Below, piece after piece: positions 1 to 64,000 of a stretch of DNA of 64,000 nucleotides; position 1 is the first letter of the stretch; every line of letters begins with the position of its first letter. The stretch comes from Bacteroidota bacterium (lineage in GTDB: Bacteria; Bacteroidota; Ignavibacteria; Ignavibacteriales; SURF-24). A program made the position numbers and the translations under genes. The stretch lies in NCBI GenBank assembly GCA_050258935.1, contig JBLMZS010000013.1, positions 141,190 to 205,189 on the forward strand, in the 5' to 3' direction. Under the pieces are notes generated by a model, which worked only from the letters and a program-made list of their open reading frames with translations, had not been told where the DNA came from and ran no database searches.

Positions 1-2
1 GG

Positions 3-131
3 GGCAACAAAGATGAATACTGGCAGAAATATGACAGTCTGGCGGCTCGTTTTATAGAAAATTTCAGGCTGTATTCAAAGGACTGTCCCGATGATGTGCT
101 GGCAGCAGCTCCGGTAAGGATGCGCATTTGA
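3..131 (+). CDS. pckA: 3' end of an upstream gene (start lies outside the window). The C-terminus resembles ATP-dependent phosphoenolpyruvate carboxykinase.
   Basis: Frame 3 reads GNKDEYWQKYDSLAARFIENFRLYSKDCPDDVLAAAPVRMRI*, with the stop at 129-131. The Y..A..LA..F..NF......V.AA.P tail is how ATP-PEPCKs end. This is recognised from memory only. Confidence 0.5.
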   Translation, partial: GNKDEYWQKYDSLAARFIENFRLYSKDCPDDVLAAAPVRMRI

Positions 132-244
132 TAGAAAAATACATACAGTCTTCCAAAATTGAGATATTATTTCTATAGTTGTTGAAGAAAAGCAATTATA
201 TAAATATCTTTGTGACGTAAATTTTTATTTTCTAAGAGGAAGAC

Positions 245-2575
245 TTGATATCTGACCGAATAAACAGGGTAGGAATATCCCCTACCATGAAAATTGCCGC
301 GAAGGCGCTGGCAATGAAAGCTGAAGGAGTGGATATAATCGACTTCAGCGTTGGCGAGCCTGATCTGCCTACTCCCCCTAATATTAAGCAGGCAGCAATC
401 GAGGCAATAAACAACGACCTTACTAAATATACCGCCAACAGCGGCATGCCCTCCCTCAAAAAAGCAATTATAGAAAAACTGAAGACCGAAAATCACCTGG
501 AATATTTACCCGACGAAGTAATCGTATCGAACGGAGGCAAACAGGCCATATTCAATGTCATAATGGCGCTGATCGAAGAAGACGATGAAGTAATCATTCC
601 GGCACCCTACTACGTTTCATATCCGGAAATGATAAAGATTGCCGGCGGAAAGGAAGTGATAGTACAGACGAGGGAAAAAAACGGCTTCAGGCTTACACCG
701 GAACAGCTGGCCTCGGCGATTACTCCCAAAACAAAAGCCGTCATACTCAACAGTCCTTCTAATCCTACAGGCACCACATATACACGCCAGGAACTCGAAT
801 CTCTCGCACATATCATTGAGAACGAAGACATATTTGTTATCTCTGACGACATCTACGAGAAACTCATCTATGATGGAATTCCCTTTACCAGCATAGCTGA
901 AATAAGCGAAAAAATGAAGCATAAAACCATTGTGGTCAATGGCGTTTCGAAATCATATGCCATGACGGGATGGAGACTCGGTTATGCAGCCGGACCGCGC
1001 GAAATCATTGAGAGTGCAGCAAAGATACAGAGCCATAACACATCCAATGCTTCGACTATATCACAGTATGCAGCACTCGAAGCACTGACCGGCAACCAGG
1101 ACTTCCCTGCCATGATGCGCGACGAGTACCGCAAGCGGCGCGATCTCACTGTCGATAAACTCTCAGCCATAGAAGGCATCAGATGCTGCCGACCTTCAGG
1201 TGCTTTTTATGTGTTTGCCAATATTTCTTCGTTCTTCGGGAAGGAATTTCAGGGTACATTTATAAGAAACTCGTACGGTCTTGCACACTATCTGCTCGCT
1301 GAAGCTAAGGTAGCAGTTGTGCCGGGAGAGGCATTTGGAAACGACGACTACATCAGAATATCATACTCAACTTCTGAAACCAATATAATCAATGGAATCG
1401 AAAGGATCTCCGAAGCGCTGAAAAAGCTTCAGACGCCTCAGCACGTGAAAATATTCCAGATTTCCAATACTGCAACACGCATCCGGCGCCAGGTGGAACT
1501 CGAATCATCTATCGATAAGGAACAGCGCGATGCGCTCGTCGCCGAAGCAGAAGCATATCTGAAGAGCAGAAACCGATTCGAATGGGATGCTCTTATAAAC
1601 GGCGTGGTAGTAAGACTTAAAACCAATATTCCCCACCTGTATGATTTCTGGGTGGAGAACTGGTCGCCTGCACAACTGGGTAAAAATGAAAAACCCGGCG
1701 GTGTCATTTATGCCATTGACGGTGTGGTGGGCCGCGATGCCCTGGCATTCTACAACTCGCAAACCAAAACCGGACTGCTCTTCAATACCGATTTCTACGG
1801 TTCCTTAAGGAGTCTGGCCTTCGGACTGGTTACCGACTTCGGTGAAAAAGAAGGCGACTTCCACGCCATCAGAGGCATGTCCGCAATCTGCAGGGGGCGC
1901 GGATTCATAATGATTGGTCCCAAGGGCACAAAGAAAACTGAAATCTTCTACGGGCTTATCAACGATATCAGCGTAACAATGCATTCCAGTGATATCGTGT
2001 TTGTAAAATACGGAAAGACTCCGAAAGCGCTAAATCCGGAACGCAAACTGTATATCCCTACAAATGTCACGGCTGTAATTCCCAAATTCAACGAGCTGTT
2101 CGACTTAAGCAAGTGCGAGAATGTTGCTGTGCGCAGCACCGACTGCGAAGTGAAGGGATGCGTCAATAAGGATGACTGTCAGATGGATAAAGGTTTTCCA
2201 TATTGCTTCAAAGCGACTCAGGATTCCTATGCAATGCTAGATCCTTACTGGATAGGCGGCATGCACAGGCATGTAAAGAAAATGGACCTGAAAACAGTAT
2301 TCATACTGCAGAGCGAACATGATCAGCCGCTGATGAGAAAACTGGAGGCACAGGAAGCAATAGATATACTTGAAGCCGGTTTCCCTGCTGAAACAATATC
2401 TGCTCAGCCGACTCCGTTCTATAATAATCACCTGCTGTTCAATACACCGGAAAGATTTGAACTGCAGAAAAAATACTACAATCAGCTGTTTTCGAAAGCA
2501 GCAGCATATGCAGTAAACATTATGGATGCAAATGTTGATGAAGTGCGTAAGCAGATAGTCGAGTGCCTTAAATAA
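245..2575 (+). CDS. Class-I aspartate/aromatic aminotransferase fused to a C-terminal ~375-aa PEPCK/HprK-like P-loop domain
   Basis: TTG start at 245 follows an AGAGGAAG RBS. Residues 1-396 form a complete aminotransferase (GEPDLPTP, NSPSNPTG, PLP-Lys context NGVSKSYAMTGWRLGY). Residues ~400-776 form an extra domain with a degenerate Walker-A IGPKGTKKTE (nt 1916-1939) and a five-Cys patch. There is no stop or frameshift between the two halves. Confidence 0.85.
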   Translation: MISDRINRVGISPTMKIAAKALAMKAEGVDIIDFSVGEPDLPTPPNIKQAAIEAINNDLTKYTANSGMPSLKKAIIEKLKTENHLEYLPDEVIVSNGGKQAIFNVIMALIEEDDEVIIPAPYYVSYPEMIKIAGGKEVIVQTREKNGFRLTPEQLASAITPKTKAVILNSPSNPTGTTYTRQELESLAHIIENEDIFVISDDIYEKLIYDGIPFTSIAEISEKMKHKTIVVNGVSKSYAMTGWRLGYAAGPREIIESAAKIQSHNTSNASTISQYAALEALTGNQDFPAMMRDEYRKRRDLTVDKLSAIEGIRCCRPSGAFYVFANISSFFGKEFQGTFIRNSYGLAHYLLAEAKVAVVPGEAFGNDDYIRISYSTSETNIINGIERISEALKKLQTPQHVKIFQISNTATRIRRQVELESSIDKEQRDALVAEAEAYLKSRNRFEWDALINGVVVRLKTNIPHLYDFWVENWSPAQLGKNEKPGGVIYAIDGVVGRDALAFYNSQTKTGLLFNTDFYGSLRSLAFGLVTDFGEKEGDFHAIRGMSAICRGRGFIMIGPKGTKKTEIFYGLINDISVTMHSSDIVFVKYGKTPKALNPERKLYIPTNVTAVIPKFNELFDLSKCENVAVRSTDCEVKGCVNKDDCQMDKGFPYCFKATQDSYAMLDPYWIGGMHRHVKKMDLKTVFILQSEHDQPLMRKLEAQEAIDILEAGFPAETISAQPTPFYNNHLLFNTPERFELQKKYYNQLFSKAAAYAVNIMDANVDEVRKQIVECLK

Positions 2576-2630
2576 ATAACGGCTTAGCTCAAACTTATTT
2601 TGCCGGACAGCTTCCGGAATGTTAATCCTT

Positions 2631-2668
2631 CCCGGTCTGTGTCTATAGCAGACCGGGATTTTTATTTT
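2631..2668 (+). terminator. Rho-independent terminator of the aminotransferase fusion gene
   Basis: 9-bp GC-rich stem CCCGGTCTG / CAGACCGGG with a 9-nt loop, followed by ATTTTTATTTT. Confidence 0.7.
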
Positions 2669-2868
2669 ATATCCCGCAACTTGTTTCTGTTGTCCAACCG
2701 TCCTTACGCAGCTAAATGCTGATTGGGTACCGCCGCTATTGCGCATATCATATTTTCATCTCTTTTGCTTAAAGTCAGCTCTCATAAATAACTTATATTA
2801 AGAATCATACTTATGAACATAGGTGGGTTTCAATTCAGAATTCAGAATTTGCTCTGCTCCATTAGCCG

Positions 2869-4683
2869 CTATCTACGAAATACACTCCTGACAACTTCAT
2901 CGCTGTAGTTCGAATACTGTTTCTGACTGTCGAATGCTCTTATTCGGTAGCGAGTCATTTCACGCTGACTGCCTGGAACAAAACTGTACTGTTTGTCTGT
3001 AAAGTAATTATTTTTTGTCGTGCCGATTACCCGCCAGCCACCTTTTGCCATGCGTGAAATCTCATAGAGAATAATATCCGGTTCCAGGTTCGCTTCCCAT
3101 ATAAGTTCCACGCTGCTGTCAGCAGGATTCTTTTCAGCTCTCAGATTCTGAGGGCGGGCAGGAGGCAGTGCGGCAGCAGATGAGGCAGTGGAGAAAATTC
3201 TGACAGTTATCTGAGTTCCGGTCTGTGAGGTCAGTGCAATAGAGATATTCGTCGGTCCGTTCTTCTTTGACGTACCGGGATTGCTCCAGGGTGTAATGTA
3301 ACGGTTATAGTCAATATTAAATGCGTCGGTTTCGTCCCCCATCACCTCGCGTGTCAGCTCCCATTTGCCTGTAGTTTCGTTATAATCATGCCATCTGTGC
3401 CAGTTGCGTCCCTCGTAATTAAGTATATCGGGCTCTCTGTCGCCCAGTCCGGAGTCCATATTCCGGTCCGTCTGCTGTCTTCTGATCAATGCCAGTTTTT
3501 TAGGCCACCCTTCAGGCATATCCATCCAGCCGTCAAATTGCCACTTCCACAGACCGTCAGCCTGCAGTGATTTGATCCTGGGCGGAAAATTTCTGCCGCC
3601 CTGTATATACCAGACATAAATCCCCCTGCCTTCTTTTGAATCCGGATCAAGTGCTCCCTGAACGCCTCCGCCCCTGATTATCTGGTCATACGGACTTATC
3701 CTCTGGTGGTTCTCAATGATCAGATATTCATCGGAAGATGCTGAACTAAACGGAATATTTATTCTGACAGCATCACCTTCAGTAACATAATCCTTCAGTG
3801 TCCTGGTAAATCCATTTTTATCTGCTACCGGAATGGAGATGTATCCCAGCTTTTCCCGTTCCCAAGCGCTCATAGCTTTTGTATCGCCGTAATAGTCGTA
3901 TGGATCTCCTGCCATGAGTCCGCCAAGACGTATATGGCCGCCCCCGAACAGATAATGTCCGTATTCATGAGCAATATGGATAGCCATATCAAAGCCTGAC
4001 TTTTGTATCCCGCGGTTATTTGATGTAATGCCGGAACCATGTACATTCAGCGCGTATCCGGATATTCTGATGCCGTCGTGAGTAATGAATTCAGATGACA
4101 ATCCCAGCTCCGCAATACCTCCGGCAAGGCCGAATGATCCCGGACCATTGCGGTAGATAATTATCATCATGTCAAAATAACCATCGCCTTTTCCCTCAGA
4201 GAACACGTGTCTCTTTCCGTCGAATGACCAGTTATCATACCGTTTAAAATCGATGCGTTTTTTATTCAGCGACTCCATCACCAGTTGATTAGCACTTCGG
4301 TAATGCATATCGCCCTCAAGTGTAATGACCTCAGGATAGATATCACCAATAAAATCAAATCGTCCAACGGACATTTTTCGGAAATAGTCAGATATGGTAA
4401 GGCTTCTGTAGCTGGAGGACACTTTGTCGTCGATCAGTTTACCGGCCCAGTCGGGCAGTGAACCTTTCTTCCAGTTGGATATGGACGACTGATCGTCCTT
4501 GAACTGAGCGAATACAATGAGTGCGCGCATATATTCACCCGGTGCGGTCTGAGATGGTTTGTATAGACCGCCTTTCTGCGCCTCAGAGTGCGCAGGTTCA
4601 GCAGAGTGCAGATAATGGATGGTTCTGAATGGCGGAGATAGCAGTGCAAGGTATATACAAAGACAAATCGCCCGAAGTCTCAT
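2869..4683 (-). CDS. Secreted zinc metalloprotease, M6/immune-inhibitor-A-like, with a C-terminal FN3-like module
   Basis: Has a signal peptide and an HExxH site (IAHEYGHYLFGGGH). Has the N-terminal RALIVFAQFKDD block typical of M6-type proteases. The C-terminal PPARPQNLRAEKNPADSSVELIWEANLEPDIILYEISR looks like FN3. Confidence 0.55.
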   Translation of the reverse strand: MRLRAICLCIYLALLSPPFRTIHYLHSAEPAHSEAQKGGLYKPSQTAPGEYMRALIVFAQFKDDQSSISNWKKGSLPDWAGKLIDDKVSSSYRSLTISDYFRKMSVGRFDFIGDIYPEVITLEGDMHYRSANQLVMESLNKKRIDFKRYDNWSFDGKRHVFSEGKGDGYFDMMIIIYRNGPGSFGLAGGIAELGLSSEFITHDGIRISGYALNVHGSGITSNNRGIQKSGFDMAIHIAHEYGHYLFGGGHIRLGGLMAGDPYDYYGDTKAMSAWEREKLGYISIPVADKNGFTRTLKDYVTEGDAVRINIPFSSASSDEYLIIENHQRISPYDQIIRGGGVQGALDPDSKEGRGIYVWYIQGGRNFPPRIKSLQADGLWKWQFDGWMDMPEGWPKKLALIRRQQTDRNMDSGLGDREPDILNYEGRNWHRWHDYNETTGKWELTREVMGDETDAFNIDYNRYITPWSNPGTSKKNGPTNISIALTSQTGTQITVRIFSTASSAAALPPARPQNLRAEKNPADSSVELIWEANLEPDIILYEISRMAKGGWRVIGTTKNNYFTDKQYSFVPGSQREMTRYRIRAFDSQKQYSNYSDEVVRSVFRR

Positions 4684-4883
4684 TGTTCATCCTTTCATAG
4701 CAAAGTTTATTCATATTTGTCCATACCAGGTTTCACACACACCCGGGCACTACAAAGTAACCTTACACAAAAAGATATTCACAAGAATTGGAACCGCGGC
4801 TCCCTATTCACATTCAATTGCTTAAGGTCAGTAATTAAATATAAAGCAAAAGATGCATGTCAGACAAATCAGAAATTTTTCCG

Positions 4884-6707
4884 CTACAGGTTTTCTTTCT
4901 TCTTGTTTTTCCACTGCTTTATCCAGTTATAGCACGGAGTTGTATACGGTACAGCAGACAATGCACCGCCAAAACCTATATACCGGTATGTAAACATCTG
5001 AATATCGGTGGTCCTGACGTTTTTCAGCTCCGCATCGTCTATTTTCAGGTTGTATTTTTGGGCGAGTTCTGCTGTAAAGCCGTTATATTCTTTTTCCATT
5101 TTGCCGTTGATAAGTTTTGCTCTTATAGTCTCCTTTTCGTCCTCAAAATCACCACCAATTGATGAAAGAGTATCCTTCTTCGCGACGAGTTTAATTACGG
5201 CATATCCGTGCTCAGCCCTCATTGGACCGTAAATTTCTCCAGGTTTCATTTTTGCGGCAATATTCCCCACTTCTCCCAGTAAGGATACCGGAACCAGTCT
5301 GCCGGTATTTTCTGCCGGGTACCTGTTGTATTTTTTCTCCAGCTCCTCAAAACTGACCCCCTTATCCGTCTCTGAAAATATCTTTTCTACGACTTCAAGA
5401 CTGTCAGTTACAATCTGCATAACATGCACCTGCATTTCTGACACCGGAGAGGTTTTGATGTGAGTATAATACTCTCTGAGTTCTTCATCGCTAACAGATA
5501 CACCATGTGTTCTCTGGTTTCTGAGCAGCTGGGCCAGATAGCTGTCCTGCCATTGTTTCAGGTCTTTCCTGACTGCCGGCAGCTTATCCAGTCCTAATCT
5601 GTAGCCTTCACGTGCAAGTATATCATCCTCAATAAATCTGTCGGCTTTGTACTTCAGTGATGCAAATACCCTGCCTCTGTCTGCAACAGAAAATCCGTTC
5701 AGTATCAGGTAAGACAAAAATTCCCTGAATGTCAGTGGTTCAGGCTGCAGGTATGCAATAGGCATACTGAGTGTATCGGCCGAAATTGTTTTCTTTATGT
5801 CGAGTATATCATTTTCACTCAGATACAGATTTTTTTCTCCGCCCGCAGATTCCTTTGCCGAAAGATTTCTCAGTATCTTCTCTCCCAGGAGCTTGAACAG
5901 TTCCCTGTTGATCCTGACATTCTTACCTTCAAAGAGTTTGTCGAGGTATTTGATGCCGATTGCCTTAGCCCTTCTTTCCTTCAGGCGCATCTTTGCTTCG
6001 AGAGAACTCTTATGTGCCTCCTCCTTTCCAAAATTTGTTTTCGTCTTCTCCAGCATGTAGAAAACGAACCAGCCGTCTTTTGTCCCGACCGGCTGTGAAT
6101 ATGTACCCGGTTTCAGAGAAAAAATTATATTCTCCACTTTCTCATCGTCCATCTGTCCGTACCTGATGATATACATCGGAGCCTTACCGCTGCTGCTGTC
6201 TATGGTGATCAGAGAATCGATTTTCACTCCCCTGCGCAGATCAGACCACGCATTGCTGATTTTTGCCGAATCCCTGCTGCTCAGTATATACACTTTCAGC
6301 ACCCACTGGCTGCGCTGCTGTGCATTCCGGATATCATCTTTTGAAATGGATACCTTACTGCCGACCTCGCGGTCAAACAGCGCGTCTCTTATAAGCATTT
6401 TTTCCAGCGGTTTATAGTAAGACGTAAAACTCTCGTGACTGTCAAGTCCCATATTGCGCGCTTCCATTGCCCACAGTTTCTCGGATATCATGGACAACAG
6501 GAATTCTTTTTTCAGAGAATCCGGTCTGCCGGTAGTACCGGGGTGGGGTGAGAGTTCATAGCGGTTGACATATTCATCAGAGCTTATCGTTTCTTTTCCA
6601 AAATGTGCAAGGGCTTTTGATTTTTCCTGCGCTTCAGTTGACTGAGCCGTCATGGAAAGAATAAACAACACCGGGATGAATAAAGCTGAAAGATATTTTA
6701 TTTTCAT
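4884..6707 (-). CDS. Periplasmic SurA/PpiD-like chaperone with a parvulin-type peptidyl-prolyl isomerase segment
   Basis: Signal peptide (…LSMTAQS), then a long helical chaperone-like region, then a parvulin-like stretch LLGEVGNIAAKMKPGEIYGPMRAEHGYAVIKLV. Confidence 0.55.
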   Translation of the reverse strand: MKIKYLSALFIPVLFILSMTAQSTEAQEKSKALAHFGKETISSDEYVNRYELSPHPGTTGRPDSLKKEFLLSMISEKLWAMEARNMGLDSHESFTSYYKPLEKMLIRDALFDREVGSKVSISKDDIRNAQQRSQWVLKVYILSSRDSAKISNAWSDLRRGVKIDSLITIDSSSGKAPMYIIRYGQMDDEKVENIIFSLKPGTYSQPVGTKDGWFVFYMLEKTKTNFGKEEAHKSSLEAKMRLKERRAKAIGIKYLDKLFEGKNVRINRELFKLLGEKILRNLSAKESAGGEKNLYLSENDILDIKKTISADTLSMPIAYLQPEPLTFREFLSYLILNGFSVADRGRVFASLKYKADRFIEDDILAREGYRLGLDKLPAVRKDLKQWQDSYLAQLLRNQRTHGVSVSDEELREYYTHIKTSPVSEMQVHVMQIVTDSLEVVEKIFSETDKGVSFEELEKKYNRYPAENTGRLVPVSLLGEVGNIAAKMKPGEIYGPMRAEHGYAVIKLVAKKDTLSSIGGDFEDEKETIRAKLINGKMEKEYNGFTAELAQKYNLKIDDAELKNVRTTDIQMFTYRYIGFGGALSAVPYTTPCYNWIKQWKNKKKENL

Positions 6708-6725
6708 TTTTCTATAGTCTGGTTA

Positions 6726-6788
6726 ACAAAAAAGATTGCCGAAATTTATACAATAATATGTTCATATTAAATAATAAATTTCGGCAAT
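6726..6788 (-). terminator. Terminator closing the GH3-GH16 transcription unit
   Basis: 13-bp perfect stem ATTGCCGAAATTT / AAATTTCGGCAAT at 6735-6747 and 6776-6788. On the minus strand it is followed by CTTTTTTGTT. Confidence 0.6.
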
Positions 6789-6807
6789 TATTGAGGCAAT
6801 GCATTGA

Positions 6808-7635
6808 CTACTGTTTAGTATATACTCTCACATAATCCACAACCATCGACTGAGGGAAGAAGGTACTTTCTGAAGGGTTTCCCGGCCAGTTGCCTCCGAC
6901 AGCCACATTCAGCAGCAGGTGGAAGCGTTTGTCAAATGGTTTGGTGTGTATCTCGCGGTGATACACATTTCCATCCACGAACCATCTCATACCGACCTCA
7001 TCCCATTCAATCTGGAACACGTGAAATTCGTCCGCAAAGTTTCCCTTGGACAGTGCATATGTACCGCCGCCCTGCTGGTGATCCTGCGGAGAGCTTCCAA
7101 AGTGAATTGTACCATACACTTTATTGGTTTCGTGTCCCAGCAGTTCCATAATATCTATCTCGCCGCTGGCCGGCCATCCACCGTACTCCCAGTCACTGGG
7201 CAGCATCCATATTGCAGGCCACAGTCCTTTACCCTTAGGAAGCTTTGCTCTGATTTCAAAGCGGCCGTACTTCCAGTCACCCTTGAACCTTGTATTTATA
7301 CGGGCTGACGTATATTCCTTACCCTGATATTTTTCCCTGATGGCCTTTAGAATCAGGAATCCGTCCTGCAGATAAGAATTCGCTGCGGCATCTGTATAAT
7401 ACTGGAGTTCGTTATTGCCGCCGCCGTTACCGTTTACTTCGTGGGTCCATTTAGAAGTATCTATTGCAGTTCCTTTGAATTCATCGTTCCATACGAGTTT
7501 CCAGCCTGGGATATCCGGAATAGAGTCTGAAGTATCAGCAGGTACAGGTGGATCCACCGCCTTGTCCTCGCTTTTGCACGCGACGATCTGAGACAGAAAG
7601 ACGATATACAATATAAACGGGAATAATATTTTCAT
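6808..7635 (-). CDS. GH16 endo-beta-1,3(4)-glucanase (laminarinase-like) lipoprotein
   Basis: Lipobox …LSQIVAC. GH16 catalytic ExDxxE motif GEIDIMELLG. WPAIWMLP and a laminarinase-like sequence throughout. Confidence 0.9.
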   Translation of the reverse strand: MKILFPFILYIVFLSQIVACKSEDKAVDPPVPADTSDSIPDIPGWKLVWNDEFKGTAIDTSKWTHEVNGNGGGNNELQYYTDAAANSYLQDGFLILKAIREKYQGKEYTSARINTRFKGDWKYGRFEIRAKLPKGKGLWPAIWMLPSDWEYGGWPASGEIDIMELLGHETNKVYGTIHFGSSPQDHQQGGGTYALSKGNFADEFHVFQIEWDEVGMRWFVDGNVYHREIHTKPFDKRFHLLLNVAVGGNWPGNPSESTFFPQSMVVDYVRVYTKQ

Positions 7636-7647
7636 TTTGATATCCTG

Positions 7648-9912
7648 TTAGTTTTTGACTAGTTCGAATTCACCGGATTGCAGGTTCTGAGAATCAGTTC
7701 CGACAAAGACCCTGAATTTGCCCGGTTCGGAAACATATTCCATTTTGTCATTATAGAATCTTAGTTTCTTTTCATCAATTTCAAATTCGACACTAACCGA
7801 CTTGTTCTTCGGGATAAACACTTTTTTGAAATCTTTCAGTTCCTTTACAGGCCGTGTTACCGATGCAAATTCATCCTGCAGATACAGCTGAACTACTTCT
7901 TCTCCGTCGTACTCACTGTTGTTTTTCACTTCGACGGATATTTTAATCATAGAATTATTATCGAGTCTGCTGCTGCTCATATTCATTTTGCCGTAGCTGA
8001 AAGATGAATAACTCAGGCCGTATCCGAACGGATACAGCGGTGTAAGCGGCAGATCCAGATATTTAGAACTGTATGAGTTATTTACGTTGCCAGGTCTGCC
8101 GGTATTCTTGTGGTTATAATAGCACGGCACCTGTCCTACTGTCCTGGGGAATGTAACCGTCAGTTTGCCGGATGGATTGGTTTTTCCAAACAGAACATTT
8201 GCTATTGCGTCACCAGTTCTTATTCCCAGGAACCATGATTCAACTATGGCTGGTATATTTTCACTGATCCAGTTTATGGCAAGCGGCCTGCCGTTCATCA
8301 GAACAGTGACAATTGGCTTGCCTGTTCCGGCAATAGCTTTTGCCAGTTCATTCTGGACTCCGGGCAGTTCGAGAGAAGAGCGGCTGCGTGCCTCACCACT
8401 CATGCCCGCCTCCTCACCGACCACCAGTATTACGACATCAGCCATCTTTGCAGTGTTTACTGCTTCATCAAAACCTTTAACAGACGGATCTGTTATTGTA
8501 CAGCCTTTGCTGTAGAGAATTTCAGTACCCTTAGGAGCAGCATTCCTGATACCGGCAAGAACAGTTGTAACATTTTCCGCTTCACCTCTTTGTGCCCATG
8601 CGCCCAGCGGATTTGCAGAGTCATCAGCCAATGGTCCGATAAGAGCAATTTTGCGGGCATTGGATTTCAGAGGAAGCAGGTCTTTTTCGTTCTTCAGCAG
8701 CACTATTGATTTCTCTGCCACCTGGAGTGCAGCGTCTCTGATTTCGCGGCTGAGAACAGTTTTCTTTTCGTAACTGATGTTGCTGTATTTGTATGGATCA
8801 TCAAACAGTCCGAGCACAAACTTCAATTTCAATACTCTCCTTACTGCTTCGTCGATAGTTGACACATCAACTTTTTTATCCTTTACCAGAGATGGAAGTG
8901 ATTGGACATATGCACGTGACTCCATATCCATATCGAGTCCTGCGGTAATGGACAATTGTGCAGCTTCTGAGTTATCTGATGCATACCCGTGATTTATCAT
9001 TTCACCGATTGAATTCCAGTCGCTGACCACCATTCCTTTAAATCCCCATTCTTTTCTCAGCAGATCCGTCATCAGGAATCTGCTTGCTGATGAAGGTATT
9101 CCGGCTATTTCATTGAATGAGCACATGAATGTAGCAGCACCGGCGTCAACGGCAGCCTTAAACGGCGGGAGGTAAACCTCGCGCAGTGTTCTTTCTGACA
9201 TATCTACTGTATTATAATCCCTGCCGCCTTCTGCGGCTCCGTATGCCGCGAAATGTTTTGCGCATGCAAGAACAGATGTGTTGTCGGACATATTTCCCTG
9301 GTAACCCTTCACGCGCGATGCCGCGATCAGCGAGCCGAGATACTGGTCTTCGCCAGCACCTTCTACTATTCTGCCCCATCTGGGGTCGCGTGCAATATCC
9401 ACCATTGGCGAGAAAGTCCAGTGTATTCCGGCCGATGCAGCTTCAATTGCCTGCCAGCGTGCAGACATGCGGGTTATCGCCGTATCCCACGAGCACGCTT
9501 CAGCGAGTGGCACCGGGAAAGTTGCTTTATAGCCGTGAATTACATCGAGCCCGAAGAGCAGAGGTATTTTCAGGCGGCTCTCTTCCATTGCAGTTTTCTG
9601 CAGTTCTGTAGTCAGCTCGCTGCCCACTGCATTCAAGAAAGATCCGATCCTGCCTTCGCGCACAAGTTTTTTCTGATCGCTCAGTTTTTCATCCCTTACC
9701 AACGGTCCGAATCCAAGACCGCTGGAGAGCTGATTGAGCTGACCGATTTTTTCTTCGAGTGTCATCATTGAAATCAGTGAATCGATCTTATGGTCATATA
9801 CAGTGCTATTGATCAGCATTGGTGAAGAAACCTGCTGCTGCGGATACAAGTCAGTTTTGATTACAGATGCGAATAGTATCGCACCCAGAAATAGTATTTT
9901 TTTCATATTCAT
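7648..9912 (-). CDS. bglX: GH3 beta-glucosidase (BglX-like, three-domain)
   Basis: Has a signal peptide and KHFAAYGAAEGGRDYN. Nucleophile context is GFKGMVVSDWNSI. Has a C-terminal FnIII-like domain (VVQLYLQDEFASVTRPVKELKDF). Lies only 12 nt upstream of the GH16 gene. Confidence 0.9.
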   Translation of the reverse strand: MNMKKILFLGAILFASVIKTDLYPQQQVSSPMLINSTVYDHKIDSLISMMTLEEKIGQLNQLSSGLGFGPLVRDEKLSDQKKLVREGRIGSFLNAVGSELTTELQKTAMEESRLKIPLLFGLDVIHGYKATFPVPLAEACSWDTAITRMSARWQAIEAASAGIHWTFSPMVDIARDPRWGRIVEGAGEDQYLGSLIAASRVKGYQGNMSDNTSVLACAKHFAAYGAAEGGRDYNTVDMSERTLREVYLPPFKAAVDAGAATFMCSFNEIAGIPSSASRFLMTDLLRKEWGFKGMVVSDWNSIGEMINHGYASDNSEAAQLSITAGLDMDMESRAYVQSLPSLVKDKKVDVSTIDEAVRRVLKLKFVLGLFDDPYKYSNISYEKKTVLSREIRDAALQVAEKSIVLLKNEKDLLPLKSNARKIALIGPLADDSANPLGAWAQRGEAENVTTVLAGIRNAAPKGTEILYSKGCTITDPSVKGFDEAVNTAKMADVVILVVGEEAGMSGEARSRSSLELPGVQNELAKAIAGTGKPIVTVLMNGRPLAINWISENIPAIVESWFLGIRTGDAIANVLFGKTNPSGKLTVTFPRTVGQVPCYYNHKNTGRPGNVNNSYSSKYLDLPLTPLYPFGYGLSYSSFSYGKMNMSSSRLDNNSMIKISVEVKNNSEYDGEEVVQLYLQDEFASVTRPVKELKDFKKVFIPKNKSVSVEFEIDEKKLRFYNDKMEYVSEPGKFRVFVGTDSQNLQSGEFELVKN

Positions 9913-10022
9913 AATCGTATTAGTGTTGTAAAATATAAAAATGGACGAAACCCGCCCTCTGCCAGAGCAGATCCCGTCCGTGTGCGTAACATGAACGAGT
10001 AAGCTATGTTAAATTACAATAC

Positions 10023-11888
10023 TCAGTATGATAACCCGAATCCATATTTGAAAAGCGGTTCATAGGTCTTATCACCAATGTTAACCGGTATCTGATCCAT
10101 TGATGCAGGCCATGAAAACGAGAGTTTTCCCGACGGTTTGTAATCCCCGAACAGAACATCTGCCACTCCCTGTCCTTCGCTTCCGGGCAGCCATGCAGCA
10201 ATTAGCGCGTCGCTGTTTTCAAGCACGTTCCCGAGTATCATCGGTCTGCCTGAGAGCAGTATCACAACGCACGGAATTCCTTTGGCTTTTATGGATTCTA
10301 TCAGCTGCCTGTCTTTCTGCGGGATACTGAGATCTTTTCTGTCGCCTTCCATTTCGGCGTATGGTTCTTCGCCAATTACGACTATGGCAGCATCAGTTTT
10401 TTCTGCAGAGGCGATATCTTCCGCATATTTTACTGTGGTCTTATTTGAGACAGTATTTTTTATTGCTGACAGTATGCTTGTACCCTGAACGGTGTTACCG
10501 CTTTTCCCCTGCCAGCTGATAGTCCAGCCTCCGCACTGCATCCCGAGATTATCGGCGCCGCTGCCGGCAATAAGCAGACTGCCCATGTTTTTCTTCAATG
10601 GCAGCAGTTTGTCCTGATTTTTCAGAAGCACAAGCGACTGACGTACACAGTCTCTTGCTATCTGACGGTGTTCGGCAGAACCGACTGAAGTAAGCAGCGA
10701 CCTGTCCGTATACGGATGTTCAAACAGTCCCATCTGAAGCTTTATTTTCAGTATCCTTCTGACAGCATCATCGATCCTGGATACGGGCACTTTTCCTGCG
10801 GCAACGAGTTCCTTCAGATATGTGACAAACTCTATATAGTTATTCGGAGTGCCTGCTGCGAAAGGTATCATCACCATATCAAGTCCGGCATTTATGGATT
10901 CCTCAATATCGCTTTTATAATCGCCTGGCAATTGGTCAATGGCAGCCCAGTCAGATACCAGGAATCCTTCAAAGCCCAGTTCCTTTTTCAGTAGGTCTGT
11001 CAGCAGGTATTTATTCCCGTGCATCTTTTTACCGTTCCAGCTGCTGAAAGAAACCATAATAGAACCGGTACCTGCCTTTATAGCTTCTATATAGCCGGGC
11101 AGATATATTTCACGGAGTGTTTTTTCATCGCACCGCGTGTCCCCCTGGTCTTTTCCATTTACCGTTCCGCCATCACCCAGGAAATGTTTTGCACATGAAA
11201 GCACTGAAGTTTTGCCGTCAAGCTTTCTCCCCTGAAGTCCTTTGACGGCAGAAGCTCCAAGCTCTTTCACCAATTCGGGTGATTCGCCGAAGCTTTCGTA
11301 GCTGCGGCCCCAGCGTTCATCGCGCACGACAGCAACACACGGAGCAAATGTCCAGTCAATTCCGGTGGCGGCTATTTCTCTGGCGGTGATCATTGAAGCT
11401 TTTTCGACCAGTTTAGGATTCCTGGTGCAGCCCAGTCCTATATTATGCGGAAATATGACTGCGCCGGTTACATTATTGTGGCCGTGTACAGCATCGATAC
11501 CGTATATCATAGGTATTTTCAGTCTAGTCTTCAGAGCATACGACTGATATTTATCGTATGCGTCGGCCCAGCCTTTCGCTGAAATATCTGCAATTTCGCT
11601 GTTGCCGCCGCTGAGCAGTGAACCTATATAATACTTTGCAATATCCTCAGGTGATTTTACAATTGCATTCTCATCGACCTGAGTCATCTGTCCTATTTTT
11701 TCTTCGAGCGTCATTCCTGCCAGTATTTTTTCCGCCTGCTTTTCAATTGCATTCCTGTCTTTTTTATTTCCGGCGTAGCTGTCCGCGGGCAGTGCGGTAA
11801 TCAGGCAGGCGGACATCAGCAGCAGTGAAGCAATCGCAGGAGAAAAGTCCAGTCTTCCCGTACGAAAACCGAAAGGAAATAATTTCAT
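10023..11888 (-). CDS. GH3 exo-beta-glucosidase/glucan exohydrolase (ExoI-like, two-domain)
   Basis: [18 protein letters not shown] and the nucleophile context [14 protein letters not shown]. Has an N-terminal signal/anchor. Confidence 0.9.
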
Positions 11889-11929
11889 AGTATATCCTGA
11901 TGATAATGAATCATTTGAGAATTATAGAT

Positions 11930-11977
11930 ATAAAAAGAAGCTAGATGCGGCGGAGCTGCTAGAGTGTGCCGCATCTA
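11930..11977 (-). terminator. Terminator after the PorV-like gene
   Basis: 10-bp stem TAGATGCGGC / GCCGCATCTA at 11942-11951 and 11968-11977. On the minus strand it is followed by GCTTCTTTTTAT. Confidence 0.6.
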
Positions 11978-12017
11978 TTTCACCCTTCTAAGGAGTAGAG
12001 AGTTAAAAAGTAATGAA

Positions 12018-13043
12018 CTAAAAAGTAATACCTACAGAGAATTTCTGTATTTCCTCGAGTCTGCCGAAATCCGCATAAGAATAGTCAAATTTAACTGCGA
12101 CGTTTCCGAGCAGCATCTGTTTCAGACCGATACCGAGAGTAAATGATTCCTCGGAATCATCGAGGAACAGCGATTTGTAGCCGCCGCGCAGGAAGACAAC
12201 ATCGCTGAATGAATACTCGGCGCCGACGTTTACGGATTCATAGTTGTCGCTCGGATGAAGGGCATCGACTGCAATTGCAAGTTTATGGTCTTCAGTGAAC
12301 TTAGCCGTATATCCCAGACCTACTCTGAACATAAGCGGCAGCGACCATTCATCTGTCTGGAGGTTTGCGGGAATGTTTCCGTTATTTCCTGAATTTTCCG
12401 GATCGCTGTCGTATATAACCACATTGGAATTTCCGGTCATCTGCATTTTTGTACCGAAGTTTGAAATTGACATAGCGAGAATAATACCTTCAAAAGGAGT
12501 GCGGTATTTAACACCCATATCTATTGCAAATGCGGTAGCGCTCATTTTCCAGATCGACTGATGTACAAATTTCGGATTAAAGCCTATGGCAAAATTGTCG
12601 GTAAGGTTTATTCCGTAGCCGATACTGAATACTGCATCGCTGGCGCTGAATATTTCACCTGTGCCCAGTGGTTCGTCTACAGTAGTAACATTCATATCGC
12701 CATAGCTAGAAGATGTAAAGCTCACACCTATCGTTCCCATACCGCCCAGTCCGTAAGTCGCTGCCACATAGTTGTAAGTAACATCGGAAATCCAGTTAGT
12801 ATGATCAAACACAACCGCGCCATCTTCCATGCTGGCAAGTCCTGCCGGATTCCAGTACATAGAGCTTGGGTCATCGGCAATGGCAACAAAGGCACTGCCC
12901 ATTGCCGTAGCCCTCGCACCCTGTCCTATCAGAAGAAACGGAGCGGCGGATGTACCTCTTTTGGACACATCAGTAACGATGCTCTGTGCATGTCCAACTG
13001 TCACAATAGTCAACAGTAATATCACTAAAAATTTATTTCTCAT
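12018..13043 (-). CDS. PorV/PorQ-like (FadL-superfamily) outer-membrane beta-barrel
   Basis: Has a signal peptide. N-terminal motif GARATAMGSAFVAIADDPSSMYWNPAGLA. Amphipathic strand pattern. C-terminal …FSVGITF. Confidence 0.65.
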   Translation of the reverse strand: MRNKFLVILLLTIVTVGHAQSIVTDVSKRGTSAAPFLLIGQGARATAMGSAFVAIADDPSSMYWNPAGLASMEDGAVVFDHTNWISDVTYNYVAATYGLGGMGTIGVSFTSSSYGDMNVTTVDEPLGTGEIFSASDAVFSIGYGINLTDNFAIGFNPKFVHQSIWKMSATAFAIDMGVKYRTPFEGIILAMSISNFGTKMQMTGNSNVVIYDSDPENSGNNGNIPANLQTDEWSLPLMFRVGLGYTAKFTEDHKLAIAVDALHPSDNYESVNVGAEYSFSDVVFLRGGYKSLFLDDSEESFTLGIGLKQMLLGNVAVKFDYSYADFGRLEEIQKFSVGITF

Positions 13044-13057
13044 TTTTCCTATCTCCG

Positions 13058-16000
13058 TTATTTAATTACTGCAAATTTGCCGATATAAGTACCTATTCCC
13101 GGAGCGTCGACGTGATAGAAATAAACACCGTAGGCTATTTCCATTCCATCTTCTGAAACCAGGTTCCATGATATGGATCCGTCAGAAGGAGAGGAATCCT
13201 TTTCGAGCGTCTTAACCAGCGAACCGGCCATGTTATATATTCTGACCGTACATTTTGCAGGCAGGTTGATAATATCTATCTTACGTTCACCTCTGTCGTT
13301 AGTATTCAGAGTCCTCCTTTCCCATGAAGCCGCTCCGAGGTAAGGATTAGGTACGACGCTGATCTTTGACAATTCAGTTTTTGCCATTGAATTGTCGACC
13401 GACATAGCCTTAGGAGTAAATGTGAAATAGTCACCTGTTTTGAACTGTTTTGAAGTCTTTATCTCATACTTATCGCCGCCTGCAGGCATAACCGGATTTG
13501 CAAGAGGATCATCGGGAGCAGAATACAGAACTCTCCAGGCTATTCTTGAATTGCTTACAGACTGGCTGCCGACGAACTCAAGTATCTGAATCTCATCACC
13601 TATTGTAAGTGAGCCGGACAGGTCGTAATCCTTTGTAGCAAATTTGGAACGCTTGCCGGTAGTCTTATTGGTTATAGTGAAGTTAACCGGGAATTTTTTG
13701 TATCCCTGCGCAGCCGCTTCTATAAATGAAGTATCTGCCGGAGCGTCAGTAAACTGTATTTCATAATCTGACGGCCATGAAATTCCGCGGCTGGATGTTT
13801 CGGGCAGAACGTGTATGCCTAAGTTACTCTTGCTTGACAGCCATCCGGTTGCAGTATCTATCACTGCAATAGCAGTATCATTTTTCACAGACATTGTAAG
13901 TCCGTCAAACGGCGGGCTGTACTTGTCAACTCCAATGAATGATGTATCGAGTGCTGCCTGAAGAGTATCGGTAACTCCGTTCAGTATTCTTAGAATGGAG
14001 TAAGATGTAGTTTTGTATTTCGGTACATCACCGGCAGAAGTGAACTGGATCTTGTAGCTTGCACCAGCCTTTATAGCATCCGGGTTCAGTACGAAAACAT
14101 TCAGACCGCCGGTTCCGATACCCTGTGCGCTGTTAAGGTCACCTGTAATTTCGGGAGCCTTGTAGCCGGCCACCGGAGCGTTCGGAGTAATGACGGCGCA
14201 GTTAATGTCTACGAACTGCACGTTTCCGGCATAATCTTCAGAAATAATTTTAGTACATTCAGAAGGCTGGAGACCTTTAGTACCGTAACTCGGGTCACCC
14301 ATATCGTATGAAACGAGAGCATAGTAATAGCGCTGACCGTTCTTAACATCAGTATCGACGTAAGAATGCGATAGTCCCCTGTCGTCACCTCTCCAGAAGC
14401 TGGCGCCATTGATGCCAACCGGATCGGGACCGGTGATTTTATCTATCTTATCAAACTGAGCAATGGGTTTCCAGTATTTGGCTGCACCCTTTGAATCTGT
14501 AATAGTCTTGATATCATTGAATTCAGCTTCAGTACTTCTGTAAACGAGATATCCTTCAAAATCCTTCTTGTAGCCCTTAGTCATATCTCCGCCTTCAAAT
14601 CCTAAGAACGGATCGCGCGATTCTTCTGCAATTGAATCCCAGTAAAGGAATACTTTTCCATCACCCGGGACTGCAGTAAGAGTAGGCTTATAAGGTGGTT
14701 TTGAGAAGTTGTAGTTCGCATTGTAGATCTGCTGAACTGTTTCTTTATTGAACTTTATGTCGTCCAGATTATCTCCGAACAACAGAGCCATAGAGAATCT
14801 TTCTCTTTTCCCTTCGTTCAGCGGGAAACTTCCCGAGGCAAATACCATACTGATATTTGATTTCTGAAGAGATGTATCGAATTTGGTAGAACTCATTCTC
14901 TGCCACATAGCTTCGTCATCCTTCGGCCATCCGCCGCCAGTTCCGCCCTGGCCCAGTCTGTAAATAGAAACCGAAGTAAGGCCTATCTGATCAGATTCAT
15001 CCTTGTCAGTCTTATCGAAGTTAGGCTCGCCTGCAGTAGGAATTCCGTCACCTTCGCCAGGATCAGGACCGAGGTACTGAGGGTCAAAAGGACCAACGCC
15101 ATCTTCACCGACATCATCGTTGAGCGGTTCGTTCAGTTTTGAGTCCCATTTACCGTTACCATTTATATCGACATAACTTTTCCAGTCTTTATCGTTGTCG
15201 ATACCGTCATCGCGTTTTTCATCTACAATACCGTCCTCGTCATCATCCATTCCGTTTGTTGAATTTCCCGGACTTTCGAGGTATGCATATCCGTAGTAAC
15301 CAGTTTTCCAGTCATTCGGCACTCCCTTGCCGTTTGAGTCATAACAGTATGCAAGGTCGATTTTTTTATCGAAGCTGGCGTTATCATCTTCCGAGTCATC
15401 CTTTCCGCCCACACCGCAATCGGTATAGAAGCCGAAATAGGTATTCGGATACGGGTTATCGGAAATATTCACTATATCATAGTGCCAGAAAATGATATCC
15501 TCAGCCAGCACGTGCGACCACTGAAAGCCGCGTACTTCCACTCTGAGTCCGAGTCCGCCTCTGGAGGAATCGGAAGCCAGCGGGTAGTATTTATATGCAG
15601 GCTGCTGCCATTCTCCGTCCTTAGAATCGTCCATGACGAAAAATGTTTCGAAATCGGAGTTGTTGACTCCGCGGCCGAAGTATCCGTACCAGTAGCCGTT
15701 CCATTCTGAGGAAAGACCGAGAGCGGATGGCCATGTTGCAGGCCAGCTGTTTTTATTGGTATTCAGCGCCATATTTTCAGAGCTCTCATTGAAGTATCCA
15801 GGGACAGGTTCCAACCCCCAAATGGTACCTGTCTTCAGATCCTTATCCATCCATTCCCTGTAGGATGTCTCTAACGGGTGCTCTTTTTTGCCGGTTGCCG
15901 GAGCAGTAATCTCTGTGGTTACCAATACAGCAACACCGTCCAGGTACGAATGGCCGGAACCCTTTGGCCATTCACCCGAAGGCATATACGGCCACTGTCC

Positions 16001-16234
16001 TACTTCGCCGTTGTTGTAATACAGGGTTCTGACCAGGTTACCATCCATGACTCCTTCCCTGCGGTAGCGGACATCACCTTTCAGGTCATCCCTGTATTTC
16101 TGAATCTGAGGATCGACTACCTGCCCGTATAATGAAGGGCAGACGACCAGCAGCAGAAGCCAGAGTTTTTTCATATAAGATTTATTTGTATTCAATTTTT
16201 TAAGCATTATATTTCCTCCGGTATAGAAAAACAT
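13058..16234 (-). CDS. Large secreted protein of unknown function with Ca-binding acidic loops and a T9SS/FlgD-Ig-like C-terminal domain
   Basis: The annotated ATG overlaps the receptor stop (TAATG, 16232-16236). A more likely start is M21 at nt 16174, giving the signal peptide MKKLWLLLLVVCPSLYG. DxDxDG-type loops DDDEDGIVDE, DINGNGKWD and DDVGEDG lie at nt 14984-15253. The C-terminus reads …VVPNPYLGAASWE…YGVYFYHVDAPGIGTYIGKFAVIK. Confidence 0.8.
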   Translation of the reverse strand: MFFYTGGNIMLKKLNTNKSYMKKLWLLLLVVCPSLYGQVVDPQIQKYRDDLKGDVRYRREGVMDGNLVRTLYYNNGEVGQWPYMPSGEWPKGSGHSYLDGVAVLVTTEITAPATGKKEHPLETSYREWMDKDLKTGTIWGLEPVPGYFNESSENMALNTNKNSWPATWPSALGLSSEWNGYWYGYFGRGVNNSDFETFFVMDDSKDGEWQQPAYKYYPLASDSSRGGLGLRVEVRGFQWSHVLAEDIIFWHYDIVNISDNPYPNTYFGFYTDCGVGGKDDSEDDNASFDKKIDLAYCYDSNGKGVPNDWKTGYYGYAYLESPGNSTNGMDDDEDGIVDEKRDDGIDNDKDWKSYVDINGNGKWDSKLNEPLNDDVGEDGVGPFDPQYLGPDPGEGDGIPTAGEPNFDKTDKDESDQIGLTSVSIYRLGQGGTGGGWPKDDEAMWQRMSSTKFDTSLQKSNISMVFASGSFPLNEGKRERFSMALLFGDNLDDIKFNKETVQQIYNANYNFSKPPYKPTLTAVPGDGKVFLYWDSIAEESRDPFLGFEGGDMTKGYKKDFEGYLVYRSTEAEFNDIKTITDSKGAAKYWKPIAQFDKIDKITGPDPVGINGASFWRGDDRGLSHSYVDTDVKNGQRYYYALVSYDMGDPSYGTKGLQPSECTKIISEDYAGNVQFVDINCAVITPNAPVAGYKAPEITGDLNSAQGIGTGGLNVFVLNPDAIKAGASYKIQFTSAGDVPKYKTTSYSILRILNGVTDTLQAALDTSFIGVDKYSPPFDGLTMSVKNDTAIAVIDTATGWLSSKSNLGIHVLPETSSRGISWPSDYEIQFTDAPADTSFIEAAAQGYKKFPVNFTITNKTTGKRSKFATKDYDLSGSLTIGDEIQILEFVGSQSVSNSRIAWRVLYSAPDDPLANPVMPAGGDKYEIKTSKQFKTGDYFTFTPKAMSVDNSMAKTELSKISVVPNPYLGAASWERRTLNTNDRGERKIDIINLPAKCTVRIYNMAGSLVKTLEKDSSPSDGSISWNLVSEDGMEIAYGVYFYHVDAPGIGTYIGKFAVIK

Positions 16235-19011
16235 TAAAATCCAAATCCGAAACCAAGTCTGATCTCTCTCGGCGAGGAATACATGCTGGGATTTGAAGTA
16301 TATTCAGAAATTGTATTCATCCCGATAATATCCCCGGCATATTTAGTATTGAGATCTCTGTTGGCGCGTCCTGTTGTAGAATAAACACCATTTTCATTTT
16401 TTATATCGAGCAGGTTATAGACCAGCAGGAATGTATTCAGATTAACTCCGTAAATGTTGAATGTTTTCTCTGCACGGAAGTCTACATTATATGTCGCCGG
16501 TTTAATTCCGCCGTTCTGGAATCTTATACCGTTTGAGACCTTGATATCTTCGGTATATGGGAAGCCTGATCCATACTGGAATACTATGCCGGTCGTCCAG
16601 TCGCCCGGTTCACCCACCGTAAGTTCAAGGTTGAGTGTATTTCTCTGATCCCAGTCGAGGGGCAGCACTTTCTTTGTTTCAGGAATCGGGGGATCTGTCT
16701 GGTTGTTGTTGAAAACGGACATAGGATCAGATGCATTGCCTTCTGCGATCTGATATGTATAATCCACCTTGGCGCTGAAGTAGTCGGCAAATCTCTTTTC
16801 GAGGGTAACTATAAAACCTCTTACGTTACCATAGTCCCTGTTGATATACCTGGCGTATTTGAAACCTTCATATGTGTTGATGATTTCCATACCAAGAAGA
16901 TTTCTGATATCACGGTAGTAGGCAGTAAAGTTAAGAACGACGTTCGGGAACAATACCTGCTGAAGACCGATTTCATACATTACAGTTTTCTGCGGTTTCA
17001 GATCGGGATTACCGGTGATATATGAAAGCGATTCACCCGGATTAACTATGAAATCAGGGTTTGTATACAGGTTTTCATAATTCGGTATCTGGAAGAAGTG
17101 TCCGTAGGAAAATCTGATGATACCTTCATCGGTGATCGGGAACGAAGCTCCGAGTCTTGGGCTTATCTGAAATTTCGGATCAACTTTTCTCATCACTCCT
17201 GCATTGGGGAAATCGGGATTTCTTCTGGGATTCCTGAGATCTGCAAGCAGTTCTGAATTCGGATCGAAATAATCGAGCCTGATACCGGCATTTATGATCA
17301 TGATATCATATTCCATTTTATCCTGGATGTATGCCGAAAATTCGCGGGGCGTTTTGTTATAAAGTATATTTGAACCCTGGTCGGTCATAGTGCCCTGATC
17401 AGGATAGCCAGGTGTAAATATTACCTTGCCCGTCAGAGTGTCGACCTGCCCGTCTGTCAGATTTACGAGATCCAGATTGTGCTGAAACATCTTGTGGAGC
17501 CTGGCTTCTGCACCCATGCCGATCTTGTGTTCCTTGGTTATCTGTGAAGCAAGTGTCCACTGAATAATTTTTGTAATAGTTGTTCTGTAATATCTTCCGC
17601 CCTGATTGCCGCCTGACCTGAACACATAGTTTGTAAGGGCGACACCCTGGCGGGGACTTACGTATCTCTGGTCGAACATATCCTCATAAAGATAACCTTC
17701 ATAGTTATGTTCATTATATGAGAACTTAAGGCTCTGATAAGTGTTGGAACTGGGATAGTGGAAAATCTGAAAACTGTGGATGGCATTTTTCCTGTAATGA
17801 TTCATTATACCATCAGGAGTCCATGAATAGCCATGATCGTAGTATTTATTATAATTATCGTCCCACATCAGGCCGTATGTAAATTTAAGATAAGGAGTTG
17901 AATAACTGATCTTTCCATTTACGGAATATTTTCTGTCCGGATTCATAGGTACGTATGAGCTGTCGCCGGTATGGATATAATAATAAACATTGTCTCCAAA
18001 GGGCAGTTTGACCGGAGCGTCGTCATTTACGCTGTAGATCCTCCTGCCATAAAGGTGCCCCTTGTTATCATAATATCTGCCGGATACAAAATAAGTCAGA
18101 TTTTTTACGATAGGTCCGCTGAAACTGAACTGAAAATTTTTCGTAGCTATATTGTCAAGCTTGTCGAGGTTTTTGAAAAGATCGTCGTGTGTTGTAAAAT
18201 AGTTTCCGATATATCCCGAAGCTGTTCCCTCAAATTTTGCAGACCCCTCCTGAGTAACTATGTTTACTATACCAGACATAGCCTGTCCGTATTCAGCGTT
18301 GAAAGTACCGCTAATAACTTCCATCTGGCGAATCGAGTTATTATCCACCTCAAGGCTCATGCCGCCGTTATAAGCATCTGTAACGGACACTCCGTCGATC
18401 AGATATGCAACCTCGTTGGAACGTCCGCCGCGGAAGTGTCCGCCAACGACACCAGCCTGAAGGTTGATCACCTGGCCGACATCCTCAACCGGCATCATCT
18501 TCATATCCGAAGCGGAAATGGTGGCTGATGTGGATGTAAGATCCTTCTGAACCAGTGGTCTGTCTGCCTTTACAACGACTTCCTGCCCCAGTGTAAGCGT
18601 TGTCGACTTTATCTGTATATCTATTCGAGTAGTTAAATCTATTTTAACTAAAACATCTTCAACGGTCACTTTTGAATAGCCGACGGCACTGGCAATAATC
18701 TTATGAGTGCCGGGCTGAATGTTGCTAATACTATAATATCCATCTATATCCGTTGCGGCACCCAGGTAGGTACCTTCAACTATAACATTCACACCAAATA
18801 CCGGTTGTCCTGTTTCATCGGTCACTTTACCTGTAATCTTTCCAGTGGTTCCGGCAAATACTGCTCCGGAGGCCAGCACGGAAATTATGAACATGAGCAG
18901 GTACTGTTTTGCATTCGCAAATCTTATAGTAAACCGCTCCATGTTAGTGTTTTTTTCAGCAGAGGTTTCCAAATCCAAAGCCTCCTTATATTGTATATTC
19001 AGCATATTCAC
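16234..19011 (-). CDS. TonB-dependent outer-membrane receptor with an N-terminal CarboxypepD_reg-like domain
   Basis: The probable true start is M24 (MERFTIRF…, nt 18942), giving the signal peptide …ASGAVFA. Contains GKITGKVTDETGQPVFGVNVIVEGT, a plug and a long barrel. C-terminal …REIRLGFGFGF. Confidence 0.9.
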   Translation of the reverse strand: MNMLNIQYKEALDLETSAEKNTNMERFTIRFANAKQYLLMFIISVLASGAVFAGTTGKITGKVTDETGQPVFGVNVIVEGTYLGAATDIDGYYSISNIQPGTHKIIASAVGYSKVTVEDVLVKIDLTTRIDIQIKSTTLTLGQEVVVKADRPLVQKDLTSTSATISASDMKMMPVEDVGQVINLQAGVVGGHFRGGRSNEVAYLIDGVSVTDAYNGGMSLEVDNNSIRQMEVISGTFNAEYGQAMSGIVNIVTQEGSAKFEGTASGYIGNYFTTHDDLFKNLDKLDNIATKNFQFSFSGPIVKNLTYFVSGRYYDNKGHLYGRRIYSVNDDAPVKLPFGDNVYYYIHTGDSSYVPMNPDRKYSVNGKISYSTPYLKFTYGLMWDDNYNKYYDHGYSWTPDGIMNHYRKNAIHSFQIFHYPSSNTYQSLKFSYNEHNYEGYLYEDMFDQRYVSPRQGVALTNYVFRSGGNQGGRYYRTTITKIIQWTLASQITKEHKIGMGAEARLHKMFQHNLDLVNLTDGQVDTLTGKVIFTPGYPDQGTMTDQGSNILYNKTPREFSAYIQDKMEYDIMIINAGIRLDYFDPNSELLADLRNPRRNPDFPNAGVMRKVDPKFQISPRLGASFPITDEGIIRFSYGHFFQIPNYENLYTNPDFIVNPGESLSYITGNPDLKPQKTVMYEIGLQQVLFPNVVLNFTAYYRDIRNLLGMEIINTYEGFKYARYINRDYGNVRGFIVTLEKRFADYFSAKVDYTYQIAEGNASDPMSVFNNNQTDPPIPETKKVLPLDWDQRNTLNLELTVGEPGDWTTGIVFQYGSGFPYTEDIKVSNGIRFQNGGIKPATYNVDFRAEKTFNIYGVNLNTFLLVYNLLDIKNENGVYSTTGRANRDLNTKYAGDIIGMNTISEYTSNPSMYSSPREIRLGFGFGF

Positions 19012-19037
19012 AGTCTCATTATCTTTAAGGATTAGAA

Positions 19038-19068
19038 CAGGATATCTCCCGGTTCGGGAGATATCCTG
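19038..19068 (-). promoter_or_regulatory. Intercistronic stem-loop between the surface-protein gene and the TonB receptor gene; possibly an attenuator or processing site
   Basis: 14-bp perfect stem CAGGATATCTCCCG / CGGGAGATATCCTG with a 3-nt loop. On the minus strand only a weak T tract (TTCTAATCC) follows. Confidence 0.4.
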
Positions 19069-19077
19069 GAATGTGTA

Positions 19078-21588
19078 TTATTTAATTAACATCATTTTCT
19101 TTACGCTCTGGAAATCACCGGCCTTTATCTGATAGAGATATATACCGCTGGCCAGATGCGAAGCATTGAATGATACTGTATGTGAACCGGCATCCTGCTG
19201 CATATTAACAAGACTTGCCACTTCTCTTCCCAGTACATCATATACCTTCAGAGTCACTAATCCGGCCTGTCCGAGCGAATATTTGATCTGAGTAGACGGA
19301 TTGAACGGGTTAGGATAATTCTGATCGAGTGAGTATGTCGTAGCAACCATTGGTTTGTCATTTACTCCGACTGTCCACTGATCACCGATCCAGGTGTATA
19401 ACCATCTCCATACATCCTGATACGATTTATCATCGTTGAAAGGCGAGTAACTGAGGATACCTTCTCTTTGACCAGTAGCATCGGCATCATTAAGAGAGAT
19501 ATCAATTGGAATTCTCATGCCGTTTGCAGGAACGAACAGAGAGTCGAAATTGGTGGCGCCTGCATTTCTTTTTCTTGCAAAATCAGCCAGAGGAATTCTT
19601 GCTTCTACTACATATCCGGTCGGGAATTTTTCAGTCCATGAATAATTAGCTCCGGGAAGCAGCAGTGTATCAAGTGACTGTCCGTCAAAACGGGCTTTGT
19701 CCTTTGAGAATCTTGCATGATAATCGGGTGAAAGTCCTCTTCCATAACCGGCGTGAGGAACACCGTGCCAGTCATAGAGACCTATATAGAGATCTGCACA
19801 GTCATTCTTATAATCGTCAGTATTTGCAGGATTGACAGTTATCATATCGTCTTCGACGTCGTAAGCAACGTAAAGGTTTTCCTTGTCAATAGCGAGGTAA
19901 ACTTTTGCTGAGCAGTCTGCGTCATCATTGATAAGTGTATTAGGAGCAACAAATCCGGTACCCTGTGATCTTGCAACAGTAATCGGAGTGATTGCTGACC
20001 ATTCTTTCAGATCGCCGTCGGCAGCAAATGAAGTTGCCGGAGGATTGAGTGATATTGTCGGAACACCGAGAGCTGTGTTAGTAGCTGCACCTGCAGGAGC
20101 TGCTATTTCACTGGCATTACCGAATGCGTCTGTACAAACGATAGCATAATAGTATGTTACCTGCTGATCAGATACCGGTGCACGGAGAAGGTGCTCGACT
20201 ACCGAAACGTTCTCTCCTATTCCCTTCTTTACTACTTCTACGTCTGATGATTTGATGTCTGTAATCGGTGATTTTGAATAGTATACGTCGTATACTTCTT
20301 TTGATTCACCAGGTACATCTGTCCAGCTGATAAGGTTGCTGTTTGTGCTGGCATTGACCATTACGCCGTCAGGTTTATTCGGAGCGACAACGTCAAATAC
20401 AGGGTTGCCTGTCCAGATATCGTCCATATAGATATCGCATGCCTTGGATGAACCGTTTTCTGTGAGAATTTCGAATTTCTTCACCTTTGAAGAATCGAAT
20501 CCGGCTTTATTATCTGATACCACCCAGTTGCGCAGAGGTATTCTGATAGTTTTCCACGTGCCGTCCCAGTTGTAGTCTGCAGCTTTTGCAACATATTTAA
20601 TTGCTGCATCAGTACCTGCCTGGGTATTGCTCATGAACTGAATACGTATATCATCGCCGAATTCAGCGGGAACTTTCACTTTCATTTTCAGAGTATCGTT
20701 GGTGATCCAGTTTCCGGCCATGTTCTTTTCAGCAAAGTCAAAGTACATGCCCGACCAGCCGCCGCCGCCGCTCCACTTGATAGCCGATTTACCCTGTGCA
20801 GAGCCGGAATTTGGTTCAATAGCAACAGAACCGCCCCAGCCTCCCATTGTAAGGTCGCCGGTAACTACTTTTCCGTTGAATACTACGAACGGTACAGACC
20901 TGTAGCCAAACCTGGTGAAATTATCGTAGCTTACGACTATCGAGTCCATGGGAAGATTTCTCGGAGCCACATATCCGGTTGTAATTATACCGAGGTTAAA
21001 GCCGACTATTTTATCTCTGTCAAGCTTTTCATTGTTGTATGTTCCGCCGCCCCAGCTCTTCGGGAAAAGTACAAATCCCTCTGCATTCGGAGTTACAGAA
21101 CCATCGGTAGGACGTTCAACGAGCGGAACTCTCAGGTTAACCCAGCCATCTGCCTTGTCCAGTATGACGGTCTGTTCGTAAATGTATTCTTCGTTAGATA
21201 CATCGGCACTCGGTCTGTCGGCAATGTGAATCCTGAAGACCATGTTTTCAGGGAGCGTCGGGGCCTGATGAACTTTGATCCAGATGCTGAGTGAATCACT
21301 TCCGCTCCAGTCGAACGGAGCTGCATCACTGGGAACACTGTAAATTAACTGGGCATAGCTGCCCCAGGGATGTGCAGAATCAACAGTAGCTGTTACTTTT
21401 ACTGCACCGGTACCTTCGTGTTTGTCAGTCTGATCGATCACGTTGACCATCTTGGATTTTCCCTCGATGCTCACCTTGTACCTGGTACTCAGTGAATCGA
21501 AATTATCGATTTCGAATACCTGTGCGTATGACATAACAGGAAGAAACCACAACATCAACAGAAGTGATTGTAGCAAACGCTTTTTCAT
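19078..21588 (-). CDS. Secreted multi-module carbohydrate-binding surface protein (beta-sandwich modules, FN3, CBM9-like) with a T9SS C-terminal sorting domain
   Basis: Signal peptide MKKRLLQSLLLMLWFLPVMSYAQ. FN3-like PNKPDGVMVNASTNSNLISWTDVPGESKEVYDVYYS. CBM9-like block DGDLKEWSAITPI…AKVYLAIDKENLYVAYDVEDD…GYVVEARIPL…ISLNDAD. C-terminal domain QNYPNPFNPSTQIKYSL…SGIYLYQIKAGDFQSVKKMMLIK. Confidence 0.8.
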   Translation of the reverse strand: MKKRLLQSLLLMLWFLPVMSYAQVFEIDNFDSLSTRYKVSIEGKSKMVNVIDQTDKHEGTGAVKVTATVDSAHPWGSYAQLIYSVPSDAAPFDWSGSDSLSIWIKVHQAPTLPENMVFRIHIADRPSADVSNEEYIYEQTVILDKADGWVNLRVPLVERPTDGSVTPNAEGFVLFPKSWGGGTYNNEKLDRDKIVGFNLGIITTGYVAPRNLPMDSIVVSYDNFTRFGYRSVPFVVFNGKVVTGDLTMGGWGGSVAIEPNSGSAQGKSAIKWSGGGGWSGMYFDFAEKNMAGNWITNDTLKMKVKVPAEFGDDIRIQFMSNTQAGTDAAIKYVAKAADYNWDGTWKTIRIPLRNWVVSDNKAGFDSSKVKKFEILTENGSSKACDIYMDDIWTGNPVFDVVAPNKPDGVMVNASTNSNLISWTDVPGESKEVYDVYYSKSPITDIKSSDVEVVKKGIGENVSVVEHLLRAPVSDQQVTYYYAIVCTDAFGNASEIAAPAGAATNTALGVPTISLNPPATSFAADGDLKEWSAITPITVARSQGTGFVAPNTLINDDADCSAKVYLAIDKENLYVAYDVEDDMITVNPANTDDYKNDCADLYIGLYDWHGVPHAGYGRGLSPDYHARFSKDKARFDGQSLDTLLLPGANYSWTEKFPTGYVVEARIPLADFARKRNAGATNFDSLFVPANGMRIPIDISLNDADATGQREGILSYSPFNDDKSYQDVWRWLYTWIGDQWTVGVNDKPMVATTYSLDQNYPNPFNPSTQIKYSLGQAGLVTLKVYDVLGREVASLVNMQQDAGSHTVSFNASHLASGIYLYQIKAGDFQSVKKMMLIK

Positions 21589-21747
21589 ATTCTTACCTCC
21601 TGATAGTTTTTAAATAAACATTTTATAAGAGCAGCATTACCCTTATATGACTTACTTCACTTTTCTAACTCAACAGATAGAAACTCTATTTATTATATAT
21701 CCATTTGAGAAAATATTTTCAGGTAATAATATCCCTGAACCGGTCTG

Positions 21748-23286
21748 TCAGAATGGATACTTGCCCGCTGCAGTAGCCTTAATTTCGGCTTCACCGGGTA
21801 TTTCATTTAACTTCGCTACAGTCATTGGAACAGGAAACATTTTACTGATAGCAAATATCATAATAGTACAAATTGCAAATGAAAATATCGAGAAATGCAA
21901 AAAGTTAATATTTACTATTGATCCTACGAGACTCGCAGGACTGGCATCTGCGAAATAATTATCGAAGAGCAGTTTTGCCGATCCGAGGATTTCACCCAGC
22001 AGCAGCGTCCAGAAGGCACCGCGGGCATTTACTTTTTTGTTCATCAGTCCGAATAAAAAAACCACAGTAATCGGAGGAGCAAAAAGTCCCTGCAGATTCT
22101 GCAAAGAAAGATAGACCTGCGAATTAATTATCTTGATTATCGGGATGCATAGTATAGCCACAATAACCATTCCCATCGTCATAAGTCTTCCGACGAGCAC
22201 CAACTTTACATCTGATACATCCGGATGGTTAAGCTTGTAATAATCGTTGGTGAAAAGTGCTGCCGATACATTGAATACGCTGGCGAGTGAAGACATAATA
22301 GCCGAAAGCAGACCCACGACCACCAATCCTTTAATGCCGGCCGGAAGAATATTGCTGGCTATCAGTGTCGGATATGCCTCGTCACCCCTTATTTCCGGGA
22401 AAAGTGCGACAGCAATGAGTCCCGGCAGAACCAGAATGAAAATAGGTGTTATCTTCAGCAGTGATGCGAATATGGAACCCTTGCGCGCGTCGGCGATGCT
22501 GCGGGCGGATAAAAGCCGCTGGACAATATACTGGTCAGTACACCAGTACCAGAATGCCAGTATCGGAGCGCCGAACAGCATTCCGGTCCACGGGAAATCC
22601 GGATCGCCTGCAGGTTTAATAATATGGAAGTACTGGGGATCCAGCTTCTGATACAGCCCGGTAAATCCGCCAACATGATACAGGCCGAATACAGTCAGTA
22701 TGACCGCTCCAAGCAGCAGCAGCACTGCCTGCAGAACATGTGTTTTCATAATCGTATAGGAACCGCCGATAACGCTGTATATACCGGTTATAAGCACCAG
22801 TATTATTGCAGAAGTATATATGTTCAGTCCGAACATTTTCTGGAACAGAAAGCCTCCGGCCAGAAGGGATACAGAAATCTTAGTGACTATATATACAATA
22901 ATTGAAATCAGAGAGAACAGTTTTCTGCTTCGGCGGTCAAAGCGCTCTTCCAGAAATTCAGGAGTGCTCATTATGCCGGAGCGTATGAATACAGGAGCGA
23001 CAAAACGCCCGAGCAGTATCAGTATAAACACCGCGAGCAGTTCAAACTGCCCTACCGCCAGACCACGTGTTGCACCTGAACCGGCAAGTCCGATGAAGTG
23101 TTCACTTGATATATTCGTAGCAAATATTGATAGTCCGACGGTAATCCAGCCCATCTTTCTGCCTGCAAGAAAGTATCCGGCCATGTCTTTGGTTTCACGG
23201 CTGGAATAATAAAATGCCATGCTCAGCAGTACGATGAGATATGCAAAGAGTATCGAAAAATCTATTAGTGTAAATTGACCGTTCAT
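21748..23286 (-). CDS. Sodium:solute symporter family (SGLT-like) sugar transporter
   Basis: 512 aa with about 13-14 predicted TM helices. SSF-type N-terminus …YFLAGRKMGWITVGLSIFATNISSEHFIGLAGSGATRGLAV. Confidence 0.9.
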   Translation of the reverse strand: MNGQFTLIDFSILFAYLIVLLSMAFYYSSRETKDMAGYFLAGRKMGWITVGLSIFATNISSEHFIGLAGSGATRGLAVGQFELLAVFILILLGRFVAPVFIRSGIMSTPEFLEERFDRRSRKLFSLISIIVYIVTKISVSLLAGGFLFQKMFGLNIYTSAIILVLITGIYSVIGGSYTIMKTHVLQAVLLLLGAVILTVFGLYHVGGFTGLYQKLDPQYFHIIKPAGDPDFPWTGMLFGAPILAFWYWCTDQYIVQRLLSARSIADARKGSIFASLLKITPIFILVLPGLIAVALFPEIRGDEAYPTLIASNILPAGIKGLVVVGLLSAIMSSLASVFNVSAALFTNDYYKLNHPDVSDVKLVLVGRLMTMGMVIVAILCIPIIKIINSQVYLSLQNLQGLFAPPITVVFLFGLMNKKVNARGAFWTLLLGEILGSAKLLFDNYFADASPASLVGSIVNINFLHFSIFSFAICTIMIFAISKMFPVPMTVAKLNEIPGEAEIKATAAGKYPF

Positions 23287-23324
23287 CCGCCTACAATAAA
23301 AATGGTTATTAACATATTCTTTAT

Positions 23325-23340
23325 GTCATAAACAATGCCA
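23325..23340 (-). promoter_or_regulatory. Weak candidate sigma54 (-24/-12) promoter for the glycan-utilisation operon
   Basis: The minus strand reads TGGCATTGTTTATGAC about 50 nt upstream of the symporter ATG. The -24 TGGCA is perfect. The -12 is ATGA rather than TTGC, so the conserved C is missing. Confidence 0.2.
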
Positions 23341-23467
23341 GAGGTGAAAAGTCTTCAAATCCGTAAAATTTCGCGGTATTGTGTATCCAGTGGTATTTCC
23401 GGGCAGGGTTTTTATTTATTAAAATTATAATCGGTTTTATTATTTTAATAAGGGAGCATACAGTTTT

Positions 23468-23540
23468 CAGTTGTTAGTTCTCAGTTCTCAGTTAACTAAC
23501 AACTGAGAACTAATAACTGAGAACTAATAACTGATAACTA
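23468..23540. repeat. Array of direct and inverted copies of a 13-14-nt motif (AACTGAGAACTAA[T])
   Basis: Direct copies lie at 23501-23514 and 23515-23528, with a degenerate copy at 23529-23540. An inverted copy TTAGTTCTCAGTT lies at 23474-23486. A 12-bp perfect stem pairs 23468-23479 with 23494-23505. The last copy overlaps the regulator stop codon. Confidence 0.85.
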
Positions 23541-25001
23541 TTTAAGTCCCAGCTCTTTGGCCATGCGGTAATAGTTTGAAGGAGCGAGCCCCAGTTTCTG
23601 TGCTGCTTCAGTATCTGAAGAAGAGTTTTCCCTGATAAAAAGGAAATATTTCTGTCTGAAAATCCGCTCCATTTCCTTCAGTGGCAGCACTTCGCTTTCT
23701 GTATTGAACTCCACACAGTTGCTGTTGTTGCCGAAATTTTTCTGAAGGTCTATACTGTTTATGAGCATCTGTGCATGGTAATATGTAATCAGATTTTCAT
23801 CGGTAAAGAAAAACCGCTGAACTACATTGATCAGTTCCCGGACATTTCCGGGCCAGTCGTAATTCAATAGTACATCCCATGCACTCTGGTCGATTACGGG
23901 TTTTTCCCTGGTCATATCAATCGATATCTTGTTCAGGAAGTGTTCGGTCAGCAGTGGTATATCGCTTTTCCTCTGTTTCAATGGCGGGACGACTATCTGC
24001 ACGACATTCAGGCGGTAATAGAGGTCCTCGCGGAATCTCCTGGCCCGGACCTCCTCCTCGATATTTCTGTTTGTGGCGGCAATAATTCTGACATCCACTT
24101 TTACCTTTTCGGTCCTGCCGATTTTTTCGATCTCGCCTTCCTGAATAACTCTCAGCAGTTTCACCTGCGCAGAAAGAGGCAGTTCCGTGATTTCATCCAG
24201 AAATACCGTGCCCCTGTGCGCAATCTCAAACAGTCCGGGTTTTCTTTTATCTGCACCGGTAAATGCACCTTTCTCGTATCCGAACAGTTCGCTTTCGACA
24301 AGATCGTTCGGAAGGCTGCCGCAGTTGATCGGTACAAAGTTTTCCGAGCGGCGGCTGCTGTTATAGTGGAGGTTATATGCAACCACCTCTTTGCCAGTGC
24401 CTGAATCGCCCTTGATCAGTACATTTACGTTTGTCTTTGAATATTTCAGCAGATCCTCTTTTAGTTTCACCATGAGTGAAGATTCACCTATAATACGCTT
24501 GGCCTCCAGTATAGAATCTGCATTCCTGAGTAGTTTCTGGTTTGACCTGTTCCTCTCTTTTTCCAGTATCGATTTTTCATAGGCGTTGAATATACTTATA
24601 ATAAAGTCGGTCGGCTGATAGATAAAGTCCTCTATATCTCCGGGATATTTGGTGCAGTACCAGAAAGCGCCTGCCTTCAGCAGTTTATTCGCAAAGTCGT
24701 AGTCCGTAATGTTAATAGTCATCTTTGTAATCACTATTATCTGCAATGAACAGTTGATCTCCTTTATTCTCTGGATAAGTGCATCACCCATCAGTCCGCC
24801 TGCTATCTGGAAGTCCATAATCACCACATCGTAGGTCTCGCTTCCCGATTTGATGAGCTCAATAGCATCTCTCCCATTGGAAACAATTTTCGCTATCCTG
24901 ATTTTATCTTCAAATGGCTTGATAGTGTTTTCCACCCGTCTGACGTCAAAGTCTTCATCTTCAATCAGCAATACCTTAATGACTTTGTCAGTATTCATCA
25001 T
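23538..25001 (-). CDS. Sigma54-dependent response regulator (receiver + AAA+ EBP + C-terminal HTH)
   Basis: Receiver domain VLLIEDEDFD…DVVIMDFQI. Walker A GDSGTGKE. Sigma54-contact loop ESELFGYEKGAFTGA. C-terminal HTH AAQKLGLAPSNYYRMAKELGL. Confidence 0.9.
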   Translation of the reverse strand: MMNTDKVIKVLLIEDEDFDVRRVENTIKPFEDKIRIAKIVSNGRDAIELIKSGSETYDVVIMDFQIAGGLMGDALIQRIKEINCSLQIIVITKMTINITDYDFANKLLKAGAFWYCTKYPGDIEDFIYQPTDFIISIFNAYEKSILEKERNRSNQKLLRNADSILEAKRIIGESSLMVKLKEDLLKYSKTNVNVLIKGDSGTGKEVVAYNLHYNSSRRSENFVPINCGSLPNDLVESELFGYEKGAFTGADKRKPGLFEIAHRGTVFLDEITELPLSAQVKLLRVIQEGEIEKIGRTEKVKVDVRIIAATNRNIEEEVRARRFREDLYYRLNVVQIVVPPLKQRKSDIPLLTEHFLNKISIDMTREKPVIDQSAWDVLLNYDWPGNVRELINVVQRFFFTDENLITYYHAQMLINSIDLQKNFGNNSNCVEFNTESEVLPLKEMERIFRQKYFLFIRENSSSDTEAAQKLGLAPSNYYRMAKELGLK

Positions 25002-25009
25002 AACTCCGT

Positions 25010-26485
25010 TTATTGATTAATTGAAATAACAAACCGGCATCCTCCAGTCGCAATATTCTCCGCATCCAGTTCCCATCCGCACCGTTTACTCATCACATAT
25101 GCAATATAGCAACCGTATCCGTTATTTTTTATGCCGGACTGTTTTGTAGAACTGTGTTCCAGAAATATTTTTTTGAGTGCCTTGCTGTCATCTGTTTCGA
25201 GAAGACCGGGTGCGACTCCTTTGCCATTATCTTCAATACTGAGGACAATTTTGCGGTTATCACAGTCATACTTTGAACATATTTTTATAGTTACAAAATC
25301 CACCCCGCTGTGTTCGATGCAGTTCTGTATCAATGGTTCAATTATCTCCCACAGCACAAACTCATTTATCTGGAGTACCGGCAGATTTTCTTCCAGGTCC
25401 ATTTTTATTTCAAATGCCTGTGACTGGTATGAGATGCGCAGGAAAATATTCTGCACTATAAAGTTTATTACTTCGTTCAGGTTTGTCCTGAATATCTGAT
25501 TCCTGATAGTCTGCACCGGCGGATCAAACCATTTCATGTCATATATCACTCTGGAAATGAAATTGCTGTAGCGTGTAACGCGGTATTTGATTTCTTCTGT
25601 ATTATGCTGAGAAAGCTGTCTGAGATCATCCTTTATAAAACCCATGATCTTTTCTGCCTTGTGGTGCGTATGATAAATCCGCTTTGTAAAAGTCATTTCC
25701 TTTTCGTGGTTGATCTGCTTTTCAAGGTTGCTTTCATATTCCTGCAGGAGCATCTTCTGCGCCTCATTTCTCTCCTTTACGGTATAGGAGGATATAAAGA
25801 ACATGGCTAGGAGTCCCAGAAGTATAAGAGACATATATATCAGGGATGTTTCGTCGTAGCTGTATATGATCTGATCGGTTATTACCGAAAAGTCCGGTGT
25901 ATTCCTGATGTACAGGGCACCTATGTACTCTCCACGGAGCACAAGAGGTACAAATGTATGGAAAGTTCTCTTTTCAGTTATTATGCTTTTTATCTGTTCC
26001 TTTTCTATAAGAGTATTTTTAACCTGTCTGTACAGTGCAATAGTGGAATCATATTTTCTCTGTGCAGGGGCTATCTCCCTGTGCTCAAGGAACAGTGTAA
26101 AAAAGTTAGTACCATCATCAATTGCATATGTATGTCCGTTCCGTTCGACTATTATGCACAGCTCCCCGATATTATTCTGAAGTTTCTGCTGACTGAAGAC
26201 AATATCAAAAGACTGTATAATGTTTTTCAGCTCTTCATTGCTCATATGCTCTTTTCCGCTGATCGATTCGAGCAGCAGTTCAAGAGAAGTGGTAGTGAGA
26301 TTAGCCAGGTTTTCGGCCGAATCCTTCTGATACCATTCCTGAGTGCGCCCAAGAAGTCTGGTAATCGAGGACTTGTTCACCATTGACAGCACCAGCTGAA
26401 ATGCCAGCAATACTATGAACACTACCAGCAGGTGCTTGACCTCAAAATGATAGTAGCGAAGTTTGTCGCTGATTTTTTTGCTCAT
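25010..26485 (-). CDS. Membrane sensor histidine kinase (two TM helices flanking a ~180-aa periplasmic domain, atypical H-box)
   Basis: TM1 is LLVVFIVLLAFQLVLSMV and TM2 is LIYMSLILLGLLAMFFISSYTV. Candidate H-box RIYHTHHKAEKIMGF. GHKL N/G boxes EPLIQNCIEHSG, IEDNGKGV, NNGYGCYI. Lies 8 nt upstream of the response regulator. Confidence 0.75.
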   Translation of the reverse strand: MSKKISDKLRYYHFEVKHLLVVFIVLLAFQLVLSMVNKSSITRLLGRTQEWYQKDSAENLANLTTTSLELLLESISGKEHMSNEELKNIIQSFDIVFSQQKLQNNIGELCIIVERNGHTYAIDDGTNFFTLFLEHREIAPAQRKYDSTIALYRQVKNTLIEKEQIKSIITEKRTFHTFVPLVLRGEYIGALYIRNTPDFSVITDQIIYSYDETSLIYMSLILLGLLAMFFISSYTVKERNEAQKMLLQEYESNLEKQINHEKEMTFTKRIYHTHHKAEKIMGFIKDDLRQLSQHNTEEIKYRVTRYSNFISRVIYDMKWFDPPVQTIRNQIFRTNLNEVINFIVQNIFLRISYQSQAFEIKMDLEENLPVLQINEFVLWEIIEPLIQNCIEHSGVDFVTIKICSKYDCDNRKIVLSIEDNGKGVAPGLLETDDSKALKKIFLEHSSTKQSGIKNNGYGCYIAYVMSKRCGWELDAENIATGGCRFVISINQ

Positions 26486-26574
26486 GGCTTAACCTGTAGC
26501 ATGTGCTTAAAACAAATCTTTCTTTTGCATATAGTCATTCTTCATTCCTCATCCGGCAGTATCTTCAAAAACAC

Positions 26575-27924
26575 TTATTTCATAAAAATTCTTTTGGATT
26601 CAATAGCTTCTTCCGCCCTGCTGAGAGCTTCGCTTACAGACATTCTGTTCCTGATGGCCTGGTTCAGGTAATATGAAAGTTTGTCGGATATATTAGTATA
26701 ATTTTCCAGAAATGGCCTGTGAAATCCTGCAGACAGCAGCTTTTCATTAAACTTAAGTATTGGATGATTTTTCGCGTACTGCTTGTCGGCATAGACTTTA
26801 GTATTTACAGGAATATAACCGCCCTCCTCCAGCATTATTTTCTGGGCTTCCACGCTCTGGAAAAAGTTGATAAACATTACAGCCTCAGGTATCTTGGTAG
26901 AAAATGCAGAAACCATAAGGTTCCATCCCCCGAATACTGCTTTGGGTGGATAACCGCGGAAATGAGGGACCGGAGCTTGTCTGAGATTCGGATTGAATCC
27001 CTTTACATAGGGTTTATCCAGCAGGCCCGACCAGCCTCTGAGGAATACACCATTTTTTCTGAGGAAATAACTGTAACTGGGGTCTTCTCTGAAGCGGACT
27101 ATATCTGAAGGTGACATATTATATTTATTGACCAGATCAACCAGCAGCTGAAGCGCCCTATGTGCCTGTGGTGTATGCAGCTGCAGCTTTCCGTCTTTTA
27201 CCATAGGGCATGACAGACTTTCCATGAGTTCTGCAAATATACAGATCAGTCCCTCAAAATCATCGGCCTGGTAGATAAAGAACGGACTTCCGGCTTCGCC
27301 AAGCCGCTGATGCAGTGCAATAAAATCTTCCCAGGATATAGAACTGTCTATTTTTTTCTGTATTTCGGCGTAATCAGGGAGCTGTTTGAGTGCGTCAACA
27401 TTGTAATACATCTGTGCTATATCAATATATAACGGAGTGGCAATTAACCTGCCGTCATAATAACACGAACTGAGCGAGTAATGCAGCAGCTGCTCTTTCT
27501 GATTTCCGGCGATATATTCTTCCAGAGGCACCGCCCACCTGGCAAACCGGGGTACCCAGATAAGGTCAACAGCAAAAACGTCGATACGGCCGCTTTTACT
27601 GCGCAGGTATCTGACGAGAAGTTCTTTTCTTTCGTTCGTGCTGAATTTATCGAACGGCAGGTCGACCGCTTCAACCTCAATCTGCCCTTTGTAGCGCTGA
27701 TTGAACAGGTCAATGACGCGTCTGTGTGCCGGAGATATGCTGTCTACATAGTAAATCTTCTTGACCGAATTATTGTCCAGATCACTGGGACCGAACAGAG
27801 ATGAAATGAATACGAAGAATGCAAAGACCAGTATTATAGCAGTGCTGATCACTATATAGTATAGTTTTTCAGATCTGAATTCCTTCAGATATTCCTGAAT
27901 CTTCCTTATAAGATTTTCCCGCAT
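26575..27924 (-). CDS. Membrane-anchored family-1 extracellular solute-binding protein (sugar-binding type), orphan with no ABC permease or ATPase nearby
   Basis: N-terminal TM anchor YYIVISTAIILVFAFFVFISSLF. SBP_bac_1-like blocks DVFAVDLIWVPRFA, VFGGWNLMVSAFSTK, FINFFQSVEAQKIM. Confidence 0.8.
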   Translation of the reverse strand: MRENLIRKIQEYLKEFRSEKLYYIVISTAIILVFAFFVFISSLFGPSDLDNNSVKKIYYVDSISPAHRRVIDLFNQRYKGQIEVEAVDLPFDKFSTNERKELLVRYLRSKSGRIDVFAVDLIWVPRFARWAVPLEEYIAGNQKEQLLHYSLSSCYYDGRLIATPLYIDIAQMYYNVDALKQLPDYAEIQKKIDSSISWEDFIALHQRLGEAGSPFFIYQADDFEGLICIFAELMESLSCPMVKDGKLQLHTPQAHRALQLLVDLVNKYNMSPSDIVRFREDPSYSYFLRKNGVFLRGWSGLLDKPYVKGFNPNLRQAPVPHFRGYPPKAVFGGWNLMVSAFSTKIPEAVMFINFFQSVEAQKIMLEEGGYIPVNTKVYADKQYAKNHPILKFNEKLLSAGFHRPFLENYTNISDKLSYYLNQAIRNRMSVSEALSRAEEAIESKRIFMK

Positions 27925-28275
27925 AGTTCGCCATACCGGAATAATTTGTCAATCATTTTTCATTCTGGGTGATTAATATATGGAATATAAATTTTAAAAA
28001 GAAACAGCCCCTTCTGCAGAGAATCCCTGTGGGAGTATGTTTTAAGCACAAACTCCAATCTGAAAATTTTATTTTCCTGCTTCTGGCGGGCTTATGTTTT
28101 TGATAATCGAAAATTATTAAAATGATAATCAGTGCAAAAATCAGCGTACAAATTTGCATCGAATAGCACTAAAATGGCGCTTGATGAAGCCACAACCGGA
28201 AAGGCATAGAATTTGTCGCTGCAACACCGTAAATTGTATAATTACAAATAAAAGATACTTTGACAGGAGATCATA

Positions 28276-29595
28276 ATGGCAAGCTCAGCTACGGTTATGG
28301 AACCGGGAACAAAAAAACGAAACGGAGCAGGCGGTACCGCGGAGGATAAAAATTACTCCTTCCCTCTGACTGTTCTGACCTCACTGTTTTTCATGTGGGG
28401 ATTTCTTACGTGCTTAAACGACATTCTAATACCACATCTGAAAGCTGTGTTTGACCTGAACTATACACAGGCCATGCTGATTCAGTTTTGCTTTTTTGCG
28501 GCGTATTTTATAGTATCGCTGCCTTCAGGCATAATTGTGGAAAAGACAGGTTACAAGAAGGGAATCGTGATCGGACTGGTTACAGCAGGTATAGGCTGTC
28601 TGATTTTCTATCCCGCCGCCGGAATGCGTTCCTATCCGGTATTTCTGTTTGCATTTTTTATACTTGCCTCTGGAATAACATTGCTGCAGGTGGCGGCAAA
28701 TCCCTATGTTACAATTTTAGGCAAGTCCGAAACGGCTTCGAGCAGGCTGAATCTTACACAGGCGTTTAATTCACTGGGTACGACCATTGCGCCTTATCTG
28801 GGATCACTATTCATCCTTTCGGTTGCCGTCAAAACCGCCGCTGAACTGAAAGCCATGGATACACACCAGCTGGCAATGTATCAGGAGACCCAGGCCAATG
28901 CAGTTCAGGTACCATACCTCGGACTTGCCGCTGCACTGTTTGTAATTGCAGCTATATTTGCAATAATAAAACTTCCGGAAATTGAAGCACATACAGAACC
29001 CGCTTCAGGAAACGGGACAGCCGCAGTAGCCGGGAGTGCATGGGGCTACAGACACCTCGTGTTGGGTGCACTCGGAATATTTGTATACGTAGGAGCTGAA
29101 GTTTCCATAGGAAGTTTTCTTGTAAATTATATAGGCCAGCCGTTTATAGCTGGACTCAAGGAAGCCGATGCCGGCAAATTCGTGTCATTCTACTGGGGCG
29201 GTGCAATGGTCGGAAGGTTTGCAGGCTCGTATATTCAGCGCAAAATTAAACCCGGATATATGCTGGCATTCAATGCATTTGTTGCAGCAGCTCTCGTGGT
29301 CACCACGATGCTGACATCAGGTTATTTTGCCATGTGGGCTATATTGCTGGTAGGTTTATTTAATTCCATCATGTTCCCTACCATTTTCTCGCTGGGAATA
29401 GAGGGGCTGGGAAAACACACCGGTCAGGGCAGCGGAATCCTCTGCATGGCTATTGTTGGCGGAGCAATAATACCTGTAATTCAGGGGCTGTTTGCCGACC
29501 AGATCGGAATTCATCATGCTTTCATACTGCCCGCAATTTGCTACATCTATATTGCATACTACGGCCTGAAAGGACATATACCGGTCAGACAGTAA
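28276..29595 (+). CDS. MFS glucose/galactose (GluP) or L-fucose (FucP) type H+ symporter
   Basis: Signature [25 protein letters not shown]. 12-TM profile, 439 aa. Confidence 0.85.
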
Positions 29596-29620
29596 TTATT
29601 CCACATATGTGTGAGATTCA

Positions 29621-29648
29621 AAGGCGGATTTATCCGCCTTTTTTTTTG
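29621..29648 (+). terminator. Rho-independent terminator of the MFS transporter gene
   Basis: AAGGCGGATTTATCCGCCTT followed by a T9 run. Confidence 0.85.
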
Positions 29649-29765
29649 CTGTGGAGAATTTTTTGACGATTGAATAACAATATTTTTGTTATCTTTGGAA
29701 GTCAGTATTCTGATATCTATACTTTTAATTGCATCGGTTTCTTCACTGCAGCAGCAGGATAAACA

Positions 29766-31475
29766 ATGAAAGGGAAAAATAACAATACGGATATATATAT
29801 CGATGATGTAACAGAACGTTATCTCGCCCTGTATGACCGTTCATCAGAATGTATTTTCCTGATAGATACCAGCGGTAACTTCATAGAAGCCAATAAAACT
29901 TTCCTGACACTTACAGGTTATACACTTCCGGAGCTGCAAGACCTCAATATCTCCGATATTGTTATTTATAATACTGATAATTTCCTCGAAGACCTGAAAA
30001 GTGAAATATACTACAATAAATTCGAGGACACCGAGAACCTCGCACGGCAGGTAGAGCTGCGTGTAAAAAGCGGTAATGTTATTTATGTGGAAATCCGCTC
30101 GTCTTTTCTGGAACATGACGGTGAGCCGTATGCCATACAGACACTGGCCCGAAATATCACACAGCAAAAAATGGAAGAAAAGACTCAGAAGTGTCTTTTC
30201 AAAATTTCTGAATCTGTCAATTCGACCCGCGACCTGAATGAACTGTTTTCCAGCGTCCACCGCATTATCGGTGGACTAATGCCGGCAGAGAACTTTTATA
30301 TATCTCTTTACGATCCGGTCGGAGATGTGCTGACTTTTCCATACTGGGTGGATGAATTTGATAAGATGCCTCCGGGAGAACGGCATCCGGGACGCGGTCT
30401 TACTGAATATGTTCTGCGCACCGGACAGGACCTTCTTATTGATGAATCACTCGACGCAAAACTGCGGGCACAGGGTGAAATAGAACTCATCGGAGAGCCT
30501 TCAAAAATCTGGCTCGGTGTCGCTCTAAAGCTCATGGACAGAACCATAGGAGTGATGGTACTGCAGGACTATCATAACGAAAAAGCTTATGGCGAGAAAG
30601 AGAAACAAATTCTGATATTTGTTTCTGAACAGATAGCACTGGCAATCGACAAGAAACGCGCAGAAGAAGAACTTAGAAGGTATACAGAGGAAGTACAGTT
30701 CAGCCGTGACATGCTCGAAGAAAGAGCAGCCGAATTTGTAAGACTCAACGAACAGCTTGCGGCAAGCGAGGATGAACTGAAAGATCTGAACGCCAGCAAG
30801 GACAAATTTTTCTCAATAATTGCTCACGACCTCAGGAGCCCGTTCAGCGGACTGCTGGGTTTTTCCAATATGCTCCTGGATGATTTCGATAAGTTATCCA
30901 AAGAAGAGATAAAGAATTTCACTATACACATAAACTCATATACAAAAAACCTGTATAACCTTACGGAAAATCTGCTTCAGTGGTCCAGACTCCAGACCGG
31001 GAAACTGGACTATCAGCCAATAAGAGTGGACCTGCACGATATGGTGGCGGATGCACTGAACATACTGATGGCCAACGCCCTGAAAAAATCTATTACTCTA
31101 GAAAACAGCGTCCCCGAAGATACACTGGTTTGGGGAGATCAGAACATGCTGCGTTCGGTAATCCAGAATCTGGTTTCCAACGCCATCAAGTTCACCAACA
31201 CAGAAGGAACAGTTGCTATTTCGTGCTTCGAAAGTAACGAATTCTATGAGATATGGGTAAAAGATAATGGCATCGGCATCAGGACAGAAGACCAGGACAA
31301 AATTTTCAGAATAGATACAACCCATTCTACTTTGGGTACTGCACAGGAAAAAGGGACCGGTTTGGGACTGATTTTGTGCAGGGATCTGATAACCAAACAC
31401 GGCGGTAACATCTGGCTGGAGAGTGAACCAGGAGAGGGGAGCACGTTTAAGTTTACTCTGCAGAAATTCCGGTAA
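29766..31475 (+). CDS. Cytoplasmic PAS-GAF sensor histidine kinase
   Basis: PAS region (IFLIDTSGNFIEANKTFLTLTGYTLPEL), GAF region, HisKA H-box FFSIIAHDLRSPF, and HATPase (NAIKFT, DNGIGI, GTGLGL). Confidence 0.85.
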   Translation: MKGKNNNTDIYIDDVTERYLALYDRSSECIFLIDTSGNFIEANKTFLTLTGYTLPELQDLNISDIVIYNTDNFLEDLKSEIYYNKFEDTENLARQVELRVKSGNVIYVEIRSSFLEHDGEPYAIQTLARNITQQKMEEKTQKCLFKISESVNSTRDLNELFSSVHRIIGGLMPAENFYISLYDPVGDVLTFPYWVDEFDKMPPGERHPGRGLTEYVLRTGQDLLIDESLDAKLRAQGEIELIGEPSKIWLGVALKLMDRTIGVMVLQDYHNEKAYGEKEKQILIFVSEQIALAIDKKRAEEELRRYTEEVQFSRDMLEERAAEFVRLNEQLAASEDELKDLNASKDKFFSIIAHDLRSPFSGLLGFSNMLLDDFDKLSKEEIKNFTIHINSYTKNLYNLTENLLQWSRLQTGKLDYQPIRVDLHDMVADALNILMANALKKSITLENSVPEDTLVWGDQNMLRSVIQNLVSNAIKFTNTEGTVAISCFESNEFYEIWVKDNGIGIRTEDQDKIFRIDTTHSTLGTAQEKGTGLGLILCRDLITKHGGNIWLESEPGEGSTFKFTLQKFR

Positions 31476-31524
31476 CCCGCCCTGCCCTAATCAACTAATA
31501 CTCACTTTATTCTCAGGGGATAAC

Positions 31525-33960
31525 ATGAGAACTTTTTATATCCTTGCCTTGCTCTGTGCAATTCTTTCAGCTGATGTATTTTCCCAAACCCCCGTTGTCA
31601 AACCGCACTATTCACTATCCGGCTGCATAATAGATTCAGTCAGCGGTAATGCTATACCCGGAGTCAACGTAATAGCATATTCTCAAAAAGGTCAGAAACA
31701 GCTCGGCGGCTCCGCAACTGATATGAACGGGGCTTTCAGAATTCCTGCCCTGTACGATTCTGAGATCAGAATTAAATTCTCAATCATCGGATACAGGACA
31801 AAAGTGATTGATGCTGTACTGAACCCGGTGAAGAATATTGCAGTGCTGGATACAATCCGACTGTCTTCAACCGTTCTTACAATGGGCAGTGTCCAGATAA
31901 CAGCTGTCAAACCTATGATCGAATATCTGATAGATAAGCAGGTGGTGCACATGGATAAAGTACCTGGCGGCAGCGGCTCAGTGGCAGATGCGCTGAGAAG
32001 TACTGGTACTGTTGATATCGATCCGGTAAGCAATAAAGTAAGTCTCAGAGGCCGTTCAGAAGTTAACATAATGATTGACGGAAAACCAATGCCCGGAGCA
32101 GAAACACTGATATCGCAGATGCCCGCTTCCGGAGTCGAGAAAGTGGAAATTATTACTAACCCGGGAGCAAAGGAAGATGCGGAAGGAGACGCAGGAATAA
32201 TCAATATTATCACAAAGAAAAGCGAACGCAACAGCTATAACGGTTCTGTCAATCTTACATTCTCCACCAAGAAAATAAACCTCGGTACTGTCGCACTAAA
32301 CTACAGGAAAGACCGCCTGAATCTCTATTCAAGTTTTACCGGCGGACTGGGTACCGAGAATTTTGAAAACAAGGGGGAAAGGATCAACTTCAACAGCCAG
32401 AGCAATCATACTCTGTCGTCACTGGAAAATTCCGATATGCATGGTCATCTTGCTTATCTGAAACTTGGTGCAGATTATGACTTTAACGATAATAACAGCA
32501 TGTCTGTCACCGGATCTTTTCTTAACCTGAGCTTCGACAATAACCGTAACGGGAATCAGAATGTGGTAAGAAACAACAATATACTGAACTACAGCTATCT
32601 GCAAAAGAACAACAGCACCAACGCAAATATAAATTACAACTTTACAGCATTTTACAAACGGAAATTCAACACTCAGGGTCACGAAATTACAGCCGATGCA
32701 TATTATTCAAAAATTGATATGGATAACGATAACCGACAAAAGATAACTTATCAGTATGATCCGTTTTTCCCGTTCATGCAGAACAGTTTCAATAATATAG
32801 ATAACAAGACTCTTATACTGAAAACCGATTATGTCAATCCTTCCAAATCATTCGGCAAAATTGAAACCGGTTACCGTTTTACTTTCAGGGACAGAGGCAA
32901 CGACTATACTATAAGAAATTATGCATACGGTGATGAACAGTGGCATGATGACATGAATTATTGCAACAGATTCTACTATAAGGAAAACATACATGCGCTG
33001 TACCTTTCTTATACCAACAAGATACTCTTCCTTGATTATATTGCAGGACTCAGGTATGAAGCCACACTAACTGAAGGCAGACAGGTAATGAACGGCGGTT
33101 CATCATTCAGCCATGATTACTCGAGCTTCTTCCCGTCATTCAATATTGCATATAAGATCAACAATGAGTTTCAGATAATGTTCAATACAGCCAGAAGGAT
33201 TAACCGTCCCAGAATGGAATACATCAATCCATTTACCAGAGTGGACGGCCCGAACAGTTTCAGCCGCGGCAATCCCCAGCTCGACCCGGCATACGTCAAC
33301 CTCTACGAGCTGAAGTTCAGTCCTGTTCTCAACCTCTTCCATACAAATTCAACAGGCAGACCATACTGGCTGGATACTATAGAGCGCGACAGTATAAAAT
33401 ACAGTTCCGTCATTAATTGCGGCAGAACCAAGACATATGGTGTTGAGGTTTCGGTTCCTCTTATCAATGATAAAAGATCACCGGTAAAACTTCCTGCCTG
33501 GCTTAATATGATAAACCTGTTTTACTCATACACACATATGATCGATGAGGGCATATACCTGAATGAAGATTACTCAGCGACAAAAAATACATGGAGCCTG
33601 TCGGTCAATACGAGCCTGAATTTGTGGTATGACATTGGTTTGATGATCAATTTCAGATACCGGCCCAAAACCGAAGACCGGCGTACTATTACTTACGAGA
33701 ATAAAAATCTTACCTGCTCACTCAGCAGGGACTTTTTCAACGATAAACTCACTGTCAGCCTCATGCTGAATGATCTCCTGAATTCCAATACATACAGGAC
33801 AGAAAATATCGGATCCAATTACCACTCAGATTTCTCAAATACGAATATTCACAGCCGGGGTGCATTTCTTTCACTCACGTATATATTCAATGACTTCAAG
33901 GCAAAGCGTGACAGAAATATTGACGACGGCAGGGATAAAACCGAAGGCGGGTTATTCTGA
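31525..33960 (+). CDS. Outer-membrane beta-barrel/TonB-receptor-like protein with a CarboxypepD_reg-like N-terminal domain
   Basis: The start is moved to MRTFYILALLCAILSADVFSQ, which gives a signal peptide; the 31423 start would overlap the kinase gene. Contains GCIIDSVSGNAIPGVNVIAY and a plug-like region. The barrel ends …KTEGGLF. Confidence 0.75.
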   Translation: MRTFYILALLCAILSADVFSQTPVVKPHYSLSGCIIDSVSGNAIPGVNVIAYSQKGQKQLGGSATDMNGAFRIPALYDSEIRIKFSIIGYRTKVIDAVLNPVKNIAVLDTIRLSSTVLTMGSVQITAVKPMIEYLIDKQVVHMDKVPGGSGSVADALRSTGTVDIDPVSNKVSLRGRSEVNIMIDGKPMPGAETLISQMPASGVEKVEIITNPGAKEDAEGDAGIINIITKKSERNSYNGSVNLTFSTKKINLGTVALNYRKDRLNLYSSFTGGLGTENFENKGERINFNSQSNHTLSSLENSDMHGHLAYLKLGADYDFNDNNSMSVTGSFLNLSFDNNRNGNQNVVRNNNILNYSYLQKNNSTNANINYNFTAFYKRKFNTQGHEITADAYYSKIDMDNDNRQKITYQYDPFFPFMQNSFNNIDNKTLILKTDYVNPSKSFGKIETGYRFTFRDRGNDYTIRNYAYGDEQWHDDMNYCNRFYYKENIHALYLSYTNKILFLDYIAGLRYEATLTEGRQVMNGGSSFSHDYSSFFPSFNIAYKINNEFQIMFNTARRINRPRMEYINPFTRVDGPNSFSRGNPQLDPAYVNLYELKFSPVLNLFHTNSTGRPYWLDTIERDSIKYSSVINCGRTKTYGVEVSVPLINDKRSPVKLPAWLNMINLFYSYTHMIDEGIYLNEDYSATKNTWSLSVNTSLNLWYDIGLMINFRYRPKTEDRRTITYENKNLTCSLSRDFFNDKLTVSLMLNDLLNSNTYRTENIGSNYHSDFSNTNIHSRGAFLSLTYIFNDFKAKRDRNIDDGRDKTEGGLF

Positions 33961-34007
33961 TAATCGCTGTATTTATAGTTTAATCATGTAGAATCACAAT
34001 AATATAG

Positions 34008-34079
34008 TTGTGCTATGGGTTAAGGGACACTATGGGTCAAGGTACCCCACGGGTTAAGGTACCCGCGCCCATAGCACAA
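34008..34079. terminator. Structured element between convergent genes: a 12-bp inverted repeat enclosing three ~16-nt direct repeats. Probably a bidirectional terminator.
   Basis: TTGTGCTATGGG at 34008-34019 pairs with CCCATAGCACAA at 34068-34079. The interior holds three variant copies of a ~16-17-nt unit: CTATGGGTTAAGGGAC, ACTATGGGTCAAGGTAC and CCCACGGGTTAAGGTAC. Both sides are AT/T-rich. Confidence 0.55.
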
Positions 34080-34105
34080 TTTGCTATATTTATTGTTCAT
34101 TTTTT

Positions 34106-34786
34106 TCACTGTTCATCTTCTTCACTTTCCTGCAATTCATTTTTCAGATCCTGGTATTCCAGCGAACGAACGATAAGATAGTCATCATAAAATTCCGTAT
34201 ATTCACTCAGCAGTTCCATGTATCTGTCCATATGCATATTCAGTATTTCATCCGCCGCTGCAAACAGTGCATTGATCGATACCATGGCATCCGATGAAAT
34301 AAAAGTACTTATTTTTTCATCCAGTGAGTTCCTGAAAGAAATTATCCTGGAATAGATGATATCAGGATCGCAGATATTCATTTTCTGCAATTTTAATTCA
34401 TCCCTGTATGTCTGACAGAGTGCATGAAGCATAAGCGCCTTATCCAGAAGCTGGCTGTCGCGCAGACGTTCAAAACTGCTGTGAGACAAGCGCACTTTTT
34501 CTTTCAGCTGTATATCCTGAATTATTTTAGCATAATAAAATAACGATTGTGCCAGGGGAACGAGCATAATTATAAGTTCTTCCTTTGCTCTCGAAGAGAC
34601 TATTGTCTTCTCCAGTATATCTGATGACAATTCTTTCTCTTTAAGCTTAATGTCATCAATACGTTTTCTCAATCTGGTTACGGATGAATTAAACCCCCTG
34701 ACGGTAGAGGTGATATCCCTGTTTTCCTGCAAATATGAAATTACCGATTCGTACATACCCAGTTTAAGTTTTTGATTGTCTGTCAT
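34106..34786 (-). CDS. Hypothetical all-helical cytoplasmic protein with an acidic C-terminus
   Basis: 226-codon ORF with coding-like composition. I recognise no motif. Confidence 0.55.
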   Translation of the reverse strand: MTDNQKLKLGMYESVISYLQENRDITSTVRGFNSSVTRLRKRIDDIKLKEKELSSDILEKTIVSSRAKEELIIMLVPLAQSLFYYAKIIQDIQLKEKVRLSHSSFERLRDSQLLDKALMLHALCQTYRDELKLQKMNICDPDIIYSRIISFRNSLDEKISTFISSDAMVSINALFAAADEILNMHMDRYMELLSEYTEFYDDYLIVRSLEYQDLKNELQESEEDEQ

Positions 34787-34824
34787 TTCCGTGCCCTTCT
34801 ATTAGTTGAAATTCCACCACAGCT

Positions 34825-34874
34825 GTTACTTCTAAGACAGATACTCAGGACTTTGACTCTGTCTTAGAAGTAAC
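34825..34874. repeat. 16-bp perfect inverted repeat with an 18-nt loop in the intergenic region
   Basis: GTTACTTCTAAGACAG at 34825-34840 pairs with CTGTCTTAGAAGTAAC at 34859-34874. Neither strand has a flanking T-run. Confidence 0.7.
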
Positions 34875-34910
34875 CTGCCGCACTGACTGTTGTTGTTTTA
34901 TTTTTATTTA

Positions 34911-35585
34911 TTATCGGGTTCTTCTTGTTCCGGTAGTATCACTTCCGGTACCGGTCTTGTCCGGTCTGGCCTCATTGTCTCTCATTCCGGATCCCTTTTT
35001 CTTGTTCTTATCCTTTGTTGTACCCGGAGTAGTACTGTTGTTGTCATTATTCATCGGATTGTAATCCGGATGCGAAGCCTGAATGCTTTCACTTACCTGG
35101 CCGAACCACTCGCTCCGGAATTCTCTGAAATCATTTTGCTGTTTGGTATCCAGGACATTTTCAATTTGGTTTCCTATAGAAGTTTCCACGTCTGAGCCGA
35201 CCAGCGATTTATTATTATGTGTTCTGCCGGTATGGTCATTGACAGACTGATCTTTTGAGTTTACCATATCTCTCTGATAGCCTATCAGTATGTTACGGAT
35301 TTCCTCCTGCTGATTCGACTTCAGATCGAGTCTTGCCGACAGTCTGTTTGTCAGATCGTCAGCTGTTCTGTAGTAAGAGACTGAACTATTTGTAGTATCG
35401 TTCATCAGTCCCGAAGTTCCGCCCGGCTGAGTTGAGTCTGATCTGTTCATAGAAGAATCTGTGCCCCAGGTTGTCCCGGAAGGCATACCTGAAGGATTTG
35501 TCTGGGCAAAAATCAGTGTCTGCACAAATAACATTGTCATCAATACACTACCGGCTACCCATAGATTCTTATGTATTATTTTCAT
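34911..35585 (-). CDS. Secreted low-complexity protein, possibly a Spy/CpxP-like (LTxxQ-type) periplasmic protein
   Basis: The start is moved to MKIIHKNLWVAGSVLMTMLFVQTLIFAQ, which gives a signal peptide. Has S/T/N-rich tracts. Two LxxxQQ helices are present (LDLKSNQQEEI, LDTKQQNDF). Has a basic, T/G-rich tail. Confidence 0.5.
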   Translation of the reverse strand: MKIIHKNLWVAGSVLMTMLFVQTLIFAQTNPSGMPSGTTWGTDSSMNRSDSTQPGGTSGLMNDTTNSSVSYYRTADDLTNRLSARLDLKSNQQEEIRNILIGYQRDMVNSKDQSVNDHTGRTHNNKSLVGSDVETSIGNQIENVLDTKQQNDFREFRSEWFGQVSESIQASHPDYNPMNNDNNSTTPGTTKDKNKKKGSGMRDNEARPDKTGTGSDTTGTRRTR

Positions 35586-35726
35586 AATATCTCCGCTGTT
35601 TATATTTATAAATTTATCATTTATAACATAAACCATTATAAATTCCTGTGGTATAGGCCAATAACTGAATTTATTGTAAGAAATAATGAAGGATGTATGT
35701 AGGATAAAGACTACGGCCGTTTGAGA

Positions 35727-35782
35727 ATAGAAATAAAGGACAAATAGAAATAAAGGACAAAGGGAAAACCATTGTCCTTTAT
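35727..35782 (-). terminator. Terminator-like hairpin built on a 17-nt perfect tandem duplication
   Basis: ATAGAAATAAAGGACAA occurs twice, at 35727-35743 and 35744-35760. An 11-bp stem pairs ATAAAGGACAA with TTGTCCTTTAT (35750-35760 with 35772-35782). On the minus strand a T-rich tail follows. Confidence 0.45.
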
Positions 35783-35814
35783 GTGTTCAGGGGATGTATT
35801 ACAGTTGTAATATA

Positions 35815-36027
35815 TCAGGATCTGAAAGCCTTGCTCTTCAAAAAATCCTTGACAAGAAGATACAAGGAGATAAACATGCATATATAAATCAATCCCCCTA
35901 AATTAAACGATGACGTTACAATAATAATCAGAAACGTAAATACAAGAAGCAGATTCCATAACATAGTGACTCCGTTTATATAATTACCCTCTTCTTTCAT
36001 AAACGTATTTTTTTCGCTGAAAGTCAA
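35815..36027 (-). CDS. Possible small two-TM membrane protein (70 aa)
   Basis: Two hydrophobic helices (LWNLLLVFTFLIIIV, LIYICMFISLYLLV). The ORF is bracketed by hairpins on both sides. There is no homology evidence. Confidence 0.3.
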   Translation of the reverse strand: MTFSEKNTFMKEEGNYINGVTMLWNLLLVFTFLIIIVTSSFNLGGLIYICMFISLYLLVKDFLKSKAFRS

Positions 36028-36084
36028 TATATCTGCTTAAGTACTGAATAGACATTTTATGCAAGGAGATGCGAAAGGTGTTTG

Positions 36085-36114
36085 TACCGGCCGGAGCATA
36101 AACTCCGGCCGGTA
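36085..36114. terminator. GC-rich hairpin downstream of the acyltransferase gene
   Basis: 12-bp perfect stem TACCGGCCGGAG / CTCCGGCCGGTA with a 6-nt loop. The T-run (CATTTTTAG) occurs only on the plus strand. Confidence 0.45.
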
Positions 36115-36140
36115 TAACATTTTTAGGGTGAAGGCGGATT

Positions 36141-37379
36141 TTAAAGGTGAAGCCTGACGTTCTTTTTTGTAAACCAGGCGGTGATCAGCACCATAAGAAA
36201 GGAAAACACAACCGATCTGACTATACCGGTTATGCCCTCTCCGAAATATACCGAAAGAACATTTATGTGGAACAGTGTAAGCAGCATATAAAAAATATCA
36301 GGCAGTATGTATGCTAGAAGCGGATTGCTGCCGGCCGGTTTAATAAGCGAGGTCCATGCTGTATATTTTTTTACATCTGTCAGCCAGTAGAGCAGCATAT
36401 ATATAATGCAGCTTATTGCAGATGAATACAGACACCATGTTGGAGTAGCCATATTTTTGTCAATACCGTACAGCGGCCTCAGCATAAGTCCGGACAGAAA
36501 AAGTATAAGAACAAAGCCGGAAAGCCAGAACATTTTTGCCCTGTGTGTTTTCTCTTTCGATGTTATAACCAGTACAGTGATCATTCCTGCCAGTGCTATT
36601 GAAGAGTGCCCTCCGATATGAGCTCCTATAGACAGGTAGTTTTGAATGAAAGGTATGTTTATCGCATGAGCATTGTCGCCGATGTAAAGCAGTATAAAGA
36701 ATGCCATCACTCCGACAAGTGCCGCAAGCTCACCTTTGAAAATGAAATATACGGCGCAGCACGTCAGGTATGCCCAGCCTATTAGTCCCAGTATTCCCCA
36801 CCACGCTGTATGCATCCAGGCGGGATTTTCAGGTGTACCGCTCCTGTAGATCAGCAGCAGTATTCCAAGAAGTATAAATCCTGCTATTCTGAGCCCCGGA
36901 TATAGATACCTGAATTTTATATCCTCATTATTCTGACGCCCGGGATATTGATTCCATACCAGCGCCACACCGAGGAACATCAGGAGACCCCATAAATGTC
37001 TGTTCATACCGGTCAGTGTTTCATTCAGCCGGCCTATGTTCAGCATCATCAGTCCCAGAGCCAACAGTCCCGCACCTCTGATGAATATATGTCCCCATAA
37101 TTTCGCAGGCGTATCGCCTTTTTTCAGTCTGTTCTGAATTGCAAGAGGGATTGCCATGCCGACAATGAAAAGGAATGCCGGAAATACAACATCAACAAAC
37201 GTCATTCCGTCTGTATTCGGCAGCTGGTGTTTCATCCAGGCAGGAATATTCCTGATACCGGCCAGATCATTAACAAAGATCATAGCCAATATTGTCAGGC
37301 CCCTGAAGGCATCAATCGACAGAAGTCTCGAAGATTTTTGTATTTCCGGAGCCGATTCCTTATTGCGCAGATTATCCAT
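36141..37379 (-). CDS. Polytopic membrane acyltransferase, DUF5009/DUF1624 (heparan-alpha-glucosaminide N-acetyltransferase-like)
   Basis: N-terminal signature RLLSIDAFRGLTILAMIFVNDLAG. About 11 TM helices. Confidence 0.65.
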   Translation of the reverse strand: MDNLRNKESAPEIQKSSRLLSIDAFRGLTILAMIFVNDLAGIRNIPAWMKHQLPNTDGMTFVDVVFPAFLFIVGMAIPLAIQNRLKKGDTPAKLWGHIFIRGAGLLALGLMMLNIGRLNETLTGMNRHLWGLLMFLGVALVWNQYPGRQNNEDIKFRYLYPGLRIAGFILLGILLLIYRSGTPENPAWMHTAWWGILGLIGWAYLTCCAVYFIFKGELAALVGVMAFFILLYIGDNAHAINIPFIQNYLSIGAHIGGHSSIALAGMITVLVITSKEKTHRAKMFWLSGFVLILFLSGLMLRPLYGIDKNMATPTWCLYSSAISCIIYMLLYWLTDVKKYTAWTSLIKPAGSNPLLAYILPDIFYMLLTLFHINVLSVYFGEGITGIVRSVVFSFLMVLITAWFTKKNVRLHL

Positions 37380-37615
37380 AAAGTTTCCGATTATTATTTA
37401 GGGTGAGTCAAATTTAGACAGATCAAAATAATAAATTTACACACAAAATTACACCGTGTATTTATTGTACCAGAACTTTTATATGCGCATAGGTTTTTAT
37501 TTGCGGATTAGTAATTCAAGCGTGTGAGAATTTCACGTATAAAATGTGAGTGATCAGTTTCAATTTAACCGATAAATAATTATAATTACTAAAAACATTA
37601 TCAGAGAGGGGCAAA

Positions 37616-38728
37616 ATGGACTATGATTTTGCAGTCATAGGCAGTGGTGTAGTAGGTCTTGCGGTCGCAGAACTGCTCTCTCGCAGGCACTATTCCGTTA
37701 TAGTCATTGAAAAGGAACAACGTATTGGTACCGGTATCTCCAGCCGAAACAGCGAAGTGATACACGCTGGTATATATTATCCGGCCGGATCATTAAAGTC
37801 ACGCCTGTGTATAAAGGGCAAGTACATGCTGTATGACTGGTGCGAGAAGAATAATGTCCCTCATAGACGGATAGGTAAATACATAGTAGCCACTGATGAT
37901 CAGGAACTCGGGCGCCTTGAGGCTATAAAGTCCCGTGCAGCAGAGGCAGGTATGACTGAACTGTATTTCCTGAGCGCCGGCGAAGTAAAGAAAAATGAGC
38001 CCGCTATTACCGTCTGCGGTGCGCTGCACTCACCTACTACAGGCATAATATCAGCACACGGACTGATGGATTCGCTAAAAGCGCACGCCGGTGAAAACGG
38101 TGCCGATTTCGTATTCAACTCCTTCGTTAAGACATGCCGGAAAAATTCCTCAAATTCCGGATATGAACTGGAAATCGAGGACAGCCGCAATGAAACCGTT
38201 CAGGTGGAAGTCAACGGTATAGTCAATGCAGCCGGTCTGAATTCGCAGAAAGTTGCTTCAGTACTGGGCGTTGACGATGAAGGCTACAGTATGTCATTTA
38301 CAAAAGGTAATTATTTCAGACTGCGGGGACACAACGGCATATTTAAAAAACTGATATACCCGGTTCCCATGCCAAAGCTGCACGGGCTGGGTGTTCACAT
38401 TACGGTTGACCTGGCCGGATCGGTGCGTTTCGGACCGGATGTTGAGCCATTGCAGGACGGTCTGGAGAATTATGATGTCGATGAAAGCCGCAGAATGGAC
38501 TTTTATACTGCTGTCAGGAAATATTTTCCGGCCGTGAGTCCTGATGATCTGCTGCCGGATATGGCAGGCATAAGGCCGCGCCTGGCGGCGAACAAAGATT
38601 TCAATGATTTCATTATCAATGAAGAAAGTCCCCGCGGACTCAATAAGGTCGTTAATTGTATCGGCATTGAGTCGCCTGGACTGACTGCATCGCTTGCAAT
38701 AGCCGAATATATAGAATCGCTGCTCTGA
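37616..38728 (+). CDS. FAD-dependent oxidoreductase, L-2-hydroxyglutarate oxidase-like (COG0579-type)
   Basis: Dinucleotide fold MDYDFAVIGSGVVGLAVAELL. SSRNSEVIHAGIYY. C-terminal GIESPGLTASLAIA. Confidence 0.65.
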   Translation: MDYDFAVIGSGVVGLAVAELLSRRHYSVIVIEKEQRIGTGISSRNSEVIHAGIYYPAGSLKSRLCIKGKYMLYDWCEKNNVPHRRIGKYIVATDDQELGRLEAIKSRAAEAGMTELYFLSAGEVKKNEPAITVCGALHSPTTGIISAHGLMDSLKAHAGENGADFVFNSFVKTCRKNSSNSGYELEIEDSRNETVQVEVNGIVNAAGLNSQKVASVLGVDDEGYSMSFTKGNYFRLRGHNGIFKKLIYPVPMPKLHGLGVHITVDLAGSVRFGPDVEPLQDGLENYDVDESRRMDFYTAVRKYFPAVSPDDLLPDMAGIRPRLAANKDFNDFIINEESPRGLNKVVNCIGIESPGLTASLAIAEYIESLL

Positions 38729-38793
38729 GGGCATGGAATCTGTTATTTTTCAACGCTGATTTTAGTATTTCCTTTTTTTTTCGATTATATTTC

Positions 38794-40335
38794 GTGTGTC
38801 AGTATAGTAAGTGTACTTCAATAATAACGGATGACTTAATGCAGCATAACGAAAGAGAAGCATTACTCGAAATTTACCGGGATATAACGCATAACATCGA
38901 TGAATTCCTGTACAGTATAAACCGCGAAAACGAAAAGGAAGATGTTTTTTTTACAGATGGCATCAAAATAATTACCGGTTATACATCTGAAGAAATTATC
39001 AGCCTTCCGGGCAGAATCTTCTCTCTCATTCATGCCGAGGATGCATTTGCGGTCAGGAAACAGTATTCTGATTTCGAAAATGACCCTCAGCGCAGTTCGT
39101 TGACGCTGATTTACCGCATAATTCACAAGTCGGGTAAAACTCTGTGGCTCAGGGATACAAGAAAGGCAGAGCGCTGCCACAACGGGAATATACTGCGTAT
39201 CTATGGTATTGCCTCAGATGTAACCGATCTGAAGGAAACTGAACTGGAACTTAAGAAATCGAGTGATCACCTCAAACAACTGAATGCAGCCAAGGACAGG
39301 TTCATATCAATCGTATCTCACGACCTGCGGGCCCCGTTTACAAGCATACTCGGATTCGCAGAAATCCTCCTCAATGAACCCATGCTGCCTGAAGAAGAGA
39401 AAAAAGAATATCTGAACTATATATACGAATCATCAAATACCCAGCTTCAGCTGGTAAAATATCTGCTCGACTGGTCGCGGCTGCAGCTCGGGAAGATCAG
39501 GATTGAACCGCAAAGAATAAAGGCAGCCAGCATAATAGAAAACTGCATTGCCGCTCTCAGCGGAAACGCCAGAAAGAAAGGCATAACCGTTAGCTGCAGT
39601 ATTAAAGATGATATTTATCTGAACGCGGACGAAAAACTCCTGAACCAGGTAATTAGCAACCTGCTGAACAACGCTATAAAATTTACGCAGGAAAACAAAT
39701 CTGTGGATATTTCAGTCAACCACTTCAAGGAAGGTTTCGTAGAAGTCGTGGTTCGTGATGAAGGCATAGGAATCCCGGAAGCCAATCAGGCCAAAATATT
39801 CAGATTTGACGAAAAATTCTCTACAGACGGCACAAACGGCGAAAAAGGCAGCGGACTGGGACTTACACTCGTAAAAGAAATTGTGGAAAAGCACGGCGGT
39901 GATATCTGGTTCTATTCTGAGGAATTCAAGGGGAGTGAATTTCACTTTACCGTCCCGGAAGCTTCCAGACTGGTCATTATTGTAGAAGACGACAGTTCAA
40001 CATTATCGCTGCTTTCAAGACTTGTCCGCAAAGCCATGCCTGGCTTTAATATTGTTGAAGCACAAAATGGTTATGAAGCAATCAACCTGATCATGCGTGA
40101 AATGCCGTCGCTTATTATTACGGATCACTACATGCCGCTTATGAACGGCACACAGCTTATAGAATCCGTACGGAAACTGGATTCCGGAGCAAACGTCCCT
40201 GTAATAGTCGTAGCAGGAATACTATCAGATGATATAAAAAGCAGGTACATCGATATGTGCGTCAGCATTTTCCTGAACAAACCCATCGAAGTCGGTACTT
40301 TTTCGCAGGCCATTGAAGAAGCTATTTCACTATGA
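38794..40335 (+). CDS. Hybrid PAS sensor histidine kinase with a C-terminal receiver domain
   Basis: PAS region, H-box FISIVSHDLRAPF, HATPase (NAIKFT, DEGIGI, GSGLGL), and receiver VIIVEDDSST…LIITDHYMPLMNG. An alternative ATG start lies at 38839 (MQHNE…). Confidence 0.85.
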   Translation: MCQYSKCTSIITDDLMQHNEREALLEIYRDITHNIDEFLYSINRENEKEDVFFTDGIKIITGYTSEEIISLPGRIFSLIHAEDAFAVRKQYSDFENDPQRSSLTLIYRIIHKSGKTLWLRDTRKAERCHNGNILRIYGIASDVTDLKETELELKKSSDHLKQLNAAKDRFISIVSHDLRAPFTSILGFAEILLNEPMLPEEEKKEYLNYIYESSNTQLQLVKYLLDWSRLQLGKIRIEPQRIKAASIIENCIAALSGNARKKGITVSCSIKDDIYLNADEKLLNQVISNLLNNAIKFTQENKSVDISVNHFKEGFVEVVVRDEGIGIPEANQAKIFRFDEKFSTDGTNGEKGSGLGLTLVKEIVEKHGGDIWFYSEEFKGSEFHFTVPEASRLVIIVEDDSSTLSLLSRLVRKAMPGFNIVEAQNGYEAINLIMREMPSLIITDHYMPLMNGTQLIESVRKLDSGANVPVIVVAGILSDDIKSRYIDMCVSIFLNKPIEVGTFSQAIEEAISL

Positions 40336-40442
40336 TAGCCGTTATTTCTGATCATTAAAACGGCTTAGACTGTGATTTGATTTTGAATTTTTATTTCTGA
40401 ACTTTATATTTATTACTGTTTATTTTAAAAACGGAAAAAGTA

Positions 40443-40979
40443 TTGTCTTTTACTAACTCAAATGAGAGCAGCATCCGGAAAGAAAAGCAATGGTATGCAT
40501 TCTATACTAGGCCCAGACATGAATTTGTGGCTGCTCAGCAAATCGGAGAAGCGGGCATTGAGTATTATCTCCCCACTGTTGTAAAAACCAGACAGTGGAG
40601 CGACCGGAAAAAACGCGTCACACTGCCATTGATCAGCGGATATATATTCATTCATGCCGATGAAAAAGACAGGCTTCTGGCTTTGCAGATCAGCAGCATA
40701 ATACACTGCATTACGTTCGAAGGCAGACCGGCTTCTATTCCTGAATGGCAGATAGATAATCTCAGGAGAATGCTCGAGAATCAGGGAGATTTCTTTATTA
40801 CTGATGACATTTCTGCCGGAACTACTGTGAAAATAATCTCAGGACCTTTTGAGGGTGTCATCGGAAAAGTTACTGATTCGGCAAACGGCAAAGTTATTTC
40901 TGTTTCCATAGAACTGCTGAAACGTTCGGTTACTGCTTTTCTGCCCAAAGAAAGCGTTGTCAAACATCTTGATACATAA
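40443..40979 (+). CDS. UpxY-family (NusG paralogue) transcription antiterminator
   Basis: NGN domain WYAFYTRPRHEFVAAQQIGEAGIEYYLPTVVKTRQWSDRKKRVTLPLISGYIFIHAD. KOW-like GTTVKIISGPFEGVIGKV. TTG start. Confidence 0.75.
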   Translation: MSFTNSNESSIRKEKQWYAFYTRPRHEFVAAQQIGEAGIEYYLPTVVKTRQWSDRKKRVTLPLISGYIFIHADEKDRLLALQISSIIHCITFEGRPASIPEWQIDNLRRMLENQGDFFITDDISAGTTVKIISGPFEGVIGKVTDSANGKVISVSIELLKRSVTAFLPKESVVKHLDT

Positions 40980-40989
40980 CACTAATGCT

Positions 40990-41988
40990 ATGAACCCTCA
41001 GAAAGAATTGTCCAAACTTATCAGAGGAGATTTCCTCGATCACTACCTGCTGGTCAGAAAGTGCGAGCCAAAGACCACGCAGCATAACAAGCCATACATT
41101 GTGCTTGAACTGTGCGATCAGAGTGCAGCGCTGACTGCATACCTGTGGGATATTCCGGATGAATTTGACTTGTCATCTATGTCAGGGGCTGTAGTCAAGG
41201 TATCCGGAGTAATTGAGGAATATAAAAGCCAGCTGCAAATCAGGATATCCGGCATTCGTCCTGCCTGCGGGGATGATGATGTCAGCCCGGAGGATTTCCT
41301 CGCAAAATCCAGAAGAGATTTTGTGGTGATGAAACGGGAGCTGGAAAACCGAATTTCCAGGTTCAGAAATGTATTTCTAAAACAGCTGCTTAAACAGATA
41401 CTCTCCGGAGAATTTTATGAACGGTTCCTGCGCGCCCCGGCCGGAAAATCATGGCACCATTCTTATATACACGGACTGCTCGAACATACACTTGAGATAA
41501 TAAAGATATGCGATTTCATGTGCGATATCCATCCGGAGCTCAACCGCGACCTGTTGATCAGCGGCGCCATACTGCACGATTCCGGTAAGGTCGAAGAACT
41601 CGTGTTTAATTCAGCATTCGACTACTCGGATAAGGGAAAACTGCTGGGACATATTATTATCGGAGCTCTCGAGATAAATGAAAAGGCAAACAAAGTTTCC
41701 GGTTTTCCTGAAGACCTCAAGGTCCAGCTTATTCATCTTGTACTCAGCCACCAGGGCAAGCTCGAATATGCCTCGCCTGTTGTCCCGAAAACACTCGAGT
41801 CAATAGTCCTTTATCAGGCAGATGAGCTCAGCGCCAAGACCAATGCGTATAAGAGTGCAATTATGGCTGAATCCGGCAGCAGCAGCAAGTGGACGAAACA
41901 CCTCAGTCTGATATCCACTGCATTATATATCCCCGACAACTTCGGTCAGGAAGATCCACAGATTGTGAAAACACTGTTTGATTCATAA
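40990..41988 (+). CDS. YhaM-like 3'-5' exoribonuclease (N-terminal OB fold + HD domain)
   Basis: The start is moved to MNPQKEL, 11 nt after the UpxY stop. OB-fold region YIVLELCDQSAALTAYLWD…VVKVSGVIEEYKSQLQIRI. HD domain HHSYIHGLLEHTLEI…GAILHDSGK. Confidence 0.75.
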   Translation: MNPQKELSKLIRGDFLDHYLLVRKCEPKTTQHNKPYIVLELCDQSAALTAYLWDIPDEFDLSSMSGAVVKVSGVIEEYKSQLQIRISGIRPACGDDDVSPEDFLAKSRRDFVVMKRELENRISRFRNVFLKQLLKQILSGEFYERFLRAPAGKSWHHSYIHGLLEHTLEIIKICDFMCDIHPELNRDLLISGAILHDSGKVEELVFNSAFDYSDKGKLLGHIIIGALEINEKANKVSGFPEDLKVQLIHLVLSHQGKLEYASPVVPKTLESIVLYQADELSAKTNAYKSAIMAESGSSSKWTKHLSLISTALYIPDNFGQEDPQIVKTLFDS

Positions 41989-42100
41989 GACTCAGAAAAG
42001 TAATATCAAAGGATATCAAAAAAGTTACAGTATAATATTGACATAGAAGGCGTAAATATTTATATTTAGGATTCTTAATAAAACATTTTTAAGGTAGGAA

Positions 42101-42352
42101 ATGGCGCATCATAAGTCGGCAAAAAAAAGAATTAAAACAACCGAAAGAAGAACCGCAGACAATAAATCTGCAATATCAAAAATAAAAACTTTGACAAAAG
42201 GCGTATATAACTCTGAAGACAAGGCCGGAGCTGAAGTCTTATATAAAGCTGCCGTATCTTCTATCGATAAAAATGCAGTAAAAGGGCGCCTGCACAAGAA
42301 TACAGCTGCCAGACAGAAAGCTGCCTTGACGAAATATATAAACAGCTTATAA
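42101..42352 (+). CDS. rpsT: 30S ribosomal protein S20
   Basis: MAHHKSAKKRIKTTERRTADNKSAISKIKT… 83 aa, strongly basic. Confidence 0.9.
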   Translation: MAHHKSAKKRIKTTERRTADNKSAISKIKTLTKGVYNSEDKAGAEVLYKAAVSSIDKNAVKGRLHKNTAARQKAALTKYINSL

Positions 42353-42420
42353 CAGCATTTTTTCCGTCCCCTCCTTTCTGCACGTTAGCCGAATAAGGGC
42401 CGGTTTGTATTCAAAAGTTT

Positions 42421-42478
42421 AAAAAGTCAAAAAGTCCACGCAGTAACCATGCTGCATGAACTTTCTTGACTTTTTTTA
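42421..42478 (+). terminator. Long imperfect hairpin plus T-run after rpsT
   Basis: AAAAAGTCAA (42421-42430) pairs with TTGACTTTTT (42466-42475). Inner pairings are AAAGT/ACTTT and GCAG/CTGC. Ends in T7. Confidence 0.55.
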
Positions 42479-42508
42479 TGCCCTAATGTGTATATTCAGG
42501 GCCCTGTA

Positions 42509-44023
42509 TCAAAGATCCTCTACCGTATCGATTCCTTCCGGCATCGGCAGGTAGAACTTCACCGGCTGTATGCTGCCGTCGCGCTTAATGATCTTTTCGA
42601 TATGTTTTTTTATCAGTACGCTGTGTTCGATGAAAAGATCATCTTCTATGACTGACCCGAATATATAACTGGTTCCTTTTATAAGTACATTTTTTCCGAT
42701 TATAAGCGGATATTCATCGCTGCCGGTCATATTGACACTGGACTCTATCCTGGAATTCTCCCCTATTTTGATACTCCCCTTTATTATGTCTCCCCAGAGA
42801 ATTTCCACATTATCACCTATGCTGAATTCCTGGTTCGGCAGACAGGACAGATGCACATTTTCCCACACAGTCACATTGCGCCCGAAACGTACATTGCTGT
42901 CTACGAATACATTCTTCTTCAAAGTAAGGTTATAGTTCAGTTTGACACCCTTTCCAATGTAGACGCCCTTGCCGATTTTTATATCCAGCGGCACACCGTT
43001 GCCATCGACATTCAGTATTTCCTCGATGATGCTTTCGTGTATGAAGAAATCCTCCGGATCTGCAATCTCTATAATATCCTTCAGTTTCTCGTAGGCATTG
43101 TTGCGGGCGATTGATTCCATTTCGCGCAGCACGGACTTGTTGTTGAATCCCATAATAACATACTGATCTTTCGGGCTGACGGCACCTACGCTGTAGTTTC
43201 TGGAATTAAACAGAGAGATCAGATCGGTTATATAGATTTCCTTCTGTACGTTGTTGCTTTTCAGTTCCGGTATAAGCTCTATCAGTTTTTTATAATTAAA
43301 GGCATAAACTCCCGAGTTGAACTCGTTATTTCTTATAAGTTCATCGCGCGTATAACAGTAGCGCCTGCCGTTGAACATGAGTTCATACGGCTTTTCAGCA
43401 TCGAGATGCAGTATATCCTTATGCTCCATGATCTCAATTACCTTGCCGGCGTCGCTGCCCGAAGGATTTCCGTCGGCATCAAACTGCTTTACCCTGATTA
43501 TTCTGCCGTAGCTGTTCAGAGCCGGATCACCCTCATATATGCCGGTAAGCACCATCATATCATCTCCGGATGATATGAACTTTTCCCTGAACATGTCCAT
43601 CGTCTCCCTGTCGATCAGCCCCATGTCTCCGGGCAGGACGTAAATGGTTCCGCTGAACCTGGCCGGATCGATCTGCTCGAGCGCAACCTGTACCGCATGT
43701 CCGGTACCGTTCTGTTCGGCCTGCAGTGCAAATACGGTCCTTTCTTTTTTCCCGATCACATCCATTACATCGCAGGCCTTTATGCCCACGACCATCACCA
43801 CATTTATATTTTCGCTGGCTTTTCTGCACGCATTAAACACTCTTTCTACAGTAGGTACTTCCCAGATTTTGTGCAGCATTTTGGAAGTCTGTGACTTTAT
43901 CCTTTTCCCGTGTCCGGCAGCCAGAATTATTGCAGCTTCACCGGAATTGTAATCGATACCGGAAGACAATTGTTCTATCATTTCCTGAGCAGGATTCTGA
44001 ACAGTTTCCTTAATTTCCATCAT
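42509..44023 (-). CDS. GlmU-like sugar-1-phosphate nucleotidyltransferase with a left-handed beta-helix C-terminal domain (long variant)
   Basis: AAIILAAGHGKRIKSQTSKMLHKI and QAEQNGTGHAV match uridyltransferase motifs. The C-terminal half has hexapeptide-like repeats (IGKGVYIGKGVKL…VRFGRNVTV…). At 504 aa it is longer than typical GlmU. Confidence 0.6.
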   Translation of the reverse strand: MMEIKETVQNPAQEMIEQLSSGIDYNSGEAAIILAAGHGKRIKSQTSKMLHKIWEVPTVERVFNACRKASENINVVMVVGIKACDVMDVIGKKERTVFALQAEQNGTGHAVQVALEQIDPARFSGTIYVLPGDMGLIDRETMDMFREKFISSGDDMMVLTGIYEGDPALNSYGRIIRVKQFDADGNPSGSDAGKVIEIMEHKDILHLDAEKPYELMFNGRRYCYTRDELIRNNEFNSGVYAFNYKKLIELIPELKSNNVQKEIYITDLISLFNSRNYSVGAVSPKDQYVIMGFNNKSVLREMESIARNNAYEKLKDIIEIADPEDFFIHESIIEEILNVDGNGVPLDIKIGKGVYIGKGVKLNYNLTLKKNVFVDSNVRFGRNVTVWENVHLSCLPNQEFSIGDNVEILWGDIIKGSIKIGENSRIESSVNMTGSDEYPLIIGKNVLIKGTSYIFGSVIEDDLFIEHSVLIKKHIEKIIKRDGSIQPVKFYLPMPEGIDTVEDL

Positions 44024-44187
44024 ACCCTCTATATTCTTTGTGTGTAATTATATACTGCCTATGCATGTTTTGCGGAACTTTTTGTTTAAATAATATATAT
44101 AAAATATTTAAGAATTGTATTTTAAATACAGCATAAAAAATCTATTTTTATGTGTTTAAACTTATAAAATAATATCTTGGAAATACT

Positions 44188-44655
44188 ATGATTCGGAAAA
44201 TTCTGTTACTGACGATGTTAATTCTATCATTCACGGGTTATACACCGGCACAGAACAGCGGCTTCGGTGCAGGGTTAAAGTTTGGACAACCTACAGGCAT
44301 TACCGCAAAATACTGGCTGGGCGGCAATAATGCACTGAGCGGATCGCTCGGATATTCGCTGCTTGCAGACGGCAAGTTCTACCTGAGTGTCGATTACCTA
44401 TATCATTCTTTTGGGCTGGTCAAGTCGACCGAAGAGTTTCCGGTTTTCTACGGATTTGGCGCCAGATTTATCGCTCAGGAAAACGACGGCGGTTCTTTCG
44501 GAATAAGGGGCGTAGGCGGAATATCATGGCATTCAAAGCAGTACCCGCTGGAATTATTTGTGGAGTTCGCACCGGTATTCAGACTGCTGCCTACAGCAGG
44601 ACTCGATCTCGATGCTGCGCTGGGCGGAAGATACTACTTCAGCATTTCCCAGTAA
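44188..44655 (+). CDS. Small outer-membrane beta-barrel protein (hypothetical)
   Basis: Has a signal peptide, Gly/aromatic-rich alternating strands, and 155 aa. Confidence 0.5.
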   Translation: MIRKILLLTMLILSFTGYTPAQNSGFGAGLKFGQPTGITAKYWLGGNNALSGSLGYSLLADGKFYLSVDYLYHSFGLVKSTEEFPVFYGFGARFIAQENDGGSFGIRGVGGISWHSKQYPLELFVEFAPVFRLLPTAGLDLDAALGGRYYFSISQ

Positions 44656-44668
44656 TTATCCCGGTCAT

Positions 44669-44700
44669 AACCACCGGTTTCTGGCCGGTGGTTCCATTTT
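44669..44700 (+). terminator. Rho-independent terminator
   Basis: AACCACCGG / CCGGTGGTT stem with a 7-nt loop, then CCATTTTGT. Confidence 0.6.
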
Positions 44701-44914
44701 GTCCCCCACAGAAGAATCCGGGGTTAATATATTCTGTTCTTTCAGATCCCCTGTTCATACCTTTCACCTCTTATCAGTTTTAATCGGAATTTTCTGGTAG
44801 TCGCCGGGAATATTCTGCTGAAAATATCTTCGTATTTTTAGTATATTTTTCTTTAAAATATTTTTTATACAGGACAAAAAAAGAATCAGTTATTATACTA
44901 AATACGGAAACAAA

Positions 44915-46207
44915 ATGAATTATTTGACAAAATATTTACTTCTGATTACTACGACGGGCATTGTTTTTCTGTTGTTATCATGCAACAATTCAGCTTTGAA
45001 TGCTCCAATCAATAATCCAAATTATGGGCCGAAAACCAGAGAACTGATCAGCATTGTTGATAGCAATCCATACATTAAATCATTATTGGAAAAATCCATT
45101 GCTCAGGCAAAGCTTGTCAATCCCGATAAAAATACAAATCCTGCTCAGACACTCGAAGAATATTACCAGTTCGTTACATGGGCAGAAACCTGCATGCCCT
45201 GGAGTATTCTGCCTAAGACGCCGTATTCTTCTTTATACGATAAGATAGACCAGAGTTTGAACTATTTCTACTTCATCAACGATCAGCCGCTGAAAGAGCT
45301 GGAGGGACAGGGATTCTACAATAACTCCCTGCAATATGTCAAACCATACAGCGACTGGCTCGTAAGCTTTGTAAAAGCATGGGGTCTGTATCTGGACAGT
45401 CCCGAATCATGGAATGATGAATACTATAAACTGGCTATGACCGATAGCAAGTTTGGCCTGTCGGCCGGCTGGTACGAAGATCCCTCTAACTGGAAATCGT
45501 TCAACCAGTTCTTCGCCAGATATCTGGCCTCTCCGGATAAACGCCCGATTACATCGCCGGATGACAACTCCGTTGTTATATCCCCGGCAGACGCCGTACC
45601 TCAGGGCATGTGGTCAATAGATTCAAAATCGCAGATTGTTCAGCAGGATGGCGTACCTGTAAAATCAGGGACTTTAACCTCAATTGAAAAACTGATCGGC
45701 GAAGACAGCCAGTATGAAAAAGAATTTGCGGACGGTATAATGACTCACACTTTTCTTGATGTGCAGGACTATCACCGTTTCCATTTTCCGGTCAGCGGAA
45801 CAGTCAGGGAGGTAAGGAATATTGCCGGACAGGACGCGGTAGGCGGAATCATTACATGGAACCCGGCAATACGGCGATATATGTTCGATCCCACAGTTCC
45901 CGGATGGCAGTCAATCGAAACGAGAGGCTGTGTAATAGTTGAGACAAAAGATTTTGGCCTGGTTGCAATACTTCCTATCGGCATGTCTCAGGTCTCTTCT
46001 GTAAAATTTGAAGATAATATTAAAGCAGGCCTCCGGGTAAATAAGGGAGATATGCTGGGATGCTTCCTGTTCGGAGGCTCGGATATTGTAATGATATTTC
46101 AGAAGAAGGCCGGATTTGCGCTGCAGCCTGCAACTGGAGTGTCTGCTGGTCAGTCCTATAATCATATGCTTATGGGTGAAAAGTACGGCGTTATGAAGGG
46201 TGAATGA
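44915..46207 (+). CDS. Lipoprotein of the phosphatidylserine-decarboxylase (pyruvoyl) family, long form with an N-terminal PSD-associated domain
   Basis: Lipobox …FLLLSC. The C-terminal PSD fold carries the self-cleavage-type motif GCFLFGGSDIVMIFQ and HRFHFPVSG. A ~200-aa N-terminal extension precedes it. Confidence 0.65.
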   Translation: MNYLTKYLLLITTTGIVFLLLSCNNSALNAPINNPNYGPKTRELISIVDSNPYIKSLLEKSIAQAKLVNPDKNTNPAQTLEEYYQFVTWAETCMPWSILPKTPYSSLYDKIDQSLNYFYFINDQPLKELEGQGFYNNSLQYVKPYSDWLVSFVKAWGLYLDSPESWNDEYYKLAMTDSKFGLSAGWYEDPSNWKSFNQFFARYLASPDKRPITSPDDNSVVISPADAVPQGMWSIDSKSQIVQQDGVPVKSGTLTSIEKLIGEDSQYEKEFADGIMTHTFLDVQDYHRFHFPVSGTVREVRNIAGQDAVGGIITWNPAIRRYMFDPTVPGWQSIETRGCVIVETKDFGLVAILPIGMSQVSSVKFEDNIKAGLRVNKGDMLGCFLFGGSDIVMIFQKKAGFALQPATGVSAGQSYNHMLMGEKYGVMKGE

Positions 46208-46393
46208 TCCTACTGAAACCCTTATTTACGATTCTGAATTGACTCAGGTATGTAGAATGCATTTATGGAAACCGATTTATTGCTGATGAAAAACCATCGT
46301 TATTCGGTTCAGCAACCATTGAATTGTAATTTGATTTTAATTAAGTTATGTGTGTGAACTTTATCAGTTTATTCTAACCTACGGAGGAGTTTA

Positions 46394-47818
46394 ATGAGAG
46401 TATTTTCTACAAAACTATTGACGGGCATATTATTGTTTACAGCCTGTATTTCTTCCGGTTCATTTGCACAGCAGACTGAGTCATGGAAATACGAGAGAAA
46501 AATAACATTTCCGGTGGCCGATTCAGTCACCGCTAATCCTTACTTATGTTCTCTTGATTCAAAGGGACGCCTATACGTAATATCATCGGTCGTAACAAAC
46601 CTCAAAGCTCACAACGCTATTTATTACGCCGATCCCACTGACACTGAATTCAAAGTCCTGGTTGACTACACAGCCAAGAACGATACTATAAATGTCAATC
46701 AGCTGATAGGCATCACTACTATAGATGATGACGTTCTTGTTACTACTAAAGCTCATAAATCCGTTAACGCCGGCGGAGTTTCAAGAGGCTATTACATCAC
46801 TGACGGTGATACAGCCAAAGCACAGCTTATTGGATTTGGTGCGGGAGCTTTTTCAGGCTGGGGTACACTGGTTTACGGATGGGCATCCACCAAGGATTCA
46901 ATACTGTTCTCAGGACTTGCTTACGGCGGAACCTCAGTAAGAGCTTATAACTTCAGCCATAACTTTACCGGTTCCGGCTGGGGTTCATTTATTGCTATGG
47001 ACGGACTGACTCCTGCCGAACCAGGCGGACCGCAGATCGTGCCGGGATTCGATATTATACGTGACTGCGCAGTCAACCCGGTTGCTGATTATTCAAAACC
47101 TGAAACCAAATGGTATACATCCAGAAACGCCGGAGACAACCAGGCGGCTAACGGTGGTATTGCTGTATGGACAGGCGGAACACAGACATCTCCGAAAACT
47201 TACGTCGGACAGAGAGTCTCTGACCCCAACAAAGACGTTGAATTCGGTCCTTCACTCCCCTATGGCATTACAGTCGACAAACTCGGCAGATTATGGGTCG
47301 CCGGTATAGACACGCTCAGAAGATGGGTCAAATGCTTTGAAGTTGACGATATGAACTCTGCAAGTGAAGTTCTCGAACTTCCCAACCAGAACAGTATGTC
47401 TGCTCCTGATCCGAACGGAGCTGCATTTACATATCCGTGCGACGTGGCGGTGGATAATGATCTGACAAAGGCATATGTTGTCGATGCCGGTACTCGTGCT
47501 GCTTATGTATTTATAAACGGTACCAGCGATGTAGCTGACGGCAAAAACATTCCCGTGGAATTTGCTCTCGAACAGAATTATCCAAATCCTTTCAATCCTT
47601 CTACGACAATAAGCTATTCGCTTCCGAAGGCCATGAATGTCAGGCTGACTGTTACAAACAGCCTCGGCCAGGTGATTTCGACCCTTGAAGACGGATTCAG
47701 ATCTGCAGGCAAACACGTTGTTTCATTCAACGCTTCAAATCTTGCAAGCGGCATCTACTTCTATTCACTCAAAGCTGAGAACCTGAATATTAGCAGGAAA
47801 ATGCTGCTCATGAAGTAA
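46394..47818 (+). CDS. Secreted beta-propeller-like protein with a T9SS C-terminal sorting domain
   Basis: GGAGG RBS and a signal peptide. Has repeated GRLYV/GRLWVAG-type blades. C-terminal domain EQNYPNPFNPSTTISYSLP…SGIYFYSLKAENLNISRKMLLMK. Confidence 0.7.
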   Translation: MRVFSTKLLTGILLFTACISSGSFAQQTESWKYERKITFPVADSVTANPYLCSLDSKGRLYVISSVVTNLKAHNAIYYADPTDTEFKVLVDYTAKNDTINVNQLIGITTIDDDVLVTTKAHKSVNAGGVSRGYYITDGDTAKAQLIGFGAGAFSGWGTLVYGWASTKDSILFSGLAYGGTSVRAYNFSHNFTGSGWGSFIAMDGLTPAEPGGPQIVPGFDIIRDCAVNPVADYSKPETKWYTSRNAGDNQAANGGIAVWTGGTQTSPKTYVGQRVSDPNKDVEFGPSLPYGITVDKLGRLWVAGIDTLRRWVKCFEVDDMNSASEVLELPNQNSMSAPDPNGAAFTYPCDVAVDNDLTKAYVVDAGTRAAYVFINGTSDVADGKNIPVEFALEQNYPNPFNPSTTISYSLPKAMNVRLTVTNSLGQVISTLEDGFRSAGKHVVSFNASNLASGIYFYSLKAENLNISRKMLLMK

Positions 47819-47853
47819 TTCATTTCTGAAGCAAATAACAGTTACTTTATAAA

Positions 47854-47888
47854 AGCGGATCTGATTTTCTCAGATCCGCTTTTTTTAT
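47854..47888 (+). terminator. Rho-independent terminator between convergent genes
   Basis: 11-bp stem AGCGGATCTGA / TCAGATCCGCT with a 5-nt loop, followed by T7. Confidence 0.85.
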
Positions 47889-47916
47889 TTTAGTTTCAGC
47901 AATTTACTTACCTCTT

Positions 47917-49107
47917 CTACCTTGTGTGTCTTATAAGAAATGGTATGCTCCGGCTGATATATGGCAGAAGATCAGGGATCAGACCCGATATGAGCCTGCT
48001 AAAAATCATCCGCTGAACCGCTCCTGCATATAACAGTCTTTTCGAATATCTTTTCATCCATAGCTCCCCGTACCTGTTCTCATACCATTCACAGGATTTG
48101 CCATACCTGCCTGTAAGCTTTTCCTCAATAACCATTGCGGCAAGCAGTCCGCTGCTGAGTGCCATGGAAATGCCGTCGCCGGCCAGAGGTGCGATCACCC
48201 TTGCAGCATCTCCTGCCACAAACATACCACTGCTGATCAGTTCGCGTCTGCCGAAATATATATTGCCTGTGCCGTATCTGTGCAATCCCGCAACTGCTGC
48301 AGCATCGCTGAATGTATGCCTGAATACCGGAAACGATTCATACAGTTCATGAAGTACATCACCCGCCTGAACCTGACGCGTCAGGCGCTGATCTATCAGC
48401 ATGCACACGTTTATTATCCTTTTGGAGACATAATTGATCCCGCAGTAAATTCCGCGCGACAGAAGTATGTGTATCTCATTTTTTCTCACAGCACCGTATG
48501 CTGCCCCTTCATCATACAGGCATTCAGTACAGGCAACAGGCACATGGTATTTAATGCCGATAAAACCGGATTTCACACCATCAGGCTTGCGTGAGAAACT
48601 GCTGTCAAGCGAACTGTACTTGCCATATGCAAGTATGATCTCACTGCATGAGAATTTCTGCCCAGACTGAGCATCCTGTACACTCACGACATACTTCCCG
48701 TTATTGTGTGTCACCGATTTTAATTCTGCAGGCATCAGTATTGTACTGCCTGAACGTCTTGCAGACTGCATGAGCATATCATCGAACTCACCTCTCTTGA
48801 GTCCATATGCAGTAAAGCCCAGCGGGATGCGGTACGGCAGTGATTTGACTGCAGAAACTGCAAATGTGTCTATAGGATTTGGATCAAGCGCAAAATAATT
48901 GTTTTTCAATTCCAGTTCATCCAGCACATCTAACGACTCTGGCGAATAGAATTCACCGCAGACCGTTTCTCTGGGAAACATTTTCTTCTCAAGGAGCAGT
49001 ACACTGAAACCCGCCCGGCTGAGGTATAGCGCCGCCGCTGATCCCGCAGGCCCCGCCCCGGCAATTGTTATATCATAGTGCTGCATCAAATTACCTGTCT
49101 GATTCAA
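47917..49107 (-). CDS. FAD-dependent oxidoreductase/monooxygenase (geranylgeranyl-reductase-like fold), third gene of the type III PKS operon
   Basis: YDITIAGAGPAGSAAALYLSRAGFSVLLLEKK (GxGxxG…E) and GDAARVIAPLAGDGI. Lies 18 nt downstream of the methyltransferase gene. Confidence 0.75.
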   Translation of the reverse strand: MNQTGNLMQHYDITIAGAGPAGSAAALYLSRAGFSVLLLEKKMFPRETVCGEFYSPESLDVLDELELKNNYFALDPNPIDTFAVSAVKSLPYRIPLGFTAYGLKRGEFDDMLMQSARRSGSTILMPAELKSVTHNNGKYVVSVQDAQSGQKFSCSEIILAYGKYSSLDSSFSRKPDGVKSGFIGIKYHVPVACTECLYDEGAAYGAVRKNEIHILLSRGIYCGINYVSKRIINVCMLIDQRLTRQVQAGDVLHELYESFPVFRHTFSDAAAVAGLHRYGTGNIYFGRRELISSGMFVAGDAARVIAPLAGDGISMALSSGLLAAMVIEEKLTGRYGKSCEWYENRYGELWMKRYSKRLLYAGAVQRMIFSRLISGLIPDLLPYISRSIPFLIRHTR

Positions 49108-49125
49108 TTGGGCAATTCACTGTCG

Positions 49126-49761
49126 TTACAGATAAATTGTGACCAGCCATCTGAATGCCCAGCGGTGGCTGATATCATAATTTCTTATACCTGCCCGCTC
49201 AATTATCAGTATCAGTTCGCGCTTAGTAAAGCCGCGCAGCACGGACAGCGGTGCATCGTGTTTTACCATACGGCTTTTTGACAAAAGTGCTGTCAGTATT
49301 CTGATCCCTGCCAGAGCAGTTCTGCTCCTGTGCAGGTCATTGATTATAATAGCAGTACGTGCGACGTTCTTAAAATTGCTGAGAAGTTCCGCAATACTGT
49401 TTTCGTGGAAATGGTGCAGGAAGAGCGAACAGTGTATTATCTCCACACTCTTTTCCCTGAAAGGCAGAAATAGGGCATCTGCACAGATAACATGGAGTCC
49501 GGGAGATCTCATCTTGCTGAACCTGCAGGCAGCTGGATTCCTGTCCACTGACAAATTGTCGCCGGTAATATTACCGGCTCCGGCACCTATATCGAGCAGG
49601 GAGCTTCCAGCAGGAAAATTTTTCAGTGCGCGGCGGCTCGAACTGTCGCCTCCGAGGTATTTGTTGATAACCAGAAGTTCTTTCAGGGCAACCGTAAGAG
49701 TCCCGTTCTGAATGGCAAAATCGTCCATCAGTTCTGTCTGATAGCTGCGCCGGAGTTTCAT
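49126..49761 (-). CDS. SAM-dependent methyltransferase
   Basis: The start is moved to MKLRRSYQTELMDD. Its ATG overlaps the PKS stop (ATGA at 49758-49761). SAM motif I is LLDIGAGAGNITG. Confidence 0.75.
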   Translation of the reverse strand: MKLRRSYQTELMDDFAIQNGTLTVALKELLVINKYLGGDSSSRRALKNFPAGSSLLDIGAGAGNITGDNLSVDRNPAACRFSKMRSPGLHVICADALFLPFREKSVEIIHCSLFLHHFHENSIAELLSNFKNVARTAIIINDLHRSRTALAGIRILTALLSKSRMVKHDAPLSVLRGFTKRELILIIERAGIRNYDISHRWAFRWLVTIYL

Positions 49762-50846
49762 CGGCTGCTTCCGGCAGTTCCTCTGAAAATGGCAACTTCC
49801 ATCGTAAGTCCTGGCCCGAAAGCTGCAGCGCACAGGTATTCATCCTCTTTCGGTTGTACCTCATCCAGCAATTCTTTCAGGACAAACATTATTGAAGCCG
49901 ATGACATATTGCCATACTGCCTGAGCACACTGCGTGAATAGCTCATCTGTTCATCACTCAGTTCCAGTCCCTGCTGGAGCGCATCAAGTATTGCCCGTCC
50001 CCCCGGATGAAGCGCCCAGTATTTTATTTTATCAATTCCTCTGTCCTTCAGAATTTTCCTCAGGGCCGGTGCAGCAGCCGAGACAATAATCTTTGGTATT
50101 TCAGAAGACAGTTTCATCTCGAAGCCGGTATTCCCTATTGCCCAGCCCATCAGCTCGCTGGAATTGTCGAACAGTATGGTTGCTGTATCGAGGAGTTTAA
50201 GGCGTCCCTGCCTGCCAGTGTCATTTGTAAACAGAGCGGCTGCACACCCATCAGAAAAGATAGTATTTGCCAGCAGGTTATCGCGTGTGGGTTCAAACTG
50301 AATATGCAGGCTGCACAATTCAACAGACACCATCAGTATTGAAGTCGGGTCTTTTGCTCTGGACAGGGCTTCCAGAACCGAAGTAAATCCGGTAATTGCA
50401 GCTGCGCACCCCATAAATCCTACATTAGTTCTTTGAATACTGCGGGGCAGTCCAAACTGTCTGATGAGATAATAATCGGGTCCCGGCGCATAAAACCCGG
50501 TACAGGTGACAGTAATGAGGCGTTTGATCTGTTCAGGTGTCATGCCGGTATTGTTCAGCAGTGTGGCGACTGCCTGGCAGCTAAGGCTGCGCGAAGCCTC
50601 CTCGTATTTTTTCATCCTCTCTTTTGTAGTAGGAGTGGAATTGTCGCCGAAAAGGAACTTATCGGGCGTATCGTCGCTTTCCAGTACGATAATATTTCTG
50701 GATTGGATACCCGAGTGATTTATAGCGGCATCCAGGATTCTGGCAGCAGCCGGTTTTTCAGCTGTCATCCGATTCTTCAGCTCCGCGCATGCGGTCTGCT
50801 GAGACACCCGGAATGGAGGCAGGGATGTAGCAATATCTAAAAGCAT
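49758..50846 (-). CDS. Type III polyketide synthase (chalcone/stilbene-synthase family)
   Basis: Cys-His-Asn triad contexts VTCTGFYAPG, WALHPGGRAIL and YGNMSSASIMF. Also GFMGCAAA and FGPGLT. 362 aa. Confidence 0.9.
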   Translation of the reverse strand: MLLDIATSLPPFRVSQQTACAELKNRMTAEKPAAARILDAAINHSGIQSRNIIVLESDDTPDKFLFGDNSTPTTKERMKKYEEASRSLSCQAVATLLNNTGMTPEQIKRLITVTCTGFYAPGPDYYLIRQFGLPRSIQRTNVGFMGCAAAITGFTSVLEALSRAKDPTSILMVSVELCSLHIQFEPTRDNLLANTIFSDGCAAALFTNDTGRQGRLKLLDTATILFDNSSELMGWAIGNTGFEMKLSSEIPKIIVSAAAPALRKILKDRGIDKIKYWALHPGGRAILDALQQGLELSDEQMSYSRSVLRQYGNMSSASIMFVLKELLDEVQPKEDEYLCAAAFGPGLTMEVAIFRGTAGSSR

Positions 50847-50867
50847 AAGGTACCTTTATATTTAAAA

Positions 50868-50898
50868 TAATTAAGGGCATATAAGATGCCCTTAATTA
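50868..50898 (-). promoter_or_regulatory. 13-bp perfect inverted repeat overlapping the predicted +1 of the PKS operon; an operator or a 5' mRNA stem-loop
   Basis: TAATTAAGGGCAT (50868-50880) and ATGCCCTTAATTA (50886-50898) with a 5-nt loop. It starts 1-2 nt downstream of the -10 and ends 21 nt before the PKS ATG. Confidence 0.65.
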
Positions 50899-50899
50899 C

Positions 50900-50927
50900 A
50901 ATATAAACGATACGTTCACATTGTCAA
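50900..50927 (-). promoter_or_regulatory. Sigma70-type promoter candidate for the PKS operon
   Basis: The minus strand reads TTGACA (50927-50922), a 16-nt spacer, then TATATT (50905-50900). Confidence 0.5.
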
Positions 50928-50932
50928 TCCAG

Positions 50933-51017
50933 AAACGCCGCAGAGTCTTAAACGCCGCAGAGTCTTAAACGCCGCAGAGTCTTAAACACCGCAGCATTTT
51001 AAGCACCGCAACGTTTT
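50933..51017. repeat. Five head-to-tail 17-nt direct repeats abutting the -35 of the PKS promoter
   Basis: AAACGCCGCAGAGTCTT occurs three times identically (50933-50983). Two degenerate copies follow: AAACACCGCAGCATTTT and AAGCACCGCAACGTTTT (50984-51017). Confidence 0.9.
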
Positions 51018-51044
51018 TGAAATGCCGGATATTTTATCGGTCCA

Positions 51045-51791
51045 TTATTTCTCGCGCTGCTGAGACCTTCTCATAGAATCCATACGGCTTCTCAGTATTT
51101 CATCCAGCACGGGATTTTCATCGCGTATGATGTCAAATCCCTGGAAATTGACATTCTGTGTGCCATCCTGGTATCCCGAGCCATAAGTCTGCGGTTTTGC
51201 CTGCAGGCTTTGATCAACGTCATTTTCGCGGCCCATGAATCTGAATTCCCGGATACGTTTCTTCAGCTGTTCAGAAGATGCAAATTCCGCTTTATTATCT
51301 TTTTCTGCTGCAGCAGCCCTGCCTGGTGACGCCTGAAGACCGGTTTCTGGAAGCAGGCGGCTGGAACCGGAAGGTTTTTCTGCCGTCAGTTCGCGAGACG
51401 CTGAATGTTCTTTTAATATTTCAGTTCTGCGGGCTGCAGCACCCGGATCCTCTTTTATAACCTGCTGTGAATCTGCTGCACGCCTTGCTATCTGGTTCTG
51501 CTGATCGTCCGCAGTATTTATGGGCAGCAGGAAGAACAGAAGCACTGCTGTAATCATTATAGCAGCCGGATACAGTATTTTTGCCAGCGGCAGCGATGCA
51601 AATACAGACCATCTCTCCGGCGATTTCTTCTTCATTTTTTCAGGACTGCTCTCGAGCAGATTTATGCGCCTTTTAAGATCGGCTTCAAAATCCTCAGGAG
51701 CAGCAATACGCGGAAGGCCGCGGAGAGAGCTGATTACGTTCTTAAATTTCTGATCATCTTCATTATTGTAACTTTTAATCATAGGCGTCAC
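51045..51791 (-). CDS. Single-pass membrane protein; putative anti-sigma factor partner of the ECF sigma
   Basis: Its GTG start overlaps the sigma stop (GTGA); an alternative ATG lies at 51782. Has one TM helix (ILYPAAIMITAVLLFFLL). No zinc-finger anti-sigma motif is seen, so the role is inferred from position only. Confidence 0.4.
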   Translation of the reverse strand: MTPMIKSYNNEDDQKFKNVISSLRGLPRIAAPEDFEADLKRRINLLESSPEKMKKKSPERWSVFASLPLAKILYPAAIMITAVLLFFLLPINTADDQQNQIARRAADSQQVIKEDPGAAARRTEILKEHSASRELTAEKPSGSSRLLPETGLQASPGRAAAAEKDNKAEFASSEQLKKRIREFRFMGRENDVDQSLQAKPQTYGSGYQDGTQNVNFQGFDIIRDENPVLDEILRSRMDSMRRSQQREK

Positions 51792-52369
51792 TCGTAATAA
51801 ATATGTTTCAACAGTTTTTGTAACTGAGCCCTTCCACGGTTTATACGGGACTTAACCGTCCCTATAGAAAGTCCTGTAATTTCGGCAATTTCCTCGTAGG
51901 ACATCTCCTGTATATCGCGCAGTATCACTACCTCACGGTACACGGGTTTAACTTTAGAAAGGGCATTTTCAATTATTGTATTCTTGATACCGCTGTCCGT
52001 AATAACATCCGGCAGGGCAGCTTTATCCTTGATATCAATCGTACCTTCATCATCATCGCTATGAATTGAAATGAATTTTTTTCTTTTCCGCCTCTTCAAT
52101 TCATTTTTCGCCAGATTGCCGGCAATAGTATATATCCACGTCGAAAACCTGGCGAATGATTTATATGATTCTTTGTTCAGGTAGAACCTAATCATAGTAT
52201 CCTGAACAATATCAACAGCAGCATCTTTATCGCCTACGAAACGAAAAACGAAATTCGTCAGCGGGTCTTTATACCTTTTAACGAGAATTTCGTATGCTTC
52301 TATTGTATTATTGGCCTGAAATTCGCCGATCAGTTCTTCGTCGCTGAGATCTTGTAAGTTGCCCGACAA
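51788..52369 (-). CDS. ECF-type RNA polymerase sigma-70 family factor
   Basis: Region 2 (…ILVKRYKDPLTNFVFRFVGDKDAAVDIVQDTMIRFY) and region 4 HTH (MSYEEIAEITGLSIGTVKSRINRGR). The only in-frame start near the N-terminus is TTG. Confidence 0.85.
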   Translation of the reverse strand: MSGNLQDLSDEELIGEFQANNTIEAYEILVKRYKDPLTNFVFRFVGDKDAAVDIVQDTMIRFYLNKESYKSFARFSTWIYTIAGNLAKNELKRRKRKKFISIHSDDDEGTIDIKDKAALPDVITDSGIKNTIIENALSKVKPVYREVVILRDIQEMSYEEIAEITGLSIGTVKSRINRGRAQLQKLLKHIYYE

Positions 52370-52451
52370 TTATATTATACTCGATTTTTGAAAAAATGTT
52401 TCAATTAGTATGAATAATTTAAATGAAAATACCTGTCAAAATCAATTTATT

Positions 52452-53474
52452 TCAGGCCAAAATTTCGGCCAACAGTACCGTTATGACGGTAGAAGGATCG
52501 GAAGCGGATGTTTTGATGCTCAGGTCGGCATTAAAGAGTGCTCCGGCCGCTCTGAACAGCCTGGTATCCCTGAAGTAGCGGCTGGCATTTTTGTAGCTGT
52601 CGAAGTATTTATAGTAAATTCCGAGTCTCTGCGCCACATCCCTTTCTGACGGAAGTGATTTTTCCAGTTCCGGGACCTGGGCCACTATAGTAAAAAACCT
52701 GGTCAGCATGGATATAATGAACAATGCTTCCTTTCCCTGTTCAAGCAGGTTAATGGCTGCCTCGTAAGATTTGACGCGGTTTCTCTGCGCTATTGCATTC
52801 TGAAGGTCAAATATTGTAAGTTCCTTCAGATTGCTGGAAATACTGTTGACCACCTCACCGGTAATTTCAGCAGTATTCTCGCCGCCCATAAAGGACAGTA
52901 TCTTCTGGAGCTGCATTTCAATCAGGCTGCGGTTTTCGCCCGCAATGGTAACCAGCAGCGAGGCATTCTCGGATGTAATTTTTTTGCCCCGTCTTGCAGC
53001 GTATTTTACCACCCAGTTTATCAGTTCCTCGCCCTTGGGTTCCCTCGCTTCAAAAATATAGTTGTCCCTGGAAAGCGATAAATATGGTTCTGCCTCAAGA
53101 TTTGAGATATTTCCGTGCTTAGTCATGATCAGTATCGTGGAAGGATTCGGGCTCTGGATATAGTGCACCAGCTTTTTCTTATCCCCTTTTACCTCATCGA
53201 AATCCTTTATGATCAGCAACTTTTTGCCGTCGCCGAACGGATACGATGAAGCCATATCTATCAGTTCGACAATGTTCTTTTCCTTGCCTGTAATTACTTC
53301 CTTGTCGAGTTCACTGGAAAGAAGCGGTGAGATATTGTCCTCGAGCAGCTTTACAGCTGCATCTATACTGTAGGAATCGTCTCCGAAAAAAAAATATACC
53401 GGCAAAAAGGTTTCCGGCTTCAGGAACCGGGCAAGCATCTGTATAGACTGGACGGCAATTTTGCTTTTGGACAT
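52452..53474 (-). CDS. holA: DNA polymerase III delta subunit
   Basis: N-terminal PVYFFFGDDSYSIDAAVKLLED. 340 aa with a HolA-like three-domain length. Confidence 0.65.
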   Translation of the reverse strand: MSKSKIAVQSIQMLARFLKPETFLPVYFFFGDDSYSIDAAVKLLEDNISPLLSSELDKEVITGKEKNIVELIDMASSYPFGDGKKLLIIKDFDEVKGDKKKLVHYIQSPNPSTILIMTKHGNISNLEAEPYLSLSRDNYIFEAREPKGEELINWVVKYAARRGKKITSENASLLVTIAGENRSLIEMQLQKILSFMGGENTAEITGEVVNSISSNLKELTIFDLQNAIAQRNRVKSYEAAINLLEQGKEALFIISMLTRFFTIVAQVPELEKSLPSERDVAQRLGIYYKYFDSYKNASRYFRDTRLFRAAGALFNADLSIKTSASDPSTVITVLLAEILA

Positions 53475-53506
53475 ATCTGCAGACTGTTTTTATAGGTTTT
53501 GTGCGT

Positions 53507-54172
53507 TTATTTAATATCGAATATGCTGTTTATATTGCGTGCTCTTTTTTCTATTATAACTTTATCCATAACGACAGGATTTACCGGTTTGCCGTCACCC
53601 GGATTCATTCCCGGCAATATCTCCCCTTCTGCAATTTTATCCACTGTATCCATTCCGGATATGACGCGTCCGAATATGGTATAGTTTTTAGGAAGCTGCA
53701 GAAGGTCGTTTAGTGCAACAAAAAACTGGGACGTATTTGTATTGGGACCGCTGTTTGCCATAGCTACTGCACCCCGGACATAACCGTCCTGGTAGCTGTA
53801 GGTTTTAGGGTCCAGTTCATCTTCAAAGTCACCACCATATATGCTGGTTCCTCCTGATCCTATACCAGTCGGATCGCCTCCCTGAATTACAAACCCTTTG
53901 GCAACGCGGTGGAATATGATGCCGTTATAGTAGCCGCGTCTGCTCAACTCAATAAAATTAGCCGTTGTTTTGGGAGCATCTTTCGTATAAAGTTCGATCT
54001 CAATATCACCCAGTTTCGTAGAGATTACTGCAACGAACACGGAATCTTCAGATATTTTTACTATTTTTGCCACGTCTGGTTTTGAGACATTTAAGGAATC
54101 CTCGCTGAGCGGTGCGGCACTAATGCATCCGGCCGCGGCAAGAGTAAATAAAAATAAAAAAATTCTTCTCAT
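53507..54172 (-). CDS. Cyclophilin-type peptidyl-prolyl isomerase (secreted)
   Basis: Has a signal peptide. FHRVAKGFVIQGGDPTGIGSGGTSIYG… and MANSGPNTNTSQFF. Confidence 0.9.
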   Translation of the reverse strand: MRRIFLFLFTLAAAGCISAAPLSEDSLNVSKPDVAKIVKISEDSVFVAVISTKLGDIEIELYTKDAPKTTANFIELSRRGYYNGIIFHRVAKGFVIQGGDPTGIGSGGTSIYGGDFEDELDPKTYSYQDGYVRGAVAMANSGPNTNTSQFFVALNDLLQLPKNYTIFGRVISGMDTVDKIAEGEILPGMNPGDGKPVNPVVMDKVIIEKRARNINSIFDIK

Positions 54173-54260
54173 CTGTAAATCTCCCTCGTTGTGATATCAC
54201 AATGGTTCGTTATATATTGCACAGCTCCTTTTCGGCAGTGCGTCTTTCAGATTTTATATA

Positions 54261-55109
54261 TCAGGGCTGCAGTATTCCCCTGTATATGAGAAACAACAGT
54301 ACTGCCCCGAGTATAACCCTGTAATATACAAAAATAAAACTGCTATTTCTTTTCAAATATTTCAGAAGAAAATCGATTGCCAGGTATCCGCTTATAGCCG
54401 ATGCTATTGTTGCAACGGCGAGGTTCAGCGCCATATCTGCATCAATGTATTCGAGAGAATGATAAAATTCGAGCAGTCCGCTGGCCATAACTGCAGGTAT
54501 GCTGAGCAGGAATGAAAATCTTGCAATCGCCTCTCTTTTATACCCCAGGAATAATCCTGCTGTAATAGTAGTTCCTGAGCGGGAAGATCCCGGTATAAGC
54601 GACACAGCCTGAGCACAGCCAATCAGGAAGGCATCCAGCCATCTGATTCCGGTAATTTCTTTCTTGAAACTGCCGGTTTTTTCGGCCAGAGCCAGCAGAA
54701 GTCCCAGTATGATAAGGCTGAAAGAAATCACCTGCAGATTTTTCGTAAATGCACCCTCTATAAAATCCTTGAACAGCAGTCCTATTATTCCGACCGGCAC
54801 AGAGCCTATTATAATATACCAGCCCAGCCTTGAATTTTCCGACTGAGCGCTGAATGCCTTTCTTTTAATAAGATTATCCCTGAGAAAATCAGTTGCAATG
54901 TTCCACAGATCCTTCCAGAAATAATATATCACAGCGACCAGAGTCCCCATCTGTATTACAGCAATAAATGCTGTCCAGTGTTCCGGATTTGTTTCAGATA
55001 TCAGGTTCATCAGACGGCCGGCAAGAGTGAGGTGACCGGTACTGCTTATAGGAAGGAATTCAGTAAGCCCCTGAATAAGTCCCAGAATAATTGCTTCAAA
55101 AATATTCAA
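54261..55109 (-). CDS. uppP: Undecaprenyl-diphosphate phosphatase
   Basis: GLIQGLTEFLPISSTGHL and PGSSRSGTTI motifs. Confidence 0.9.
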   Translation of the reverse strand: MNIFEAIILGLIQGLTEFLPISSTGHLTLAGRLMNLISETNPEHWTAFIAVIQMGTLVAVIYYFWKDLWNIATDFLRDNLIKRKAFSAQSENSRLGWYIIIGSVPVGIIGLLFKDFIEGAFTKNLQVISFSLIILGLLLALAEKTGSFKKEITGIRWLDAFLIGCAQAVSLIPGSSRSGTTITAGLFLGYKREAIARFSFLLSIPAVMASGLLEFYHSLEYIDADMALNLAVATIASAISGYLAIDFLLKYLKRNSSFIFVYYRVILGAVLLFLIYRGILQP

Positions 55110-55118
55110 AACGTGCTC

Positions 55119-55748
55119 CTAGAATGTGTATGTTAGTCCCAGCCTGATCCCGGCAGAGAATGAATTTGCGTCAGTATCCGTAAGCCGGAAATGCAGCTGT
55201 GCTGATGCATCATCCGCACTGATGTCGCCGGATATGTCATAGTTGAGAAGCAATGAAATATCAGCGTACAAATTTCTGCTGAGTGCGGTATTGCCGTCTG
55301 CCTTGAGTTCAAAACCTAATCCCGTGGCAGAATATCCGTTAGACGCAATAAATCCGGGCAGAGTTTCATCTATCGCAAAAAATCTGGGACCTGCTCCACC
55401 CCCGAACTTAAATCTGTAACCGATGCCCTCAATGATATAATAAGCCATAAGCGAGGGTTTGTGTGTTATCTGAGAATATTTGTACCCGCCTGCGACATCC
55501 TGCGAGTATATCGCATGGGCATATTCTATTGCAGTGACAAAATGCGGAGTGATCTTATATCCGGCTTCAGCGAAGAATACCGCGCCGGTATTGAAATCGT
55601 TCAGTTTTGCACCCGAAGGAGCATAGGAATTTATATGATCAATAACATTATTTCTGACATAATCTATCCCCATACCCGCTGATACATCCAGCTGTGCAAA
55701 GGCAGGAATCGTAGCAAATAGAAATATTATTATTACTTTCAGCTTCAT
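55119..55748 (-). CDS. Outer-membrane beta-barrel protein (hypothetical)
   Basis: Has a signal peptide and an alternating strand pattern. C-terminal …RLGLTYTF. Confidence 0.5.
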   Translation of the reverse strand: MKLKVIIIFLFATIPAFAQLDVSAGMGIDYVRNNVIDHINSYAPSGAKLNDFNTGAVFFAEAGYKITPHFVTAIEYAHAIYSQDVAGGYKYSQITHKPSLMAYYIIEGIGYRFKFGGGAGPRFFAIDETLPGFIASNGYSATGLGFELKADGNTALSRNLYADISLLLNYDISGDISADDASAQLHFRLTDTDANSFSAGIRLGLTYTF

Positions 55749-55839
55749 AGCCAGTAAATTATTGGAAGTATTTTATTTTTTTCAAAAAAGCCCGCTCTGC
55801 TGAGAGAGACGTAACTTTATTATCCGCCGGGAGAAAGCA

Positions 55840-56913
55840 TCACATCCCTTTTTCCATATTCGTTTCCAGAAAATCCACCAGATTTTCGCTCCTGCCCGTT
55901 CCTCTGGAGTACTTTTTATTGAGGTAAAAGAAAAAGAAAAGTGCGGCAGCAATGAATATCACGTAGGATATTATATGCGTAAGCACAGCGTATGCAACCG
56001 ATATCTCCTCTGACAAACCAAACAGGAGGACGAGTACAGAACGCGCTATCGTATGATATGAACCCGTTCCGCCCGGTGTAGGAATTACCACACCTATGGA
56101 ACTTATTGCCATCATGACCCAGCCCATCGCAAACGTAACGGTTGAGATCTTTTCTATTCCAAGAGTGAAAAAGCCGACATACGAGTTCACCGCGTACATT
56201 ACCATAATTGCAATTGTAAAAAGAAAAGTATATATATAATTTCTGGTACCCTTGAGAGAAGAGAACCCGTCAACCAGCATCTCGAACATATGCTGAAGTT
56301 TTTCCGAGACAGCAGGCGATATGCGTCCAGCAGTAAGTACAATGATCCTGTAGAACCGGTCTTTGAACCTTATTACCAGCAGCAGCAGTATAATGAACGC
56401 CGACAGGCCGAATGCAGCAAGATACAGTGTTATTCTGAGCCAGGGGAACTCTTTGTAGATGTTGCCGTCCCATATGAGTATGCCGATCAGCAGTGCTGCA
56501 GCAAATGCCATCATATCGATGACGCGTTCGACTATCACAGTACCGAACATTGCAGTGCGCGATAGTTTCTCCCATTTGCCCAGCAATACTGCACGCGATA
56601 TTTCTCCAAGGCGGGGAATGACGCAGTTGACTCCGTAACCTACCATCAGAGCACCGAACAGATTTGTCACCGAAACCCCGGGCTTAACCGATTTCAGCAT
56701 CACCTTCCACCGGATAGCGCGCAGGTAATGCGACACGAGGTTAGTAAAGCACAAAACAGCAATCCAGAAAAAGGATGCCCTTTTCAGGATTGCTGCCACG
56801 CCTTTAAATTCAACTCCATACAGCGCGTAAAACAGGAATACTGCGGCCAGCAGGAATGAAAAAACAATTACTGTAAGTTCTCTGACCCTGTTATATTTCT
56901 TATCTGAGGTCAA
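55840..56913 (-). CDS. UPF0104/lysyl-phosphatidylglycerol-synthase-TM-domain-like (flippase-like) membrane protein
   Basis: About 8 TM helices. Conserved-looking HYLRAIRWKVML near TM2. Confidence 0.5.
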   Translation of the reverse strand: MTSDKKYNRVRELTVIVFSFLLAAVFLFYALYGVEFKGVAAILKRASFFWIAVLCFTNLVSHYLRAIRWKVMLKSVKPGVSVTNLFGALMVGYGVNCVIPRLGEISRAVLLGKWEKLSRTAMFGTVIVERVIDMMAFAAALLIGILIWDGNIYKEFPWLRITLYLAAFGLSAFIILLLLVIRFKDRFYRIIVLTAGRISPAVSEKLQHMFEMLVDGFSSLKGTRNYIYTFLFTIAIMVMYAVNSYVGFFTLGIEKISTVTFAMGWVMMAISSIGVVIPTPGGTGSYHTIARSVLVLLFGLSEEISVAYAVLTHIISYVIFIAAALFFFFYLNKKYSRGTGRSENLVDFLETNMEKGM

Positions 56914-57529
56914 TTACTTTTATACCCTCCGGCGCCTGGAAAGAGAACCTGTTTGAATTCAGGTTCTTGTTGATCTGAATGTCCGAAAGCTCAAAACCGT
57001 ACCTGCCTCCCTGAGCATCCACTAATTCAACTTTCTTTACAAAATTGGCCGCTGAGAACCAGATTTTGGCTGTCCTGAAGCTGCGGTCGTTTTTTGATGC
57101 AAATGAAAGCACTGAATATTCTGAGCCGTCAATTTTTTCCGTGCCCATACTTTTGACCGTGCTTCTCTTGGGATAATTGACAATAATATTCTCGAGAGAA
57201 AACGGCGAGTTTTCGCCGGTCACATTATTGATAACAACTTTTTTATCTTTTTTATTGTAGTTCCATACGCTCTCTCCGTTGGAAACAATAGTCATGTTTT
57301 TCAATTCTATACGGTATTTATTGCCTTTCTGGTAATATATTTTTCCGTCAGATATCTTTGAAGAATTGCCCAACTGAGTAAAGTCAGCTGACAGGTCATT
57401 TATCTTATAAAAATGATCCTGCAGGTTCTTCAGTAATTTATCGGCTGGCTGGGCAAAGACAGAAGCCGAAGCTAAAAACAGCACGAGCAAAAATGCCAGT
57501 CTTTTCATTGTATAACTCCATTCTTTCAC
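56900..57529 (-). CDS. lolA: Outer-membrane lipoprotein carrier protein LolA-like
   Basis: Signal peptide (likely start MKRLAFLLVLF, nt 57508). LSADFTQ…GKIYYQKGNKYRIEL pattern. Overlaps the next gene by 14 nt. Confidence 0.6.
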   Translation of the reverse strand: MKEWSYTMKRLAFLLVLFLASASVFAQPADKLLKNLQDHFYKINDLSADFTQLGNSSKISDGKIYYQKGNKYRIELKNMTIVSNGESVWNYNKKDKKVVINNVTGENSPFSLENIIVNYPKRSTVKSMGTEKIDGSEYSVLSFASKNDRSFRTAKIWFSAANFVKKVELVDAQGGRYGFELSDIQINKNLNSNRFSFQAPEGIKVIDLR

Positions 57530-57616
57530 ATTAGTTTCTATAGTTTATGCACATACAAATAAATATAGCGCTAAACATATCTTTTACAACCGGTGTGCAA
57601 AAAAGTTCTCCAGAAG

Positions 57617-60208
57617 CTAGAGTGCTCTGAGAATTGTCTCGAGCTGCTCTTCGTCCTCTACGAGTACGGCGCGTACTTTGCTGCCGTCGGCAGAGCCCAC
57701 TATACCGGCCTCCTCGAGCTGATCGACGATCCTTGCGGCTCTGGAGTATCCCAGTTTGAGTCTCCTCTGGAGCAGAGAAACCGACCCCTGCTGATGCCTT
57801 ACGATAACGCGTGCAGCATCCTCGAACATCGCATCCTTATCTGCCAGGAATTCTCCCCCTGCTTCCTTTTTCTTGTCGTAGAGCGACGGCAGGAAGTAAC
57901 GTTTTGAGTAGCCTTTCTGTGAATATATAAAATCCGTAACCGCTTCCACCTCATCGGTCGAAATAAAAGCGTTCTGAATTCTTATCGGTTTCGGAGTGCC
58001 GCTCGGAAGAAACAGCATATCACCGCGTCCCAGCAGCTGTTCAGCTCCGTTCATATCCAGAATCGTGCGCGAGTCTATTTTCGTTGCCACCTGATAGGCT
58101 ACACGCGCACTGAAATTGGCCTTGATAACACCGGTGATCACGTTGACCGAAGGGCGCTGTGTGGCAAGCACGAGGTGAATTCCGACTGCACGGGCAAGCT
58201 GTGCAAGGCGTGCTATCGGTTCTTCCACTTCCTTGGAGGCAGTGATCATAAGATCTGCAAGTTCATCAATTATGACCACGATATACGGCATCTTGTAGTG
58301 CTGCATATCATCGGTATCTTTCGGCTTCTTTTTCGGATCAGCTACCTTAATGTTGTAATCAACAATATTCCTTACGCCGGCTTTTGCCAGCTTGTTGTAC
58401 CGTTTCTCCATTTCATACTCAACCGATTTCAGCACCAGCACCGCGTTCTGCGGGTTTGTAATGATTTCTTCTTCCAGATCGGGTGAGACGGCAAGAAAAT
58501 GTTTATTGAGTTTTCTGTAGAATGAAAGTTCTATTTTCTTCGGATCTATAATCACGAACTTCACATCCGAAGGATGCTTGGCGTACAGTATGCTGGAGAT
58601 GATCATATTGATGCCGACGCTCTTTCCCGAACCGGTTGAGCCGGCGATGAGCATATGGGGCATTTTTGCCAGATCGGTCACATATATTTCCCCTGATATA
58701 GTTTTGCCAAGTGCCAGAGGCAGCTCGGCTTTCTCCTCCGAGATCTTTGCAAGCACTGAACGGGCGTGTATCATTGCAGCCTCGGCATTCGGGATCTCCA
58801 CACCAATTGCACTCTTGCCAGGAATAGGAGCAATAATACGGATACCTCTGGCAGCAAGTGCAAGTGCAATATCGTGTTCAAGACTTACGATTCTGCTGAT
58901 CTTTACGCCGGGCGAAGGAACTATTTCATAGAGAGTAACGACGGGTCCGGGTGTAACAGCTATATCCTCTATTTTTATGTCGAAAAGCGCCAGCTTTTCC
59001 TTCAGCAATTCCGCATTGCGCTTGAGTTCTTCTTCAGCAACAGTGAAGTTCTCCTCCGGAGCAGGCTGAAGCAGCGTAAGCGGAGGCTGGTTGTATTCGA
59101 TCTCTTCGTTCCACTGTTCAGGATACAGATTTTCAGCAGCCTTGTCAATTACCGGTATGTCAAATTCATCGCGTATTTCAGGCTTTTTATCTGCCGTCTC
59201 TGACATACCTGTTTCAGGCTGTGCACCGTCTGCTGCAGGACTATCCATACTGTCATCAGCAGTCGCTTTATTCTTAAGAGACTTGAGAGAAAATGTTTTG
59301 GGTTTTGCCGGATTGTTTTTTCCGCCTGCAGTTTCCATCGCAGGCGCTTCATCCTTGCGGACTATACGGATAGTGGTTTCATCAGTATCTTCAGTCTCCG
59401 CTGCAGCCTCGGTTTCTGCAGGTGTTACTCGGAGTTTCTTACTCCTTTCTTCCTTGAGCTCCTTAACTTTGCTAAGGTTGTCGGATACAGTTTTTGCTTT
59501 TTCCTTCTGTTTGTTCTCATCAGCTATTCTGCTGTTTTCGCGCATCTCTTCAAACCATTCGACCAGACGCTGAAATATATTGTTCAGCAGCGACACAACT
59601 TTGCCAAGTTTTATATCAAAGGCAATGATGAGAACAGCCAGCACGAGTGTAGTAAGGAAAAACAGGCTGCCGAGTCCGCCGAAAAGTCTTCCCAGTGCCA
59701 TACCTATGGCATTGCCGGCGTTGCCCGACAGTTCGTTAATATCGCTTAATATCTGGAGTTTGAATCTTAACACTCCGAAGAATGAAGCTACCAGGACACC
59801 GATGGCGAGCAGGAAATTGGATACGTCTAGTGCGAGTTTATACTTTTCCTGGCGAATAATTACATATCCCCAGAGGAACAGCATAACGGGGAAAATAATG
59901 GATGAATATCCGAGGGTTTTGTTTATGAAGAAACCTGAGACATAGGCTCCAAATACACCCAGCCAGTTATTTGTGCTCTCCACCTTATGGACAAACGCAG
60001 GGTCGGAAGAAAATACACGGAACAGATCAGAAAACTGGTATGTCAGATTTGCTTCATCGGTTCTGGAATAGGATATGATGCTGAGGAAAAGAAACCCGGA
60101 GAACAGCAGCATGAACAGTCCCAGCAATTTTTTTTTCTTCTCGATCGATATATCAAACAGCTTTCCGTATGTATTTGTGGTTTTTGTTTTCTTTTTAGAC
60201 GTTCTCAT
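57617..60208 (-). CDS. ftsK: DNA translocase FtsK
   Basis: N-terminal TM helices, an acidic/Pro linker, Walker A LIAGSTGSGKSVGIN, VVIIDELADLM, and a C-terminal gamma winged helix (LLQRRLKLGYSRAARIVDQLE). Confidence 0.9.
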   Translation of the reverse strand: MRTSKKKTKTTNTYGKLFDISIEKKKKLLGLFMLLFSGFLFLSIISYSRTDEANLTYQFSDLFRVFSSDPAFVHKVESTNNWLGVFGAYVSGFFINKTLGYSSIIFPVMLFLWGYVIIRQEKYKLALDVSNFLLAIGVLVASFFGVLRFKLQILSDINELSGNAGNAIGMALGRLFGGLGSLFFLTTLVLAVLIIAFDIKLGKVVSLLNNIFQRLVEWFEEMRENSRIADENKQKEKAKTVSDNLSKVKELKEERSKKLRVTPAETEAAAETEDTDETTIRIVRKDEAPAMETAGGKNNPAKPKTFSLKSLKNKATADDSMDSPAADGAQPETGMSETADKKPEIRDEFDIPVIDKAAENLYPEQWNEEIEYNQPPLTLLQPAPEENFTVAEEELKRNAELLKEKLALFDIKIEDIAVTPGPVVTLYEIVPSPGVKISRIVSLEHDIALALAARGIRIIAPIPGKSAIGVEIPNAEAAMIHARSVLAKISEEKAELPLALGKTISGEIYVTDLAKMPHMLIAGSTGSGKSVGINMIISSILYAKHPSDVKFVIIDPKKIELSFYRKLNKHFLAVSPDLEEEIITNPQNAVLVLKSVEYEMEKRYNKLAKAGVRNIVDYNIKVADPKKKPKDTDDMQHYKMPYIVVIIDELADLMITASKEVEEPIARLAQLARAVGIHLVLATQRPSVNVITGVIKANFSARVAYQVATKIDSRTILDMNGAEQLLGRGDMLFLPSGTPKPIRIQNAFISTDEVEAVTDFIYSQKGYSKRYFLPSLYDKKKEAGGEFLADKDAMFEDAARVIVRHQQGSVSLLQRRLKLGYSRAARIVDQLEEAGIVGSADGSKVRAVLVEDEEQLETILRAL

Positions 60209-60276
60209 CCAGACTGAATTTTACTTTATATCTTACAGAATTATTTTACTTAGATCGGTGAACCGAAAAATACCGG

Positions 60277-61029
60277 CTATTTTTCTTCCTGAAGCTGGGC
60301 TTCCTGTGGATGAATAGCCTTTATGATGCCATTGGCAAAATACGGAAGTATTTCGGTCGTATTGATTTTGGAGCAATAACTGATATCTGCATCAAACCCG
60401 TTTTCAGACAGTGTCCTGCCGTGCTCGCATTCAAGAAGCATACGGTTGATGTTCTTGCCGAATGACTTGGCCAGTATTACGCTTGCTTTTGCAGCGTCTG
60501 ACAGCTCGGCAGATTCGTTCAGTTTCTGCACCTCTGCGACTACCTTGCCGGCACAGACAGAATCTTCAATACAGAATGCACCCTGTACACCTGCACACAA
60601 TACGACAACATCCTTATCGAGTGCGACTATCTGCCTGGCAACAGCGTGAATATTGGCGAAAGCACATATATAGAGATTTTCAGAAAACTTTGCCTTTACG
60701 ACGGCCTTGGAACCATTTGTAGTAAACAGTATCAGCGATTTACCGCTGACAGTCTCGCGTGTATATTCCAGGGGCGAATTACCGAGGTGAAAGCCCTCGA
60801 TCTTTTTTGTATTGCGCTCACCGCCCAGCAGTGTCTGACCACCGAAAGCATTCCCGGAAACCTTCATGGCAAATTCGACTGAATTCACCGGTATCACCTC
60901 GCGCGCACCGTTATTCAGTGCAGTTATAATAGTAGATGAAGCCCTCAGTACGTCGATTACCACGGTCGTCTTAGAAGTAAAAAACAATTCATCGGTTGTA
61001 AGAGGAGAAAAAAGTACGTTAATTTTCAT
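60277..61029 (-). CDS. comB: 2-phosphosulfolactate phosphatase family protein (ComB-like)
   Basis: N-terminal …VVIDVLRASSTIITALNNGAREVIP and 250 aa; family recognised from memory. Confidence 0.55.
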   Translation of the reverse strand: MKINVLFSPLTTDELFFTSKTTVVIDVLRASSTIITALNNGAREVIPVNSVEFAMKVSGNAFGGQTLLGGERNTKKIEGFHLGNSPLEYTRETVSGKSLILFTTNGSKAVVKAKFSENLYICAFANIHAVARQIVALDKDVVVLCAGVQGAFCIEDSVCAGKVVAEVQKLNESAELSDAAKASVILAKSFGKNINRMLLECEHGRTLSENGFDADISYCSKINTTEILPYFANGIIKAIHPQEAQLQEEK

Positions 61030-61116
61030 AATAATCTAGTTGTTAATAAGTCGTTAAATTCCATATAATCTTTAATTATCTTCCCATCAGATGTCAAAAC
61101 AAGTTTAATGCCTGAA

Positions 61117-62211
61117 CTACTTTAATGCATTATTTTCCACAAACGGCAGTTTTACCACCGTCGCAGGAATTTCTTTTCCTCTTATCAGGAAATTCACAGA
61201 TGTACCGGCTGCTGCGAATTCAGTATCCACATATCCCATTGCTATGGGTTTATCGAGTACAGGACTAACGGTTCCGCTGGTAATCACACCGATCTTTTTT
61301 CCGCCGGCAGTAATGTCGTAACCGTGGCGCGGAAACGCCTTTTCTTCCGAGGTAATAGCTACCAGTTTTCTTTTCAGTCCATCACTTTTTGCTTTCAGCA
61401 GGCTGTCCTTACCGATAAAATTCTCTTTATTCAGTTTTGTAATCCAGCCCAGTGAAGCTTCCAGAGGATTTGTAGTCTGATCGATATCATTCCCGTAGAG
61501 GCAGAAGCCCATTTCAAGTCTCAAAGAATCACGTGCACCGAGTCCTACAGGTTTTATTCCGAATTCTTTTCCGGCCTCAAATACTTTATTCCAGACAACG
61601 GCTGCTGCAGATTCATCAGCCTTGAAATACAGTTCAAAACCCAGTTCTCCCGTATAGCCGGTTCTGGATATGAGCATATCTATACCGGCACATCTGGTCA
61701 TAACGAAATGGTAATATTCCATGGTAAGCGGATCATCGCAGATCTTCCTGAGTACTTCTGCTGAAGCAGGACCCTGCACTGCCAGAAGCGTATAGTCGTC
61801 GCTCAGGTCGGTCAGTTCGGCACCGAAAGGATTATTCTGTTTCATCCAGTCGTAGTCCTTATCCTTGTTTGAGGCATTGACCACCAGCATAAATTCTTCC
61901 TGACTTATCCTATAGACCAGAAGATCGTCCACTATGCCGCCGTCATTATAGCACATAGCCGAATACTGAACTCTGCCGTCAGTAAGTTTAGACGCATCGT
62001 TTACCGTAATGTGCTGAACGAAATCCAGCGCCCTGGGGCCCCTGACAAATATTTCACCCATGTGTGAAACGTCAAATACTCCCACACCTGCACGCACAGC
62101 CTTATGTTCAAGAATTATGGAATCGTACTGAACCGGCATCATATAACCCGCAAAATCGATCAGTTTTGCGCCCAGTGATTTGTGTAATTCGTAAAGCGAT
62201 GTCTTTTTCAT
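61117..62211 (-). CDS. gcvT: Glycine cleavage system aminomethyltransferase T
   Basis: MKKTSLYELHKSLGAKLIDFAGYMMPVQY…, DVSHMGE, RTGYTGELGFE. Confidence 0.9.
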   Translation of the reverse strand: MKKTSLYELHKSLGAKLIDFAGYMMPVQYDSIILEHKAVRAGVGVFDVSHMGEIFVRGPRALDFVQHITVNDASKLTDGRVQYSAMCYNDGGIVDDLLVYRISQEEFMLVVNASNKDKDYDWMKQNNPFGAELTDLSDDYTLLAVQGPASAEVLRKICDDPLTMEYYHFVMTRCAGIDMLISRTGYTGELGFELYFKADESAAAVVWNKVFEAGKEFGIKPVGLGARDSLRLEMGFCLYGNDIDQTTNPLEASLGWITKLNKENFIGKDSLLKAKSDGLKRKLVAITSEEKAFPRHGYDITAGGKKIGVITSGTVSPVLDKPIAMGYVDTEFAAAGTSVNFLIRGKEIPATVVKLPFVENNALK

Positions 62212-62400
62212 ATCAGTTTTTGTTTATTTAAAAATTTCTTGAGTTTCCAGGTATCATATGAATCAAACGCATTCCTGCCTTGAAAGGCTGGCGGTGTACA
62301 GCACGATTATATCATGCAGCTAAAGCATATGCTCAACAGTATGCACAATGAATAACCTGTTCTGCAAGTGCATCATTCTGCGGAACCTGTTTTATATCAT

Positions 62401-63045
62401 CTATTTATCGAGCTTTTTCCAGTCCTTCAGAAAAGCTTCGAGTCCGCTGTCTGTAAGCGGATGCTTGAATAATTTTTCTATTACATTAAATGGCATTGTA
62501 GCAACGTCGGCACCCATGAGAGCAGCGTCGCGCAGATGCAGGGGGTGACGGATACTGGCAACCAGCACCTGTGTGGCAAATCCGTAGTTCTCGTATATTT
62601 GAACGATCTGTCCGATCAACTCCATACCGTCGTGGCTGATGTCATCGAGGCGGCCGACGAACGGACTGATGTAAGTAGCTCCTGCTTTAGCAGCCAGGAG
62701 CGCCTGAGCAGGTGAAAAGCAAAGAGTGACGTTTGTCTTAATATTTTTTTCGCTGAGTGATTTAACGGCTTTCAGGCCTTCCTTTATCAGCGGTATCTTC
62801 ACAACAATATTCTTATGAATGGCCGCATATTCTTCGGCTTCGTTCATTATTCCGTCGTAGTCGGTGGCAATAACCTCTGCACTTACTGGTCCATCCACTA
62901 TCTGCAGTATTTCGTCCAGCAGGCTGCGGAAGTTCCTGCCTTCGCGCGCAACGAGTGAAGGATTGGTTGTAACGCCGTCCAGAATACCCAGAGCCGCTGC
63001 TTCCCTGATTTCTTCAATATTAGCCGTATCTATAAAAAATTTCAT
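62401..63045 (-). CDS. tal: Short-type transaldolase/fructose-6-phosphate aldolase
   Basis: [31 protein letters not shown]… and VVKIP (Schiff-base Lys context). 214 aa. Confidence 0.85.
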
Positions 63046-63162
63046 CTAAAAATATCTCCGATATATTTGTCGTAAATTTAAAATTATCACCAGTGAAATT
63101 ACGAAAATATTTATACAGTGGAAAGTGGAATAAAAGAATTTCAGAGACAGCGGTGTACACCT

Positions 63163-63196
63163 CTAAAAACAAACGGCGCTCATAAGGAGCGCCGTT
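63163..63196 (-). terminator. Rho-independent terminator after the RNase G gene
   Basis: 10-bp stem AACGGCGCTC / GAGCGCCGTT with a 5-nt loop. On the minus strand it is followed by TGTTTTTAG. Confidence 0.75.
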
Positions 63197-63211
63197 CAGC
63201 AAATTCATTTT

Positions 63212-64000
63212 TCATACTACAATTTCACCGGTCAGGTCTTTCTGTGTTTTTGCCGAGTGAAACATAAATGTCGTGGGTTTTACGTTCTCATCCTCTATCA
63301 ATTTTATGCGAATAAGATATTTGAACTGCAGCCGGGTAATTGCCCTGATGTTGCCCTCTTTGAGTTTTTCACCCAGGGAGGGATGCACATACAGTACGAG
63401 AAATCTCTCTTTGGAATGCCGTTTAAATCGTTTTATCCATTCCTCTATTTCGTGCAGCAGGTTAGAACGTTTTGTCAGCAGTCCGGTTCCAAGACAGAAC
63501 GGGCATACTTCGTTCATTGTATGCAGTATATTTTCACGTATTCGCTGTCTGGTAATCTGGATTATGCCGAAATCGGTCATGGGCAGCACCGATACTTTTG
63601 CTCTGTCCTTGCGGAACTCCTTCTTGAGTTCGTCGTATATCTTCTTACGGTTCTTATCGTCTTCCAGGTCGATAAAGTCGCAGACTATAAGTCCGCCTAT
63701 ATCTCTCAGTCGCAGCTGGCGTGCTACTTCACGAGCCGCTTCGAGGTCAGTTTTGAGTGAATTGAGTTCCTGTTCTTTTTTGGCCGCATACCTTCCGCTA
63801 TTGACGTCTACGACGACCATAGCCTCGGTATGTTCAATTATCAGATATCCGCCGCTGGGCAGGGGTACCCTGCGTCCCATAAGCGTCTTTATCTGTTCTT
63901 CGATCTTGAATGCTTCAAAAACCGAAGTATCTTCCTTAAACAGTTCAATCTTATCTATGAGTGCAGGCTGGACCAGATGCACATAGCTCTTGATCTGCTT
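63212..64000 (-). CDS. rng: Ribonuclease E/G family (RNase G-like), C-terminal part; the 5' end lies outside the window
   Basis: …VVVDVNSGRYAAKK…ARQLRLRDIGGLIVCDFIDL…MTDFGIIQITRQR. The reading frame stays open to the window edge. Confidence 0.8.
   Translation of the reverse strand, partial: KQIKSYVHLVQPALIDKIELFKEDTSVFEAFKIEEQIKTLMGRRVPLPSGGYLIIEHTEAMVVVDVNSGRYAAKKEQELNSLKTDLEAAREVARQLRLRDIGGLIVCDFIDLEDDKNRKKIYDELKKEFRKDRAKVSVLPMTDFGIIQITRQRIRENILHTMNEVCPFCLGTGLLTKRSNLLHEIEEWIKRFKRHSKERFLVLYVHPSLGEKLKEGNIRAITRLQFKYLIRIKLIEDENVKPTTFMFHSAKTQKDLTGEIVV

Follow-up and report, generated by a model that had tools for sequence, protein, structure and literature searches.

Why would a bacterium keep a sugar-binding protein that has no ABC transporter genes beside it? 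The question is raised by a 64,000-nucleotide stretch of DNA (the window) whose host, an Ignavibacteriales-type MAG bearing the NCBI label "Bacteroidota bacterium," is a member of the Ignavibacteriota and not of the Bacteroidota sensu stricto. Here, three co-directional genes encode a solute-binding protein (SBP), a histidine kinase (HK), and a response regulator (RR). The RR start lies 8 nt past the HK stop, and the SBP–HK gap is 89 nt (ORF coordinates). Domain and motif searches of the window's ORFs of at least 150 aa revealed no ABC permease, ABC ATPase, or sigma-54 factor. Gene order, shared direction, HK–RR spacing, and the lack of an ABC transporter gene are as the initial annotation had described them. 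The sensor locus comprises the following features.

23538-27924, minus strand: sensor triad SBP-HK-RR, three co-directional genes
26575..27924, minus strand: sensor SBP, family-1/CUT1 sugar-type, transporter-less, 449 aa (Pfam SBP_bac_1/SBP_bac_8, E ~1e-12)
27799..27855, minus strand: SBP N-terminal membrane anchor, residues 24-42, a lone 19-aa hydrophobic segment (Kyte-Doolittle 2.66)
25010..26485, minus strand: two-TM sensor histidine kinase, 491 aa (Pfam HATPase_c only)
25850..26377, minus strand: kinase periplasmic sensor domain, residues 37-212, PAS/PDC(sCache)-like by predicted fold
25649..25681, minus strand: atypical H-box RIYHTHHKAEK, residues 269-279 (kinase alignment)
23538..25001, minus strand: NtrC-family RR, a sigma-54 enhancer-binding protein, 487 aa, receiver Asp63 (Pfam)
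24252..24269, minus strand: GAFTGA loop codons (six-frame motif search)
23460..23541, minus strand: long hairpin directly 3' of the RR stop codon (RNA fold -39.6 kcal/mol)

We consider it likely that the triad is a three-component sugar sensor in which the SBP signals to the kinase, the kinase to the sigma-54 activator, and the activator to two promoters, those of a sodium:solute symporter (SSS) operon and of gluP. For comparison, 80 related genomes/loci were fetched, giving, with the window, 81 triad copies and 1.47 Mb. The order SBP–HK–RR is constant in every related locus with flanks kept; the SBP is present in 78 of the 80 and the RR in 77, the exceptions being truncated contigs. The usual neighbors are genes for a GluP-type MFS transporter, an SSS symporter, a CBM9 protein, a TonB receptor, and GH3/GH16/GH2/GH5 enzymes; in other genomes, they include T9SS-secreted GH2, GH5+CBM6, and GH3. 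Across the window and the 80 related loci (1.47 Mb), ORFs of 150 aa or more contain neither an LSGGQ nor a CUT1 "EAA" motif.

Several features of the SBP are informative. An N-terminal hydrophobic segment is present by hydropathy in 74 of 74 homologues (the sole segment in 70; 4 have a second one), no lipobox exists in the window SBP or in any of the 74, and the AF2 model (pLDDT 90) has one long N-terminal helix, residues 2–44. The earlier proposal that the SBP retains a TM anchor is upheld. By sequence, its PDB matches are TMBP 1EU8 (E 4e-42), MalE3, an alpha-glycoside-binding protein, and LpqY, and by structure the best Foldseek match is again 1EU8 (TM 0.81). Residues R99, D168, W334, and R403 are invariant across the SBP family. 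The first three align with the 6J9W ligand residues R49, D118, and W287, and R403 corresponds to 6J9W R356 by position offset only, the printed alignment stopping at chain residue 344. By sequence/structure alignment, triad SBPs all retain the residues with which the alpha-glycoside-binding protein contacts its ligand. The protein resembles trehalose/maltose/alpha-glucoside binders, and it could sense a beta-gluco-oligosaccharide or glucose. As a counterpoint, the ligands of its closest solved relatives are alpha-linked glucosides and trehalose rather than beta-glucans.

The kinase was described earlier as a two-TM protein with a periplasmic domain of ~180 aa and an unusual H-box, HTHHKAEK, and both descriptions hold. 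Hydropathy places TM segments at residues 18–36 and 213–231, which leaves a periplasmic domain of ~176 aa, and two TMs are found in 80 of 80 homologues. In the AF2 model, TM1 is followed by a periplasmic alpha/beta domain, TM2 running into a DHp hairpin, and a CA domain; Foldseek matches the model to HK853, WalK, ZraS, and LOV-kinase chimeras, and the best NCBIfam match is AtoS (5e-8). The predicted sensor domain consists of a long helix, a helix, 2 strands, 2 helices, and 3 strands, and no Pfam family matches it, even at E<=5. The H-box shows no variation among 65 aligned kinases or among 80 locus-derived ones. No HisKA domain is found by Pfam in the kinase, and HisKA, HisKA_2, and HisKA_3 leave the H-box unmatched even at E<=5. 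The phospho-acceptor is predicted to be one of H272, H274, and H275.

The RR matches Pfam Response_reg, Sigma54_activat (2e-69), and AAA_lid_14, along with NCBIfam NorR/AtoC/NifA/NtrC, all under the equivalog cut-offs. It shares D63, Walker A, and GAFTGA with 76 orthologues. The initial annotation had read it as a receiver–AAA+–HTH regulator with an intact GAFTGA loop; the receiver, AAA+, and GAFTGA parts stand, and the C-terminal HTH has no Pfam match. The hairpin behind it, made of tandem AGTTCTCAGTTRTT units, has a z of -7.6 versus shuffles and is a probable terminator/insulator closing the sensor operon, which appears to be its own constitutive transcription unit.

Beyond the hairpin lies the first candidate target.

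23416..23451, no strand assigned: tandem palindromic UAS of the SSS operon, TTATTAaaaTAATAA then TTATAAtttTAATAA, starts 21 nt apart
23326..23340, minus strand: -24/-12 (sigma-54-type) promoter of the SSS operon, TGGCATTGTTTATGA (PWM)
21748..23286, minus strand: sodium:solute symporter (SSS/SGLT-like), first operon gene (Pfam SSF 7.6e-82; NCBIfam TIGR00813)
10023..21588, minus strand: probable rest of the SSS operon (Pfam/NCBIfam), with a CBM9/SGBP-like T9SS protein, TonB-dependent receptor, 1058-aa T9SS-tailed protein, PorV/PorQ-family OMP, and GH3a
9943..9979, minus strand: terminator-like hairpin between GH3a and GH3b, 16-bp stem plus T-run (hairpin search)
6808..9912, minus strand: GH3b and GH16 (lipoprotein) genes (Pfam; signal peptides and lipobox)

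At one mismatch or fewer per palindrome, this UAS is the only tandem pair in the window. In related loci, the homologous UAS reads CTTATTAaaaTAATAAG-N5-CTTATCAatTTAATAAG, and the consensus is two 17-bp palindromes, CTTATYA-N3-TAATAAG, with starts 21–22 bp apart. Such pairs number 143 in 1.4 Mb of loci versus 0 in shuffles. The promoter, 75 nt past the UAS and ~40 nt 5' of the SSS ATG, is the only PWM match above 16 bits in the 64 kb (21.8 bits). A canonical -24/-12 consensus scan allowing up to two mismatches misses this site; the -12 element occurs without the canonical C, as GTGn, TTGG, or TTGT. The SSS gene follows the triad in ~50 loci. A -24/-12 element lies 28–38 nt 5' of it in 44 of 45 loci, and the tandem palindromes of related loci lie 62–74 nt upstream of the promoter.

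How far does this operon extend? The SSS gene through GH3a are probably co-transcribed, judging from the absence of any -24/-12-like element in the operon's internal intergenic regions and of any strong terminator before 9979. The strong hairpin 3' of GH3a suggests that GH3b–GH16, which belong to the same pathway, may form a separate transcript; in other genomes, GH3b/GH16 genes lie downstream of gluP, on the opposite arm of the divergent region. Of the target operon drawn earlier (6808-23286), a candidate promoter lies as expected at the first gene, and the inclusion of GH3b–GH16 is in doubt.

A second target promoter, missed in the initial annotation, is predicted to drive the divergent gluP (MFS) gene.

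28092..28128, no strand assigned: second tandem palindromic UAS, in the gluP–SBP divergent intergenic region (palindrome search)
28202..28216, plus strand: -24/-12 (sigma-54-type) promoter of gluP, AGGCATAGAATTTGT (motif search)
28276..29595, plus strand: GluP-type glucose/galactose MFS transporter, second regulon member (NCBIfam TIGR01272 gluP, 402 bits, cut-off 202)

This promoter is 73 nt past its UAS and 60 nt 5' of the ATG. The gluP gene is divergent from the SBP gene in ~45 loci; two exact palindromes occur in all 33 homologous gluP–SBP intergenic regions, and GGCAY-N5-nTG faces the MFS gene in 33 of 33 (median UAS distance 63 nt). Eight intergenic regions of the window were scanned for a -24/-12-like element, and it turned up only in the two where it was predicted. 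In other genomes, the same UAS-plus-promoter layout precedes GH2 or MFS-trehalase genes. The core of the initial annotation, an SBP-dependent kinase acting through a sigma-54 enhancer-binding protein on the adjacent glucan-locus promoter, is supported by the conserved synteny and by the enhancer–promoter architecture in 44 of 45 loci.

Gene content, the integrity of domains and motifs, synteny, and the cis-elements with their geometry are established by computation. We infer the remainder of the circuit: SBP–kinase contact, ligand identity, phosphotransfer, RR–palindrome binding, and sigma-54 dependence. No rpoN gene was seen in the sequence covered. The notion is that the inner-membrane-tethered, CUT1-type SBP, relieved of any transporter role, would bind in the periplasm a sugar that contains glucose. 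The likeliest candidate is a small beta-gluco-oligosaccharide cut from beta-glucan and entering via the TonB receptor, with glucose as the main alternative. The loaded SBP would dock on the PAS/PDC-like periplasmic domain of the neighboring two-TM kinase, which would autophosphorylate on its atypical H-box (H272, H274, or H275) and pass the phosphate to Asp63 of the RR. Phosphorylated RR would assemble on the tandem palindromes, a link suggested by their co-occurrence, and its GAFTGA loop would remodel sigma-54 holoenzyme at the -24/-12 promoters 60–75 nt downstream. The targets in the window would be the SSS operon (SSS, CBM9 protein, TonB receptor, T9SS protein, PorV-like OMP, GH3) and divergent gluP.

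Could the signal be glucose itself? The same sigma-54 circuit would then be a glucose-uptake regulator akin to GltB–GtrS–GltR, with the glycan-harvesting genes as passengers, a possible reading that we nonetheless doubt. Because a monosaccharide-type transporter comes first after each conserved promoter (SSS/SGLT-like; GluP above its NCBIfam cut-off), glucose sensing fits the layout as well as oligosaccharide sensing does. The transporters are, moreover, the constant part of the regulon, with GH and TBDR genes changing from locus to locus. Periplasmic GH3 and trehalase both yield glucose in the end, and in three loci (L065, L077, L078) the same UAS drives MFS and GH37 trehalase genes, whose product is also glucose. 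The triad is apparently single-copy per genome among the 80 loci, and PDB titles show that glucose, too, has been crystallized with the alpha-glycoside-binding protein, the one whose ligand residues recur in the triad SBP. However, the closest solved relatives of the SBP are disaccharide binders, no glucose-specific SBP is among the best 50 structural matches, and free glucose inducing a glucan-harvesting apparatus would give no substrate specificity. Furthermore, SBPs of trehalase-linked triads differ at otherwise conserved residues, including Y166N next to ligand residue D168. A shared glucose ligand needs no such changes, which suggest that the SBP is tuned to the adjacent locus's substrate.

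It is improbable that the kinase senses the sugar itself through its periplasmic domain, leaving the SBP to a transporter encoded elsewhere or to the adjacent secondary transporters. PAS/PDC-like domains often bind ligands directly, and the two-component part of CuaDSR alone still perceives cellobiose (PMC10384115). Here, however, the SBP gene is directly 5' of the kinase gene in every complete locus (78/80), the SBP is membrane-tethered in all homologues, and no ABC motif occurs within +/-10 kb of the triad in any genome of the set; SBP genes that stimulate sensor kinases group with signaling, not transporter, genes (review, PMC8050422).

Least probable is that TGGCAY-N5-nTG is a Bacteroidetes-type sigma-A -7 box or another factor's operator, in which case the RR would work independently of sigma-54, as TyrR and DhaR do, or would control unrelated genes. 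In favor of this reading, the -12 C is unconserved, and TATTTGTG, the SSS version, is one mismatch away from the FCB -7 box TAnnTTTG. That box, however, matches neither the gluP nor the GH2 version. The three differing promoter classes have only GG and TG in common, exactly at sigma-54 spacing, and, a few insertion-bearing outliers apart, tandem palindromes lie 50–96 nt away from them in nearly all loci. GAFTGA and Walker motifs are conserved across 76 orthologues, whereas an altered GAFTGA is typical of sigma-70-dependent homologues (PMC3162934).

For the sugar sensor that we favor, the closest precedents are AioXSR (arsenite) and CuaDSR (cellobiose). AioX–AioS–AioR senses arsenite in Rhizobium NT-26 and Agrobacterium (PMC6011840). 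Like the triad, it combines a periplasmic SBP, a sensor kinase with an sCache-like domain, and a sigma-54 NtrC-type regulator in one operon. As appears to be the case here, that operon is constitutive and separate from a neighboring target operon, which is read from an RpoN promoter preceded by binding sites for the regulator (PMC6011840; PMC8050422). AioX, however, is a phosphonate-type SBP that binds As(III), whereas the triad has a sugar binder of the CUT1 type with TMBP/MalE3 as relatives. The AioXSR target is an oxidase rather than transport and glycan-degradation genes, its host is proteobacterial, its promoter is canonical (TGGCAC-N5-TTGCA) where the triad -12 element is relaxed, and the H-box of the triad kinase is atypical. 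This closest SBP–kinase–sigma-54 precedent was missing from the systems listed in the initial annotation.

CuaD–CuaS–CuaR of Ruminiclostridium cellulolyticum likewise has a dedicated second sugar SBP encoded beside kinase and regulator genes; CuaD binds a beta-glucan breakdown product and signals via the kinase ectodomain to induce that product's uptake genes (PMC10384115). Its host is a Gram-positive bacterium, its regulator has not been described as a sigma-54 enhancer-binding protein, and its target is an ABC importer and phosphorylase, unlike the secondary transporters and TonB-receptor/T9SS locus here. In Pseudomonas aeruginosa GltB–GtrS–GltR, the SBP_bac_1 protein binds glucose and interacts with the kinase, and glucose-uptake genes come under that kinase's control (PMC8050422). 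GltB has a dual role, as it serves the glucose ABC transporter too, unlike the transporter-less triad SBP, and the system has no polysaccharide locus. Its regulator is not known to be a sigma-54 enhancer-binding protein. XylFII–LytS–YesN, LuxP–LuxQ(–LuxU–LuxO), TorT–TorS–TorR, ChvE–VirA, and CBP–ChiS, the last a chitin-oligosaccharide sensor, are also binding-protein-dependent kinases (PMC8050422). These systems differ from the triad in SBP family (Peripla_BP_1, Peripla_BP_4, SBP_bac_5), sensor fold (4HB, HBM, dCache), and output (LytTR/AraC/OmpR-type regulators, direct DNA binding, or multi-step relay). LuxPQ ends, via phosphorelay, on the sigma-54 activator LuxO.

As with canonical Bacteroidota PUL regulators (hybrid two-component, SusR, ECF sigma/anti-sigma), a periplasmic sugar signal would induce an adjacent TonB-receptor-based locus. 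In contrast to those regulators, the triad divides sensor, kinase, and regulator among three separate proteins, and it is predicted to act through sigma-54 and an AAA+ activator instead of an AraC-type or ECF factor; unlike canonical PULs, its locus has no SusD by Pfam/NCBIfam. A literature search found no published description of this SBP–kinase–sigma-54 sugar switch. The two UASs and their promoters are the most likely sites by which the triad would turn on sugar-uptake and beta-glucan genes.

The initial annotation proposed that three co-directional genes, specifying a solute-binding protein (SBP), a histidine kinase (HK), and a response regulator (RR), act as a glycan sensor for the neighboring glucan operon. 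We confirm the triad as it was described. All three open reading frames are present on the minus strand, and the RR start lies 8 nt after the HK stop, as stated:

26575-27924, minus strand: SBP gene, 449 aa, Pfam SBP_bac_1 and SBP_bac_8
25010-26485, minus strand: HK gene, 491 aa, Pfam HATPase_c only
23538-25001, minus strand: RR gene, 487 aa, Pfam Response_reg, Sigma54_activat (2e-69), and AAA_lid_14

The proposed interpretation is, with the corrections made below, supported, and we judge the three-component mechanism as a whole to be quite probable.

The triad is a conserved unit. Homologues of SBP (49-58% identity) and HK (59-64%) are abundant, and nearly all are labelled Ignavibacteriales or Ignavibacteriaceae. 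A genome scan with HK as the query yielded 80 loci from separate MAGs of the Ignavibacteriaceae, Melioribacteraceae, and Kryptoniota, onto which the window proteins were mapped by tblastn. The order SBP-HK-RR holds in every locus that retains its flanks; SBP is present in 78 of the 80 and RR in 77, the exceptions being truncated contigs. Loci L025 and L027 indicate that I. album is among the carriers. Both among the window ORFs and in the loci, the SBP gene is co-localized and co-oriented with the HK and RR genes. In about 45 loci, the SBP gene has a divergent GluP-type MFS gene as its neighbor, and in about 50 the downstream genes encode a sodium:solute symporter (SSS), a CBM9/SGBP-like T9SS protein, and a TonB receptor. 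Gaps of 2-6 kb between RR and SSS hold genes for T9SS-secreted GH2, GH5+CBM6, or GH3+F5/8C enzymes. Two GH3 genes and one GH16 gene lie mostly on the gluP side across loci; the window instead has them (GH3a, GH3b, and GH16) appended to the TonB-receptor operon.

The TonB-dependent receptor (TBDR) of this operon reaches 63 bits, the SusC cut-off being 368, and its SusC-like similarity is N-terminal only. No SusD is encoded at the locus, which lacks the SusC/RagA plus SusD pairing of a Bacteroidota PUL. The TBDR gene is followed by one for a 1058-aa protein that matches no Pfam family and in which a T9SS C-terminal domain is weakly indicated, and then by one for a PorV/PorQ-family outer-membrane protein (231 bits). 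This trio (12018-19011, minus strand) recurs in the distant loci L041, L072, and L076, and it suggests a "PUL" layout, typical of Ignavibacteriota, that lacks SusD and is linked to T9SS. Other window genes also drew our attention. Directly past gluP and on the same strand (29766-33960, plus) are genes for a cytoplasmic PAS-GAF-HisKA kinase and an 845-aa OMP_b-brl_3/TonB-receptor-like protein, the two ORFs overlapping by about 50 nt. A cluster at 47917-52369 (minus strand) encodes an FAD-dependent monooxygenase, a methyltransferase, and a type III polyketide synthase, and adjoins a gene for an ECF-type sigma-70 factor and one for a 248-aa family-less protein, possibly an anti-sigma factor. A 776-aa ORF (245-2575, plus strand) has a class I/II aminotransferase domain at residues 30-388 only, its C-terminal half (about 390 aa) having no Pfam match.

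SBP is a sugar-type binding protein that is held in the membrane. Its SBP_bac_1 and SBP_bac_8 matches exceed the Pfam gathering scores, a search of PDB sequences returns 1EU8 at E 4e-42, and its AF2 model (pLDDT 90) has the class I/II periplasmic-binding-protein fold, with TM-scores of 0.81-0.86 to TMBP and MalE3. The nearest solved relative is the T. litoralis trehalose/maltose-binding protein (28% identity, TM 0.81); others are T. maritima MalE3, the T. thermophilus alpha-glycoside-binding protein, LpqY, and SmoF. By hydropathy, the N-terminal anchor that had been claimed is a single membrane segment at residues 24-42, all 74 homologues have such a segment, and none of the 74 has a lipobox. 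R49, D118, and W287 of 6J9W, the residues mutated across the deposited ligand-complex series, align with SBP R99, D168, and W334, and R356 is matched to SBP R403 by offset; the four 6J9W residues are ones that contact the sugar. Because these four SBP residues are all invariant across the family, the pocket is predicted to be intact and of the glucoside-binding type, the linkage specificity being a property not readable from them.

We favor a small beta-gluco-oligosaccharide as the inducing signal. Such a signal suits the logic of a glycan locus, the nearest solved SBP relatives bind disaccharides, and SBPs linked to a trehalase are changed at conserved positions. Specifically, the triads of L065, L077, and L078 are linked, with the same tandem palindromes (the putative enhancer, or UAS, described below), to an MFS and GH37 trehalase gene pair. 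Of the 66 positions conserved to 95% or more in 42 glucan-context SBPs, 9 differ in theirs, and one of the changes is Y166N (two residues from D168). This suggests that each SBP may be tuned to the substrate of its linked locus. Further changes in these SBPs are K110S/N, R296W, E232D, and C228V. In these loci (L065:4881-8068, L077:12924-15865, L078:12929-15870), a variant -24/-12 sequence, TGGTCT-N5-TTGA, precedes the MFS and trehalase genes that replace the glucan genes. Glucose itself is the somewhat less probable, although still credible, signal. Glucose-type transporters are the constant, promoter-proximal members of the regulon, and the GH3 and trehalase routes both end in glucose. GH3a, GH3b, and GH16 carry signal peptides, and GH16 also a lipobox; thus, glucose would be made outside the cytoplasm, from where SSS and GluP would import it.

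Whichever sugar it binds, SBP has little chance of being a transporter subunit. As claimed, no ABC permease or ABC ATPase is encoded among the window ORFs of at least 150 aa, and the adjacent permease pair (usually with an ATPase) of a CUT1 importer is missing from the SBP locus. Moreover, a search of all ORFs of 150 aa or longer across 1.47 Mb, comprising the 81 loci that include the window, found neither the ABC signature LSGGQ nor the CUT1 permease EAA motif; the regex motif scanner was validated by its recovery of GAFTGA. Thus, SBP has no local transporter partner in the sampled members of the phylum. SBP would instead contact the HK ectodomain.

Hydropathy gives exactly two transmembrane segments in 80 of 80 homologues, in HK at residues 18-36 and 213-231, and the intervening periplasmic domain is about 176 aa long, close to the earlier estimate of about 180. 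In the AF2 model (pLDDT 75), a long periplasmic helix leads into an alpha/beta PAS/PDC-like module, and TM2 is continuous with a DHp hairpin that bears the H-box and is followed by a normal CA domain. The N, G1, and G2 boxes of a class I kinase are in place (N388, DxGxG at 419-423, and GYG at 456-458, all conserved). Foldseek matches include HK853, WalK, ZraS, and LOV-kinase chimeras, and the catalytic cores of WalK and YycG align at TM-scores of about 0.8. By sequence, the nearest NCBIfam neighbor is AtoS, and PDB searches give weak HATPase matches only. The H-box is another matter. RIYHTHHKAEK is invariant across the HK family, and its Y-H-T-H-H-K-A-E-K departs from the H-[E/D]-x-x-[T/N] of HisKA. 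The motif was called unusual, and fairly so, because it is recognized by no Pfam phospho-acceptor profile: HisKA, HisKA_2, and HisKA_3 do not match HK, even when the isolated DHp segment is searched at E<=5. The phospho-acceptor would be one of the histidines of this H-box, H272, H274, or H275. At the same threshold, the isolated periplasmic segment and DHp segment of HK and the C-terminus of RR return no informative Pfam family.

RR has the receiver and AAA+ hallmarks of a sigma-54 activator. Its receiver (Response_reg, 7.5e-11) has a conserved D63 and KP motif, and its AAA+ domain has intact Walker A/B motifs and the anticipated intact GAFTGA loop (24269-24252), features conserved in 76 orthologues. 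The nearest NCBIfam neighbors are NorR, AtoC, NifA, and NtrC. A conserved C-terminal segment, AAQKLGLAPSNYYRMAKELGL, has an HTH-like look, although Pfam offers just weak HTH_IclR/Xre matches at E about 0.15 and no match to the Fis-type HTH_8. Among window ORFs of 150 aa or longer, none encodes a sigma-54 factor. The window and the 80 loci are likewise free of RpoN boxes, and the 10-kb extensions at both window ends contain no rpoN. Our literature searches returned nothing on sigma-54 in Ignavibacteria, and the I. album genome paper gives a count of 16 sigma factors and nothing more on them. Conservation of the GAFTGA regulator and of the -24/-12 geometry suggests that rpoN is present in the genome.

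That geometry is found at two candidate promoters, each preceded by a putative enhancer, and these belong to genes on either side of the triad, SSS (21748-23286, minus strand) and gluP (28276-29595, plus strand):

23340-23326, minus strand: SSS -24/-12 element, TGGCATTGTTTATGA
23416-23451: SSS UAS, the window copy of two 17-bp palindromes that in the loci read CTTATTAaaaTAATAAG-N5-CTTATCAatTTAATAAG
28092-28128: gluP UAS, in the gluP-SBP divergent region
28202-28216, plus strand: gluP -24/-12 element, AGGCATAGAATTTGT, with the gluP ATG at 28276

Alignment of the 120 nt upstream of SSS revealed TGGCAyTATTTGTGn in 44 of the 45 loci; the window also has the motif, which there reads CTGGCATTGTTTATGAC (23341-23325, minus strand). 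It ends 28-38 nt from the predicted SSS start in the loci and 40 nt from it in the window. Above 16 bits, a PWM built from these sites matches the 64-kb window just once, at this motif (21.8 bits), and it matches each 21-kb locus essentially once, always before SSS. The palindromes, with starts 21-22 bp apart, lie upstream of the SSS element in the great majority of loci, and such tandem pairs number 143 in the loci versus 0 in shuffled sequence. In all 33 gluP-SBP divergent regions, two exact palindromes are followed by GGCAY-N5-nTG directed toward gluP. From the end of the UAS to the -24 element, the distance is 50-96 nt (mostly 62-74 nt for SSS; median 63 nt for gluP) in nearly all loci, a few insertion-bearing outliers apart, and the tandem palindromes thereby resemble the dyad sites expected roughly 70-150 bp upstream of a sigma-54 promoter. 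Transcription would start about 12 nt past the -12 element, near 23314 (minus strand) for SSS and 28228 (plus strand) for gluP. From this strict co-occurrence, RR would act at the CTTATYA-N3-TAATAAG palindromes.

In the SSS element, GG and TG are spaced exactly as in the sigma-54 consensus TGGCAC-N5-TTGC, and a -24 GG with a -12 (T)G at this spacing is found in 44 of 45 SSS and 33 of 33 gluP upstream regions. Within the window, -24/-12-like elements occur in two of eight intergenic regions, RR-SSS and MFS-SBP only, on the expected strands. A third promoter class, TGGTAY-N5-TTGY, precedes GH2 insert genes in other genomes. Across the three UAS-linked classes, GG and TG are retained, the canonical -12 C (GC doublet) is not, and TG is followed by any of the four bases, depending on the class (variants GTGn, TTGG, TTGA, TTGT, and TTGC). 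Because that C is not conserved, standard sigma-54 scans miss these promoters. Indeed, a canonical scan (TGGCAC-N5-TTGCW, up to two mismatches) gave fewer matches than chance and missed the real site, and the SSS promoter came to light solely through the upstream-region alignment. The relaxed -12 may reflect a phylum-specific sigma-54 preference. That the SSS and gluP motifs are sigma-A -7 boxes is improbable given this geometry; a sigma-70 consensus scan, with 36 matches versus 35.9 expected, was uninformative.

The sensor genes are probably not part of the regulated transcript. An 82-nt hairpin lies directly past the RR stop (23460-23541, minus strand; -39.6 kcal/mol, z = -7.6), built of tandem AGTTCTCAGTTRTT units and inverted copies with no T-run after it. 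Such a structure could be either a terminator or a small repeat element; in the RR-downstream regions of the other loci inspected by eye, we noticed no comparable hairpin. Because this very stable structure directly follows RR, the sensor genes probably form an operon of their own that is transcribed constitutively, as aioXSR is. In many loci, TCTATATTTG/A occurs 30-60 nt upstream of the SBP start and fits the Bacteroidetes-type sigma-A -7 box TAnnTTTG; the window version, TTATATTCC at about 27960-27990, is weaker. A box of this kind would suit constitutive transcription of the sensor operon from a housekeeping promoter. The regulated side was originally drawn as one sigma-54-dependent operon (6808-23286). 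The candidate promoter before SSS fits this, but a terminator-like hairpin after GH3a (9979-9943) suggests that the sigma-54 transcript may end there, which would leave GH3b-GH16 separate.

Binding protein-dependent kinases are well documented (PMC8050422). In architecture, the triad is nearest to AioXSR, whose constitutively expressed sensor operon encodes a periplasmic SBP, a kinase with an sCache-like sensor, and a regulator that works with sigma-54, and whose target, located next to that operon, has an RpoN promoter (PMC6011840). In biology, it is nearest to CuaDSR of R. cellulolyticum, in which a dedicated second SBP senses cellobiose (PMC10384115). The triad system combines traits of both in another phylum. 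Unlike either, it has a membrane-tethered CUT1 SBP without a local transporter, a sensor domain and an H-box that are both unclassified, a relaxed -12 promoter element, and, as its probable targets, a SusD-less TonB-receptor/T9SS locus and secondary transporters.

Full-text literature searches returned no description of the triad system. We tentatively propose, at a little under even confidence, that it founds an undescribed class of glycan-locus regulator for the SusD-less, T9SS-linked loci of Ignavibacteriota and Kryptoniota. Such a class would unite a transporter-independent, membrane-tethered CUT1 co-receptor, a new H-box family (HTHHKAEK), sigma-54 output via two copies of CTTATYA-N3-TAATAAG and a phylum-specific relaxed -12, and a ligand retuned by lineage (beta-glucan products versus trehalose).

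As degraders of polysaccharides, Ignavibacteriota abound in sediments, aquifers, bioreactors, and soils, and, to our knowledge, essentially nothing is known of how they regulate glycan use. Our analysis converts a guess from gene neighborhood into a specific, testable model that names the sensor proteins, a probable enhancer, two promoters with predicted starts, and a regulon. If the model holds, the sampled members of the phylum have turned a sugar-type ABC binding protein into a dedicated signaling receptor. Bacteroidota glycan loci follow hybrid two-component, SusR, or ECF logic; here, a TonB-receptor glycan locus would instead be under sigma-54 control. Ignavibacteriota, moreover, appear to use a -12 element that is invisible to standard sigma-54 scans, and the enhancer and promoter motifs are directly usable for regulon mapping in any Ignavibacteriota genome.
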